Shown: positions 1 to 64,000, numbered from the stretch's first letter. The stretch: 64,000 bases of DNA from Sulfurimonas sp. (GCA_030247515.1 JAOTSA010000001.1:1255-65254), one strand, 5' to 3'. Translations and numbers: made by a program. The notes: generated by a model not told the origin, from the sequence alone.

Positions 1-2
1 AG

Positions 3-239
3 GGTATGGAGGGAAAACTTGAGATTGCCAAACCGACAGAGCCTTTTGATGTGACACCTGATGTCAAAAAGAAGAAAATCGTTGTTCTAAAAACGTACGA
101 CAAGCTCGCACAAGATGCACGTCACGATACCATCATCCCAATCACGATTCGTGCCTATGCGCTGGGGCATGAAGAGAAAATCGTAGTTTACAGAGAGTCA
201 ACATTTACATATCCAAAAGCAGATAATTTAAAAGAATAA
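3..239 (+). CDS. ccoG: C-terminal fragment of a protein running in from the left edge; probably cytochrome c oxidase accessory protein CcoG/FixG (C-terminal Ig-like domain)
   Basis: Frame is open from the window edge. The beta-strand-rich tail (KKKIVVLKTY...IPITIRAYAL...RESTFTYP) resembles Campylobacterota CcoG C-termini. Confidence 0.45.
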   Translation, partial: GMEGKLEIAKPTEPFDVTPDVKKKKIVVLKTYDKLAQDARHDTIIPITIRAYALGHEEKIVVYRESTFTYPKADNLKE

Positions 240-297
240 TCTTCATTTAAAACACAATTCGATAGACTTTAAAAATTGGCATTTAAAAGGTCTATCG

Positions 298-3200
298 ATG
301 CTTCAAAAAATTTTACTTCTCCTTTTTGCGCTTTATACTTTTTTGGGCTTTTTTGCCGTTCCGCTTGTTTTGGAGACGCAAATACCAAAAATCATCTCGA
401 ACCAACTCAACGCAAAACTCTCTATCGAAGATATTTCATTTAACCCGTTTCTTTTTCATCTTGATATTTATGGCGTAGAGCTTCAAGATACCAAAGAGGA
501 AGAACTTGCCTCCCTTGAAGCACTCAAAGTTGATTTAGAGCCTCATTCGCTCCTTATTGGAGCGTTTCATCTCAAAAATATCACTCTGCAAAATCCGCAA
601 ATTTTTCTGCTTTATGGCAAAGATGGAAAATCCAACTTTGACAATCTCGTAAAAAATAGTCCTCAAAAAGAGGTAAAGAGTACGCAAGAGAGCAGCACAC
701 TTCCTCGCATCATCATCGACACGATGGCTCTTGAGGATGGTTTTTGCTATTTTAATGATTTGAGAAATCCCACTCCTTTTGAGCTGTGGATAGATACGAT
801 AGGCTTCAGGGTAACAGATATCGACACCGATAGTCATGACGAAAAGAGTGCAACTTTGCGCTTGACTTCACATCTTGAGGATGGAGGTTTTGTCGATGCA
901 AGGGGAAATGTCGCAAGCTACCAACCTTTTGGCGTTAGCGGCAGTGTTAGCATAGAGGGCGTCAAACTCTATACATTTTGGAAATATTTGCAAGACGCTC
1001 TGAAGCTTGAAGTTGCGGATGGAACGCTCTCTTTTACTACTGACTACTGTTTCAATGCGGCAGATGCCAATGCAACAACGCTTGAAAATCTCTTCTTCTC
1101 TCTTGAAAATCTTCGCATCAAACCAAAGAAGAGAGGTTTTGATTTGCTCACACTCAAAACTTTGAGCATAGAGGATGCACGCATTTTACCGATGCAGCAA
1201 AAGCTCTCCATCCAAGATATTTTTATAGACTCTTTGCAGGCAAAAGTGCAGAGAGATGCACAAGGCACGATAGACTGGATGGGGTATCTGGATACAAAAA
1301 AGGGCGAAAAAGGGCAAGAAACAGAAACACCGTGGAGCGTTCTAGTCGAAAAAATTGTACTTAAAGAGACAGGAGCGACGCTTAACGACAAAAGTGTCGC
1401 ACCCAGCGTGAAAACAAAACTTGATTTTGCTCATGCAGAGGTAAAAAACGTGACGCTTGCAGGAGAAGAGGCGCTGACCTACAAAGCAGAGGCACTTCTA
1501 AACAATGCTCCGTGTAGCATGCAAGGGGCGTTAAAACACAAAAATCTTGCGCTTGATTCCACCATTAAATGCGCAAATGTGGCTCTTTTGCACTACATGC
1601 CTTACGTGGATAAGATAGCACAGAGCCAGCTAAAAACATACAACGTTGCGCTTAAGGGTGGGGCTGTAGGTTTTGATGCACATGTAGCCATGAAGAGTGA
1701 AAATGCACAAATCAGCGCAGTTGTGGATAAAGCAAACCTCAAACTTAAGGATTTTCATCTCGTAAAAAGAGATAGCGGTGAAAAGGTCGTCACATTCAAA
1801 ACATTTGCCCTTCAAAATGGTTCTTTAGATAGCTTGGCAAAAGAGGTAAATGTCGCAAATCTAACCTTAGAAAAGCTCTCTTTTGGTCTAAAAAAAGAGC
1901 AAAACGGTTTGATAGATACAACAAAACTCATAGAACCCAAAGAGGCTAAAATCCAAAAAGCACAAATAGAGGAAAAGCCATATAGGGTAGCGATAAAGGC
2001 TTTTGATATTGATGATGCCGAAGTCGTTTTTGAGGATAAAAGTGTGCAAAACAGTGCAAAATTTGTTTTGGACAAGATTCGCATTGGTGCAAAAAATATA
2101 GATTCAATAAAAAAAAGCACGCTTGATTATGTTATAGATATGCGAGTTAACAAAGTTGGCAGGTTGGATGGCAAAGGCTCTTTGCGACATACACCGCTGG
2201 AACAAAAAGGAGTTCTGGAGCTTCAAAAAATCCCCCTAAAAGAGCTTACTCCATACCTTCAAGAGAGTACATTTTTAAAAATCAGCGACGGATACCTGAA
2301 TCTTAAGAGCAAAAGCAGCTACAGACAAAGAGGCGAAAGGTTTGATGCTTCTGTCGATGGAAGTGTAAATGTTACAGATTTTTTCTTGCATGACACACGA
2401 GATAACAGTACCGTCGCCTCTTTTGTCAAGGCAGATGTGAAGTCATTTAATTTTAGAAGTACACCAAATAGGCTAAATGTCGATGAGGTTTTGCTTGATT
2501 CCTTTTATATAGATGCGCAAATCAACAAAGACAAAAGCATGAACCTTACAAAACTCACAAAAGCACCAAAAGAGCCACAAAAAAGTGAGAAAAAAGAGGA
2601 TTTTGATTTTAAACTTCTTACTCTAAAAGTTAAAAACGGAAGTGCAAATTTTGCTGACTACTCTTTACCGCTTGACTTTAAAACCTCCATCCATGACCTA
2701 AACGGCGACATCTATGCACTCTCAAACTCAAAAGGAGATGTAAGTTATGTTGAGATGGCTGGAGAGGTGGACGCCTATGGTTCGGCGAAACTCAAAGGGA
2801 GCGTGGAGCCTTCAAACTTTAAATCTTTTACCGACTTGAACCTTAACTTCCGCAATCTAAGCCTCAACTCTTTTAGCGGCTACAGTGCCAGATTTGCGGG
2901 CTACAAGATAAATGAGGGAAAATTTTTCCTTGACTTGCAGTACAAGATTTTTGACTCACAACTCCTTGGAGAAAATAGCCTTATCATCAAAAAAATCAAA
3001 CTTGGCGATGCGATAGAGGATGAAAATATCACCAAACTTCCGCTTGGATTTGCAGTTGCACTCCTAGAAGACAGTGAGGGCGTTATAGATATCAACATGC
3101 CCGTAGAGGGTGATTTAAGCAAGCCTGACTTTAAGTATGGTGCGATGGTGCTAAAAACATTTGCAAACCTGATTCTCAAAGCAGTGGCATCCCCATTTAA

Positions 3201-3774
3201 GTTTTTAGCTGCCGTTATGGGGATAAAATCTGATGAACTTGAGTTTATAGAGTTTGGTGCTTCTGATTTTATTCTGCCACCGCCTGAACGTGAAAAGCTC
3301 GACAATGTCGCAAAAATGCTACAAGAAAAACCAAAACTCTCTCTAAAAGTCTCTGGCGGATATGACGCTCAAATAGACAAAGAGGCGATTCAGGCGAAAA
3401 AGCTTACCGAGGAGATTCTTAAGCAGAGCCGCAGCAGTGGAAGTGTTAGCGTAAACTCCATAGAAGCACTCTGCATCCCACGTCTTGGCAAAGAGAAGAT
3501 AGTATCTCTTAGAAGCCAAATAGGGCAAAATTATCAACAAGAACTCTTTAAAGCAGAGTTTCAAAAGGCTCTCGTGGAGGAGTGTATGGCTACTTGGAGC
3601 GTTCTGGATGAGGAGCTTTTTGCTCTTGCAAACCAAAGAGCAGATACCATCATAAAGTATCTTGTAGAAGCAAAAAAGATAGAGCCATCAAAAATTGCAA
3701 AAGAGAGAGCGCAACAAAGAGATGACACCAAAGAGCAATGGGTAAAAAGTACGCTTAAAATCGATGTGCTATAA
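298..3774 (+). CDS. DUF748 (AsmA-like) repeat protein with C-terminal OmpA-like domain
   Basis: 1158 aa. N-terminal TM anchor followed by 'ISFNPFLFHLDI' (DUF748 start), repeated beta-taco segments, 'DINMPVEGDLSKPDF' and 'LALANQRADTIIKYL'. Confidence 0.85.
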   Translation: MLQKILLLLFALYTFLGFFAVPLVLETQIPKIISNQLNAKLSIEDISFNPFLFHLDIYGVELQDTKEEELASLEALKVDLEPHSLLIGAFHLKNITLQNPQIFLLYGKDGKSNFDNLVKNSPQKEVKSTQESSTLPRIIIDTMALEDGFCYFNDLRNPTPFELWIDTIGFRVTDIDTDSHDEKSATLRLTSHLEDGGFVDARGNVASYQPFGVSGSVSIEGVKLYTFWKYLQDALKLEVADGTLSFTTDYCFNAADANATTLENLFFSLENLRIKPKKRGFDLLTLKTLSIEDARILPMQQKLSIQDIFIDSLQAKVQRDAQGTIDWMGYLDTKKGEKGQETETPWSVLVEKIVLKETGATLNDKSVAPSVKTKLDFAHAEVKNVTLAGEEALTYKAEALLNNAPCSMQGALKHKNLALDSTIKCANVALLHYMPYVDKIAQSQLKTYNVALKGGAVGFDAHVAMKSENAQISAVVDKANLKLKDFHLVKRDSGEKVVTFKTFALQNGSLDSLAKEVNVANLTLEKLSFGLKKEQNGLIDTTKLIEPKEAKIQKAQIEEKPYRVAIKAFDIDDAEVVFEDKSVQNSAKFVLDKIRIGAKNIDSIKKSTLDYVIDMRVNKVGRLDGKGSLRHTPLEQKGVLELQKIPLKELTPYLQESTFLKISDGYLNLKSKSSYRQRGERFDASVDGSVNVTDFFLHDTRDNSTVASFVKADVKSFNFRSTPNRLNVDEVLLDSFYIDAQINKDKSMNLTKLTKAPKEPQKSEKKEDFDFKLLTLKVKNGSANFADYSLPLDFKTSIHDLNGDIYALSNSKGDVSYVEMAGEVDAYGSAKLKGSVEPSNFKSFTDLNLNFRNLSLNSFSGYSARFAGYKINEGKFFLDLQYKIFDSQLLGENSLIIKKIKLGDAIEDENITKLPLGFAVALLEDSEGVIDINMPVEGDLSKPDFKYGAMVLKTFANLILKAVASPFKFLAAVMGIKSDELEFIEFGASDFILPPPEREKLDNVAKMLQEKPKLSLKVSGGYDAQIDKEAIQAKKLTEEILKQSRSSGSVSVNSIEALCIPRLGKEKIVSLRSQIGQNYQQELFKAEFQKALVEECMATWSVLDEELFALANQRADTIIKYLVEAKKIEPSKIAKERAQQRDDTKEQWVKSTLKIDVL

Positions 3775-3775
3775 T
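3767..3775 (+). promoter_or_regulatory. Extended -10 promoter (TGcTATAAT) for the downstream YeiH gene
   Basis: TGCTATAAT overlaps the DUF748 stop codon. An AAAGGA SD precedes the ATG at 3798. Confidence 0.55.
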
Positions 3776-3797
3776 TGCGGTTTTAAAAGGATAGCTT

Positions 3798-4844
3798 ATG
3801 CCATTTTCACCCACAAATAGAAAAGGTACTTTAAACGGAGTGATTTTTGTAGCCATCTTTGCCGCAGCGGCAACGATGATTTCAGAAATTGCTTTTGTCA
3901 AGTCGCTTGGGATTTCGCCGCTTGTTATCGGTATCGTTATCGGTATTTTTTATGCAAATACACTTCACAACAACACTCCAAAAGAGTGGAGTGGTGGTAT
4001 AACATTTTCAGCCAAAAAAATCCTCCGTTTTGCTATCGTTTTTTATGGGTTTCGCATCACGTTCCAACAGATTGCAGAGGTGGGTGTGGAGGGCTTTTTG
4101 GTCTCGCTTATCATGCTCTCGACTACTTTCGTGCTTGGAACTTGGGTAGGGCAGCGGTTTTTTAAGATGGATAGAGACACATCCATGCTCAGTGCTTCTG
4201 GAGCGTCCGTTTGCGGAGCGGCGGCGGTTTTGGCGACAGAGCCTGTTTTAAAGGCGGAGGAGCATAAAGCGGCGATTGCCGTCTCCATGGTTGTTCTCTT
4301 TGGAACGATAGCGATGTTTTTGTATCCTGCCCTCTACAACATGGGCGTTTTTGACATGAGCGCAAAAGAGTTTGGCATCTATGTCGGCGGAACTATCCAT
4401 GAAGTGGCGCAGGTCGTTGCAGTTCCCGCTTCTGTACCTGGGGCAAGCGAAGAGATGGCAAATGCAGCGGTGATTGTCAAGATGACACGTGTTATCATGA
4501 TTGCGCCGATGCTTATTCTTCTTGGTATTTATCTCTCTTTGAGTGCGAAAAAAAGCGGCGGCGAGGCTGGCGGTGTGAAACTTGTCATTCCGTGGTTTGC
4601 GGTTTACTTTATCGGGATGGCTGGATTTAACTCGCTTGGTATCGTGCCGCAAAATATAGTCGCTCTCATCAACCAGATAGATACTTTTTTGCTCACAATG
4701 GCGATGACTGCTCTGGGGATTGGGACGGTATTTGCTAAGTTTAAAGGGCTTGGTTTAGCTCCCATCTATACAGCGGGGACGATGTTTTTATGGCTTGTTA
4801 TCGGTGGCTACTTTATCACAAAATGGGTTGTGGCAACATTTTAA
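3798..4844 (+). CDS. yeiH: YeiH / putative sulfate exporter family membrane protein
   Basis: About 10 TM segments. Motifs 'LRFAIVFYGFRITF', 'GASVCGAAAVLAT', 'GGTIHEVAQVVA', 'VKMTRVIMIAP'. Confidence 0.9.
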   Translation: MPFSPTNRKGTLNGVIFVAIFAAAATMISEIAFVKSLGISPLVIGIVIGIFYANTLHNNTPKEWSGGITFSAKKILRFAIVFYGFRITFQQIAEVGVEGFLVSLIMLSTTFVLGTWVGQRFFKMDRDTSMLSASGASVCGAAAVLATEPVLKAEEHKAAIAVSMVVLFGTIAMFLYPALYNMGVFDMSAKEFGIYVGGTIHEVAQVVAVPASVPGASEEMANAAVIVKMTRVIMIAPMLILLGIYLSLSAKKSGGEAGGVKLVIPWFAVYFIGMAGFNSLGIVPQNIVALINQIDTFLLTMAMTALGIGTVFAKFKGLGLAPIYTAGTMFLWLVIGGYFITKWVVATF

Positions 4845-4909
4845 TAGTGGGGATTTAACCCAAATCATTATATAATAGATGTAAATTTTCAAGGAGCTAA
4901 GAAACAAAG

Positions 4910-5377
4910 ATGTCTCACCTGCCAAATACACTCAACTCTTATTGGCTCTGGAGAGAGGTCTCTTCAAAACTTGGCGTTTCAAATCCGACTTATCGTTACT
5001 GGAAAAGCACGCCAAACCTCAAGCTCAACAACAAATACCTTTTTGTGCAAAAACAGACACTTCCGCAAAAATATGAGTATGTGGAGAAGATACTTACAGA
5101 CCTCTCTGGGCATCTTCCCATCAAGTACGCTTCCGACAAACTTCATGTCAATGAACATCTGTTCTCATACGAAAAGATGAAGCTCTACAAAGAGTTTGAG
5201 TACAAATATGTCGAAGATGTGAAGTTTGTCAATATCAAAAAATTTTTTACGGAATTTGGCATAAAAGTAGGCAAAAATTCCATTATTCAGCTTGGAAAGA
5301 TAAAAGATTTGGAGTTTGCCCCAAATGCAACGTTTTACAATCTCAAAAATGATTACGGCATAGTGGTGTACGACTGA
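4910..5377 (+). CDS. Conserved hypothetical protein
   Basis: 155 aa ORF with AGGAG upstream; its stop overlaps the next ATG (TGATG coupling). Confidence 0.7.
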   Translation: MSHLPNTLNSYWLWREVSSKLGVSNPTYRYWKSTPNLKLNNKYLFVQKQTLPQKYEYVEKILTDLSGHLPIKYASDKLHVNEHLFSYEKMKLYKEFEYKYVEDVKFVNIKKFFTEFGIKVGKNSIIQLGKIKDLEFAPNATFYNLKNDYGIVVYD

Positions 5378-6423
5378 TGAATCTTTTTTTTATGGAGTCC
5401 AAAGACCCGCTTTTTGGAATTATCATCTTTTTTGTTCTTGTTTTTGTTATCACTTTTTTCTCATATTGGCTCTCAAAATACAAGAAAAAAGAGGATTACA
5501 AGCATCTTGACAGATTTTTACGGCAGTTCCAAACGCTCCCCTCACAAAACGAACTTAAAGTGCTTATCACAAAAGGCGAACTCTCTGAAAAATCTTGGTT
5601 TTTACTTGCCAATGCTTATGCAAATGGCGGTAACTATGAAAAAAGCATCGAGATTTACAGTGAACTTTTAAAAGTCGGGGACAAAGCAAACTATAGAGAT
5701 ACTATGTTTTTGCTTGGAAAAACTTACTTTAAAGCGGGTTTTCTTGAACGCTCACGACAGGTTTTTTTGGAGATACTAAAAAACAACCCTCGCACCCCTC
5801 AGGCACTCAGCTATCTTCTTTTAGTCTATGAACGGGTGCGAGACTACAAAGCAGCGATGGAAGTTTTGGAGCCTTTAGAGGAGCTTGGCAGAGATACGAC
5901 GGTGGAGAGGGCATACCTTGAGGCACTGCTTGTACTCAACTCCGCAAAGCTCTCATCGGAGGAAAAAGTGGATGAGTTGCTGCGTATCTATAAAAGCTCT
6001 CATGCGCTTACACATCTTGTTTTTGAGTATCTGTTTCGAGTCAATCCTAAAGCGGCTTGGGAGAACTTTGACGCTTCAAAGGCTGAAGAGCTTATTGATG
6101 TTTTATGGAGCGTGGATAAAAATGATTTAAATCTTGAAGTTATCATGCAAAACGGCTACCTTAGAGAACTTTACAGTGCCAAAGGATATATTGAAGTGGC
6201 AAATAGAAGCTCTGTTTTTGAGCTAGATGTCCTTATCAATCTTCATGCAAAAGCAAATGCGACGCTTGGTTTTGAGTATATCTGTAACAACTGCAAAGTT
6301 GTTTTTCCCTTTGCGTTTCATCGTTGCAGCAGTTGCCATGCGATAGATACATCAAGAGCGGAGATTGCGCTTGTCAAAAATTATCAAAAGGATTATAGTG
6401 AAGAAAATAACTCTTTTCAGTGA
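5377..6423 (+). CDS. LapB/YciM-like TPR protein with C-terminal rubredoxin-type CxxC...CxxC
   Basis: N-terminal TM, TPR helices, 'CNNC...CSSC'. Sits upstream of rnhA-rnc-aroC as in Campylobacter. Confidence 0.8.
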   Translation: MNLFFMESKDPLFGIIIFFVLVFVITFFSYWLSKYKKKEDYKHLDRFLRQFQTLPSQNELKVLITKGELSEKSWFLLANAYANGGNYEKSIEIYSELLKVGDKANYRDTMFLLGKTYFKAGFLERSRQVFLEILKNNPRTPQALSYLLLVYERVRDYKAAMEVLEPLEELGRDTTVERAYLEALLVLNSAKLSSEEKVDELLRIYKSSHALTHLVFEYLFRVNPKAAWENFDASKAEELIDVLWSVDKNDLNLEVIMQNGYLRELYSAKGYIEVANRSSVFELDVLINLHAKANATLGFEYICNNCKVVFPFAFHRCSSCHAIDTSRAEIALVKNYQKDYSEENNSFQ

Positions 6424-6829
6424 CGGAAGTGCGCTTGGAAACCCAGGACCGGGTGGATATGCCGCCATCCTCCGTTATGGAGACAAAGAGAGAGAAATTT
6501 GCGGAGGAGAGATACATACTACAAACAACAGAATGGAGCTTTTGGGAGTTGTCGAGGGGCTTAGAGCATTAAGGGAGCCGTGTGAAGTCTCTATCGTTTC
6601 AGACTCATCTTATGTGGTAAAGGGGATTAACGAGTGGCTTAATGATTGGGTAAAGAGGGATTTTAAAAAGGTAAAAAATCCGGATTTGTGGATGGAGTAC
6701 ATAAAAGTGGCAAAACCACACAGAGTAAATGCAACTTGGGTTCGAGGGCATGACGGACATCCTGAAAACGAACGATGTGATGTTTTGGCAAAAGAGGAAG
6801 CTCAAAAAATGAAAGAGAAGAGACAATGA
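6398..6829 (+). CDS. rnhA: Ribonuclease HI
   Basis: '[14 protein letters not shown]', 'TTNNRMEL', '[15 protein letters not shown]'. GTG start at 6398 chosen over the longer ORF. Confidence 0.97.
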
Positions 6830-7506
6830 GTAAAAAAATAGAAGATTTAGAAGAGGTTTTGGGGTATGAGTTTAAAAACAAGAAGCTCATTATCGAAGCG
6901 CTGACGCACAAAAGCCATAAACAGCCCTACGATAATGAGCGACTTGAGTTTTTAGGTGATGCGGTTTTGGATTTGATAGTCGGGGAGTATCTCTTTTTCA
7001 AATTTCCAAAATCAGATGAGGGTTCTTTGTCAAAAATCAGAGCCGCCCTCGTCAATGAAGACGGGTTTGAAAAACTTGCACGCTCCATCAATCTTGGGGA
7101 GTATATATACCTCTCAAGCGCAGAGGAGAACAACGGCGGACGGGAAAAAGCTTCACTTCTCTCCAACGCTTTTGAGGCAATTATGGGGGCTATTTATCTT
7201 GAAAGCGGGCTTGAGACACTCAGACCCATAGCGATTGGATTGATAGAGAAAAACCATAAAGAGATATCGCTTGATTCGCTCTTTCGTGATTTTAAAACAA
7301 CTCTTCAAGAGCTTACACAAGCGAGATTTGGAGAGACGCCAGAGTACAGAGTGGTGGCAAGTCGAGGACCTGACCATAAAAAAGAGTTTGAAGTGGCGGT
7401 TATCATAGAAAATAGAGAGTACGCAAGAGCCGTGGGAAAAAGCAAAAAAATCGCACAGCAAGAGGCGGCTGAAGTTGCGGTAAAAATGTTAAAGGATGCA
7501 AAGTGA
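6826..7506 (+). CDS. rnc: Ribonuclease III
   Basis: '[14 protein letters not shown]' signature plus C-terminal dsRBD '[12 protein letters not shown]'. Confidence 0.98.
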
Positions 7507-8576
7507 ACAGTTTTGGACAAAAATTGAGATTGAGTACATTTGGAGAGTCCCACGGCAAGGCTATCGGGTGCTTGCTTGATGGTGTTCCAGCAGGGCTTGA
7601 GATAGACGAGGCATTTATCCAAAGCGAGCTAGATCGCCGCAAACCTGGGAAAAGCGAGTTTGAAACAGCTAGAAAAGAGGATGATAAAGTAGAGATACTC
7701 AGCGGAGTTTTTGAGGGCAAAAGCACAGGAACACCCATCGCTATGGTCATCTACAACACAGACCAGAAGTCTAAAGACTACTCCAACATCAAAGATGTTT
7801 TTCGCCCAGGGCATGCGGACTTTACCTACTTTCACAAGTACGGTTTGCGTGATTACCGTGGTGGGGGAAGAAGTTCTGCGAGAGAGACGGCGGCTAGGGT
7901 TGCGGCAGGTGCTATCGCAAAACTGATGTTACGTCAGCTTGACATCGAAGTGCTAAGCGGTATTTGTGAGGTTGATGGGATAAAATCAGAATTTTTTGAC
8001 TATGAGGCGGCAAAAAATAGTATCATCTATGCGCTAGACCTTGCAAAAGAGGATGCGCAAAAAGAGGCGGTACTTAGAGCCAAAAATGCACACGACTCTG
8101 TTGGTGGTGTCTCAAGAGTGGTGGTTCGTGGTGCGCCAAAGGGGCTTGGACAGCCGCTCTACTATAAACTAGACAGTGTTTTAGCCGATGCCATGATGGG
8201 TATCAATGCAGTCAAAGCAGTAGAGATAGGCGATGGTATCTTAAGTGCTTCATTGAAGGGTTCACAAAACAATGATGCCATAAGAGCAGACGGATTTGTC
8301 TCTAACCATGCGGGCGGTATCTTGGGTGGTATCAGCAACGGCGAGGAGATAGTTATGAATGTCTATTTTAAGCCGACACCATCTATCTTTCAAGAGCAGC
8401 AAACCATTACAAGCCAAAATGAAGAGGTTGATTTCTCTCTCAAAGGTCGTCATGACCCATGCGTAGCCATCAGAGGGACGGTGGTTTGTGAAGCGATGAC
8501 CGCTTTGGTGGTTGCCGATATGTTGCTCTTAAATATGGGTTCAAAAATGGATGGTGTTGTCAAATATTATAAATAG
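7503..8576 (+). CDS. aroC: Chorismate synthase
   Basis: 'TFGESHG', 'RPGHAD', 'RSSARET', 'GRHDPC'. Confidence 0.98.
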
Positions 8577-8661
8577 TAGTTTAAATTATTGAAATAATAA
8601 GTTTTTATTAATTTTAATAGAGTTACAATATAGCCAATAAAAGTCAAAAGAGGTTTTTTTC

Positions 8662-9513
8662 ATGCGTATTTTTTTATTTATTTTTGTTTTCGTGCTTACT
8701 CTTCAAGCAAAACCTATTTTTAGCAATGCTGAACAAGCGGACAGTGCGCAGTATATAGATGCTATCAAAAATCTTGTTGTTGCAACACAAAAAACCAGAG
8801 GTTTAACCAATAGTTACCTTAATGGTAATCTTATTGCTTTGATGCTTGTTCAGGATGCAAAGGGCGATATGAAAAAGTCTATAGGTACTATGGAGTCCCT
8901 AAAACTTGCCTCAGACCCAGTCATAAATCAGAGAGCTTCGGATGTAAGCAATAAGCTTATCGAACTCAACCGCAAAGCATTCAAACTCAAACCAGAAGAG
9001 TCTTTCGAGCGTTATACACAAGAGATAGAGCAGGTTTTGATGCTTGCGCAAACAGTAGGCAAAAGAGGTGCAGAACATATGTCTCCATTTGCTAAAGAGG
9101 CATCTTTTACAATGATGAAGCAGATGCTTCCTTTGACAGAGTATGTTGGACAACTTAGAGGTTATGGTTCTGGAGTTGCTGCAAAAGGTACGATAACTCA
9201 AGAGCAAAAAGCAAAACTTTCAACGATTATCGCAGATATCGTTGCTTTGAACAAAATTTTTCAATCAAGTATGAAAAATGTTATCGTAAGCGGTAAAAAG
9301 TACTATACACAAGATACAGAAGCTAAGGTTACAAAAATCAACAGTTTAGTTGAAACTTATACAGAGTTTGCAAAGAAAGAGTTTTTTAAAGAGAATATGT
9401 CTATTAAGCCTGATGACTATTTTTCAAACGGAACAGAGATAATAACACAAATCATCGGCGTGTATGACGCAACAAATAAAGCGATACTGGAAGATTCAAA
9501 AGGGTGGCTCTAA
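8662..9513 (+). CDS. Exported stand-alone NIT-like (nitrate/nitrite-sensing-type) helical-bundle protein
   Basis: Signal peptide. 'LVVATQKTRGLTNSYLNG' and 'EYVGQLRGYGSG' resemble the two NIT repeats. No TM2 or signalling domain. Confidence 0.55.
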   Translation: MRIFLFIFVFVLTLQAKPIFSNAEQADSAQYIDAIKNLVVATQKTRGLTNSYLNGNLIALMLVQDAKGDMKKSIGTMESLKLASDPVINQRASDVSNKLIELNRKAFKLKPEESFERYTQEIEQVLMLAQTVGKRGAEHMSPFAKEASFTMMKQMLPLTEYVGQLRGYGSGVAAKGTITQEQKAKLSTIIADIVALNKIFQSSMKNVIVSGKKYYTQDTEAKVTKINSLVETYTEFAKKEFFKENMSIKPDDYFSNGTEIITQIIGVYDATNKAILEDSKGWL

Positions 9514-9547
9514 AAGTATTTAGGCTATACTTGTGAAGTTTAATTAT

Positions 9548-9661
9548 TAGACTTCTTGCATAACCTAAAAATTAGATTCCAAGTCAAGCTTGGAATGACG
9601 AGATTTGTGAGTTTTCGTCATCCTGAACTTGATTCAGGATCTAGGTTATGCAAGAAGTCTA
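9548..9661. repeat. Cloverleaf palindromic element (MITE/BIME-like) containing two inverted CGTC-type REP hairpins, copy 1
   Basis: Perfect 20-bp terminal IR (TAGACTTCTTGCATAACCTA 9548-9567 / 9642-9661). Internal hairpins ATTCCAAG-n5-CTTGGAAT and ATCCTGAA-n5-TTCAGGAT. Second copy at 52315-52425. Confidence 0.85.
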
Positions 9662-9682
9662 TTAAAAAAACAAGGAGAATAA

Positions 9683-9934
9683 ATGAGAATTTTAACTGTT
9701 ACACTGCTATCGGCAGGCTTCCTTTTTGGTGCTGTAGATATCAATACGGCAAATGCACAAGAGTTGGCGACGCTTAAAGATATTGGAGATAAAAAAGCTG
9801 CAAAAATCATAAAGTACAGAGAGACAAAGTGCTTTGGAAGTGTTGATGAGTTGACTAAAGTTGATGGTATCAAGACAAAGGTTATCGAAAAAAACAAAGG
9901 CAATATAACTGCTAGTAAGTGTAAAACAAAATAG
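9683..9934 (+). CDS. comEA: ComEA-family helix-hairpin-helix DNA-binding protein
   Basis: Signal peptide, then 'VDINTANAQELATLKDIGDKKAAKIIKYR...ELTKVDGI'. Confidence 0.9.
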   Translation: MRILTVTLLSAGFLFGAVDINTANAQELATLKDIGDKKAAKIIKYRETKCFGSVDELTKVDGIKTKVIEKNKGNITASKCKTK

Positions 9935-10140
9935 TTTTGCTAATGGTTTTCGGGTAAGTTTAGAGGGTGTGGTTAGGCATCTTTTAAATTTTTTTCCGAA
10001 AAACTTATTCTTAAAAAACTCCTTTAAACCAAACTCAATCTAAATAGCCAAACTGACGATTAAGTCGCATATAATGTGTGTAAAGGCATAATGTTCCTAC
10101 TAAATTTTGTTATGTTAAAATAATTATAAGGTTGTGCTTC

Positions 10141-18414: not shown

Positions 18415-20129
18415 TGAATACGCCATTCCCAAAAAGTGAGAGTGTTGACGTTATGCTTTTTTCAGAGGGAACATATCCTTATGTCAAAGGCGGCGTCTCT
18501 TCTTGGCTTTTGCAGTTGATGAAAGGTTTGCCCGAGTACTCTTTTGGTGTCTGTTTCATAGGTGCGCAAGAGATAATGGATGGCAGAAAAATGGAGATAA
18601 GTTATGAGTTTCCGCCAAACCTAAAACATCTTGAAGTTCACTATCTTTTTGACAAAGATGATGCGATAGAACCACGACGCATAAAAGGGAGCAAAGAGGG
18701 TTTCGAAGCCGTCAAATCTCTCTACAACTCATTTATAAATTCTAACGCAAAAGGCATACCAAAAGTGCTTCAGAATGTTAGTTTTTATACGCATGATGTG
18801 ACGTTTAAAGATTTTTTATTTTCTGAACGTGCTTGGCAGTTTATAAACAAAGTATATATGAAAAATTGCCCCGACGTCCCTTTTGTTGACTATTTTTGGA
18901 CTTTGAGAAATATTCATAAACCGATTTGGATTTTAGCAGACATTGTAGAAAAATTGCCAGAAGCAAAGATTTTTCACTCTCCATCAACTGGTTATGCGGG
19001 GTTTTTGGGTGCACTCTCCTCTTACAACACAAACAGACCTTTTGTTCTGACTGAACACGGGATATATACAAGAGAGAGAAAGATAGATATGCTCTCGGCG
19101 GACTGGATAAGCTATAAAAAACCGAGTTTGCTTCAGCAGCCAGAAGAGTACAATTACATAAAAAAAATGTGGGTAAACTTTTTTGACAAAATAGGCGTTT
19201 TTTGTTATCACCGCTCTAACCATATCCTCTCTCTGTTTTCTGGTGCTCAAAAAATTCAGATAAGTTTTGGTGCAAATGAAAACCGTACGATGGTTATCCC
19301 AAACGGTGTTGATGTTGATACGCTTAGGGCGACAATGGTTCATCGAGAGGAGATTCCAAAACCCATCATAACCCTTATCGGAAGAGTTGTACCGATAAAA
19401 GATATCAAAACATTTATCCGTGCAATTAAAATTACGTCACAATTTATACCCGAAGTTGAGGGTTGGATTGTTGGTGCAGTGGATGAAGATGCCGCTTATG
19501 TTAGTGAGTGTCAACAGATGGCGATATCACTTGGACTGAAATCAAAAGTGCAAATATTTGATGGCAATAAGTCCGACATGACGGCAGAGGAGATAGAAGC
19601 GAGCAGCGATAAGATAAAATTATTTGGACATAGTGATATTAAAAAAATCCTTCCGAAATCTGCTCTTCAGACTTTGTCTTCCATCAGCGAGGGAATGCCG
19701 CTTGTTGTGCTTGAGGGTTTTGCGGCAGGTGTTCCCTGTGTGGCGACTGATGTTGGAAGTTGTCGAGATTTGGTTGAGGGCGGTATCGATGAAAATGACT
19801 TTGCTATAGGTTCTGCTGGTGCTATTACAGGTATTGCAAACCCTGAAGCATTGTCAAAACAGTATATCAGGCTCTTAAACTTTGAAAACGGTGATTGGAA
19901 AAGAGCGCAAGAAGCAGGGTTGCAAAGGGTTGAGAGATACTATAGACAAGAGCTGTTTTTGCAGGAGTACAGAGATATATATGACCAAGCCAAAGAGTTG
20001 ACTTGGGGAGAGCTAAAAATAAAAATATTTCCTTTTTATCTCCCAAAACAACCACCGCATGCAAAAGTAGTTCTGAGAAGATTTAAGATAAAAAGATTTA
20101 CTCTTGAACGAAAGAAAGAGGTGGTCTAA
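18414..20129 (+). CDS. pelF: PelF GT4 glycosyltransferase
   Basis: 'EGTYPYVKGGVSSW', 'STGYAG', 'TEHGIYTRER', 'GRVVPIKDIKTFI', 'SISEGMPLVVLE'. ATG at 18414 overlaps the pelE TGA. Confidence 0.95.
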   Translation: MNTPFPKSESVDVMLFSEGTYPYVKGGVSSWLLQLMKGLPEYSFGVCFIGAQEIMDGRKMEISYEFPPNLKHLEVHYLFDKDDAIEPRRIKGSKEGFEAVKSLYNSFINSNAKGIPKVLQNVSFYTHDVTFKDFLFSERAWQFINKVYMKNCPDVPFVDYFWTLRNIHKPIWILADIVEKLPEAKIFHSPSTGYAGFLGALSSYNTNRPFVLTEHGIYTRERKIDMLSADWISYKKPSLLQQPEEYNYIKKMWVNFFDKIGVFCYHRSNHILSLFSGAQKIQISFGANENRTMVIPNGVDVDTLRATMVHREEIPKPIITLIGRVVPIKDIKTFIRAIKITSQFIPEVEGWIVGAVDEDAAYVSECQQMAISLGLKSKVQIFDGNKSDMTAEEIEASSDKIKLFGHSDIKKILPKSALQTLSSISEGMPLVVLEGFAAGVPCVATDVGSCRDLVEGGIDENDFAIGSAGAITGIANPEALSKQYIRLLNFENGDWKRAQEAGLQRVERYYRQELFLQEYRDIYDQAKELTWGELKIKIFPFYLPKQPPHAKVVLRRFKIKRFTLERKKEVV

Positions 20130-21502
20130 TGGCTGGTATTGGTTTTGAACTAAGAAAAATACTTAAGGCAGATAGGATACTCTCACTTACAAAAGTGTAT
20201 GGCTACTCTGCGATACTAAGCTCTGGACCGTGGGTTATCTCCATCTTAGCAATCGTTTTGGTTGGTTTTATCAACTTGGCAAATATGGGAGAGGTGAGCG
20301 ATGCTTTTAGGTTTCAAGTCGTCATCACGTACGCTATTGCATTGGCATCAAGCCTCATCATTACAGGTATCTTGCAACTTCCTTTTACTCGCTATGTGGC
20401 GGACCTGATTTTTAACAAACGTGAAGATGAGATTTTACCATCCTATTTTGGCGCAATTTTTATGGCGTGGGCTTTGGGTTTGCCAGCGGTCATACCTTTT
20501 TATATCTGGGTGTTTGAAGAGCAGAGCGTCATATTTTTGATAGGTGTAGTCTGCACGTTTCTTATCCTTTGCGGTGTGTGGATTTCTAGTATATTGGCGG
20601 CAAGCCTAAAGTACTATCATGGCGTGGTTTGGGCTTATTTTGCGTCTTATGCGCTGATTGTGTTGTTTTCATACTACTTTGGTGATAGTATAGAGATGCT
20701 AATCTATGTGTTTTTTGCAGGAAATTCCATTTTGTTTGTAACATTGATGACGCTGATTATTAAGAGCTACAACTCAACTATATTTATGAAAATTCACTTC
20801 TTTTTAGCACCAAATTTTTACTGGACTTTGGGTGTGGCGGGGTTGGCATACAACCTTGGTGCATGGGTTGACAAGTTTATCTTTTGGTATCATCCTGCCA
20901 CGGGTCATACCGTCATAGGGAAGCTTAACGCATCTATAGTTTATGATATGCCGATATTTTTGGCTTATCTCTCCATTGTTCTTGGTATGGCAATCTTTTT
21001 TTATCGTTTGGAGTCAGATTTTGCTGAAAAATACGATTTATATTATGATGCAGTTAGAAGCGGCGGTACACTTAGTACCATAAAAAAATATAGAGATGAG
21101 ATGATAAACGTTATCCGTCATGCGGTTCATGAAATTCTTATGATACAAGGAATTTTGGATATTATATTATTTTTAACTGCGCCAACTGTTTTTGACTTAC
21201 TCAATATTCCTCAATTGTATTTGGGATTGCTTTATGTCCTAACTATAGGCGCAATGCTACAGATTGCATTTATGTCGGTTTTGGCTATTTTGTACTATTT
21301 GGATAGAAAAAAAGTCGCCATGTGGCTTTGTGTCAGCTTTTTTGTGGCTAACACGGTCTTGACGCTGGTGTCTATAGATATGGGACCTGCGATGTATGGG
21401 TATGGGTACACCGTCTCCCTTTTGTTGGTTTTGATGGCTGCTCTTATTGTCATTAGAAATGAGATGAACAGGTTGGATTATGAAACATTTATGTTGCAGT
21501 AA
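20129..21502 (+). CDS. pelG: PelG polysaccharide transport/flippase-like membrane protein
   Basis: 'MAGIGFELRK', 'SSGPW', 'WVDKFIFW', 'YDMPIFLAYL'. Confidence 0.96.
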   Translation: MAGIGFELRKILKADRILSLTKVYGYSAILSSGPWVISILAIVLVGFINLANMGEVSDAFRFQVVITYAIALASSLIITGILQLPFTRYVADLIFNKREDEILPSYFGAIFMAWALGLPAVIPFYIWVFEEQSVIFLIGVVCTFLILCGVWISSILAASLKYYHGVVWAYFASYALIVLFSYYFGDSIEMLIYVFFAGNSILFVTLMTLIIKSYNSTIFMKIHFFLAPNFYWTLGVAGLAYNLGAWVDKFIFWYHPATGHTVIGKLNASIVYDMPIFLAYLSIVLGMAIFFYRLESDFAEKYDLYYDAVRSGGTLSTIKKYRDEMINVIRHAVHEILMIQGILDIILFLTAPTVFDLLNIPQLYLGLLYVLTIGAMLQIAFMSVLAILYYLDRKKVAMWLCVSFFVANTVLTLVSIDMGPAMYGYGYTVSLLLVLMAALIVIRNEMNRLDYETFMLQ

Positions 21503-24043
21503 GTTTTTAACACTTTTTCTTTTATTGGCTACCTCTTTGCTGGCTTCACTTGGCGATAAAAGTGCGATTATGTACTATGGGAAGAGCATCTCTTACCCAA
21601 TGGTCGGCATCCATGACTACATCATCGTCAATCCAGAAAACACAAACACCATAACGCACGGATTTTCGGTCTATAAACATAAAATGTACGCACGCATTAC
21701 AGTTGGTACGAATGAACTCGAAAGTGTTACAGAAGCGAGACTTAAAGATGGGTTTGAAAACTTTTTTCTTGATATGCATGACGGTACATCAAAAAAGCAA
21801 GAGATAGCAAAATTTATAAAATCATTTCATGGACGCTATCCACAAAGCAAGCTTGTCGTCAATGGAAAATTTGATATTTCAGATGTTGCTGATGGCTCTA
21901 TAAATGCGGTCGTTCTTGATGCAGAACTGGATGCAAAATCAAAAGAGCAGAAGATAAAAAAAGCAAAATCTTACGGTGTGGACGTTATACAGGTAGGGTA
22001 TGTCTCAACAACGCAAAGCGACACAGTTCAAGAGAGCATAACCAAAGCGATGCAAGCGGGAGTTATCCCCTACTTTACAAATCCTGCTTTTGACATGTAT
22101 GGCAAATCCTCAAAAAATGCCATTAAGCGTGAGATTTTAACACTTATAGATGAGAGTAAAAATGACAGGATGGTTCTCTCTGCACATCAACACGGAGCGG
22201 TGGTTTTTGAGTACTTAGGCTATATCCAAAAGCTCCATAACGTCAACAAAGGTTTGCCAGATATAGAGAGCATGAAGCACTATGCGGGTGTTGTTGTCTG
22301 GCTAAGCAGGGATTATGAATCCCCTATAAAGCTTATAAACTGGGTGCTTGCACTACATAAAGAGGGTATTAAAGTAGCTTTTGCCGCTAGCTTTGGCTCT
22401 AGTGTTGATGGCATGCTTCTCAAACAGCTTGGGATAGACATGTACGACGGCGATACCGCATTGAGCAACAAAAAAACCATTATTCAAAGAGATGGGATGA
22501 TAGGTTTTGAGATAGAGCCGTCACTGAGCGATAACAGTGTATATCTCAACCCGAGCAACTCAAAACCGCTTTTAACCTATGAAGACACCAACAAACTCCG
22601 CTCTGTTCCATCAGCGATAACTCCTTGGGGCGGGTATGCAATCTCTGAATCTTTTATGCTTGAGCTTAATGATGAAAATATTTGGATAATCAACCCGTTT
22701 AAATTTTTTGCAGAAGCTTTGCGACTTGAAACTTTGCCAGTCCCAGATGTTACGACACAAAATGGAAACAGACTGCTTTTTACCCATATAGACGGCGATG
22801 GAATCATGAACTATGTCGAATCAAATCCTGAACTCTTCTCTGGTGATATGATTTTCGAAGAGGTACTCAAGCCATTTAAGATACCGCACTCCGTCTCTAT
22901 CGTTGGTGCTGAAGTTATGCCAGATGGGCTTTATCCTGAGCTATCAGAACAGTTGGTTGCCGTAGCAAAAAAGATGTATAGTTTAGAAAATGTAGAAGCC
23001 GCAACGCATACTTTTACGCATCCATTTATCTGGAAAAAGATTCAAAATGGCAATTTGAGTGATGAATATAGGCTTAAAGTAAAAAATTATGATTTTTCAC
23101 TAGATAGAGAGCTTGTTGGGACTTTGGCTTACATAAACGAAGAACTGGTACGCAGCGACAGACAAAAAGCAAAAACTGTTTTTTGGAGCGGGGATTGTGC
23201 GCCTATGGAAGATGTGTTGGCATACATATACAAGAACAACATACTTAACATCAACGGAGGTTATACGGTCATCAGCAACGCCAACCCGTGGCTGACAAAT
23301 GTCTCTCCACTGGGCTTAGAGCGTGGCGAATACTACCAAATATATACAGGTGCGCAAAATGAAAACGTCTATACGAACGATTGGCTTGGTCCGTTTTGGG
23401 GATTTAAAAAGGTGGTTCAAACATTTGAGTTGACAAACTCTCCACGCAGATATAAGCCATAAATGTCTATTATCATCACTACTCAGGCTCAAAAACTGCC
23501 TCCGTTAACGCTTTGAAGTATATTTTTAATTGGGCATTGCAACAAGATGTCATGCCTATTTTTACCTCTGAATATATTTTAAAAGTGATGGATTTTTATA
23601 CTGTTTCTATGGCTAGAGATAACGGGACGTGGCTATTTGATGGTATGAAAGAGCTGAAAACTATCCGCATAGAGGAGAAAAATGCGGCAGTGGATTTGGA
23701 CAAATCCTCATCAACGCTTGGTCTGAAACATTTTGAAAATCATACATATATAAGCTTGGATGAGGGCGTTAAGCACACTTTGAAAATAGATAAAAGTGCA
23801 AACTACAAAAAGAGAAGCTATCTTGTCTCATCAAACGCCAAAGCGGTAGAACATACACATGGGTCTAAAAATCAAACGATAAGATTTGAGGGACATGTCG
23901 ATTTAAAACTGACTTTCCACCTCCCAAAAGAGTGTACGCTTGATGTAACGCCAAAAAGTTATAAAACCATAGTCAATGGCGAAAATGTAAGCTTGGAATT
24001 TAAAAACAGTAAAAAGGCAGTTGTAAATGCATTATGTAGATAG
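21480..24043 (+). pseudogene. pelA: PelA paralogue 1: degenerate hydrolase domain plus intact CE4-like deacetylase, interrupted by a 1-nt deletion at about 23457-23459
   Basis: ORFs 21480-23462 and 23513-24043 align end to end with PelA2. Reads aag-cca-taa-atg-tc where the paralogue has aag-ccc-ata-gat-atc. Restoring one base gives about 854 aa. Confidence 0.85.
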
Positions 24044-25088
24044 TGAACATACTAAAAACTATGTCGTTACCTACAAAGAACTCGCTTTTATGTTTATCGT
24101 ATTTTGTACTATTTTGATTGTTTTGTACCCAAAAGATTTGCTTAAAGAGCAGATTTTATCGGAAAAATCTAACTATGATTTGAGTATGCTCTATCTTAGA
24201 ACACTCTTAGAACATGACCCTGAAAATGAGTCTTTGATGCTGATTTTGGCGGAACAGAGTCTAAGAACTGGTAAAAAAGACCTTTCGTTAAGACTGCTAG
24301 AACTTTTACTAAACAGTAAAAGTAAAAACTACAGAAACAAAGCCACGTTGTTAAGTTATGAGCTGAAAAAAGATGACTATTATTACATAAAAGATGAGCG
24401 TTTGTTGTATGAACAAAAAGAGGCACTCCGAAAACTTTTCCTTAAGATTGTAAACAATGAGATGTACACCGAGGAGAGTGTTGACTACTGGTACAATGAG
24501 TCGATTTTTTTACAAGAAGATGCGGCAATGTATCTTTTTGCAAAGAAAAAACTTCTCAAAGATGAGTCTAATGTAGCGTTGCTTGAAGTTGCATACTATC
24601 TCTCCTCAAAATTCCGTAAGCCTGAAGAGTCTTGGAGATTTATGGAACTTCTCACTAAGTATGATGAGGCAAGAAAAGACAAATGGATACTGGATGGGTA
24701 CTATATGCTTATCAACAATCAGCGTTATGATAAAGCTCAAGAGCTGCTATTTGAGCGTGCTGACAAATCCCCTGAGTGGAAAAACAGGCTTGCAGAGTTT
24801 TTACTCATGCGCCAACAGTACGTCAAGGCTTCAAACTTTTATATGGAGATGTTTGAAGCAACAAGCGAGTATGCTCAGAAGAAAAAATATTTTATGCAGG
24901 CGATGCATGCGTTGCAGGCTGGAAATGAGATGCAAAGAATCGCTACTCTAGCAAAAACACATGAAACACTCTTTATAAAGGATGTTGAGGTAAGAAAATT
25001 TTTACTTAAAGTTTATCTGGCTACAGGCAATTTAGATGCCGCTGCTGTTTTATCGAAAAAAATATTACAGAGAGAGAAAAAAAGATGA
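24027..25088 (+). CDS. PelB N-terminal-like protein (TM anchor + TPR), separate gene
   Basis: TM followed by 'LYPKDLL...DLSMLYLRTLLEHDPENESLMLILAEQ', resembling the PelB N-terminus. ATGA-coupled to the next gene. Confidence 0.7.
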   Translation: MHYVDSEHTKNYVVTYKELAFMFIVFCTILIVLYPKDLLKEQILSEKSNYDLSMLYLRTLLEHDPENESLMLILAEQSLRTGKKDLSLRLLELLLNSKSKNYRNKATLLSYELKKDDYYYIKDERLLYEQKEALRKLFLKIVNNEMYTEESVDYWYNESIFLQEDAAMYLFAKKKLLKDESNVALLEVAYYLSSKFRKPEESWRFMELLTKYDEARKDKWILDGYYMLINNQRYDKAQELLFERADKSPEWKNRLAEFLLMRQQYVKASNFYMEMFEATSEYAQKKKYFMQAMHALQAGNEMQRIATLAKTHETLFIKDVEVRKFLLKVYLATGNLDAAAVLSKKILQREKKR

Positions 25089-28000
25089 AAATAGTACTTT
25101 TTATATTTTTTGCATTTATATCCGTTTTTGCGCAGTCCGAGGAGACTTGTTACACCGTGCAGTTGACCAGTAGTGACAATACAGAAAAAAATCTACACAC
25201 ACTGCAAAACAACAACTATCCGCAGTCATGTGAAGTAATGCAAATCGGCGAATCTATCACTGTTAGATGTGGCTGTTTTGAGAAAAAATCTTTAGCACAA
25301 GAGAGACAAACAGAGCTTAAAAAAGAGTATCCAAATGCTGCTATTGTCAACACATATAGATACAGATTTGATGCAAAAGTGCAAAAAGCCGCAGAGTTGT
25401 CAACTGTAGAAAAAATCATCCTCTCTCCAAAAATACCAAAAAAAGATGTGTCAAAAAGTGACGCTGACAAGGCAAAAGAGTCTAAAGAGACTTGCTACAC
25501 TGTTCAACTGGTAAGCGTAAATAACACAAGTAAAAATTTGGATGTATTGAGTAAGAGTACCTTCCCACAAAACTGCAAAGCAATGGAGATAGGCAATACG
25601 CTTACAGTAAGATGTGGCTGTTTTGAAAAAATATCTTTGGCAAACGATGAGCAAAAAGTGCTTCAAAAAGAGTACCGTAACGCCGCTGTAGTCAGTACGT
25701 ACAAATACAGATTTGATGAAGAAACTATTTTTGAGTCAAGCAGAGAAAAAAAAGAGGATAAAGAGGAAAAAGAGGGGAAGAGCAAAGTAACTATTGCTAG
25801 AGAAGAGAGTAGCCAAAAAGAGGAAAAAAAAGGGAGCGAGGAGAAAAAAGACAAAGCGGTATCAAGGCTTCATGAAGAGAAGATAGAAGCTGTTGAGCAG
25901 GAAAAAAACTTTGTACCAGCGGACTTGGCGTATGATGATGAAGAGCTAAGACTTATGATGCAGGTTTTTTTAGGAAAAGGCGATTTGGAATCTGCTTATG
26001 AAGTGGCGTCTAAAGGTTATAGCAAAACACCTCATTCATACTATTGGAACCAAAAAATGGCGGAGATTTGCCAATGGACAAATCGTTCGGCAAGGTCCAT
26101 GAAACACCTTCGATTTATGTATGAAGTCAAATACGACCCAAAAATAGAGCAGGAACTGATAGAGTACGGTTCAGAATCTTACCAGTATGAAGAGATAGAA
26201 CCTCTTGTTGTGAACAGAGCATTAAGAGAACCTACGGAAAAAAATATTGACCTTATGATTCTTGTTTACAAAGAGATAGGCGAGCCTGAAAAGGTGGTAA
26301 AAGTACTAGAGACACAATACTACAAAGATACAACAAACACCATTTTGCTAACAAAAGCTTTGGAGCTAAGTCTTGAGATAGGCAACATGGAGTTGGTACA
26401 AAAATTTGTCAACATTCTTGAGCAAAAGAAGCCATATACAAAAAAAGATGCCTCTTTAATCGCACGTTATTATTACATTACAAATGAGATTGCAACTGCT
26501 TATAAAAGTTTGTTAGAGACGGATGAGTCAAAAATCGTTGATGAGCAAGAAAATATAAAATATTATCAGCTAAAAAGTGACTTAGGCTGGTATCTGCAAG
26601 AAAATGTGAATGCGGCGGCGGCTTCTAGGTACTTGATGGAGATAGAAAAAGCACGTTTTGTGGATTATGAACGCATAAGTTTCGTTTATCAAAAAAAAGA
26701 CCCAGAATTTGCGGCAGGTGCGGTAAAAAAAGCGTATCGTGAACATAAAATCTCCTATCTCTTTTACAGTTTTGCAAATGAGGCGATAAACCTTAAGCAG
26801 TATGATGTGCTAAATGCGTTGATAGAAGAGTTTGATGCAGAGGAGACCCCTTTTGAGGAGGAATCTCTCTACTGGATTATCAAATCAAAAGTTTATGCGT
26901 ACTATGAAAAGAGGGATTTGGAAAAGGAGGCTTTGCTTAAAGCTCTTGAGTTAGACCCAGAAAATTATCAGATTAAACTTGCCCTCTTATGGTTTTTTAT
27001 GGATATCAGCGATGCTCAAAATGTCAGAATGATTTTAACTGATATGTCTGAAAACAAGGAGCTTGGCGCAAGTTTTTATCTCCCAATAGCATCAGCCTAT
27101 TTTTATCTTCATGATATAAACAGAGCCTCATACTATACACAGCAGCTTCTTGCGATGAATGATTCTGTTATAGAGCTTACGCAGTTTAAGTTTTTGCAAG
27201 CGTATATCTACCAGATACAAAACAACGAACCAGCTTTCATGAGTTATATGAATAAAATCGTTTCAGATTTAAAAGAGGAAGCGGAGTTAAGTCCTGGACT
27301 AGAGAAACAAGATGAGCATCTCTCCAACTATCTTCGTGCAGGTATGCATGTGTGGCATCCTGACAAGTTTGAGAACAAACTTGCAAAAGCCAAAGAGTAT
27401 CTGAGTGAAGAAAACTACAATGAGATAGCCTATTCTTGGGCAGTAAACAACAGTGCTTATGAAAAAAGTTTCAAAATCTACCATAAGATGAACAAAAAAG
27501 AGTTGTGGGTAAGGTTTAGCAACGATACCATTGCGCAAGACCATACTGGGATTGAAAATCTGATGGATTGGTACTTGGAGAGCCTCTCCATGGGTGATGT
27601 GTCGCAAGCATCTTATAAAGATGGACAAAAAGCACTCTCTCAAACGATTACATTTGAGGGCTTACTGACAAACGATGATAACCAGAATGCTTACATACAA
27701 CACAGAGATTTGAGCAAAGAGCGTTCAGATTTGTTTGAAACAAAACTTGCCCACTCCAACAGAGACCCATTGGTGCAAAAATCTTCACAGTTGCAAAATC
27801 GTGCTTATTTGCAAAAAGGGTACTATCTTTATACTGGATTTGACTATTTTTCTAACTCTACTTTGAATGAGAGGTTGCTCCAAAATGTTCCACAGCATAC
27901 ACTTGAAGCTGATATGGGGCTAAGAAAGATATACGACAGAGGGTATCTGGAGGGGCATGTGGAGTTCCATGACTCTATGGAGAGCTATTTGGGCTTCTCT

Positions 28001-28642
28001 CTTTTAGGGCATTACCAGTGGAGTACGGACATCATAACGGATATGGCATTTGCGAAAAATGCAAATGCGACTGAGGCTACACAGCTTCTTTTGGGCGGCA
28101 AAAAAGATATGCTCTCTTTAAACCTGCTTTGGAATTTTCTGGACTCCACCTCTTTTGAAGTTTTGTATGAGCAAAGCCGCTATGCTTCACAAGACGGAGT
28201 TCATCTAGGTAATGGAGCATATACCCGCTACTCTCTTAACAGGCAGATAAGAAACGGCTATCCAGATATGAGGGTAGGTCTTTTTCATGATGTAGGCAGA
28301 TACAATGAGCAATCGGACTCTAAAGGCGTTATAGATAAACTGCAAATTCAAAACAATCCTGTATTGCCAGAAAATTTCGCCAATATAGGGTTGAGTTTTG
28401 CTTATGGAATGGCAAACGCTGAAGCATATACTCGTGTATGGCGACCATATTTTGAATTTTACCCTTACTACAACAAGACTTTAGGCGACTACACATACGG
28501 TGCAATCGCAGGATATGGCGGCAAGGTATGGCATCAAGACCACATGTCCGTAGGTGCTTCTTATACAGACTCTGTAAACGGTGTCGGCGGAAACTCTTTT
28601 GAACTGTTTTTAAAATACCAATTTATGTACTACCATCCTTAA
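25085..28642 (+). CDS. pelB: PelB-like TPR + outer-membrane beta-barrel export protein with two N-terminal SPOR-like domains
   Basis: Signal peptide; two C-YTVQL...TVRCGCFEK modules; K/E linker; 'FLGKGDLESAY...W' PelB-type TPRs; beta-strand-rich C-terminus. Confidence 0.8.
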   Translation: MKIVLFIFFAFISVFAQSEETCYTVQLTSSDNTEKNLHTLQNNNYPQSCEVMQIGESITVRCGCFEKKSLAQERQTELKKEYPNAAIVNTYRYRFDAKVQKAAELSTVEKIILSPKIPKKDVSKSDADKAKESKETCYTVQLVSVNNTSKNLDVLSKSTFPQNCKAMEIGNTLTVRCGCFEKISLANDEQKVLQKEYRNAAVVSTYKYRFDEETIFESSREKKEDKEEKEGKSKVTIAREESSQKEEKKGSEEKKDKAVSRLHEEKIEAVEQEKNFVPADLAYDDEELRLMMQVFLGKGDLESAYEVASKGYSKTPHSYYWNQKMAEICQWTNRSARSMKHLRFMYEVKYDPKIEQELIEYGSESYQYEEIEPLVVNRALREPTEKNIDLMILVYKEIGEPEKVVKVLETQYYKDTTNTILLTKALELSLEIGNMELVQKFVNILEQKKPYTKKDASLIARYYYITNEIATAYKSLLETDESKIVDEQENIKYYQLKSDLGWYLQENVNAAAASRYLMEIEKARFVDYERISFVYQKKDPEFAAGAVKKAYREHKISYLFYSFANEAINLKQYDVLNALIEEFDAEETPFEEESLYWIIKSKVYAYYEKRDLEKEALLKALELDPENYQIKLALLWFFMDISDAQNVRMILTDMSENKELGASFYLPIASAYFYLHDINRASYYTQQLLAMNDSVIELTQFKFLQAYIYQIQNNEPAFMSYMNKIVSDLKEEAELSPGLEKQDEHLSNYLRAGMHVWHPDKFENKLAKAKEYLSEENYNEIAYSWAVNNSAYEKSFKIYHKMNKKELWVRFSNDTIAQDHTGIENLMDWYLESLSMGDVSQASYKDGQKALSQTITFEGLLTNDDNQNAYIQHRDLSKERSDLFETKLAHSNRDPLVQKSSQLQNRAYLQKGYYLYTGFDYFSNSTLNERLLQNVPQHTLEADMGLRKIYDRGYLEGHVEFHDSMESYLGFSLLGHYQWSTDIITDMAFAKNANATEATQLLLGGKKDMLSLNLLWNFLDSTSFEVLYEQSRYASQDGVHLGNGAYTRYSLNRQIRNGYPDMRVGLFHDVGRYNEQSDSKGVIDKLQIQNNPVLPENFANIGLSFAYGMANAEAYTRVWRPYFEFYPYYNKTLGDYTYGAIAGYGGKVWHQDHMSVGASYTDSVNGVGGNSFELFLKYQFMYYHP

Positions 28643-28662
28643 AAAAGAAAAAAGAGAGCTTA

Positions 28663-31410
28663 ATGAATTGTTACTATTGTTGTAGATTTCTGTTTGTGTT
28701 TTTGTTTTTCACTGCATCACTTTTTGGTGCGCTTACAGATAAAAGCGTTATGGTTTACTATGGAAAAAATATCTCCTATCCAATGGTTGGGAGTGCTGAT
28801 TATATTATCGTGCAGCCTGAGCTTATCAACACAAAGAGCCATGGTTTTGGCGTTTACAAAGAAAAAATGTACGCATATGTAAGTGTTGGTGAGATAGACA
28901 GAAACATCAAAGAGTATAAAAATATACAAAAAAGCTGGATACTCGCCGAGAACAAAGCGTGGGCAAGTGATGTTTTGGATATAAAAAATGAAGAGTATCA
29001 AAAGTATCTCTTTGAAGTGATGATAGAACCCAGAATGAAAGCTGGGTTTAAAAACTTCTTTTTTGACACACTGGACTCTTATCAGTTGGCATGCAAAACA
29101 AAAGAAGACAGAGCGGCAAACGAGAAGGCTCTAGCCTCTTTTATAAACCTTTTTCATCAAAAGTATCCAGATGCAAAGCTAATCATCAACCGTGGTTTTG
29201 AAATCATCGAGAGTGTCCATGAGGCAGTGGAAGCGGTTTTGTTTGAATCCTACTTCATGGGAGTTGGCGGCGAAAAACTAGCTTACAAAGAGGTCACGGA
29301 TGAAGATAGAAAATGGCTTGATATTCATATAAATAAAATAAAATCATACGGCAAAGATGTCATAAGTTTGGAGTATTTGGACCAAAAAGATATGGCAAAG
29401 GCATCAGCTATTGTAGAAAAAGTAAAATCACGTGGAATGATTCCTTATGTTGCAAACCGTGAGCTTGACATGTATGGCATCTCTTCTAAAAATGCCATGA
29501 AACGTGAAGTTCTGACTTTGGTTAGTGAGGAAAAATACGACAAAGTATATAGTGACGCACATCGGTATGGTGCTTTGGTGTTGGAGTATATGGGCTACAT
29601 CCAAAAGCTGCATGACGTTAGAAAAGCTTTGCCTAAAATCGATGAGATACGACACTATGCGGGTGTTATCGTCTGGCTTGATGATGAGTACAAAGACCCA
29701 GAAAAGTTGATGTTATGGGTAAAAAGTGTAGCGTCACTTGGGATAAAAGTAGCGTTTGTGGATAATTTTGGAGCAAAAACAGATGATCCTGCTTTGGAGA
29801 TTTTGGGTATCAGCATAGATAAAAACGTAAAAAATATAAAGAAAATTCTACATCGGCATGCTATGATGGGTTTTGAAATTCAACCATCCTACCCACGCTC
29901 CTCCATGCAAATTTACTCAAAAATCAAAGAACCTTTACTCGTTTATGAAAATACAGACGGCACAACAACCGCTCCCGCAGCACTAACAGAGTGGGGAGGG
30001 TATGCACTCAAAGAGGCAAATATGTTGAGCATGAACGAGGATCATTTATGGGTTATAAACCCTTTTGAGTTTTTTGCCTCTGCACTCGGTCTTAAACCTC
30101 TTTTAGTACCAGACCCAACAACCCAAAATGGAAACAGACTGCTTTTTTCACATATAGACGGAGATGGAATTATGAACAGAGTTGAGGGAAACTCTGAACA
30201 TTTTTCTGGCGAGGTGGTTTTAGAAGATATTTTAAAAAAATACAAGATACCTCACTCTGTCTCTCTTGTAGGCGCAGAGATTGACAAGAATGGACTCTAC
30301 CCAGACATAGCGGACAAACTACAAGCTATCTCAAAAGAGATGTATAAACTCGAAAATGTAGAAGGGGCGACACACACTTTTACACACCCTTTTATATGGG
30401 GAAAAATTGTAAACAACACACTGGACGAACAGTACAGACTTAAAGTAAAAGGTTATAGTTTTTCCATAGAGCGGGAGATTTCTCAAACGCTTGATGATAT
30501 AAGCTCTCAGCTCTCACCGACACATAAACCCAAAGCAAAAACAGTTTTTTGGTCAGGAGATTGTTTGCCGCAAGAAGATGTGTTGGAGTATGTTTACTCA
30601 CATGATATTTTAAATATAAATGGCGGAGATACCCAGATAACAAAGATGAACCCTTGGCTCTCAAACATAGCATCGTTTGGTGTAGAGAGAGGAAGCTACT
30701 ATCAGATATATACAGGCGCACAAAATGAAAATATATATACAAATAACTGGTTAGGACCATTTTGTGGCTTTAAAAGGGTTGTCCAGACATTTGAACTTAC
30801 CAACTCTCCACGCAGATTTAAGCCCATAGATATCTACTACCACATGTACTCTGGTTCAAAAATGGCTTCACTTAAAGCGTTAGAGTATGTATTTGACTGG
30901 GCTATAAAACAGGATGTTATGCCTATCTTTACCTCCGAGTATATCCCTAAAGTGATGGACTTCTACACCGTTTCAATGGCAAATGATGGTGATGAGTGGT
31001 TGGTGGAGGGTATGAGGGATTTAAAAACGCTCCGCATAGAGAAAAAAGAGGCATCCGTTGACTTTGAATACTCCAAATCAACGGCAGGCTTAAAACATTT
31101 TGAAAATCACACCTATCTTAGTTTGGGTAATTCGCAGAAGCACTTTATAAAGGTAGATAAAAGCAAGGGTTACAAAAAAAGGAGCTATCTTGTCTCTTCC
31201 AACGCTAACATTACAGAGCATAAAAGTGAATCAAAGTCACAAAGCATCTCTTTTGACGGACATGTAGATTTGCGGCTAAGTTTTAGGATACAAGATAACT
31301 GCAAACTAACCTCCCAACCACAAGCAAGCCAGATACGCAAAGATAAAGAGATAACCTTTCTGGAGTATAAAGGTGTGAAAAAGGCGGGTATAAGCATTGT
31401 TTGCGAGTGA
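28663..31410 (+). CDS. pelA: PelA paralogue 2: bifunctional GH166/GH114-like hydrolase and deacetylase
   Basis: 'YAYVSVGE', 'FFDTLDSY', 'NRGFE', 'LFESY' (hydrolase); 'HIDGDG', 'THTFTHP', 'WSGDC', 'NINGG' (deacetylase). Confidence 0.92.
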   Translation: MNCYYCCRFLFVFLFFTASLFGALTDKSVMVYYGKNISYPMVGSADYIIVQPELINTKSHGFGVYKEKMYAYVSVGEIDRNIKEYKNIQKSWILAENKAWASDVLDIKNEEYQKYLFEVMIEPRMKAGFKNFFFDTLDSYQLACKTKEDRAANEKALASFINLFHQKYPDAKLIINRGFEIIESVHEAVEAVLFESYFMGVGGEKLAYKEVTDEDRKWLDIHINKIKSYGKDVISLEYLDQKDMAKASAIVEKVKSRGMIPYVANRELDMYGISSKNAMKREVLTLVSEEKYDKVYSDAHRYGALVLEYMGYIQKLHDVRKALPKIDEIRHYAGVIVWLDDEYKDPEKLMLWVKSVASLGIKVAFVDNFGAKTDDPALEILGISIDKNVKNIKKILHRHAMMGFEIQPSYPRSSMQIYSKIKEPLLVYENTDGTTTAPAALTEWGGYALKEANMLSMNEDHLWVINPFEFFASALGLKPLLVPDPTTQNGNRLLFSHIDGDGIMNRVEGNSEHFSGEVVLEDILKKYKIPHSVSLVGAEIDKNGLYPDIADKLQAISKEMYKLENVEGATHTFTHPFIWGKIVNNTLDEQYRLKVKGYSFSIEREISQTLDDISSQLSPTHKPKAKTVFWSGDCLPQEDVLEYVYSHDILNINGGDTQITKMNPWLSNIASFGVERGSYYQIYTGAQNENIYTNNWLGPFCGFKRVVQTFELTNSPRRFKPIDIYYHMYSGSKMASLKALEYVFDWAIKQDVMPIFTSEYIPKVMDFYTVSMANDGDEWLVEGMRDLKTLRIEKKEASVDFEYSKSTAGLKHFENHTYLSLGNSQKHFIKVDKSKGYKKRSYLVSSNANITEHKSESKSQSISFDGHVDLRLSFRIQDNCKLTSQPQASQIRKDKEITFLEYKGVKKAGISIVCE

Positions 31411-31450
31411 AAATAAAAGTGTAGCAATTGCTCTGTTTTTCTACAAATTA

Positions 31451-31481
31451 TTGACAATTATACACCGTGCGGTGTATAATT
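31451..31481 (+). promoter_or_regulatory. Sigma70 promoter (TTGACA-18-TATAAT) with a perfect 12-bp inverted-repeat operator (TA autoregulation)
   Basis: TTGACA 31451-56; TATAAT 31475-80; AATTATACACCG-tg-CGGTGTATAATT 31456-31481. Confidence 0.85.
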
Positions 31482-31496
31482 TTAAAAAGGATACTC

Positions 31497-31751
31497 ATGC
31501 ATAGAATACAAACAAGTTTGCGTCTTGATGCCGATAAATTTTTGGAAGCAAAAGAGATACTTAAAAATCTCGGACTAAATTTTACTGATGCAGTCAATAT
31601 TTTTACAAGTCTGGTCGTTGCAAACAAAGGGTTGCCTTTTGAAGTAAAAATGCCAAGCAAAAAGCTTCAAAAATCTATGGATGAGCTAGAAAATAGAGAC
31701 GGCAAAAGCTTTAAAAACGTAGATGAACTTTTTGAAGATTTAGACAATTAA
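31497..31751 (+). CDS. dinJ: RelB/DinJ-family antitoxin
   Basis: RHH-type 'TSLRLDAD..EAKEILKNLGLNFTDAVNIF...KGLPFEVK'. ATG at 31497 with AAGGA SD. Confidence 0.9.
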   Translation: MHRIQTSLRLDADKFLEAKEILKNLGLNFTDAVNIFTSLVVANKGLPFEVKMPSKKLQKSMDELENRDGKSFKNVDELFEDLDN

Positions 31752-32020
31752 TGTACACTCTTTTTAGAACAACATCTTTTAAAAAACAGTATAAAAAACT
31801 ATCTCTCGTTGAGCAACAGTTATTAAAAGAGGTAGTTGCTATTTTAGCAGATGGTAAACAGCTTGACCAAAAATACAAAGATCATAAGTTAATAGGCAAT
31901 TTTAAAGACTTGAGAGAATGCCATATAAAACCAGATCTTCTTTTGATATATAAAATAGATAACGATATTTTAGAATTAGTTCTCGTTCAAGTCGGAAATC
32001 ACGGTTCTCTTTTTAACTAA
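31751..32020 (+). CDS. yafQ: YafQ-family mRNA interferase toxin
   Basis: 'FKKQYKK', 'YKDHKLIG', 'RECHIKPDLLLIY', 'GNHGSLF'. Confidence 0.92.
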   Translation: MYTLFRTTSFKKQYKKLSLVEQQLLKEVVAILADGKQLDQKYKDHKLIGNFKDLRECHIKPDLLLIYKIDNDILELVLVQVGNHGSLFN

Positions 32021-32038
32021 TAGGTAAGAGACGACAAT

Positions 32039-33055
32039 CTATATTTTAGAGTCATACCCGTCTGGATTTTGTGATTGCCATCTCCAACTGTCTTCACACA
32101 TCTCTTCTACCCCTTTTTGGGCTCTCCAGCCTAAAACTTCAAACGCATAGCTAGGGTCTGCAAAACATTTTGCTACATCGCCAGCTCTTCTTGGTGCTAT
32201 TTTGTAAGGGACTTTTTTGCCAGATGCTTTTTCAAATGCTTTTACCATGTCCAAAACAGAGTAACCCTTTCCCGTACCGAGATTGACGGTAAGCACATTT
32301 TGTACGTTGTCCATATTTTGCAACGCTTTGACATGTCCAAGTGCTAAATCTACAACATGGATATAGTCTCTGACACCCGTACCGTCATGTGTATCATAGT
32401 CATCGCCAAAAACGCTTAAAAACTCTCTTTTTTGTACCGCCGTTTGTGAAATGAATGGCATGAGGTTGTTTGGTATGCCGTTTGGGTCTTCCCCTATTAA
32501 GCCAGATTTGTGTGCGCCAACTGGGTTGAAGTAGCGAAGAAGTATGATTTTGTACTCATTGTCGCTTACATATAAATCACGCAAAATCTCCTCTATAAAG
32601 AGTTTTGTTCTGCCATAAGGGTTTGTTGCAGAGAGTGGAAAATCCTCTTTGATTGGCGTTGTGTGCGGGTCGCCATAGACAGTAGCCGATGAGCTAAATA
32701 CTATTTTTTTGCAGTTGTTTTCCTGCATAACTTGGCATAAAACCAACGTTCCGCTGATGTTGTTGTCGTAGTAGTGCAGAGGTATAGTAACTGATTCGCC
32801 AACCGCTTTTAAACCAGCAAAATGAATCACAGAATCAATCTTATAGGTATCAAAAACACTCTGCAAATCCTGCTTGTTGCGTATGTCTCCCTGATAAAAT
32901 GGGATTTTTTTGCCGATGATTTTTTCTACTCTTGCCAAACTCTCTTGAGAGGAGTTGCATAGATTGTCAAAAACTACAAAATCAAAACCCGCTTCATGTA
33001 GAGATATGCACGTGTGTGAGCCGATATAACCAGCTCCCCCTGTTACTAAGACCAT
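32039..33055 (-). CDS. galE: UDP-glucose/UDP-GlcNAc 4-epimerase
   Basis: 'TGGAGYIG', 'FSSSATVYG', 'YGRTK', 'LRYFNPVGAH'. ATG at 33055 with GGTAGGAG SD. Confidence 0.96.
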   Translation of the reverse strand: MVLVTGGAGYIGSHTCISLHEAGFDFVVFDNLCNSSQESLARVEKIIGKKIPFYQGDIRNKQDLQSVFDTYKIDSVIHFAGLKAVGESVTIPLHYYDNNISGTLVLCQVMQENNCKKIVFSSSATVYGDPHTTPIKEDFPLSATNPYGRTKLFIEEILRDLYVSDNEYKIILLRYFNPVGAHKSGLIGEDPNGIPNNLMPFISQTAVQKREFLSVFGDDYDTHDGTGVRDYIHVVDLALGHVKALQNMDNVQNVLTVNLGTGKGYSVLDMVKAFEKASGKKVPYKIAPRRAGDVAKCFADPSYAFEVLGWRAQKGVEEMCEDSWRWQSQNPDGYDSKI

Positions 33056-33109
33056 AAAATCTCCTACCCTGTTAATGTGAGTTTTATTGTACAAAGAATA
33101 TACTTAGAT

Positions 33110-33925
33110 ATGATAAAAATCATTAAAAAAATGCTCTTAGAGCCACTTTTTCATTTTCTGCTTGTTGGTTTTGCCTTGTATCTTTTTTATGAAAGCGTCT
33201 CAGCCAAAGAGGTGCGAAGTGCCAATGTCATTGAGATTTCGCAGGAGGAACTGGGAGAGATAGAGGCACAGCACAAAAAAGAGTTTCAAACTGACATAAG
33301 CCAAAGGGAGCGAGAGGCTCTCGTACAAAAAAAATATTATGAGAAGATACTTTTAAACGAGGCTTACTCACTTGGGCTTGAGAGACAGGATAAAGAGATT
33401 GCCAAAAGATTGCTCTCACAGATGCAGCATATCTTAAGAGGTGTGGCGGTGGCAGAGCCGAGTGAGGAGCTTCTTAAGAACTACTTTAAAAAACACAAAA
33501 ACGACTACTCAGTTGTCAATACTCTCTCTTTTTCTCACATCTATTTTTCAAACTCTCAAGGGGTTGGCGATACTCTCAAAACATTGCAGATAGCAGATGT
33601 AAAACCGCATGACGCAGCCTTCTTTGGCGAACAAACTACTGCAAATCATATAAAAAACATCACTTTTGATGATGCAAAAGAGGTGTTTGGAAGTTATTTT
33701 ACTCTTAAGCTTTTTAACTTAAAACAGGGAAAGTGGCATAAGCCCATTCAGTCAAAAGATGGTGTGCATCTAGTCTATATAACGGACAAAAATGTCTCCG
33801 AAGCTTATGTTTTTGATGAGATTCAAGAGCGGGTTTATGATGATTATATGCAAGAAGCAAGAGAGACAAAAGAGAGTGAGGCATATAAAAAGATAAGCTC
33901 TCAATACCTGCTTGAAGTGAAGTAA
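33110..33925 (+). CDS. PpiC-type peptidyl-prolyl isomerase (Rotamase_2 family)
   Basis: 'EPLFHFLLVG', 'EAYSLGLERQD.EI..RL', 'FSHIYF', 'WHKPIQSKDGVHLV'. Typical partner of HupE/UreJ genes. Confidence 0.8.
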   Translation: MIKIIKKMLLEPLFHFLLVGFALYLFYESVSAKEVRSANVIEISQEELGEIEAQHKKEFQTDISQREREALVQKKYYEKILLNEAYSLGLERQDKEIAKRLLSQMQHILRGVAVAEPSEELLKNYFKKHKNDYSVVNTLSFSHIYFSNSQGVGDTLKTLQIADVKPHDAAFFGEQTTANHIKNITFDDAKEVFGSYFTLKLFNLKQGKWHKPIQSKDGVHLVYITDKNVSEAYVFDEIQERVYDDYMQEARETKESEAYKKISSQYLLEVK

Positions 33926-34900
33926 TGGTAGTAAAGTTCCTTCTTTTTTTTATGATTTTTATGGGCGAAATCCTCTTGGCTCATCAGACGGGTTTATCAT
34001 TTGTGGATATAAAAGAGGATGATGAAAAAAAGATTTCTGTCGTCTATAAAAAACCTCTTGAAGATACACGGGCGACAGATATAGAGATTCGTTTTCCTTC
34101 AAAATGTGCCTATGTATCGCAAAACAGACAAGTTTTAGAAGATGGTTATGTGGTAAAGAGCTTTGCGTTGTGGTGTACGCAAGATGGTCTTGCAAACTCC
34201 CGTATTTGGGTTGAGGGGCTGGTCTCAAGCGATAGAGGTGTTTTGGTTCGTTATGAAAATGGCTCTCATGTTGAAAATGCGTTGCTTAGTGCCACCACGC
34301 CATTTATGCATGTGGATAAAAAAAGCGGAAATTTTGCTCTGGCACTTGAGTATATAAAACTGGGGATTGTCCATATTTGGGGCGGGTTTGACCATCTGCT
34401 TTTTGTACTCTCTTTGGTACTTTTGGCTCACAGCACAAAAGCTCTTTTGTATAGCATCACGGGTTTTACTCTTGCACACTCCATCACTCTTGCGTTTGGG
34501 GTTTTGGGTATCGTAAATGTCGCAGCGGCGTTTGTGGAAGCCATGATAGCTTTGAGTATCGTCTTTTTGGCACGGGAACTTGTGGTGCATGACGTAAACT
34601 CTCTTACCCGCAGAAAACTCGGACTCATCGCTTTTATCTTTGGTTTGCTCCACGGTTTTGGTTTTTCAAGCGTCCTAAAAAGCATAGGTCTGCCTCAAAA
34701 TGAGATACCGCTCTCCCTGTTTTGCTTCAACCTCGGCATAGAGATAGGTCAGATTCTCTTCATAATTTTGATGAGTACCACTCTTGCAATGGCTCAAAAA
34801 TATCTTTATGCAAACAAAGAAAAAACAAAAAAAAATCTTAGCTTACGGCATCGGCACAATCTCCTCTTTTTGGTTTGTCGAGAGAGTGCTAGCCTTTTAA
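33925..34900 (+). pseudogene. HupE/UreJ-family membrane protein, frameshifted by one extra A in an A9 tract (34827-34835) so that it reads through into gspG
   Basis: 'HIWGGFDHLLF', 'FTLAHSITL', 'GLLHGFGF', 'FNLGIEIGQ'. The shifted frame gives the natural end ILAYGIGTISSFWFVERVLAF* (TAA 34898-34900). Confidence 0.8.
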
Positions 34901-34902
34901 TT

Positions 34903-34911
34903 TGGTATAAT
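34903..34911 (+). promoter_or_regulatory. Extended -10 promoter (TGgTATAAT) for the T2SS operon
   Basis: TGGTATAAT lies just after the inferred hupE stop; AAAGGCGG SD precedes ATG 34936. Confidence 0.6.
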
Positions 34912-34935
34912 AAACAAAAAAATAAAGGCGGATTT

Positions 34936-35367
34936 ATGCGAAAAAAATCAAGAAGTGCATTTTCGCTAATAGAGCTTATGATAGTTGTCCTTATTTTGGG
35001 GTTGCTTGGGGCTATGGTTATGCCTAGTCTAACGGGTAGAGGTGAAGAGGCGAAGCGCAATCTTGTGTGTGTGCAGATGAAGAGTATCTACAACAGTTCG
35101 CTTGATATGTTTAAGATAGACAACGGCATGTACCCATCAACGGTGCTGGGGCTTGAGGCTCTCTCCCTAAACCCTGATGCGCAGCTCTATCCAAACTACT
35201 CAAAGGCGGGCTATTTCAAAGACGGAAAAATCCCAAAAGATTCTTGGGGCGGTAAGTTTATTTATGTAAATGATGAGGGCAAAATCGAGATTATCTCTTT
35301 GGGTGCTGACAAAAAAGAGGGCGGTACGGATGAATCCGCCGATATCAAAATGAGCGAGTGTAAATAG
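34936..35367 (+). CDS. gspG: Type II secretion major pseudopilin
   Basis: 'AFSLIELMIVVLILGLL', 'LDMFKIDNGMYPST..GLEAL', 'PKDSWG', 'SLGADKKEGG'. Confidence 0.92.
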   Translation: MRKKSRSAFSLIELMIVVLILGLLGAMVMPSLTGRGEEAKRNLVCVQMKSIYNSSLDMFKIDNGMYPSTVLGLEALSLNPDAQLYPNYSKAGYFKDGKIPKDSWGGKFIYVNDEGKIEIISLGADKKEGGTDESADIKMSECK

Positions 35368-35370
35368 CAC

Positions 35371-35889
35371 TTGAACAGAGGGGCATTTTCGCTTATAGAG
35401 CTGATGATAGTTGTGATGATTATGGGGGTGGTTTACACTCTCTCCATAAATGGACTTCAACGCTCAAGTAGCGGTGCGGCAAATGTGACGCTCTCAAACC
35501 TCAAAGAGTATATGCGCTCTTTGGAGTATAAAAAAAGTGTAAAGATTTTGTGTCTGGATGAGTGCAAACGTTGTGATATTTTGGTGGATGGAGCAAAGCA
35601 TGAGAGTATGGAAAACTTTTTGGACAAAAGTGTCAAAACGTACAGATACGACTTTTTGCAAGGTGTTCATGAAGTCGCTTATGAGCCTTTTTTCAACAAA
35701 GATGACAAAGAAGAAAAAGTCTGTTTTTCCTACACTATCGACAAAAACTGGGTGGGTGAACAAGTGTTAGTGGAGTACAAAAACAGAGTTTATGACTTCT
35801 CGCCGTTCTTTGCTCCGACCTCTTCGTACGCCTCTATGCAAGATGCCATAAATGCAAAAGAGAAGCTGATTCAAGAAGTTCAAAAATGA
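35371..35889 (+). CDS. gspH: T2SS minor pseudopilin (GspH-like)
   Basis: N-methylation motif 'AFSLIELMIVVMIMG'; follows gspG. Confidence 0.65.
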   Translation: MNRGAFSLIELMIVVMIMGVVYTLSINGLQRSSSGAANVTLSNLKEYMRSLEYKKSVKILCLDECKRCDILVDGAKHESMENFLDKSVKTYRYDFLQGVHEVAYEPFFNKDDKEEKVCFSYTIDKNWVGEQVLVEYKNRVYDFSPFFAPTSSYASMQDAINAKEKLIQEVQK

Positions 35890-37100
35890 TATTTAAGTAC
35901 AAAGGCATCGATGAGGCAGGAAACAGAGTAAGCGACAAAGTAGAAGCACTCTCTCTAAGCGAAGCAAAAAGCAAACTCAAAGCTAACAAAATCATCTATG
36001 AGAGCATCCAAGAGGAGAGCGTCTCCATTTTTGATGCGCTAAATGTGAGCATGCGTTACAAAATCAAGCCAAAAGAGTTAGCCTCGCTTTCACGTGAACT
36101 CTCCATGTATATCCGCTCAGGCATTACCATCGTTTCGGCACTCAAAATCATGCAGACACACTATGAAAAAAACAGAAAAATGAGGCTTTTTTTAAGTAGT
36201 GTAAGCACGCATCTTGATGAGGGAAAAAACCTCTATACGGCGTTAGAGTCCCAGAGGGTCGTGATACTTCCGGAGTTTTTCAAACACTCCATCAAAGTGA
36301 GCGAGAGCGGTGGAATGCTCGATGAGGTGCTTTTGGAGTTGTCACGCTTTTTGAGAGAGCAGGAGAAGATAACCAAAGAGATTAAGAGTGCATTTGCGTA
36401 CCCGACTTTTATGATTTTTGTCTCTTTGGTCATGGTGGCGTTTATGCTCTCTTTTGTCGTGCCGCAGATTACGGGGATTTTTGAGAGTATGCACCAAGAA
36501 CTCCCGACACCCACCAAGGCGGTTGTAGCGTTGGGGGATTTTTTTAGAGACAATATAAAGATTATATTTGCAAGCATAGTTCTCTTTGTCGCGGTATTTA
36601 CGGTGCTGATGAAAAAGAGTTACGCTTTTGCTTACGGCGTGGACGGGTTAATTCTTAAACTCCCGTTTTTTGGAGAGATTGCCCAAAAAAGCGAGTTGGC
36701 ACGTTTTTCTTACATGGCATCGCTTTTGACACGTTCGGGCGTACCTTTTGTGCAGACCATAAACTTGAGCGCAAATATCTTAAACAACCTTGTTTTAAAA
36801 GAGTTTTTTATCAACGCATCGACAAAAGTAGTTGAGGGAAAACTTCTCTCAAATGCCATCAACAGCTCCAAAACAAAGATAGACAACGCTTTTGTGCAAG
36901 CGATTGCGCTAGGGGAGGAGACCTCTCAAATCCAGAGCGTTTTGACTAACATCTCAGAACTCTATTTTGAAGAGAACCGTGAAAAAATCAGCCTGCTTCT
37001 GACCTTGCTTGAACCCGCACTCATGCTTGTTGTCGGTGGAAGTATAGGCTTTATCGTTGCGGCTATGCTGCTGCCGATTTTCTCCATGAGTATCGGTTGA
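35886..37100 (+). CDS. gspF: T2SS inner-membrane platform protein
   Basis: 'RSGITIVSAL', 'SESGGMLDEVL', 'AFAYP', 'GEETSQ', 'LLEPALM'. Confidence 0.95.
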   Translation: MIFKYKGIDEAGNRVSDKVEALSLSEAKSKLKANKIIYESIQEESVSIFDALNVSMRYKIKPKELASLSRELSMYIRSGITIVSALKIMQTHYEKNRKMRLFLSSVSTHLDEGKNLYTALESQRVVILPEFFKHSIKVSESGGMLDEVLLELSRFLREQEKITKEIKSAFAYPTFMIFVSLVMVAFMLSFVVPQITGIFESMHQELPTPTKAVVALGDFFRDNIKIIFASIVLFVAVFTVLMKKSYAFAYGVDGLILKLPFFGEIAQKSELARFSYMASLLTRSGVPFVQTINLSANILNNLVLKEFFINASTKVVEGKLLSNAINSSKTKIDNAFVQAIALGEETSQIQSVLTNISELYFEENREKISLLLTLLEPALMLVVGGSIGFIVAAMLLPIFSMSIG

Positions 37101-37105
37101 GAGCC

Positions 37106-38002
37106 ATGAAAAAACATCGTGCCATCGCACTTTTGGTTACAGTTTTTTTCATCATAGCCATAAGTATCCCTTTGGGTATCTCGCTAAAACAGGTAAAAGA
37201 GGCTTCTGGCGAGGTCGCAAGCGAGATTTTTATGTTGCAAAGCACTTTGGTTGTGGAGGATGTCTTAAACATTTTAAAAAACTCAAAAGAGCTTGAAGCG
37301 GTTGTGCAGGAGAGTGATGTAAAGGCTTTGTGGCATTTTCTCTCCAAAGTTACTTTTATTCCATTTCAAAGCAATGGTTTGGAAGTGAGCATTGAGATAG
37401 CAAGCGCACGTTCAAAATTTAACCCAAACACGCTCTTGGAGACAAACACGACACATCCTCTAGGTCTATATCTGAGTAATTTTGATATAAAAGAGGATTA
37501 TGTCGCTCTCTTGCTTGATAACATTGGCGGTATAAAAGAAGATAACTCCTATAATAGCGATATATTTGAGCAAAATCCAACCCTTTTTCGGGACTACATC
37601 GTGTCGCAGAAACATTTAGATGAGATAAACAATTTTTACATGCAAAACAGCCATGAAAACGCTATCGCAAAGATAGATTTTGAAAAACTCTTCTACTTTT
37701 CTTCTCAAAAAAACTACTTTATAGATGTAAACTATGCGACAAAAGAGGTTTGGCGTTTGATGCTTGGATGTGGTGATGAGAGAGCAAAACAGCTCTTTAG
37801 CGGCGGCGGACTTTACGCAAAAGAGGAAGATTTGGCTTTGAGTGAAGCAGAGACGGAGATACTTAAGAGGTTTAAGACAACTTTTTATGAACCTCATCTG
37901 GATGTAAAGATTAGGATTGGCAGAAGCAACCAAAGTGCGTTTGTGAGATTTGAGTATGATATGAAAACTAAAAAGGGAAGCAATTTTGTTTATGAGATTT
38001 AA
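37106..38002 (+). CDS. gspK: T2SS GspK-like pseudopilin
   Basis: 'RAIALLVTVFFII' (GspK-type processing site), 'SKFNPN', 'IDVNYATKEV'. Confidence 0.7.
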   Translation: MKKHRAIALLVTVFFIIAISIPLGISLKQVKEASGEVASEIFMLQSTLVVEDVLNILKNSKELEAVVQESDVKALWHFLSKVTFIPFQSNGLEVSIEIASARSKFNPNTLLETNTTHPLGLYLSNFDIKEDYVALLLDNIGGIKEDNSYNSDIFEQNPTLFRDYIVSQKHLDEINNFYMQNSHENAIAKIDFEKLFYFSSQKNYFIDVNYATKEVWRLMLGCGDERAKQLFSGGGLYAKEEDLALSEAETEILKRFKTTFYEPHLDVKIRIGRSNQSAFVRFEYDMKTKKGSNFVYEI

Positions 38003-38915
38003 CAGCAAATACAAAACCATCTTTGTGGACCCTCAAATGGTTCATGGAGAGATTGAAGAGAAGGTAAACGTCATCTTGTCTCCCACACTCTACTGGGTAA
38101 AAAAAGTCACTCTGCCCATCAAATATATCGGAGATGTAAAAAAAATCCTGCCATCCATCTTTGAAGACATCCTGCCAGTGGGCAATTACAGCTACAACGC
38201 CTATAAAAAGGGAGAAGAGTTTTTTGTTTTTGCGTATGATGACAGACTTATCTTAGAGACACTTGCGCAAAGGGGCATCAGCACTTCAAACATAGCAAAT
38301 GTCTATCTTGCGCAGAGTGAATTTGCAAATTTTGAGGGTGCGTTTATGGTAAATGGGGCGCAAAGCATGTACCTCAAAGATGATGTACTCATCCTTGTTC
38401 CGAGTGCTTTTGTCAACAAGAGCGAGCCTTTGGATATGCAGAGTGTAGTTTTGTCGCCGCACGCCATCTCTCTTGCGCAGTTTGGGCATATCGTGGAGAC
38501 AAAAAGTTTTTATAAAATAGCCGCTATTTTTGCTCTGCTTATCTTTTTGCTTGCAGCTGAGTGGTTTGTAACGGTACAAAAAATAGATGATGTAGAGGAG
38601 CTAAAGGCAGCTCTTTTTACAAAAGAGGGTGCGAAATCTACCATGTTTGAGAATAATGCCATTCTTAAACAACAAAGAAGTATCCATCAAAAACAGACAA
38701 AACTTAGAGAGTGCATCTCTTTGGTTCTCTCCACGCAACTTGCCAAAAATGAGATACTCAAAGAGATAAAGATGAAAGATGGTGGTTTTATGGCAGAGTT
38801 TAGCGTACTCTCTCCCACAACAAGTGCCATGATAGAAAACGAACTAAAAAAGAGCGGCTTGAACTATAAGAGTGTAAAAGAGAGTGAATTTTGGCGTTTG
38901 GAGGTTTGGCTATGA
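37992..38915 (+). CDS. gspL: T2SS GspL-like protein
   Basis: Cytoplasmic actin-like N-terminus, single TM, periplasmic tail; operon position. Confidence 0.6.
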   Translation: MRFNSKYKTIFVDPQMVHGEIEEKVNVILSPTLYWVKKVTLPIKYIGDVKKILPSIFEDILPVGNYSYNAYKKGEEFFVFAYDDRLILETLAQRGISTSNIANVYLAQSEFANFEGAFMVNGAQSMYLKDDVLILVPSAFVNKSEPLDMQSVVLSPHAISLAQFGHIVETKSFYKIAAIFALLIFLLAAEWFVTVQKIDDVEELKAALFTKEGAKSTMFENNAILKQQRSIHQKQTKLRECISLVLSTQLAKNEILKEIKMKDGGFMAEFSVLSPTTSAMIENELKKSGLNYKSVKESEFWRLEVWL

Positions 38916-39319
38916 AGCGTTTAAACCCTCTGTATGTCGGAGTAGCGTTGGTCTCTTTACTTCTCTTTTTTGCCCTAAAACTCAGCGGTGTCAAAGAGGA
39001 GCTTGCACTTGCCAAAGAGGAGTACAAAGAGAGTGCGCTTGCCATAAATGAGTTAAGTTCTCTCAAAGGTGCTTATCTGGGTAAAGAGGAGGTAAAAAAA
39101 TCTTTGCAGAGGATTTTGACGCACTCTTCGCTCAAGGGTGCAAATATTGAACAAAAACTAAAAACCAACTCCATCATGCTAAGTGCCTCAAGTATTGACA
39201 AAGAGTCGCTCAACTCACTCATGAGCAAACTTTTAAACGGTGCGTATGAGATAGGCACTCTAAATATAAAAAAGCTTAGCGACAATAAAGCAAGCCTTGA
39301 AGTGGAGATACAATGGTAG
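38912..39319 (+). CDS. gspM: T2SS GspM-like protein
   Basis: N-terminal TM, coiled coil and ferredoxin-like tail; position after gspL. Confidence 0.55.
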   Translation: MKRLNPLYVGVALVSLLLFFALKLSGVKEELALAKEEYKESALAINELSSLKGAYLGKEEVKKSLQRILTHSSLKGANIEQKLKTNSIMLSASSIDKESLNSLMSKLLNGAYEIGTLNIKKLSDNKASLEVEIQW

Positions 39320-39846
39320 GGAGATTTTTGAGATTTTTCGCATATTTTGCGTTTTTTGTTTTAGCACTAATCTTTTTTGCCCCAAAAGCTGGAATGTACT
39401 ATCTTTTAGAACATGAACTAAAAACTTATGATGTTCTCATCTCTGGCGAAACACTCCAAGAGAGTGGTTTTGGTCTGAACATAAAAGATGCCCATGTTTT
39501 TGTAAAGTCCATAGAGGGTGCGGCTATAAAAGAGTGTGACATCACACTTCTGCTTCTTTACAACACCATAAACGCAAAGGAGATTACGCTCTCTCAAAGT
39601 CTCAAATCTTTTGTGCCGCTCAAAATAGATACCGTGCAAATTTCGCATACTATCTTAAACCCACTTCACATAAAACTCCACGCAGATGGTGAGTTTGGCA
39701 GAGCGGAGGTCTCTTTGCATATTTTTGAAAAAACTCTTCATGCAGAGTTGATGCCCTCTGAAATCATGAACAAAGAGTACAAAAACTCACTCACGGAGTT
39801 CACAAAATCAGAAAATGGAGGATTGGTGTATGATAAAAGTTTCTAA
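39313..39846 (+). CDS. gspN: T2SS GspN-like protein
   Basis: N-terminal TM 'LIFFAPK' and beta-rich body; position. Confidence 0.5.
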   Translation: MVGRFLRFFAYFAFFVLALIFFAPKAGMYYLLEHELKTYDVLISGETLQESGFGLNIKDAHVFVKSIEGAAIKECDITLLLLYNTINAKEITLSQSLKSFVPLKIDTVQISHTILNPLHIKLHADGEFGRAEVSLHIFEKTLHAELMPSEIMNKEYKNSLTEFTKSENGGLVYDKSF

Positions 39847-40642
39847 CTCTCCATTTTTACAGATTTTTGCAAAACTGCTTCTGCTTCTTGTTGCGGCAAA
39901 GGGCGTTTCACTTCTGTTGTTATGGTTGTTGCCAAGCGATGGCGTTGAGCTTGCTATGCAAAAAAACTATAAGCCAAAATACCAAAAAGTAGAGTTTGAA
40001 AACATGATACGCTCGCCTTTTGGCATGCAAGAAAAAGGGACATCCCAAAGTGTCTCAAACACAACAAACATCACAAATATGGTACTAAAGGGACTTTACG
40101 GCAAAGGAAAATATGGCTATATCATAGTCGCACTTAAAGAGTCTGCCGACAAAACCTCTATCGTTGCAGTGGGTGAAGAGTTTTTGGGCTTTACGCTTCA
40201 CTCTATTGCGCCGATGAGTGTCATATTTACAAAAGTGGGCAGGGAATATACTCTTGAACTTGAAAAAACTCCATCAAGCGGTACTCTCTTTAAGCGTGAA
40301 AATGGGGCTTGTAGCGAGGGAGTTGCGCCAAAGAGCATATTGAGGGATGATATAGCCCTATATATAAAAAATCCTCAAGAGATTTGGAAGGAGATTTCCA
40401 TTGTTGAGGTAAAAAATGGTGAAGAGATAGAGGGTTTTAGGGTCACAAGAGTAGCTAAAAATTCAAAAATTGCATCATTGGGATTGCAAAAGGGCGATGT
40501 TATCATCAAAGCAAACAACACCCAGCTAAAATCATACAAAGATGTTATGGAAGTTTATAGCAGTTTAGACAAATCAGAAGCGGTTCAGATGGTTGTTTTG
40601 CGAGAAAATCAAGAAGTGGAGTTGGTATATGAGATTCATTAA
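39830..40642 (+). CDS. gspC: T2SS GspC-like protein with PDZ domain
   Basis: TM, HR-like domain, PDZ 'GFRVTRV...LGLQKGDVIIKANN'. Confidence 0.75.
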   Translation: MIKVSNSPFLQIFAKLLLLLVAAKGVSLLLLWLLPSDGVELAMQKNYKPKYQKVEFENMIRSPFGMQEKGTSQSVSNTTNITNMVLKGLYGKGKYGYIIVALKESADKTSIVAVGEEFLGFTLHSIAPMSVIFTKVGREYTLELEKTPSSGTLFKRENGACSEGVAPKSILRDDIALYIKNPQEIWKEISIVEVKNGEEIEGFRVTRVAKNSKIASLGLQKGDVIIKANNTQLKSYKDVMEVYSSLDKSEAVQMVVLRENQEVELVYEIH

Positions 40643-42473
40643 GGCAATTTTTTTAACAGTAGTGTTTGTTCTAAGTTTATCGGCACGAGAAGAGGTAAAT
40701 GTCAACTTCTCTAACCTTGAGATTGGCGATTTTATCAAACTTGTCTCAAAAATCACAAACAAAAATATACTTGTAAACAACAAAGTCAGCGGCACGGTAG
40801 ATTTTATAAGTGCAACGCCTATTTATGATGATGAGCTTATGAGCATTCTTGTCTCTGTTTTGGAGTCAAAAGGTTTTACGCTTGTAGAAGACGGCTCTTT
40901 GTATGAGATAGTCCGAGCATCCGATGCAGCACAGCATAACGCAAGAGTCGTCCGCCCTGAAGTAAGAGTGGGTGGCTCTTTGATGGTGACGCAGGCGATT
41001 GTGGTAAAGGGCGAAAATGTCGATGTTGTTGCCGCAAAAATCCGCTATCTCATCTCCAAAAATGCCAAACTTATGACGATGAAAGAGAGCAACACCATGC
41101 TCATAACGGACTATCCAAAAAACATCGAAACCATCAAACAAGTCATCGGCGATATAGATACAAACAGTGCGATGATAGTAAAAATAGTCCCCATCAAAAA
41201 CACAGAGGGGAAAAAACTTCAGGCAAAATTAGCCGATATCAGCAAATCTATCTTCAATGAAAAAATAGATACGGAAGCGGTAAAAATCATCCATGATGAG
41301 AGTACGAACTCCATTATCGTTGTCGGAAACCAAAAAAATGTAAAAAAAGTTCAGGAGTTGATTGGAAGGCTTGATGTTGAATCCAACAATGCAAACTCTC
41401 TGCAACTCTTTACTCTTAAAAATTCAGATGCAAAAACAGTGCTTGCAACACTTAACGATATCGTCTCAAAGCAAACTTTCTTAGACCCAGCCATGAAGCC
41501 AAACATCTCTTCAAACGAGGAGATAAACGCTATCATAGTTGTAGGCGACCCGCAGGTTGTAAAGAGTATAAAAACACTTGTTGATGAGCTTGACAAAGAG
41601 AAATATCAGGTCTATGTGCAGGCAAGAATCATAAATATCTATAAGAAAAATGCGCTTGATTTGGGCATAAAATACGGATTTGACGGTGCCGCCGTCTCTT
41701 CTAGCGGGGGCTTATACTCACTCTCAACAAGCCTTGGCGGAAGCTCTATGCCACTGTCTGAAAAACTATATGGGTTTGTCTCAACTCCCGCTGATTTGGG
41801 GCGTGCGTTTGCTCTTGGTGCGGCGATTGACTTTTTAGAGAAAAATGATGCTTCCAAATCCATCTCCAACCCCTCAATCTTGTGCGTAAACAACAAAGAG
41901 TCCTCCATCTATGTCGGACAGACTATCTCTATCTCAACGGGAAGTATCTCAAACTCAACTCTTGGCGGCGGGCTGACAAGCAGCTATAAAAGAGAGGATG
42001 TCGGTTTGACGCTAAAAATCAAGCCCCGTGTTTCAGAAAAAGACAAAGTTACTTTAGAGGTGGAGACTGTTTTAGAAAATGTTGACAGTTACGGCAATGT
42101 ACTTACGGGAGAGCAGCCTGTAACGTCCAAACAAGAGGTAAAAACGCAGACAATTTTACGCCATGGAGAGAGCGTAATCATCGGTGGACTTGTCAAAAAC
42201 ACTACAAGCAACAAGGTCGATAAGATACCTCTTCTTGGCGATATCCCGCTTATCGGAGAGTACCTCTTTACATCGACTTCCAAAAGTGATGAAGAGACAA
42301 ATCTGGTCGTTGTTTTGACGCCTTACGTGATTGATAAAAGCTCCCAGCTCTCTAAGCTTCAAGAGGAGCTTGGTTTGGTTGCAAAACTGCAACAAGATTA
42401 CAACATAGAGGCGTTTGAAAAACTGGAAAAAAATGCAAAGAAAAAGCAACAACCATCCGAGGCAAAAGAGTAA
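40629..42473 (+). CDS. gspD: T2SS secretin
   Basis: N0 'VNFSNLEIGDFIKLVS', secretin 'QVYVQARI', 'REDVGLTLKIKP', 'KIPLLGDIPLIGEYLF'. Confidence 0.95.
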   Translation: MRFIKAIFLTVVFVLSLSAREEVNVNFSNLEIGDFIKLVSKITNKNILVNNKVSGTVDFISATPIYDDELMSILVSVLESKGFTLVEDGSLYEIVRASDAAQHNARVVRPEVRVGGSLMVTQAIVVKGENVDVVAAKIRYLISKNAKLMTMKESNTMLITDYPKNIETIKQVIGDIDTNSAMIVKIVPIKNTEGKKLQAKLADISKSIFNEKIDTEAVKIIHDESTNSIIVVGNQKNVKKVQELIGRLDVESNNANSLQLFTLKNSDAKTVLATLNDIVSKQTFLDPAMKPNISSNEEINAIIVVGDPQVVKSIKTLVDELDKEKYQVYVQARIINIYKKNALDLGIKYGFDGAAVSSSGGLYSLSTSLGGSSMPLSEKLYGFVSTPADLGRAFALGAAIDFLEKNDASKSISNPSILCVNNKESSIYVGQTISISTGSISNSTLGGGLTSSYKREDVGLTLKIKPRVSEKDKVTLEVETVLENVDSYGNVLTGEQPVTSKQEVKTQTILRHGESVIIGGLVKNTTSNKVDKIPLLGDIPLIGEYLFTSTSKSDEETNLVVVLTPYVIDKSSQLSKLQEELGLVAKLQQDYNIEAFEKLEKNAKKKQQPSEAKE

Positions 42474-43990
42474 TGCTAAACCTCGAACCTCTGCACAATC
42501 TCAAACTTGAAGTAAGTGAAGTTGAAGGGCTAAACACAGAACTTTGTCTGAAAAACTATCTGCTTTTTTCAGAGCTTCACGGAGAAGTCGCCGCATTTAT
42601 GTGTGAACGCTATCTTGTTGAGGCGAGTAACTACTACACAAAACTAGCGCAAAAATTTCCTCTTTATATCCTTGATGAAGACTCATACGACAGGCTTTAC
42701 AACCGCTTTTTGGAGCTTAGAACAGATAAAACAATGGAGCGCATGCAAGAGGAGGGTCATGGCAAAACAGAGGATGAAGATATCTCTTTGACCGATTTTT
42801 TGCGAACCTCTTCAGATATTCTTACAAGTGAAGAGTCTGCACCCATCATCAAGTTTGTAAATGCTCTTTTTTATCAAGCTATCAAAAAGCGTGCCTCGGA
42901 TATCCATATAGAGGTGCAGGAAAAACGTGGTGAAGTCCGTTTTCGTATCGACGGTATGCTTCTCAAAAATGCAGATTTGGACAAAAAAGTTGTCAATCTC
43001 ATCATCAGCCGCATAAAAGTTATCTCCAACCTCGATATCTCCGAAAAACGCATCCCTCAAGACGGGCGCACACAGATAAAGATTGCGGGCGAATCGCTTG
43101 ACGTGCGTGTCTCTGTTCTGCCGACTTTTTATGGAGAGAGAGTGGTTATGAGACTGCTTATGCAAAGCTCTCAGATACCCAGCATTGATGAGCTGGGCTT
43201 TAACAACAAACTTATAGGCGATATGAAAAAACTCTTACGCTCCTCTCATGGCATCATTTTGGTAACAGGACCAACGGGGAGCGGCAAAACAACCTCTCTT
43301 CACTCATTTTTGCGTGAAGTAGAATCGCCAGAACTCAACCTTATAACAGTTGAAGACCCAGTGGAGTACAAATCTGACAATATCTCGCAAATTCAGGTAA
43401 ATGAGAAAGTGGGACTAACTTTTGCATCTGCACTCCGTTCCATTTTGCGTCAAGACCCTGATGTTATCATGATAGGAGAGATTCGTGACGAGGAGACGGC
43501 GAGCATTGCCGTACGTGCCGCACTTACGGGTCATTTGGTTTTCTCAACTCTACATACAAACTCCGCTGCCGCAACCATCTCAAGGCTTACCGACATGGGA
43601 GTAGAACCGTTTCTCATCTCCTCCTCGCTCCTTGGCATCTTAGCGCAAAGACTTGTCCGTATCTTGTGTGATGAGTGCAAGGAAGAGGACGCTATCGCCA
43701 AAGAGTTTGCAGATGATTATAAACTTGCAAGCGGTGCGAAAATTTACAAGGCATGCGGATGCAAAGCGTGTAAATACAGCGGTTACACAGGTCGCCGCTC
43801 TATCGGAGAACTTCTGGTCATGAGTGACAAAGTGCGTGATTTGCTCAAAACAACAACAGACGAACACTCCATCCAAAAGGCACTTCAAGCAGATGGGCTT
43901 CAAAGCATAGCAACACAATTACGACAGATGCTCTTAGCGGGTCAAACCTCCTTAGATGAAGCTATACGCATCGGCTTAGGGCATGCGTAA
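42473..43990 (+). CDS. gspE: T2SS assembly ATPase
   Basis: 'ASDIHIE', Walker A 'GPTGSGKT', 'LRQDPDVIMIGEIRD', tetra-Cys motif. Confidence 0.97.
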   Translation: MLNLEPLHNLKLEVSEVEGLNTELCLKNYLLFSELHGEVAAFMCERYLVEASNYYTKLAQKFPLYILDEDSYDRLYNRFLELRTDKTMERMQEEGHGKTEDEDISLTDFLRTSSDILTSEESAPIIKFVNALFYQAIKKRASDIHIEVQEKRGEVRFRIDGMLLKNADLDKKVVNLIISRIKVISNLDISEKRIPQDGRTQIKIAGESLDVRVSVLPTFYGERVVMRLLMQSSQIPSIDELGFNNKLIGDMKKLLRSSHGIILVTGPTGSGKTTSLHSFLREVESPELNLITVEDPVEYKSDNISQIQVNEKVGLTFASALRSILRQDPDVIMIGEIRDEETASIAVRAALTGHLVFSTLHTNSAAATISRLTDMGVEPFLISSSLLGILAQRLVRILCDECKEEDAIAKEFADDYKLASGAKIYKACGCKACKYSGYTGRRSIGELLVMSDKVRDLLKTTTDEHSIQKALQADGLQSIATQLRQMLLAGQTSLDEAIRIGLGHA

Positions 43991-44372
43991 AGGTTTTACT
44001 CTTATAGAGGTTATGATTGCAGGGATGATAATCTCTGTAGTCATTTTGGGGCTTATACAGCTCTTTGCAAACAATACGCACACTTTTATGCAACTGGATA
44101 AGAAAGTTCACCACAACCACTATCTCTCTGCACTTTTGGCAACTCAAAAGTATGGTTTTGAAAGCAAAACAACAACAATGCATGAACTCTTAAATGAGTT
44201 TGATATGGAAGATGATTTAAGGCGTGAATTGAAAAATATAAAAGTTGATTTGGCATATCAGAAGCTTGAAGTAGTTGATTTGAAAAAGTCAGATATGGTT
44301 TTTGAGATAGGCAAAAGTCTCTTAAAGTTTGACGATACGTCTCTTTCGCTCATACGGGTAAAACTTCAATGA
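43983..44372 (+). CDS. gspI: T2SS minor pseudopilin (GspI-like)
   Basis: 'GFTLIEVMIA' N-methylation motif; 129 aa. Confidence 0.65.
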   Translation: MRKGFTLIEVMIAGMIISVVILGLIQLFANNTHTFMQLDKKVHHNHYLSALLATQKYGFESKTTTMHELLNEFDMEDDLRRELKNIKVDLAYQKLEVVDLKKSDMVFEIGKSLLKFDDTSLSLIRVKLQ

Positions 44373-44899
44373 GAAGGGCGTTTACGCTTATAGAGATGAT
44401 GGTTTCCATCACTATTTTAGCCATTATGATGGTTTACCTCTACCAAAGTTACGCTTCACTCAACAGCTCAAACACACTGCTCCAAAGGGCAACCGACAAC
44501 ATAAAAGAGATAGAACTTAAAAAGAGAGTTGTTTTTTTGGATTTCTCTTTAGCTCTAAAAAGCGACGCAAAAGGTCATCTGAACATACTCAACCAAAGCG
44601 CAGAGGAAGATGTAGTTGTTATGCAAAGTAGCCACTCTCTGCACAAGCGTCACAACCCTTACGTGGGGTATCTGGTAAAAAATAAAAAACTTTACCGCAT
44701 AGAATCGCTCAAGCCTTTAAACAGATATCCTTTGGGAGTTGAGAGCGAATTTGAAGCAGATATGCTCGGAGAGGTAAAGAGTTTTAGAGTTTATAAAAAC
44801 AAGCCAAAAGAAGATAACGCTTCAGAGGCTTATTTGGTTCATATAGATTTTGAAAAAGAGGAAGATATTTTACTCAAGGTAAAAATGCTTAACCAGTAG
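44369..44899 (+). CDS. gspJ: T2SS minor pseudopilin (GspJ-like)
   Basis: 'AFTLIEMMVSITIL' motif; follows gspI. Confidence 0.7.
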   Translation: MRRAFTLIEMMVSITILAIMMVYLYQSYASLNSSNTLLQRATDNIKEIELKKRVVFLDFSLALKSDAKGHLNILNQSAEEDVVVMQSSHSLHKRHNPYVGYLVKNKKLYRIESLKPLNRYPLGVESEFEADMLGEVKSFRVYKNKPKEDNASEAYLVHIDFEKEEDILLKVKMLNQ

Positions 44900-44918
44900 T
44901 GCTAAACCAAAAAGAGAG

Positions 44919-45890
44919 TTACTCTTTTGGCTCTAACTTGCTTTTTGCTGATTTGATGGCAGTTCCAAGTGCAGTTTTGGCGATTCCCCAAGCTTCAATC
45001 CCTACTCTTTTTGCCTCTTTTGCAGTTTCAGATTTGAGCGCAGTGTCTGCTTTTTTAACCGCAGTTTTTGCCAAAGTAGAAAACCTGTCTCTCATGACAC
45101 CCGCCGTCTCTTTAGAGATATGGATAAGCTCTTCAAGGTCATAGCGCATCTTTTTGTTAAGCTCTAAAAGAATTTTTCCTATGACGGGGTCACTCTCATT
45201 CGCCTGTGTCTGAACAACTTGTAAAAAGAGCGTGTCAGTCTGGTTCAAATCCTCCATAATAGTGTCATAATCTTCTATAAGAATATGTTTTGCTTCAAGC
45301 GGCATGTATGCTAGTCTTCTTTTAAATCTATCAATCGACTCAAGTAAACCTGCTCTCATCCCTCTTAGAGTTGCTTCCAAAATATCCTCAGAGATATTTG
45401 GCGATGCCTCTGCAATCTCTATGCTTGAGTGCAAGATGGTAGAGAGGATTTTTCTTACACGTATGGTGTTAAGAGTTCCCTCTTTGATAGTTTCAAAAGT
45501 CAGCTCACGCACTATCTCTTGAATCATATTTTTTGCTTCAGAATCCTTTGACTTCTCAAGCGCCGTGATGATAGCTCCCTCAACAGTCTCGCTCAGTATA
45601 TCAAAAAGGTCAATAGACTGAAGCTTTGCTTGATGCAGTTTTGAGAGTGTAAGCGCATCATCTTTTTCGATAAGAGACTCAATCTCATCAAAAATCGCAT
45701 ATTTTGCCTCTTGAAGTTCACTCTGTTTTTTTTGAATGTTTTTTTCAAGAAGCTCTTTTTGTACCAAAAGTTCAGCAAGTGTGTCGTGCAGCTCTTTTGT
45801 TTTCGCCCCTACAATACTCTCTGTAACCTCTTTGATCTCATGCAGATCCATATTTTTAAACGCTATTGTGTGCAACTCTTGTAAACTCAT
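44919..45890 (-). CDS. Conserved helical hypothetical protein (DUF6781-like)
   Basis: 323 aa coiled-coil-rich ORF; 'VRELTFETIKEG.LNTIRVRKIL'. Confidence 0.55.
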   Translation of the reverse strand: MSLQELHTIAFKNMDLHEIKEVTESIVGAKTKELHDTLAELLVQKELLEKNIQKKQSELQEAKYAIFDEIESLIEKDDALTLSKLHQAKLQSIDLFDILSETVEGAIITALEKSKDSEAKNMIQEIVRELTFETIKEGTLNTIRVRKILSTILHSSIEIAEASPNISEDILEATLRGMRAGLLESIDRFKRRLAYMPLEAKHILIEDYDTIMEDLNQTDTLFLQVVQTQANESDPVIGKILLELNKKMRYDLEELIHISKETAGVMRDRFSTLAKTAVKKADTALKSETAKEAKRVGIEAWGIAKTALGTAIKSAKSKLEPKE

Positions 45891-45902
45891 TGTAAACTCC
45901 TT

Positions 45903-46172
45903 TTAAAGTACCATTTTTATTTGTTGATGCGCTTTTAATGCCTCATAGATGAAGTTTCTATCATCTTCGTTGTGGACAAGCATGTCAAGATTCATGCTTA
46001 CATACTTGCCGCTTTTAGAATTTTTTGAGTGCGAGAGTTTGTGTTCTCTTTCACTGATAACATCCCGAATCGCCTGCTTCAAAGCCTCCACTTCACTAGA
46101 TATAAGCTTATATGACCAGCTACATGGATACTCAAGTTCTAGTTTTTGGTCTCTAGCGTTTAAAATCTCCAC
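45903..46172 (-). CDS. DUF493 / YbeD (HP0495) family protein
   Basis: '[10 protein letters not shown]', 'SKSGKYVSM', '[13 protein letters not shown]'. Confidence 0.9.
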
Positions 46173-46623
46173 TTTTCCCTCCTGACTTTTCTTCTAACTG
46201 TACGTTGCGGATAATCATCCCCTTGTCAATCGCTTTGACCATATCATAAATAGTTAAAAGCCCTATGCTCACTCCCGTCAGTGCTTCCATCTCCACTCCA
46301 GTTTGCCCCGTAAGCTTTGCAGTAACTGTGAGCTTAAACCCAGGAAGTTCACTAAGCTCTTCAACATCGCAGTTAATCCCACTTAAGTTGAGCGGATGGC
46401 ACATCGGTATGAGTTCACTCGTCTTTTTTGTCCCCATGATAGCGGCGATTACCGCTGTTTGAAGCACAGGTCCTTTTTTTGTTTTTTGGCTCACGATAGC
46501 ATCATAAGCATCTTGGCTCATCTCTATGATACCGCTAGCAACAGCAACACGAGTGGTAGAGTTTTTTTCACTCACATCGACCATTTTTGGTCTATCTTTC
46601 TCATCTAAATGGGTTAAGTTCAT
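46153..46623 (-). CDS. moaC: Cyclic pyranopterin monophosphate synthase
   Basis: 'THLDE...MVDVSEK', 'LIPMCHP', 'GVEMEAL', 'IYDMVKAID', 'KSGGKSG'. Confidence 0.98.
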
Positions 46624-46650
46624 CTTTTTTCCAATTGAAATTTATCTTTA

Positions 46651-47238
46651 TTATAACCTATCGTTAGCCAATTTTGCTAATGCCTCTTTATACTCATGCG
46701 GATGGTTGAGGTTTAAAAACGGCTTTTCATCTTCAAAATCAACAAACAGAGTTTTTGCACTTTTTAGCAAAAATCCAAGTTTATGATTATTTTCTTGAAG
46801 CATCATCTCAAATTTTGGTGCTAGTGTGCGGTGATAGATACCGCACATAGGCTGAATGCCGCTTTGAGTTGCGGCGATAGTTGCATCATTATCTGCCGTG
46901 TCTGCATCTAAAAGCTTTTCTATCTCACTTTTAGAGACAAATGGAGTGTCAACACTAATTGCAAAAAATCTATCGCATTTTAAAGTCTCAAAAATAGCTA
47001 CAAATCCCGCCGTGGGTGCATAAGTCAAAGAGGTTTTGGCATCTTCTATAAAAGAGGCTTGAAAATGAAATTTTGATTTGTCTTTGCAAGATATATATAC
47101 ATTTTTGAAAATTTTTGAGAGATGATGGAGTTGAAACTCTGTTAGTGTGGAGAAAGAGCCAAAAGGGAGAAGAGATTTGTCCTCTCCCATCCGACTTGAT
47201 TTGCCACCTGCAAAGATAATGCAAGGGATGTCAAACAT
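46651..47238 (-). CDS. mobA: Molybdenum cofactor guanylyltransferase
   Basis: '[13 protein letters not shown]', 'SVDTPF', 'NLNHPHEY'. Confidence 0.93.
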
Positions 47239-48291
47239 CTATTTTTTTAGCAATTCTGCTTCGATTCTTCTGTTTTGAGCTTTGCCCTCTTTAGTGTCAT
47301 TAGACGCTACAGGAGCTTTTTCGCCCATACCTTTTGAAGATACTCTGCTTGCGTCAATACCCTCTTTGATGATTAGGTTTTTAACTGCATTTGCTCTGTT
47401 GTCAGATAAAGTTTGGTTGCTCTTGTCGCTTCCAACACTGTCTGTGTGACCTACGATTTTTGCATCATAGTTTGGCATATCTTTTAAGAAGCTTGCAAAC
47501 TCTTTGATTTTTGACATATACGCATCGCCTACTTTGTAAGAGTTGTTTTCAAAATTCACATGTAGATTTACTAAAACTGAACATCCGTCATTGTCAACTT
47601 TATGTCCTGCAGGTGTTTTTGGACACTTGTCTTTAGAGTTAAGTACGCCATCTTTGTCATCATCGCCATCAACTGGTTTTGGAGCTGGAGCAGGAGCTGG
47701 TGCTGGAGTTGGAGCAGGTGCTACAACAGGTGCTGGAGCAGCAACTGGAGCAGGTGCAGCAACAACTGGCTGTGCTTTTGGACCAAATGCAACGTTTAGA
47801 CCTGCTAAAAGTGCAAGATTGTTATCCAATCTGCCGTTGTTGTTTTTTGACATATAAAGAGACTCTACTTTAAGAGCGATTGCATCAGTAAATGGAACTT
47901 TTGCTCCGATACCTACGTTTGCAAAAACACTGTCTTTATTTCCACCAAAATGCTTGTCTATAGTCTCATAACCAAGACCTACTTTTGCAAGAGGTATAAT
48001 CATGCCAAGCTTGCTATACTCATAAACACCGCTCATAGCTATACGGTAGATGTCTGTATCGATTGTAGAATTTTCATAATCGGCATCTGTATAGAGTACG
48101 CTTAATTCAGGCTTTAAGAGTGAGTTACAACCATTGTACTGTAGTTGCGCACCATAAAGAGTCTGATTTTTTAACTCTAAATTTCCCTCAGCTATGTTAT
48201 AGCCAACAACAGGTGTAACCTCATAGTTATACTCCTGTGCCATTAACAGACTGCTCGCAAGAAGTGCTGAAATCAGTAGTGTTTTTCTCAT
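47239..48291 (-). CDS. ompA: OmpA/OprF/CadF-family outer membrane protein
   Basis: 8-strand barrel N-terminus, Pro/Ala hinge, 'DDDKDGV..SKDKCP..P', OmpA_C 'GHTDSVG...LSDNRA', 'NRRIE'. Confidence 0.93.
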   Translation of the reverse strand: MRKTLLISALLASSLLMAQEYNYEVTPVVGYNIAEGNLELKNQTLYGAQLQYNGCNSLLKPELSVLYTDADYENSTIDTDIYRIAMSGVYEYSKLGMIIPLAKVGLGYETIDKHFGGNKDSVFANVGIGAKVPFTDAIALKVESLYMSKNNNGRLDNNLALLAGLNVAFGPKAQPVVAAPAPVAAPAPVVAPAPTPAPAPAPAPKPVDGDDDKDGVLNSKDKCPKTPAGHKVDNDGCSVLVNLHVNFENNSYKVGDAYMSKIKEFASFLKDMPNYDAKIVGHTDSVGSDKSNQTLSDNRANAVKNLIIKEGIDASRVSSKGMGEKAPVASNDTKEGKAQNRRIEAELLKK

Positions 48292-48377
48292 TTTTTGTAT
48301 CCTTTATATTTTTTGGAATTTTAGCAGTTGCCCTCTTAAGATAAGTATAACTTAAGAGATTAATTTGCTATTTGTAT

Positions 48378-49637
48378 CTATCTAGGGTCGCTAATGTAAC
48401 CATTAATCGCAGAGATTGCCGCAACCGCCGAGTTTGCAAGGTAAACTTTAGAGCTTCTGCTTCCCATACGACCGACAAAGTTGCGGTTTGTAGTAGAAAC
48501 TGCTACTTCGTTGTCTCCCAAAATCCCCATATATCCGCCAAGACAAGCACCGCATGTTGGGTTGCTCACAACGCCACCCGCATCGACGATAATGTCGATA
48601 TAGCCGAGTTTGTTCGCTTCTCTAAGTATCATCTGTGTCCCAGGGGTGACGATGAGACGAACATCTGGATGCACTCTTTTGCCCTTTAAAATCTCCGCCG
48701 CAACTTGCAAGTCACTTAGTCTGCCGTTTGTACAGCTCCCGATAAATGCCTGATCAATCTTGATTTTGTCACTTACCGCTTGAGAAACGCTATGCCCGTT
48801 AGACGGTAAAAATGGATAAGCGATAACAGGCTCAAGATTTGCAACATCTATCTCCAAAATCTGCACATAAGAAGCGTCTGCATCGGAGTGGTGGATTTTT
48901 GGCGTGCGTGCTAAGTTTTTATCGCTCAAAAATGCCTCTGTTGTTTCATCATAAGCGACAATCCCGCTTTTTGCACCCGCTTCAATCGCCATGTTACACA
49001 TAGAAAATCTATCGTCCATTGTAAGGTGTTCGATGGTGCTTCCCGTAAACTCCAAAGTTCTGTAAAGCGCACCGTCCACTCCAATCATACGGATGATTTC
49101 AAGGATGATATCTTTGCCTGTCGTGTATTTGCCAGGTTTTCCGCTAAGAACCACTTTGATGGACTCTGGTACTTTAAACCAGTTTCCGCCTGTTACCATC
49201 GCAAATGCCAAGTCTGTTGAACCCATACCTGTTGAAAATGCCCCAAGTGCGCCGTGCGTACAAGTGTGGCTATCTGCACCGATGATAACATCCCCAGGGA
49301 CAACAAGCCCTTTTTCAGGTAAAAGCGCATGCTCGATGCCCATATCTTTTTCATCAAAAAAGTTTTTTAGGTTATGTTTTTTAGCAAAATCACGGCTGAT
49401 GCGTGCTTGATTTGCACTTGCTATATCTTTTGCGGGGATAAAGTGGTCAAGAACTATGGAAAAACCATCTGGATTTGCAAGTTTTGTTGCACCACTATCC
49501 TCAAAAGCCTTGATGGAAATAGGTGTCGTGATATCGTTTCCGATAACCATATCGATGTTACAGCGGATAATCTCTCCTGCATAAACAGCTTTACCTACAT
49601 GCTCGGAAAATATTTTTTCAGTGATAGTTTGTCCCAT
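48378..49637 (-). CDS. leuC: 3-isopropylmalate dehydratase large subunit (homoaconitase-type)
   Basis: 'MGQTITEKIF', 'GADSHTCT.GA', 'FIGSCTNGR', 'CGACLG', 'STTNRNFVGRMG'. Start set at 49637. Confidence 0.95.
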   Translation of the reverse strand: MGQTITEKIFSEHVGKAVYAGEIIRCNIDMVIGNDITTPISIKAFEDSGATKLANPDGFSIVLDHFIPAKDIASANQARISRDFAKKHNLKNFFDEKDMGIEHALLPEKGLVVPGDVIIGADSHTCTHGALGAFSTGMGSTDLAFAMVTGGNWFKVPESIKVVLSGKPGKYTTGKDIILEIIRMIGVDGALYRTLEFTGSTIEHLTMDDRFSMCNMAIEAGAKSGIVAYDETTEAFLSDKNLARTPKIHHSDADASYVQILEIDVANLEPVIAYPFLPSNGHSVSQAVSDKIKIDQAFIGSCTNGRLSDLQVAAEILKGKRVHPDVRLIVTPGTQMILREANKLGYIDIIVDAGGVVSNPTCGACLGGYMGILGDNEVAVSTTNRNFVGRMGSRSSKVYLANSAVAAISAINGYISDPR

Positions 49638-49747
49638 AATATAGAGTTCCTTGGATTTTACTTCTTTATTTTTGGGATTATAGCATTTTTGTTTTTGTAT
49701 ATAATTTAACCCACAAAATGATACGATTGCAAAAAAAGTGACAAAAC

Positions 49748-50434
49748 ATGCAAAACAGCTACAAAAGAGTCGATGCACACCTCTCAAACCTCGGATACTG
49801 TACAAGAAGCGAAGCGAAGAAGTTTTTGAGTAAAAATGTGGTCTCCATAAACGGTGTTAGGGTTTTTGATGTACGAGAAAAGGCGCATCATAGCGATATC
49901 ACGGTCTATGGCGAGAAGCTTGATGATGAAACTCTTGTACTGCTTATGCACAAACCAAGCGGCGTTGTCTGCTCACACAGTGATGGCGGCGCACTTATCT
50001 ACGCTCTTCTTCCATTGCGTTGGCAGAGACGAAACCCAAAAATAGCAACCATCGGCAGACTTGATGCCGACACGACAGGGGCGATTTTGCTTACAGATGA
50101 TGGCGCACTCAACCACAAGCTCACAAGCCCAAAAAGTGATGTCGCAAAACTCTATGAAGCGACACTTGCACAGCCACTAAGAGGCGATGAGGCAGAGATA
50201 TTTGCCAGCGGTACGCTCATGCTTCATGGAGAGAAAAAACCGCTTTTGCCAGCGAAACTTGAAGTCGTAAGCGAGAGCGTAGCGAGGCTAGAGATTTGTG
50301 AGGGACGCTACCATCAAGTCAAGCGGATGTTTGGCGCAGTTGGAAACAGAGTTGTCGCACTCCATCGAGTGCGTTTTGGAGATTTTAGTGTGGAAGATTT
50401 AAAAGCAGGCGAGTATAAAAGAGTTTCGCTTTAG
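49748..50434 (+). CDS. RsuA-family pseudouridine synthase
   Basis: S4 domain; 'HKPSGVVCS', catalytic 'GRLDADTTG', 'EGRYHQVKRMF'. Confidence 0.93.
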   Translation: MQNSYKRVDAHLSNLGYCTRSEAKKFLSKNVVSINGVRVFDVREKAHHSDITVYGEKLDDETLVLLMHKPSGVVCSHSDGGALIYALLPLRWQRRNPKIATIGRLDADTTGAILLTDDGALNHKLTSPKSDVAKLYEATLAQPLRGDEAEIFASGTLMLHGEKKPLLPAKLEVVSESVARLEICEGRYHQVKRMFGAVGNRVVALHRVRFGDFSVEDLKAGEYKRVSL

Positions 50435-50937
50435 GCTATCTCATACTTGAGTGCTTTTTTTGTAAACTCAGCAGAACAGAAAAAAAGTGCCGCAAAAAGA
50501 GGATTTATGGTCGCACTCCCCTCTTGAAGTGTTTCAAAAATCTTTAGCTCAAACCCCTCTGCATTTTGTCCATCTTTTGCCACTATTTTAAACTCTACGG
50601 GTGCTAGTGTTTTAAGCATGGTGAGGGTTTTTTTCATCTTTTTTTCACTCTTTATGTCAAGAATATTGCGTCCAATCCCATCAGAACCATCACGCAAACG
50701 TACAACTTCTTCTAAAACATCAAATTTATCTTTAAAAATGATTTTGTTCCATGAGAGTCTAAGTCCTTTAGACTCCACTTTACACGAACTGTCTATAAGC
50801 GCATTTGGCTTTTTCTCTCTTATGGCTTCAATGAGAGCTAAAAGAGAGTTGACGCTCCCCGCTTTTGTGGCACACTCTTGCATCAACAGATGTAAACGCT
50901 TTTTTGTCTCTTCATTTTGTTTGTTGAAATTGCACAT
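50431..50937 (-). CDS. Hypothetical protein
   Basis: 168 aa ORF with AGGAAA upstream; no family recognised. Confidence 0.65.
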   Translation of the reverse strand: MCNFNKQNEETKKRLHLLMQECATKAGSVNSLLALIEAIREKKPNALIDSSCKVESKGLRLSWNKIIFKDKFDVLEEVVRLRDGSDGIGRNILDIKSEKKMKKTLTMLKTLAPVEFKIVAKDGQNAEGFELKIFETLQEGSATINPLFAALFFCSAEFTKKALKYEIA

Positions 50938-51045
50938 GAGGTTTTCCTGATTTTATAATATAATTATAATTATAGCTTAAATAGCGTGGAAGTATAATTC
51001 TGTTTAAGCATATCGTAATAACAAACTTATTACTATACGAAACTA

Positions 51046-52306
<1,261 letters not shown>

Positions 52307-52314
52307 TTATAGAT

Positions 52315-52425
52315 TAGACTTCTGCATAGCTTAAAAGTTAGATTCCAAATCAAGTTTGGAATGACGACATTTTTTAACTTTCGTCATCCTGAACTTGATT
52401 CAGGATCTTTGGTTATGCAAGTCTA
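52315..52425. repeat. Cloverleaf REP/MITE element, copy 2 (between nifS and nifU)
   Basis: CGTCATCCTGAACTTGATTCAGGATCT (52382-52408) is identical to 9616-9642. The left hairpin has a compensatory change; outer IR degenerate. Confidence 0.85.
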
Positions 52426-52462
52426 TTTGAGTTTTTATAAAATAAATTAAAGGAATAAAAAG

Positions 52463-53437
52463 ATGGCAAAGAACGATTTATTGGGTGCTTCTCTGTGGGA
52501 TGCGTACTCAAATAAAGTAACAACTTTGATGAACAACCCAAATCATCAAGGCGAGATAACTCCAGAGCAAGTGGAGAAAAATGGAAACAAGCTTATCGTG
52601 GCAGATTTTGGTGCAGAGAGTTGTGGGGATGCGGTAAGACTTTACTGGGAAGTTGACCCAAGAACAGACATTATCGTAAACTCTAAGTTTAAGAGTTTTG
52701 GATGCGGTACGGCGATAGCAAGTTCGGACATCATGACGGAACTTTGTATCGGCAAAACGGTCAAAGAAGCAGTAAAAATAACCAATATTGATGTTGAGTT
52801 TGCACTTCGTGACCATCCAGATGTTCCAGCAGTTCCACCTCAAAAGATGCACTGCTCCGTTATGGCGTATGATGTTATCAAAAAGGCGGCTTCACTCTAT
52901 TTGGGTGTGGATGCAGAGAGTTTTGAAGAGGAGATTATCGTTTGTGAGTGCGCAAGAGTAAGTTTGAGAACACTCCAAGAGGTTATCAGACTTAACGACT
53001 TAACGACGATTGAACAGATAACAGACTACACAAAAGCGGGTGGTTTTTGTAAGAGCTGTATAAGACCTGGCGGACATGAAAAAAGGGAGTACTATTTAGT
53101 GGATATTTTAAGAGACACTCGCAAAGAGATGGATGAAGAGAAGATGAAAGCGGCGGCTGATGCGGGCTCAAAAGGAAGTTTTGAAGCTATGACTTTGGTA
53201 CAACAAATCAAAGCGATTGATGCAGTAATTGACGAAAATGTGCGCCAGTTTCTTATCATGGATGGCGGAAACATGGAAGTTATCGATGTTAAACCGAGTG
53301 AAGATTATATTGATGTTTATATCCGCTATTTGGGCGCATGTAACGGATGTGCAAGTTCTGCGACAGGAACACTCTATGCGATAGAAGCAACTTTAAAAGA
53401 GAAACTCTCCAAAAAAATCAGAGTTCTACCAATTTAA
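52463..53437 (+). CDS. nifU: Fe-S cluster scaffold NifU
   Basis: IscU domain 'ESCGD', 'FGCG', 'KMHCS'; BFD-like 'CECA...CKSC'; NifU_C 'GACNGC'. Confidence 0.97.
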   Translation: MAKNDLLGASLWDAYSNKVTTLMNNPNHQGEITPEQVEKNGNKLIVADFGAESCGDAVRLYWEVDPRTDIIVNSKFKSFGCGTAIASSDIMTELCIGKTVKEAVKITNIDVEFALRDHPDVPAVPPQKMHCSVMAYDVIKKAASLYLGVDAESFEEEIIVCECARVSLRTLQEVIRLNDLTTIEQITDYTKAGGFCKSCIRPGGHEKREYYLVDILRDTRKEMDEEKMKAAADAGSKGSFEAMTLVQQIKAIDAVIDENVRQFLIMDGGNMEVIDVKPSEDYIDVYIRYLGACNGCASSATGTLYAIEATLKEKLSKKIRVLPI

Positions 53438-54267
53438 TTCCTACTTTTTGTAGGGGTTAAAAGTGGCGAATTTTCGCCCATATATCTCACATCTAAAACC
53501 GCAATCTCACACTCAAGCCAAATCCCAAATGTGTCATAAACTCTCTTTTGCGCCTCTTGTATAAGGTATATCGCCTCATCAAAAGTTCCATTTTCTACAT
53601 TGACTAAAAAATTTGCGTGTTGGGAGCTAAACTCCATGCCGCCAACTCTGTGACCCTTAAGCCCCACTGCTTCTATAAGTCTGCCCGCAAAGTCCCCTTT
53701 TGGATTTTTAAAACAGCTCCCCGCACTCGGAGTTTTTGGCTGATTTTGGCGCATTTTTTTAAACATATCCAGCTTCTCTTTACTAAAGCCATAAGAGAGT
53801 GCAAAAGTCGCCTCTAAAATAGGGCTTTTTATATCTGTATATCTGTATCCGTAAACTATCTCCTCTTTGAGAAAAGCTCCATCGCATGTGGTTATGGAGA
53901 TGAGGTTGTTAAAAATCTCATACTCCTTTAGTCCAGCATTCATAAAAACTAGACCGCCGAGTGTGCCAGGGAGATGGGAGAGAAATTCAAAATTGGCGAT
54001 ATTGTTTTTTTTGCAAAAAGATGCGATTTTTCCAGATGGCGTTGCGGCACCGATTTTAAGAACCTCATTTTCTATCTTGATAAAGTCATGTTTTTTAGAG
54101 ATTTTAAGTAGAAGAGGAGGCTGCTGACCCATCAAAATATTGTTACATGAGCCGATAACATAGTGGTTTTGGTACGCCTGCGCACACTCCTCTAAAACAG
54201 AGACATCAAAAATTCCGCCGATTTTGATGGAGGAGTATTTGGAAAAATCGGTAGCTACTTTTCGCAT
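53434..54267 (-). CDS. murB: UDP-N-acetylmuramate dehydrogenase
   Basis: 'PGTLGGLVFMNAG', 'PSAGSCFKNP', 'HANFLVN', 'LECEI'. Confidence 0.95.
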   Translation of the reverse strand: MRKVATDFSKYSSIKIGGIFDVSVLEECAQAYQNHYVIGSCNNILMGQQPPLLLKISKKHDFIKIENEVLKIGAATPSGKIASFCKKNNIANFEFLSHLPGTLGGLVFMNAGLKEYEIFNNLISITTCDGAFLKEEIVYGYRYTDIKSPILEATFALSYGFSKEKLDMFKKMRQNQPKTPSAGSCFKNPKGDFAGRLIEAVGLKGHRVGGMEFSSQHANFLVNVENGTFDEAIYLIQEAQKRVYDTFGIWLECEIAVLDVRYMGENSPLLTPTKSRN

Positions 54268-54533
54268 TACTCTACAAAGCTTGGCATCATGTTAAAAATC
54301 TCAGTTGAGAAATCAATCATAACGTTGAGCATCCACGGCATGGTAAGAATGATAACAATCGCAACACCGACAATTTTTGGGATAAAACTAAGCGTCATTT
54401 CGTTGATTTGTGTTGTAGCCTGAAATATGCTTACCGCCAGACCGATAAGCATACCCACCAACAACCCAGGAAGTGCGAGCATAAGAGCTACTTTAAAGGT
54501 CTCAATCCCCAAAGAGATAAGTTTCGCTTCCAT
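54267..54533 (-). CDS. fliQ: Flagellar export protein FliQ
   Basis: 'GLAVSIFQATTQINEMTLSFIPKI', 'PWML'. Confidence 0.97.
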   Translation of the reverse strand: MEAKLISLGIETFKVALMLALPGLLVGMLIGLAVSIFQATTQINEMTLSFIPKIVGVAIVIILTMPWMLNVMIDFSTEIFNMMPSFVE

Positions 54534-55387
54534 TAGGAGTTTCTCAACTCTTTATACTCTGTTGGTATCATAAAATCTTCCGCACGCACTAAAGCATCAT
54601 AAAAACCATGTTTATAGCCGATTTCAAAGAGTTTGTTGATAGCTTTGTACTGCAACTCGCTTAGCGAGACTGAGTCGTCATTTGCATAGAGTTCAAGATA
54701 TTTATCAAGTGTTGGGGCATCAATGCGTACAAGATTTCTCTCCAAAAGCATCTCTGAGAGTTTTGCTTTATGCTCTCTTGCAACCCTTACTGCTTTGGTA
54801 AGCGTTGCTTCATACTCTATGGCTTTGTTAAGTGGGATAGAACGCATGATAGCCATACCGCCAAGTGGCAGAGGAAGCTCTTCGCCTGCAAGTTCCTGCC
54901 AGATATCCCACATCTCCCTCTCAACTTCAAGTTCACTGTCATAAGTCAAAATACTCTCATGGATAAGCACGCCAGCATCGACTTTGCCACTTAAAACAGC
55001 CTCTTCAATCTCTAAAAAGTTCATATAGGTTATGCGTGCATCAGGGTAAGCTATGCGAAAGAGCATTGCATTTGTCGTATGCTCTCCGCTAAGTGCGACT
55101 TTAAAGTTTCGCTTGAGTTTCGCACCCTTTTTTTTGATGATTTTTGGTCCATACCCATCGCCAAAACTCACAGCAGTACGCAACAGCGCATACTCATCTC
55201 TTATATGCGGATACAGAGCAAAGCTGATAGCCGCTATCTCATACTTGCCCGCAAGTGCCTTTTCATTGAGTGTTTGGATATCTTCGGCGATATTTTCAAA
55301 CTTAACACCATCCATCCCAACCCAGCCAAACTTGATGGCATAGTACATAAAGATATCATCAGCATCTGGAGAGTGAGCGATTAGCAT
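54533..55387 (-). CDS. mqnD: Futalosine-pathway 1,4-dihydroxy-6-naphthoate synthase
   Basis: 'AHSPDADDIFMYYA', 'FGDGYGP', 'LIHE', 'LPLPLGG'. Confidence 0.88.
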   Translation of the reverse strand: MLIAHSPDADDIFMYYAIKFGWVGMDGVKFENIAEDIQTLNEKALAGKYEIAAISFALYPHIRDEYALLRTAVSFGDGYGPKIIKKKGAKLKRNFKVALSGEHTTNAMLFRIAYPDARITYMNFLEIEEAVLSGKVDAGVLIHESILTYDSELEVEREMWDIWQELAGEELPLPLGGMAIMRSIPLNKAIEYEATLTKAVRVAREHKAKLSEMLLERNLVRIDAPTLDKYLELYANDDSVSLSELQYKAINKLFEIGYKHGFYDALVRAEDFMIPTEYKELRNS

Positions 55388-55467
55388 TTTTTATTACCTT
55401 ATAAAACAATTAGCTAAATTTTAACCAATTAAGGATAAAATCTCACTTTTAAAAAAGCGAGAGAATA

Positions 55468-55518
55468 CAAAAAAATATGACAATTTGCCATATTTTTTTG
55501 CTTGCAATGAAAATTGCA
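55468..55518. promoter_or_regulatory. Two inverted repeats in the divergent mqnD/recA promoter region
   Basis: CAAAAAAATATGACA-att-TGCCATATTTTTTTG (55468-55500, 14/15 paired) and TGCAAT-gaaa-ATTGCA (55503-55518). Confidence 0.45.
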
Positions 55519-55555
55519 CTACAATAAGTCTAAATTTACTATAAAGTGAGCCACA

Positions 55556-56593
55556 ATGGACGCAAATAAACAAAAATCATTAGACTTGGCGATGAAACAG
55601 ATTGATAAGGCATTTGGCAAAGGTGCGCTTATGAGACTTGGCGATAAAGAGATAACTCCTATTGAAGCCATTAGTACGGGTTCTCTTGGGCTTGACCTCG
55701 CACTTGGCATTGGTGGAGTTCCGCAGGGCAGAGTAATTGAGATTTATGGACCAGAGAGTTCAGGAAAAACAACACTTGCACTTCAGATAACAGCAGAGTG
55801 TCAAAAAGCAGGCGGCGTTTGCGCATTTATAGATGCAGAACATGCACTTGACGTGGCATATGCAAAAAATCTCGGGGTAGATATTGAAAATCTCCTCGTT
55901 TCACAGCCAGATTATGGTGAGCAGGCTTTGGATATTGTTGAGACTATCGCAAGAAGCGGTGCAGTTGATTTGGTAGTTATCGACTCCGTTGCAGCGCTTA
56001 CGCCAAAGTCTGAAATAGAGGGCGAAATGTCCGACCAAAATGTTGGCGTTCAAGCTCGTTTGATGTCAAAAGCACTCAGAAAACTAACGGGTATTTTGCA
56101 TAAGATGAACTGTACGGTTATCTTTATCAACCAAATCCGTATGAAAATCGGCATGATGGGTTATGGCTCTCCAGAGACGACAACAGGCGGAAATGCACTT
56201 AAGTTTTACGCTTCAGTTCGTATAGATGTTAGACGAATTGCATCACTAAAACAAGGTGAGAGCCAAATAGGCAACCGTGTCAAAGCAAAAGTTATCAAAA
56301 ATAAAGTCGCACCTCCATTTCGTCAAGCTGAATTTGATATAATGTTTGGAGAGGGAATCTCTAAAGTGGGTGAACTTGTTGATTATGGTGTCAAACTCGA
56401 CATCATAGATAAAAGTGGAGCATGGTTCTCTTATGGCGAGACAAAGCTTGGTCAAGGACGTGAAAATGCAAAAGCAAAATTTACGGAAAATCCAGCCCTC
56501 GCAGCAGAAGTGGAAGAGAAGATAAGAGCAGCTATGGGAATGGGCGATTTGATGACTATGGACAGCTCTGACATGGATGAAGTAGATCTTTAA
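55556..56593 (+). CDS. recA: Recombinase A
   Basis: 'GPESSGKTT', 'IDAEHALD', '[11 protein letters not shown]', 'KNKVAPPF'. Confidence 0.99.
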
Positions 56594-56629
56594 AAGAACA
56601 CAAAATAAAATACAACGAAAGAGGTAAAA

Positions 56630-57895
56630 ATGTTTATTGATAATATAAGTGCAATTGAAGTAATGGATTCTCGTGGAAACCCAACGGTAAAAGCGACAGT
56701 AGAGCTTAGCGATGGAACAAAAGAGAGTGCGATTGTCCCTTCTGGTGCAAGTACTGGAAAGCGTGAAGCATTAGAACTTCGTGATGGCGGCAGTAGATAT
56801 ATGGGTAAAGGCGTACTTAAAGCGATTGAAAATGTCAATGGACCTATCGCTGATGTTCTTATTGGTCTCTCTCCATACAATCAAGCAATGATTGATGCTG
56901 CTATGAAAGAGGTTGACGGAACTGAAAACTACTCAAATTTGGGTGCTAATGCAGTCCTTGGTGTCTCTATGGCAGTCGCTCGTGCTGCTGCAAAGAGCCT
57001 TAAAATCCCTCTTTATCGCTATTTGGGCGGTGCAAACGCTATGGTTATCCCTACACCGATGCTCAACATCATCAATGGCGGTTCACATGCCGATAACTCG
57101 GTTGACTTTCAAGAGTATATGATTATGCCAGTTGGATTTGAAGATTTTGCAACAGCACTTCAGGCAAGCGCAGAGGTTTACCACAACCTAAAAGCGATTT
57201 TAAAAGCTAAAAAACACAACACGGCACTAGGCGACGAGGGTGGTTTTGCACCAGATTTAAGCTCAAATGAAGAGCCTATTCAAGTTATCATGGAAGCGAT
57301 AGAAAAAGCTGGATATAAAGCGGGTACGCAGATGGCAATCGCTCTTGATGTTGCGGCAAGCGAGCTTGTTGTGGATGGCGGTTATAGACTTGATAGTGAA
57401 AACAGAACGGTAACTTCTGCTGAGTTAGTTGACTACTATGTTGATTTATGTTCAAAATATCCTATCGTTTCAATCGAAGATGGTTTGAGTGAAGATGACT
57501 GGGATGGATGGAAGCTTTTGACTGAGAAGCTAGGAGACAAAGTTCAACTTGTAGGAGATGATTTGTTTGTAACTAACGCTAATATCCTCAATGAGGGTAT
57601 CCAAAAAGGTATCGCAAACTCCATTCTCATCAAGCCAAACCAAATCGGTTCAGTAAGTGAAACGATGCTAACAGTGCGTCTTGCACAAAGAAATGGTTAC
57701 AAATGCGTTATGAGCCACCGTTCAGGCGAGAGTGAAGATGCTTTCATAGCAGATTTTGCAGTAGCACTTAACTGTGGAGAAATCAAGACAGGTTCGACTG
57801 CACGTGGCGAGAGAACAGCAAAATACAATCGTCTTTTAGAGATTGAAAATGAAGTAATGTATGGTGAATATCTAGGTTCAAAACTTTTTAACTAA
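56630..57895 (+). CDS. eno: Enolase
   Basis: 'DSRGNPTV', 'GDEGGFAP', 'VGDDLFVTN', 'SHRSGESED'. Confidence 0.99.
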
Positions 57896-57903
57896 GAAGA
57901 CGT

Positions 57904-58182
57904 ATGAGCAAAGAGGAACTTTTTAGCGGCATCAGCGATACTCAGAGTTTTACTCAAAAGTATCTTGGTTTCTCTTTTGCAAAGTTTTTTATACTTCTTT
58001 TTGTGGTAGTTGGGCTTGGTGTTTACATAGGACTTCTGCTTTATGGCGAGAACTCTCTGCAGGTTTACATGGGTCTTGTGGAGTATGAAAGTCATCTTCA
58101 AACAGAGATAGAGAGACTTAAAAATGAGAACGCAGAGCTTCAAAGAGAGTACTTTGAACTAAAAGAGATTTCTGCAAAATAG
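57904..58182 (+). CDS. Septum formation initiator / FtsB-like protein
   Basis: TM plus leucine-zipper 'IERLKNENAELQREYFELK'; follows eno. Confidence 0.7.
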   Translation: MSKEELFSGISDTQSFTQKYLGFSFAKFFILLFVVVGLGVYIGLLLYGENSLQVYMGLVEYESHLQTEIERLKNENAELQREYFELKEISAK

Positions 58183-58220
58183 TATATAATACCTAAAAAG
58201 ATAAATGTGGGGGCGGTGTT

Positions 58221-58871
58221 TTGTTTAAAATTTTATCTCTTTTTGCCCTCATTGTGTCGCTGGAAGCTAGAGAGAATCCCTTTTTCCCACCAGAGGGCGA
58301 GAAAGACATCCCTTTTACGACAAACAAAGAGAATGGCAAATCTCCGTTAAAGCAAACCGCCATTTCTCTTCCTCCACAAGCTAGAGTACTTCAAAAAGTA
58401 ACAATAGAATTTAAAAATCTTGATGGCTCTGTTGAGACAAAAAGTATCGAACTGGAAAACTCCATCGATTGGCATCTTCCTCTTTTAGTATCCCAAAAAC
58501 AGACAGAATCTTCATCTTCACAAGAGCAGAAAACCCCTGAACAAACAGAGACTAAGAAAAAAAATGTAGAATCAAAAGGAGTTATTTCGAACTCTACTTT
58601 AAAGTTTGTAGTATCTGCAAAGAGTTTAAAAATAGAGACAAAAAGTGAAGTTTTACGAAATTTTTTACTTGCAAGCCCTCACAGAATCGTGATGGATTTT
58701 AAGAGCGAAACAGAAGTTGCAGATTTTACAAAAAAAGAGTTTGATACAATTTTTAAAGAGATAAGAATCGGCAACCATAAAGGCTATTACAGGATAGTTG
58801 TTGAGCTTGATGGACTATATAAGTATAGCTTTAAAAATGTGGCTGATGGATATTTTATTGAATTAAAATAG
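58221..58871 (+). CDS. AMIN-domain protein
   Basis: 'ARENPF', C-terminal AMIN 'FLLASPHRIVMDF...IRIGNHKGYYRIVVEL'. Confidence 0.85.
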   Translation: MFKILSLFALIVSLEARENPFFPPEGEKDIPFTTNKENGKSPLKQTAISLPPQARVLQKVTIEFKNLDGSVETKSIELENSIDWHLPLLVSQKQTESSSSQEQKTPEQTETKKKNVESKGVISNSTLKFVVSAKSLKIETKSEVLRNFLLASPHRIVMDFKSETEVADFTKKEFDTIFKEIRIGNHKGYYRIVVELDGLYKYSFKNVADGYFIELK

Positions 58872-58876
58872 ATTTT

Positions 58877-60700
58877 TTAAAAATAAACATTCAAATAAGC
58901 TTTCAAGCTTCTCTCCTGTTTTTCAACCATTTCTTTGCTTCTCTCTTTATAGTCATAATCAAATCTAAATTGTAAATTTTGCGAAAGTCTGAAACTTTGT
59001 GAAAATTCAAAAATATTTTGAGTTTCACCAATATCGTAATATCTGCTAGTTAGTTCTATTTTTGTGCTTGTTGCACTCCACTTGTCAAGTACAAATCCCA
59101 GTGAGCCACCGATGGCTGATGTAAATCTGCTTCCTGCGTAAAAGAGCGGATCGGTCATGATGTATGTATAGCCAAATTCATTTCCCCAGCTAAAGCCAGC
59201 ACCGATTGTGCCTATAAAATGAGCGGAGTTGTCAAGGGAGTTTCTATCCCATCCAAATTTTGTTCTCCATGACAAGTTGTCGAAAAAGTCGCTTCTTTGG
59301 GCGATGGAGACGATGGAGAGGATGGTGGCATCTTCAAGGGAGAGTTTATCTTCATCACTTGAGAGTTCAAGGCTTAAAAACTCTATCTGTGTTCCACGTA
59401 AAAATCCGTAATTACTATCCTCAAGACTATGATATGCAGGTCTAAACCCAAAAAATCCTAGAGATTTTCCCTCTCTTACTCCTGCACCTAAGGAAGTTCT
59501 TATGGCTTGATGGCTCTCTATAGGATTTGGCGGCGTTTGTATGACGATTTTCTCTCCCATTCCCAGTGCGGCTCTTGCTTTTGAGAGCAAGAAAAAGCGT
59601 TTGAGATAAGCATCTTTTTCTATCTTGCTTTTACTGTAGTTATACTCCAAAAGTTCAATGGATGCTTCCAATATATAACGTTTTTGCTCAAGTTCTATCT
59701 TAGAGGTATCCAGAAAGGCGGCATCCATATCGGAAGCAGCGAGTTTTAGCGGTAGTTCTATGTACTCTTTATGGATAAGTTTTTCATATTGTAAAAGGAT
59801 TGTTCGCTTTGATGGTCTGTAAAAGTGCTTCTTAATAACACCCTCTGCTTTTGTGGCATGTACCGTTTCAAGAGGGATAACTTGAAAAGAAAAATAGCTT
59901 CTAAGGTCAAGCTCAGGACGTGCCGCCTCTAAAAACCAGAGCATATTGTAGGAGCAGTTTTGGGTAAAAAAGTAGTAAAAAGAGTGCGTTTCGTTGAGTT
60001 CCCAGATATGGCGCACCATCCTTAAAACCTCCTCTTCACTCAAGTTTAGGTCATACTCCCAGATGTCTCTCTGTTCAGCGTCTCTATACTCTTTTAGCTT
60101 GTCATAGTAGGGAAGAAGAGAGTATTTGCCAAAGTAGCCGCCAATTAGCCCTTTGATGGCGAAAATCACTCCATTTTCTTTACTTGGGTCTGCATCGGCT
60201 GCATAGTTGATAGCATATGATAAAAGTTTGGAATCGTATGCTGAGTTGATTCGCAAAAATGTATGTCCGAACATGGAAGCAGGAGAGTTGATGTGTGCAG
60301 ATGGAAAAACAAGCGTTGCTGATTTTGGGTCTAATCTATCGAGAATTTTATCATATTCATCACACTTAACCTCTGGAAACTCAATCCCCTCAAGCTGCTC
60401 TTTAAGCCATGCTTTTCTTGCAGGAAAGCGGCATGCAGTAGCGTTGTCATCAAAAGTTGATTCGTTTAAAAGTGCGTCAATGGTGGCATGAAGCTCGCTT
60501 TTGGCATCTGTTTTGCCATTTTGTGCAAGAAAAAATCTCGCATCGTCTATCTCGCTAATCCCATCTTCCATATGAAGAAGAATATGCCAGTATCTGGAGT
60601 TTGCTAAGTGGAGTGTGTCGGCTCTGTTTTTATGTAAAATAGAGGATGCGTCTAAAAAAATAGTAAGAAAGAAAATAGATAAAAAAAATCGGATTAAAAT
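58877..60700 (-). CDS. DUF4105 (Lnb N-terminal-like) domain protein with C-terminal beta-barrel; 5' end uncertain
   Basis: 'CRFPARKAWL', 'ASMFGHTFLRI', 'YYFFTQNCS'. The frame is open to 60709 and encodes a signal-peptide-like N-terminus upstream of the called ATG 60571. Confidence 0.8.
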   Translation of the reverse strand: MLIRFFLSIFFLTIFLDASSILHKNRADTLHLANSRYWHILLHMEDGISEIDDARFFLAQNGKTDAKSELHATIDALLNESTFDDNATACRFPARKAWLKEQLEGIEFPEVKCDEYDKILDRLDPKSATLVFPSAHINSPASMFGHTFLRINSAYDSKLLSYAINYAADADPSKENGVIFAIKGLIGGYFGKYSLLPYYDKLKEYRDAEQRDIWEYDLNLSEEEVLRMVRHIWELNETHSFYYFFTQNCSYNMLWFLEAARPELDLRSYFSFQVIPLETVHATKAEGVIKKHFYRPSKRTILLQYEKLIHKEYIELPLKLAASDMDAAFLDTSKIELEQKRYILEASIELLEYNYSKSKIEKDAYLKRFFLLSKARAALGMGEKIVIQTPPNPIESHQAIRTSLGAGVREGKSLGFFGFRPAYHSLEDSNYGFLRGTQIEFLSLELSSDEDKLSLEDATILSIVSIAQRSDFFDNLSWRTKFGWDRNSLDNSAHFIGTIGAGFSWGNEFGYTYIMTDPLFYAGSRFTSAIGGSLGFVLDKWSATSTKIELTSRYYDIGETQNIFEFSQSFRLSQNLQFRFDYDYKERSKEMVEKQERSLKAYLNVYF

Positions 60701-60730
60701 GAGAAGTTCCTAACATAGAGAGTTGTGTTT

Positions 60731-60754
60731 AACAGATGAGAAAACTCATCTGTT
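60731..60754. terminator. Perfect 10-bp hairpin just downstream of the DUF3015 gene
   Basis: AACAGATGAG-aaaa-CTCATCTGTT. No U-tract in the minus direction, so it may be a stabilising hairpin rather than a terminator. Confidence 0.4.
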
Positions 60755-60762
60755 TTGGTTAC

Positions 60763-61209
60763 TTAAAGTGTAGTAGCCGAGATATTGTCTAGCACATCAG
60801 CCATTTTTGCATTTTGGCTTGTGTAGATACTATTGTAGTTTGCTTGAAGTGCAGTTGCAAAAGTAGCTTTGTCAGATACTTCTAAAAGCTCTGCTAAAGT
60901 ATCAACGCTCTCGCCATGTCCTTGAGCAATCTCTTTTGCAAGTTGATCCATGTTAGAAGCAACAAACTCTTCAGCTCTCTCATTCATAACAAATTGAGCT
61001 TTTTTACATCCAGATGTCCCTGAAGTGATACCAAAAGTCTGATTTGCAGATGTACCGTTCGTTGTTGCTTGAAGAGCCAACATAACTGCAGTCGAATCAT
61101 CTTTAATAACCATTGCACCGAGACCACAACCTGTTTGATTATTGATACCTGCCATTGCAGATGTACTAAGTGCCAAAGCAGCAACAATGCTAACTAAAAT
61201 CTTTTTCAT
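60763..61209 (-). CDS. DUF3015 family exported protein
   Basis: 'TGCGLG', 'TTNGTSANQTFGITSGTSGC', 'MDQLAKEIAQGHGE'. Confidence 0.88.
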   Translation of the reverse strand: MKKILVSIVAALALSTSAMAGINNQTGCGLGAMVIKDDSTAVMLALQATTNGTSANQTFGITSGTSGCKKAQFVMNERAEEFVASNMDQLAKEIAQGHGESVDTLAELLEVSDKATFATALQANYNSIYTSQNAKMADVLDNISATTL

Positions 61210-61269
61210 AAAACGTCCTTTGTGTATATAAGATGCAAGGATTGTAAGATTAATTAGCTTAAGTAAAAA

Positions 61270-61860
61270 TTAGTGTTTATTTAACTCTGCATCTTTCCAG
61301 TACTTTGTTCCTTGAATAGTTGCTTGAAGTGCTAAACCATTTTTAGTAAGTTTATAGAGACGAACCCCAGGGGCAACGGTCTCAGCGGCACTAAGCGAAC
61401 CTCCGCTCTCCTCATATTTTGCGGCGGCATCTGCCTGTGCGTTTGCTTCCCATCCAGAATTTACAAAAGTATCGTACGCTTTTTTGTTTTCAAAGAGAAA
61501 AACAGCTCTAAAATCTTTGACACCAAGCCCAAGCCCAACTCCGCCTGAAGCCATGTTCATGTAAGTATTTATGCCTGTTCTGTTGTTATGTGCCATTCCC
61601 CCGCCACCCTCGGCAGAAAAAAGAACAAGATTGACCCCGATGTTACTAAAAGTTGCATATCCATAAGAGCGAAGAACCATATCTTTTGCTTCTGGTGCGT
61701 ATTTGTAGAGAAGTTGCAGTGTCTCTTGGCTTGTTTTGATACGCTCAACTCTCTCTTGACGATTCTCTTCTTTTATCTCTTTTGGACTTTTGCCAGACCA
61801 AAAACCGCTAAATAACATGACTGCAAACGCTAAAATTACTACTAATTTGAAATGTTGCAT
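61270..61860 (-). CDS. YSC84/SYLF lipid-binding domain exported protein
   Basis: 'AEGGGG', 'MASGGVGLGLGVKDFRAVFLF', 'GLALQATIQGTKY'. Confidence 0.85.
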   Translation of the reverse strand: MQHFKLVVILAFAVMLFSGFWSGKSPKEIKEENRQERVERIKTSQETLQLLYKYAPEAKDMVLRSYGYATFSNIGVNLVLFSAEGGGGMAHNNRTGINTYMNMASGGVGLGLGVKDFRAVFLFENKKAYDTFVNSGWEANAQADAAAKYEESGGSLSAAETVAPGVRLYKLTKNGLALQATIQGTKYWKDAELNKH

Positions 61861-61926
61861 AAAAAACCCCGCTCTATTTGTTGCAATAATGATACCATAA
61901 ACTTAAATTTTAACAAGGATATTGCA

Positions 61927-62661
61927 ATGTTAGAGAGAGGGTGGATTGATTTCCCATTTAAAAATATACCGCTTACATTAGATGATTTCTCTCTCTCTTT
62001 AAAAATTGTACAGCTCTGTGATTTGCATATTACGCCAAAAGTGGGTTTGCATCATCTTGAAGAGATGGTAGAACAGGTTAACCAAATCAACCCCGACCTT
62101 GTTGTTTTTACGGGGGATATTTTACAAAGCCCAGCACACAAAGTACAAAAACAGCTAGAGAGTTTTAGAGCTTTAAGAGCAAAATCCTACTATGTGACGG
62201 GCAATCATGACATAGTTTATGGCGCAAAAAATCTCCAAAGTATCATGCAAAAGAGCGGTGTGGAGCTTTTGGACAACAGAGTTGTGCATCTTGATATACA
62301 AGGAGCAAAACTCCAACTGGTGGGGCTTAGCGACAGATACAGCTTTATGCGTGGGGTCAAAAGAGAGACAAAGGAACTCTTTGCATCTTTGCATCCAGAG
62401 TTGCCAACGATTCTTCTTGCGCATCAGCCAAAAGATGTGCGTCTTATAGGAGAGAGCCGTGTGGATTTGCAGTTGAGCGGACATACGCATGGCGGGCAGA
62501 TTTACCCGTTTTCACTCCTTGTCAAGCTGGCACAGCCATACTTTAGCGGACTTTACCGACACAATAAAACAACGCTTTATGTTAGTAACGGCATAGGTTA
62601 TTGGGGAGTACAAATCAGATACAAAGCACCCAGAGAGATAACGGTGTTAACGATTAATTAG
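61927..62661 (+). CDS. Calcineurin-like metallophosphoesterase (YkuE-like)
   Basis: 'DLH', 'TGD', 'GNHD', 'LAHQP', 'SGHTHGGQ'. Start uncertain (ATG 61927). Confidence 0.9.
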   Translation: MLERGWIDFPFKNIPLTLDDFSLSLKIVQLCDLHITPKVGLHHLEEMVEQVNQINPDLVVFTGDILQSPAHKVQKQLESFRALRAKSYYVTGNHDIVYGAKNLQSIMQKSGVELLDNRVVHLDIQGAKLQLVGLSDRYSFMRGVKRETKELFASLHPELPTILLAHQPKDVRLIGESRVDLQLSGHTHGGQIYPFSLLVKLAQPYFSGLYRHNKTTLYVSNGIGYWGVQIRYKAPREITVLTIN

Positions 62662-62729
62662 CAAAGATAGCGCATAATAAATTTTTATTTCACAGATGTT
62701 ACGAGATTTATTATTTCAAGGAATTTATT

Positions 62730-63200
62730 ATGCGCAAATTGCTCTTCTTTTTTTCTCTCTGTTTTTCGGTTTTAAATGCCGATTTTTTACATGTTGATTC
62801 TCCAAGTGCGAGGCTTAGTGATTTTGTTTACAAAACTCCAAATGATGCAGTTGTTAAAATCCCAAAAGATGTCAAAATTATCATCGCCTCTTTTGAAAAA
62901 GAGACGGGTGCGCTTGTTAATGAATTCCTTCAGAACCAACATGTAACATATCTGGTAGGTCATAGTGCGGTTTTTATAGCAGATATCACCAAGATGCCCT
63001 CCGTCATTACGACTATGTTCGCCATCCCAAAACTCAAAAAATATAAGCATCCCATCCATTTAAACTACAGCGAAGGGTTTGGTACAGTCGTTCCCGCCAA
63101 AGAGGACAAGGTTACACTTCTTTTTGTAGAAAATGGCAAAATCAAAGAGATTCGCTATGTCGCTACAAAAGAAGAACTCAGAGCGGCGATTGAAAAGTGA
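62730..63200 (+). CDS. Exported conserved hypothetical protein (thioredoxin-like fold suspected)
   Basis: Signal peptide; 'FIADITKMPSVITTMFAIPKLK' conserved-looking motif; upstream of an ABC permease. Confidence 0.65.
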   Translation: MRKLLFFFSLCFSVLNADFLHVDSPSARLSDFVYKTPNDAVVKIPKDVKIIIASFEKETGALVNEFLQNQHVTYLVGHSAVFIADITKMPSVITTMFAIPKLKKYKHPIHLNYSEGFGTVVPAKEDKVTLLFVENGKIKEIRYVATKEELRAAIEK

Positions 63201-64000
63201 TAGCACTCAAAGCCATTCGCAAAAACCCTTTTAAAAGTCTGTTGATATTCTCCTCCATTACCATTGCGGTAATGGCTATTTTTCTCATCAGCTCCGTTTC
63301 ACAGGGCGTTATCGGGATGTACTCAAAGATGATTAAAACGGATGGAGATATCATCATCACGCAAAAAGGGATTTCGGATACTTTTTTTTCAAATGTAGAT
63401 ATCTCTTTGATGGATAAAATAGATAAACTCGAATATGTAAGTTCAAGCTATGCCATGACAGTAGGTGCTTCTCCCATCGGACATATCCCCATTGCGGGCA
63501 TTTACGGAACTACCGCTAACCATTTTTCGCACTATAAACTCTTGAATGGAAGCTACCCTAAAGAGGGTGAAGTAATTTTAGGCGAAAATCTCGCAAAGCA
63601 GTTTAAGACAAAAAGTATCGCTATCGGAAACAAAAATTTTGAAATATCTGGTACTTACAGCAGTGAAATAGGTTTTGAAGAGGGCGGTGTCGTTATGAAC
63701 ATAACAGACGCAGGCAAGCTTTTTAACCGCTCCGCTTCCTTTATCTTGGTTTCATCAAGTTCGCCAAATGAAATAGATGGGATTGTTCCAAAAATCTCTC
63801 AATTGGATGGTGAAATAGAGGTAAAAACAACACAGAATTTTGTCAAAGAGTACAATCAGTTTAAAATCATCGAAAACTCCTCTTTTGTTATCTCCACACT
63901 TGCTTTTGCTATGGGTTTGATGGGGATTGCTTCGGTGATGAGTATGATTGTAAACTCCCGCAAGGAGGAGTTTGGTATCATGCGTGCGCTTGGCAAGAGT
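63197..64000 (+). CDS. MacB/FtsX-like ABC transporter permease (partial, runs off the right edge; absent from the ORF track)
   Basis: GTG at 63197 gives MIALKAIRKNPFKSLLIFSSITIAVM..., a MacB periplasmic core, and 'SRKEEFGIMRALG'. Confidence 0.88.
   Translation, partial: MIALKAIRKNPFKSLLIFSSITIAVMAIFLISSVSQGVIGMYSKMIKTDGDIIITQKGISDTFFSNVDISLMDKIDKLEYVSSSYAMTVGASPIGHIPIAGIYGTTANHFSHYKLLNGSYPKEGEVILGENLAKQFKTKSIAIGNKNFEISGTYSSEIGFEEGGVVMNITDAGKLFNRSASFILVSSSSPNEIDGIVPKISQLDGEIEVKTTQNFVKEYNQFKIIENSSFVISTLAFAMGLMGIASVMSMIVNSRKEEFGIMRALGKS

Follow-up and report, generated by a model that had tools for sequence, protein, structure and literature searches.

Of the enzymes that modify Pel, a widespread biofilm polysaccharide, PelA is the one studied best. 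Why does a pel operon carry two genes for it? The question arose from a 64,000-nucleotide stretch of Sulfurimonas sp. DNA (hereafter the window). An initial annotation of the window described two paralogues, A1 and A2, and proposed that they had subfunctionalised into a biosynthetic deacetylase with a binding-only domain (A1) and a hydrolase or dispersal enzyme (A2). In Pseudomonas aeruginosa, the deacetylase is required to make Pel, and the hydrolase sets only the amount of low-molecular-weight, secreted Pel (PMC9894940, PMC10269871).

Organization of the pel operon

The operon has the order pelC-like, D, E, F, G, A1, TPR, pelB, A2, as assigned by Pfam, PDB search and position (Table 1). pelD, pelE, pelF, pelG, pelA and pelB are all present and contiguous, PelA being recognized by PDB search. 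We infer that the first ORF encodes PelC from its weak, sub-threshold LpoB match and from synteny, as a homologous ORF sits before pelD in most related loci. The pelE-like gene, identified by position only, is retained across related loci. The TPR gene between pelA and pelB is near-universal among related loci. Its first 17 nt overlap the 3' end of intact A1, and its product is the split-off N-terminal PelB-like part. The N-terminus of the translated PelB carries two Cys-containing repeats of ~78 aa each. A homologue of the epimerase-like gene adjoins the pel operon in many related loci and is likely the UDP-GalNAc supplier.

Table 1. Features of the pel locus, with positions counted from the first nucleotide of the window.
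Feature	Position	Strand	Basis
PelC-like protein, 173 aa, first gene of the operon	15295..15816	+	Pfam LpoB E 0.006, below gathering score
pelD, c-di-GMP receptor type	15843..17204	+	Pfam PelD_GGDEF E 1.4e-11
pelE-like membrane/TPR protein	17194..18414	+	Position between pelD and pelF; TPR matches weak
pelF glycosyltransferase	18399..20129	+	Pfam DUF3492 E 4e-83 and GT4 domains
pelG	20129..21502	+	Pfam PelG E 1.3e-126
PelA1 5' reading frame, 660 aa	21480..23462	+	ORF list, translation; stop TAA 23460-23462
A1 degenerate hydrolase-like domain, aa 26-203	21555..22088	+	AF2 model, alignment to A2, conservation
A1 deacetylase motif 1, HIDGDG (PaPelA H526, D528, D530)	22785..22802	+	Alignment
A1 deacetylase motif 2, THTFTHP (PaPelA H600, H604)	23004..23024	+	Alignment
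Frameshift site, G CC A TAA, Pro codon one base short	23456..23462	+	Sequence
PelA1 remainder, shifted frame, 194 sense codons	23459..24043	+	Translation, alignment to A2; stop 24041-24043
TPR protein, 353 aa, membrane-anchored	24027..25088	+	Pfam TPR_19
pelB, TPR region and outer-membrane beta-barrel	25085..28642	+	Pfam B-barrel_PelB_C E 3.7e-35, TPR_15
PelA2, full-length, 915 aa	28663..31410	+	9CGY E 5e-128 over whole length; PaPelA hydrolase 5TCB E 2.9e-33
A2 GH166-type hydrolase domain, aa 26-267	28738..29463	+	Pfam PF03537 E 2e-15
UDP-hexose 4-epimerase-like gene, adjoins operon	32039..33094	-	Pfam Epimerase/GDP_Man_Dehyd

Both paralogues are real and lie on the plus strand. RNA contigs span the whole operon, which shows that both pelA genes are transcribed in a related population. 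The shortfall of about 60 aa in the A1 TIM barrel was confirmed, with read-through A1 at 854 aa and A2 at 915 aa. The gap of 61 aa consists of barrel deletions of 37, 11 and 16 aa minus one 3-aa insertion further on in A1.

Frameshift in A1

A1 had been read as a single ORF, which overlooked a 1-nt deletion that breaks its frame. A Pro codon, CCC or CCT, is reduced to CC at 23457-23458, and the window reads AAG CC ATA, versus AAG CCC ATA or AAG CCT ATA in other samples. The 5' frame matches PtPelA (9CGY, E 3e-104), and a Pfam search with PelA1 gave no match. Translation stops after residue 660, five codons ahead of the deacetylase catalytic acid. The C-terminal beta-sandwich domain lies in the remainder, as does the His of YYH that would act as catalytic acid (H666, codon 23474-23476, equivalent to H761). 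The deletion is very recent. It cuts the protein short immediately ahead of the strand bearing this His and removes the C-terminal domain, so that the CE21 residues of the window allele are divided between two frames.

Could the frameshift be a sequencing or assembly error, with A1 of this organism intact and functional? In near-identical DNA contigs of runs X2 and X3 (run names are coded), an extra C stands behind 23456, and in a related metatranscriptome contig of X15 an extra T stands behind 23458; the frame is intact in all three. The part behind the frameshift has a dN/dS of 0.07 against orthologues, which indicates that the 194 downstream codons have not decayed. The difference is also a single base within a short C run. 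All this would suit an error, which we nevertheless consider unlikely. Besides the window, only a contig of run X1 has the CC allele; the Logan assembly of that run reproduced it at a word depth of 12.4 with no variant reported, and a run of 2-3 C is not a typical short-read error hot spot. Because contigs drop rare variants, the population may be mixed at this site. We believe that A1 of this strain is probably a null allele. Since A1 is frameshifted before the catalytic acid, the split is probably not operating in this strain and A2 must do both jobs. A2 alone would supply both activities here, like the single PelA of single-copy relatives.

Hydrolase domains of the two copies

All quoted motifs were found in both copies. 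In A1 these are FFLD (aa 95-98), NGKFD (128-132), VVLD-AE (from 144), HIDGDG (436-441) and THTFTHP (509-515), and in A2 FFFDTLDSY (132-140), NRGFE (176-180), LFESY (193-197), HIDGDG (497-502) and THTFTHP (570-576). The pairing of A1 with A2 motifs had been one register off, as the alignment showed. The Asp in FFLD of A1 matches the catalytic Asp in FFFD of A2 (PaPelA D160), and that in VVLD of A1 falls at the position of PaPelA E218. Window A1 therefore has acidic residues, D98 and D147, at both catalytic positions.

The hydrolase domain of A2 is well preserved. The GH114-clan Pfam match (E 2e-15) was obtained for A2 only, not for A1, and aa 28-275 of A2 aligned with 5TCB. With the register fixed by 5TCB and its E218A variant 5TSY, A2 D135 (29065-29067) corresponds to PaPelA D160 and A2 E195 (29245-29247) to E218. 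None of D135, N176, R177 and E195 varies among 43 A2-type proteins; in PaPelA numbering, D160, D163, N199, R200 and E218 are 100% conserved, and the D160/E218 pair is invariant in 44. Every catalytic residue of both the hydrolase and the deacetylase is present in window A2, which would make it fully bifunctional, as one part of the initial annotation had it, and not an enzyme for hydrolysis or dispersal only, as another part proposed.

The A1 barrel is different. In the AF2 models (pLDDT about 86, pTM about 0.9), aa 26-203 of A1 form a minimal (beta/alpha)8 barrel of 8 strands alternating with 7 helices, and the A1 model matches 9CGY with TM 0.80/0.83. Compared with the A2 model, the segments absent from A1 follow beta3, beta4 and beta6. 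They are the catalytic-face loops carrying the A2-invariant W92, N97, W100 and D106, together with the beta6 hairpin, so the predicted structure of A1 is a barrel whose substrate groove is incomplete. Among 76 A1-type proteins, D160, R200 and E218 are not conserved and D163 varies as well: the E218 position holds E in 28, D in 23 and other residues in 25, R200 is kept in 0/76, and the N199 equivalent is also lost. The catalytic pair and its flanking motifs (FxDTLDS, NRGFE, ES) are not a trait of the A1-type family. Only 2/123 barrel-core columns are ≥90% conserved in A1 (58 A1-type proteins), versus 58/187 in A2. Between genomes, the A1 barrel is ~40% identical, versus ~60% for both the rest of A1 and the A2 barrel. 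The view that A1 is hydrolase-dead thus draws on this lack of conservation across the family and on the loop deletions; the two aligned acidic residues do not contribute to it. It probably applies to the family, but window A1 keeps an acid at both catalytic positions, and residual or altered hydrolase activity is conceivable given its D98 and D147.

What is the A1 barrel for? It might be a catalytically dead but specific Pel-binding module, similar to a CBM, that feeds the polymer to the deacetylase. The constant domain length (about 178 aa), the complete barrel in the model and a barrel dN/dS of 0.13-0.20, which signifies constraint, speak for this, and the non-catalytic N-terminal CBM114 binding domain of Bacillus cereus PelA_DA is a precedent (PMC13254593). 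The near absence of conserved core columns in the 58 orthologues and the loss of the loops with W92, N97, W100, D106 and the beta6 hairpin speak against it. The strongly conserved part of the domain, aa 26-72, is common to A2 and need not face the groove. We regard the binding-only domain of the earlier proposal as quite unlikely; a role as structural scaffold suits the data better. A barrel that is still enzymatic but altered in specificity or mechanism, for example through the D98/D147 pair, is improbable: Asp/Asp does occur at the ends of beta4 and beta6 in window A1 and close relatives, and the E218 position is acidic in 51/76 proteins, but the barrel core has no family-wide conserved position, the R200 and N199 equivalents are lost and the substrate-groove loops are deleted.

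Deacetylase domain

In CE21 enzymes, D528 is the base, D530/H600/H604 the metal triad, H526 the activating residue and H761 the catalytic acid, with E723 also in the site (PMC12022489). All seven residues were found in read-through A1 and in A2, including the IDGDG and THTFTHP motifs already recognized in both copies. The 76 A1-type proteins show no variation at H526, D528, H600, E723 and H761, and D530 and H604 are present in 75/76. A2-type proteins have all seven in 44/44.

The pair in related genomes

PelA proteins fall into two length classes, an A1-type of 835-866 aa and an A2-type of 890-934 aa. The A2-type have the GH114 Pfam match, which is absent from the A1-type apart from two exceptions. 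The initial annotation asked whether relatives keep both copies intact with dN/dS < 1. The combination of a single pelA in orthologues and neutral decay of A1, which would have spoken against its proposal, was not observed. A2 was found at 16/16 A1-type loci with enough flank, and A1 orthologues have an overall dN/dS of 0.065-0.09, a sign of purifying selection on A1-type proteins across Campylobacterota. Of the 16 loci with the pair, 15 have a full-length, intact A1, and so do about 75 database clusters. At the one non-intact pair locus (L058), the pel genes are fragmented throughout, which we read as assembly error. At a further 23 loci, the slot of A1 is filled by a lone bifunctional PelA. 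Regional dN/dS was highest in the A1 barrel (0.13-0.20); the rest of A1 gave 0.05-0.07 and the A2 barrel 0.05-0.065. The data support the A1/A2 pair as a conserved, selected arrangement and not as decay.

In two genomes (L007 and L038), A2 is without the deacetylase metal triad and A1 keeps it. This is reciprocal loss, as expected under subfunctionalisation; most comparative loci are MAG contigs, and the deviant copies of L007, L038 and L059 could hold assembly errors. Hydrolase-degenerate copies of independent origin were found in L027/L059 and in L063, where they cluster with their own partners in 100/100 bootstraps. That one outcome recurs in this way suggests selection, not accident. NJ bootstrap support for the main A1 clade having arisen once was weak (13/100), and we favour a single duplication there because the deletions and the gene order are shared.

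That A1 is a decaying pseudogene and the pair a transient duplication is highly improbable: the window A1 is frameshifted, its barrel evolves 2-3 times faster than that of A2 and it has no Pfam match, but the full-length orthologues, their low dN/dS (also after the frameshift), the invariant CE21 residues, the intact frame in near-identical strains and the decay of the deacetylase site in A2, not A1, in two genomes contradict this at the family level, and it is valid at most for this one allele.

Proposed origin and role of the pair

We consider the following explanation likely as a whole. Within one Campylobacterota lineage, which comprises Sulfurospirillum, many Sulfurimonas and related MAGs, pelA would have been duplicated inside the pel operon, changing the ancestral order C-D-E-F-G-A-TPR-B to C-D-E-F-G-A1-TPR-B-A2. 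A1, in the ancestral slot, would have retained the four-domain PelA architecture and all CE21 catalytic residues, and its GH166 barrel would have lost three catalytic-face loops as well as the conserved residues for catalysis and substrate binding. The most likely identity of A1 is then a PelA with deacetylase activity only, in which the barrel has been retained as a structural scaffold. A2, the copy added after pelB, would retain both activities. With the pair, cleavage of Pel chains could be adjusted separately from the deacetylation on which export depends. Judged from sequence and predicted structure, loss of hydrolysis in A1, retention of deacetylation and a physiological division of labour all appear probable. 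Subfunctionalisation is thus supported at the family level by residues, selection and co-retention, but probably does not operate in the window itself, where A1 is likely a null allele and A2 still bifunctional.

A broader reading is possible, though doubtful. Fusion of hydrolase and deacetylase in one PelA may be a conflict that Campylobacterota resolved several times, by at least three independent pelA duplications that each left one hydrolase-degenerate copy. One would have given the main A1/A2 pair, another L027/L059, where it is the other slot that holds the degenerate copy, and a third the L063 tandem. In two of these three duplications, the same set of three barrel loops would have been deleted convergently, and the hydrolase copy also lost its deacetylase site in two genomes. 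If this were true, the ratio of PelB-bound deacetylase-only PelA to hydrolase-competent PelA would set Pel chain length and through it the balance of cell-bound versus released polymer, and the frameshifted A1 of the window would amount to a natural reversion to a single enzyme.

Together, these loci would offer a natural separation-of-function set of PelA: deacetylase-only A1, bifunctional A2, hydrolase-only A2 (L007, L038) and an A1-null (the window). The variants can be directly expressed and assayed, and they reveal which parts of the barrel the remainder of the protein can do without. The loci come from environmental bacteria of the sulfur cycle, which makes them of mechanistic and evolutionary rather than medical interest.

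Comparison with known systems

The enzyme family itself is already known; what is new is a hydrolase-degenerate PelA paired with a bifunctional one, a pair for which we found no description in the searchable literature. The galactosaminogalactan cluster of Aspergillus fumigatus encodes the deacetylase Agd3 (CE18) and the hydrolases Sph3 (GH135) and Ega3 (GH114). As in the present operon, separate genes serve deacetylation and alpha-1,4-(N-acetyl)galactosaminidase activity on a GalNAc-rich exopolysaccharide, but the cluster is eukaryotic and its proteins are unrelated, not paralogues of one bifunctional ancestor.

Passages of Bundalovic-Torma et al. 2020 (PMC7112194) describe duplicated pel operons, fission of pelB and rearrangement of pelA with respect to pelB. 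The split 353-aa TPR protein and PelB suit the pelB fission type described there. Those passages mention no in-operon PelA paralogue pair, hydrolase-degenerate copy or epsilonproteobacterial case.

Gram-positive pel loci also place the deacetylase and hydrolase functions on different polypeptides. In B. cereus pelDEA_DA FG, PelA_DA is a three-domain, membrane-anchored protein with CE26 and CBM114 (PMC7112168, PMC13254593). Like A1, this deacetylase has a non-catalytic N-terminal domain, and it is required for Pel synthesis. It belongs to another CE family (CE26), whereas A1 is a recent derivative of full-length PelA with a relic of the hydrolase barrel, and unlike in the Gram-positive loci the partner A2 keeps both activities in most genomes.

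The closest counterpart is PelA of P. aeruginosa and P. thermotolerans (GH166 and CE21; 5TCB, 9CGY; PMC12022489). A2 matches it over the whole length (E 5e-128) and has D160, E218, H526, D528, D530, H600, H604, E723 and H761. A1 shares its four-domain architecture (TM 0.80/0.83 to 9CGY) and all deacetylase residues. The Pseudomonas operon pelABCDEFG has one PelA at its 5' end, whereas two copies flank pelB at the 3' end here, and unlike Pseudomonas PelA one of them has a loop-shaved barrel without the conserved catalytic residues.

Comparison of PelA1 and PelA2

A2 matched two PelA structures, the full-length protein from P. thermotolerans (9CGY, E = 5e-128) and the hydrolase domain from P. 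aeruginosa (5TCB, E = 2.9e-33). Its sequence is that of a typical PelA, with a GH166 hydrolase and a CE21 deacetylase. The reading frame of A1 is broken by a 1-nt deletion, and A1 was therefore also translated across it (read-through A1). A1 matched 9CGY from residue 90 onward only (E = 3e-104); the family tests placed it in CE21 and not in GH166. The Pfam search of A1 gave no match, so its domains were identified from its PDB matches and its fold. In a global alignment with A2, the N-terminal domain of A1 showed three deletions (37, 11, and 16 aa), followed further on by a 3-aa insertion; together these make up the 61-aa difference between read-through A1 (854 aa) and A2 (915 aa). This agrees with the initial annotation, in which A1 lacked about 60 aa of the hydrolase barrel, and all the motifs quoted there were found. 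Its pairing of the A1 and A2 hydrolase motifs was shifted, and the register was corrected with the E218A crystal variant 5TSY. In the numbering of P. aeruginosa PelA, A1 has the Asp of FFLD at the place of the catalytic D160 and that of VVLD at the place of E218, and the A1 of the window retains an acidic residue at both catalytic positions. Recent gene conversion between A1 and A2 was looked for in 60-codon windows and none was seen; it was rejected because the synonymous difference was saturated in every one of them (pS 0.56–0.97). This indicates an old duplication without recent conversion.

The database search with read-through A1 returned two length classes. About 75 clusters were A1-type (835–866 aa) and, except for two, had no GH114-clan Pfam match. 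About 44 clusters were A2-type (890–934 aa) and had this match. Several pairs came from contigs of equal length and thus seem to occupy the same contigs. The best matches point to a Sulfurospirillum-like member of the Campylobacterota as the source of the window: A1 had 79% identity to a protein of a Sulfurospirillum MAG, and all the others came from Sulfurimonas, Sulfurovum, Arcobacter, and similar bacteria. Of the CE21 residues, H526, D528, H600, E723, and H761 were invariant among 76 A1-type proteins, and D530 and H604 each occurred in 75 of them; the 44 A2-type proteins had all seven. At the hydrolase positions D160, D163, N199, R200, and E218, A2-type proteins were invariant and A1-type proteins varied: R200 was retained in none of the latter, and the E218 position held E in 28, D in 23, and another residue in 25.

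Identity between genomes was about 40% for the A1 barrel and about 60% each for the rest of A1, the A2 barrel, and the rest of A2. Outside the barrel, A1 and A2 were equally conserved (34% of columns). The dN/dS, computed against two orthologous loci, was 0.13–0.20 for the A1 barrel and 0.05–0.065 for the A2 barrel. By these comparisons, the A1 barrel is relaxed about 2–3 fold and is clearly not neutral. A dN/dS below 1 had been proposed as a check in the initial annotation, and the value for A1 overall was 0.065–0.09, which is not that of neutral decay.

Predicted Structure of the A1 Barrel

The AF2 models of read-through A1 (pLDDT 86.6, pTM 0.90) and A2 (pLDDT 86.4, pTM 0.89) were both confident, and the A1 model aligned with 9CGY at TM 0.80/0.83. 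The modelled N-terminal domain of A1 is a complete (beta/alpha)8 barrel with eight strands. Compared with the A2 model, it lacks the insertion after beta3 (A2 77–105), which bears the invariant W92, N97, W100, and D106. It also lacks the short helix that comes behind beta4 and the catalytic Asp, and the beta-hairpin that comes behind beta6 and the catalytic Glu. In the models, the three missing elements are loops of the catalytic face, and the A1 barrel is predicted to be pared down to a minimal scaffold. It had been suggested that A1 keeps a binding-only domain. Only 2/123 barrel-core columns were at least 90% conserved in A1 vs. 58/187 in A2, and so few conserved residues speak against specific binding of a sugar. 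A1 shares its strongly conserved stretch (aa 26–72) with A2.

Operon Layout and Neighboring Genes

All genes of the pel operon lie on one strand and overlap or are close together. The overlaps of A1 with pelG (23 nt) and with the TPR gene (17 nt) suggest translational coupling. A2 lies at the operon end after a 20-nt gap.

Features of the window and of comparative pel loci (L numbers)
Feature	Sequence	Position	Remarks
CotH-kinase-family protein (559 aa), PycTM (Pycsar effector transmembrane)–DUF3616 protein (512 aa), Porin_O_P protein (653 aa)	window	10132-15264	upstream of operon
pel operon	window	15295-31410	
PelC-like ORF	window		173 aa; operon start
pelD, pelE-like gene, pelF, pelG	window		in this order after PelC-like ORF
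PelA1	window	start 21480	after pelG
TPR protein	window	24027-25088	353 aa
pelB	window	25085-28642	
PelA2	window	28663-31410	
sigma-70 consensus promoter	window	31451-31480	perfect 12/12; upstream of toxin-antitoxin ORFs
RelB/DinJ-like antitoxin ORF	window	31467-31751	94 aa
YafQ/RelE-like toxin ORF	window	31751-32020	89 aa
UDP-hexose 4-epimerase-like gene	window	32039-33094	strand opposite to pel operon
HupE/UreJ–GspG-like ORF	window	33925-35367	480 aa
loop-deleted PelA	L027	3662-6203	after pelB
loop-deleted PelA	L059	2118-4673	after pelB
tandem pelA-pelA	L063	6828-12423	
tandem pelA-pelA	L071	9958-15388	
A2 with altered deacetylase	L007	16666-19240	Sulfurimonas MAG
A2 with altered deacetylase	L038	5326-8056	Sulfurimonas MAG
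PelC-like and PelD genes, tandem-duplicated	L074	1816-5726	upstream of otherwise single-PelA operon

PelB is in two pieces (24027-28642), the membrane-anchored TPR protein and a protein of 1185 aa. In the latter, two N-terminal Cys-containing repeats (about 78 aa each, roughly 60% identity, pattern ETCYTVQL...RCGCFEK...YRYRFD) and a Lys/Glu-rich linker precede the TPRs and the barrel. The repeats look SPOR-like by eye, and a Pfam search of them gave no match. The orthologue in a Sulfurospirillum MAG has 1044 aa, 141 aa fewer, and the number of repeats may thus be variable. The toxin-antitoxin ORFs separate A2 from the epimerase gene. A syntenic locus (L001) has RelB and YafQ_toxin Pfam matches at the equivalent position and another locus (L003) has none, so the pair looks like an insertion. 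The three genes upstream of the operon are also upstream of the pel operon in L001. The 480-aa ORF joins a HupE/UreJ membrane domain to a prepilin N-methylation motif and a GspG-like pseudopilin domain (type II secretion), and it may represent either an atypical fusion protein or two joined genes.

Gene Order and Duplication History

Synteny was compared in 71 loci of species-representative genomes. The order C-D-E-F-G-A1-TPR-B-A2 was found in 16 loci, with a constant A1-A2 gap of about 4.1–4.5 kb occupied by the TPR gene and pelB. Whether relatives keep both copies had also been raised in the initial annotation, and A2 was present at every A1 locus with sufficient downstream sequence. In 23 loci, counted with an upstream flank of at least 8 kb, a single PelA, predicted from its residues to be fully bifunctional, directly follows pelG, which is the slot of A1. 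Thus, it was the copy in the ancestral slot that became degenerate, and the one gained downstream of pelB retained the ancestral sequence character.

NJ trees were built on the shared 636–644 columns (MAFFT with fast settings, P. thermotolerans PelA as root). The deep branches were very short and their order was not resolved; bootstrap values were 13/100 for A1 monophyly and 25/100 for an A1+A2 clade. A clean A1/A2 phylogeny was rejected for these weak bootstraps, and hence no single origin is claimed from the tree. Within-genome pairs (L027 with L022/L025/L030, L063, and L071) grouped as sisters at 100/100 each.

In L027 and L059, which come from the same MAGs as L022 and L025, the roles are reversed: the loop-deleted PelA follows pelB and the intact copy follows pelG. 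The deletions are at the same three barrel places as in A1. The degenerate barrel is 40–45% identical to its own partner clade vs. 12–32% to the main A1 proteins, and this greater nearness to the partner clade implies an independent origin. L027 also has a second gene like that of the 353-aa TPR protein after the degenerate PelA. The barrel of the second L063 copy is full-length, and its five hydrolase positions read TDHKA instead of DDNRE. Both copies in L071 are intact, and a search within 10 kb upstream detected no further pel genes. The A2 of L007 has D530A, a deleted motif 2, and about 59 aa fewer; that of L038 has D530N, H600N, and H604D. In both, the adjoining A1 retains the deacetylase metal ligands lost in the hydrolase-competent A2. 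These A2 proteins, from MAG contigs, look like candidates for hydrolase-only PelA.

Frameshift in A1

The A1 frame ends at 23460-23462 after 660 aa, and the last 194 codons are stop-free in another frame (23459 to 24043). At the break (23457-23458), the sequence of the window is AAG CC ATA. Two other metagenome runs (X2, groundwater; X3, wastewater) gave contigs of more than 99% identity that have AAG CCC ATA here, and a related contig from a metatranscriptome (X15) has AAG CCT ATA. Judged from these alleles, a Pro codon has lost one base, and the loss is confined to one population. Since dN/dS against orthologues was 0.07 for the part downstream of the break, the frameshift is very recent. 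The CC allele was reproduced only in run X1, at a word depth of 12.4. Sequencing error is a less likely source of the break. Programmed frameshifting or phase variation at 23457-23459 was rejected, because the C run is 2–3 nt, there is no slippery heptamer, and other populations carry CCC or CCT in frame. L058 also has a split A1 but was not counted as another frameshift: almost all pel genes of this pilon-polished contig are fragmented, and the split was treated as an assembly error.

The catalytic acid of the P. aeruginosa deacetylase is H761 (PMC12022489). Its equivalent in A1 is H666 in YYH, five codons past the break, where a core strand of the deacetylase fold begins in the AF2 model. 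The A1 encoded in the window ends ahead of both the catalytic acid and the C-terminal beta-sandwich domain, and this sequence is probably a null allele.

Expression and Proposed Division of Labor

Metatranscriptome contigs from a bioreactor study covered pelD through A2 at low depth, including A1 with an intact frame. This shows pel transcription for a related population, not for the window's strain. In Pseudomonas, Pel production requires the deacetylase, PelA docks to PelB via its deacetylase and alpha/beta domains, and the hydrolase gives rise to secreted low-molecular-weight Pel and altered biofilm mechanics (PMC12022489, PMC9894940, PMC10269871). In the relevant passages of PMC12022489, PelB reportedly regulates or enhances PelA deacetylase (CE) activity. 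We believe that A1 would serve the export complex as a partner with deacetylase activity only, and that A2 would supply chain cleavage and redundant deacetylation. Such a split would uncouple cleavage from deacetylation. The subfunctionalization proposed earlier is supported at the family level for the A1 type, in which the deacetylase residues are conserved and the hydrolase residues are not; A2 carries both residue sets and is predicted to be bifunctional, not a hydrolase-only enzyme. Because its A1 allele is probably null, the window's strain would resemble its relatives with one PelA.

Comparison with Known Systems

The literature was searched for PelA paralogues, pelA1/pelA2, and pel in Campylobacterota, and nothing relevant was found within the searched library; the pelA1/pelA2 matches were Clavibacter pectate lyases. 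The relevant passages of a 2020 survey of pel operons (PMC7112194) describe pelA rearrangements, pelB fission, and operon duplications, and do not mention the A1/A2 arrangement. A 2025 PelA paper reported that the hydrolase and deacetylase sites are conserved among full-length homologues, including epsilonproteobacterial ones. A1/A2 and their variants form a natural separation-of-function series, which is of moderate interest for specialists. The activities are also separate in Gram-positive pel loci and in the Aspergillus GAG cluster, but there they reside on different, non-paralogous proteins (PMC7112168, PMC13254593).
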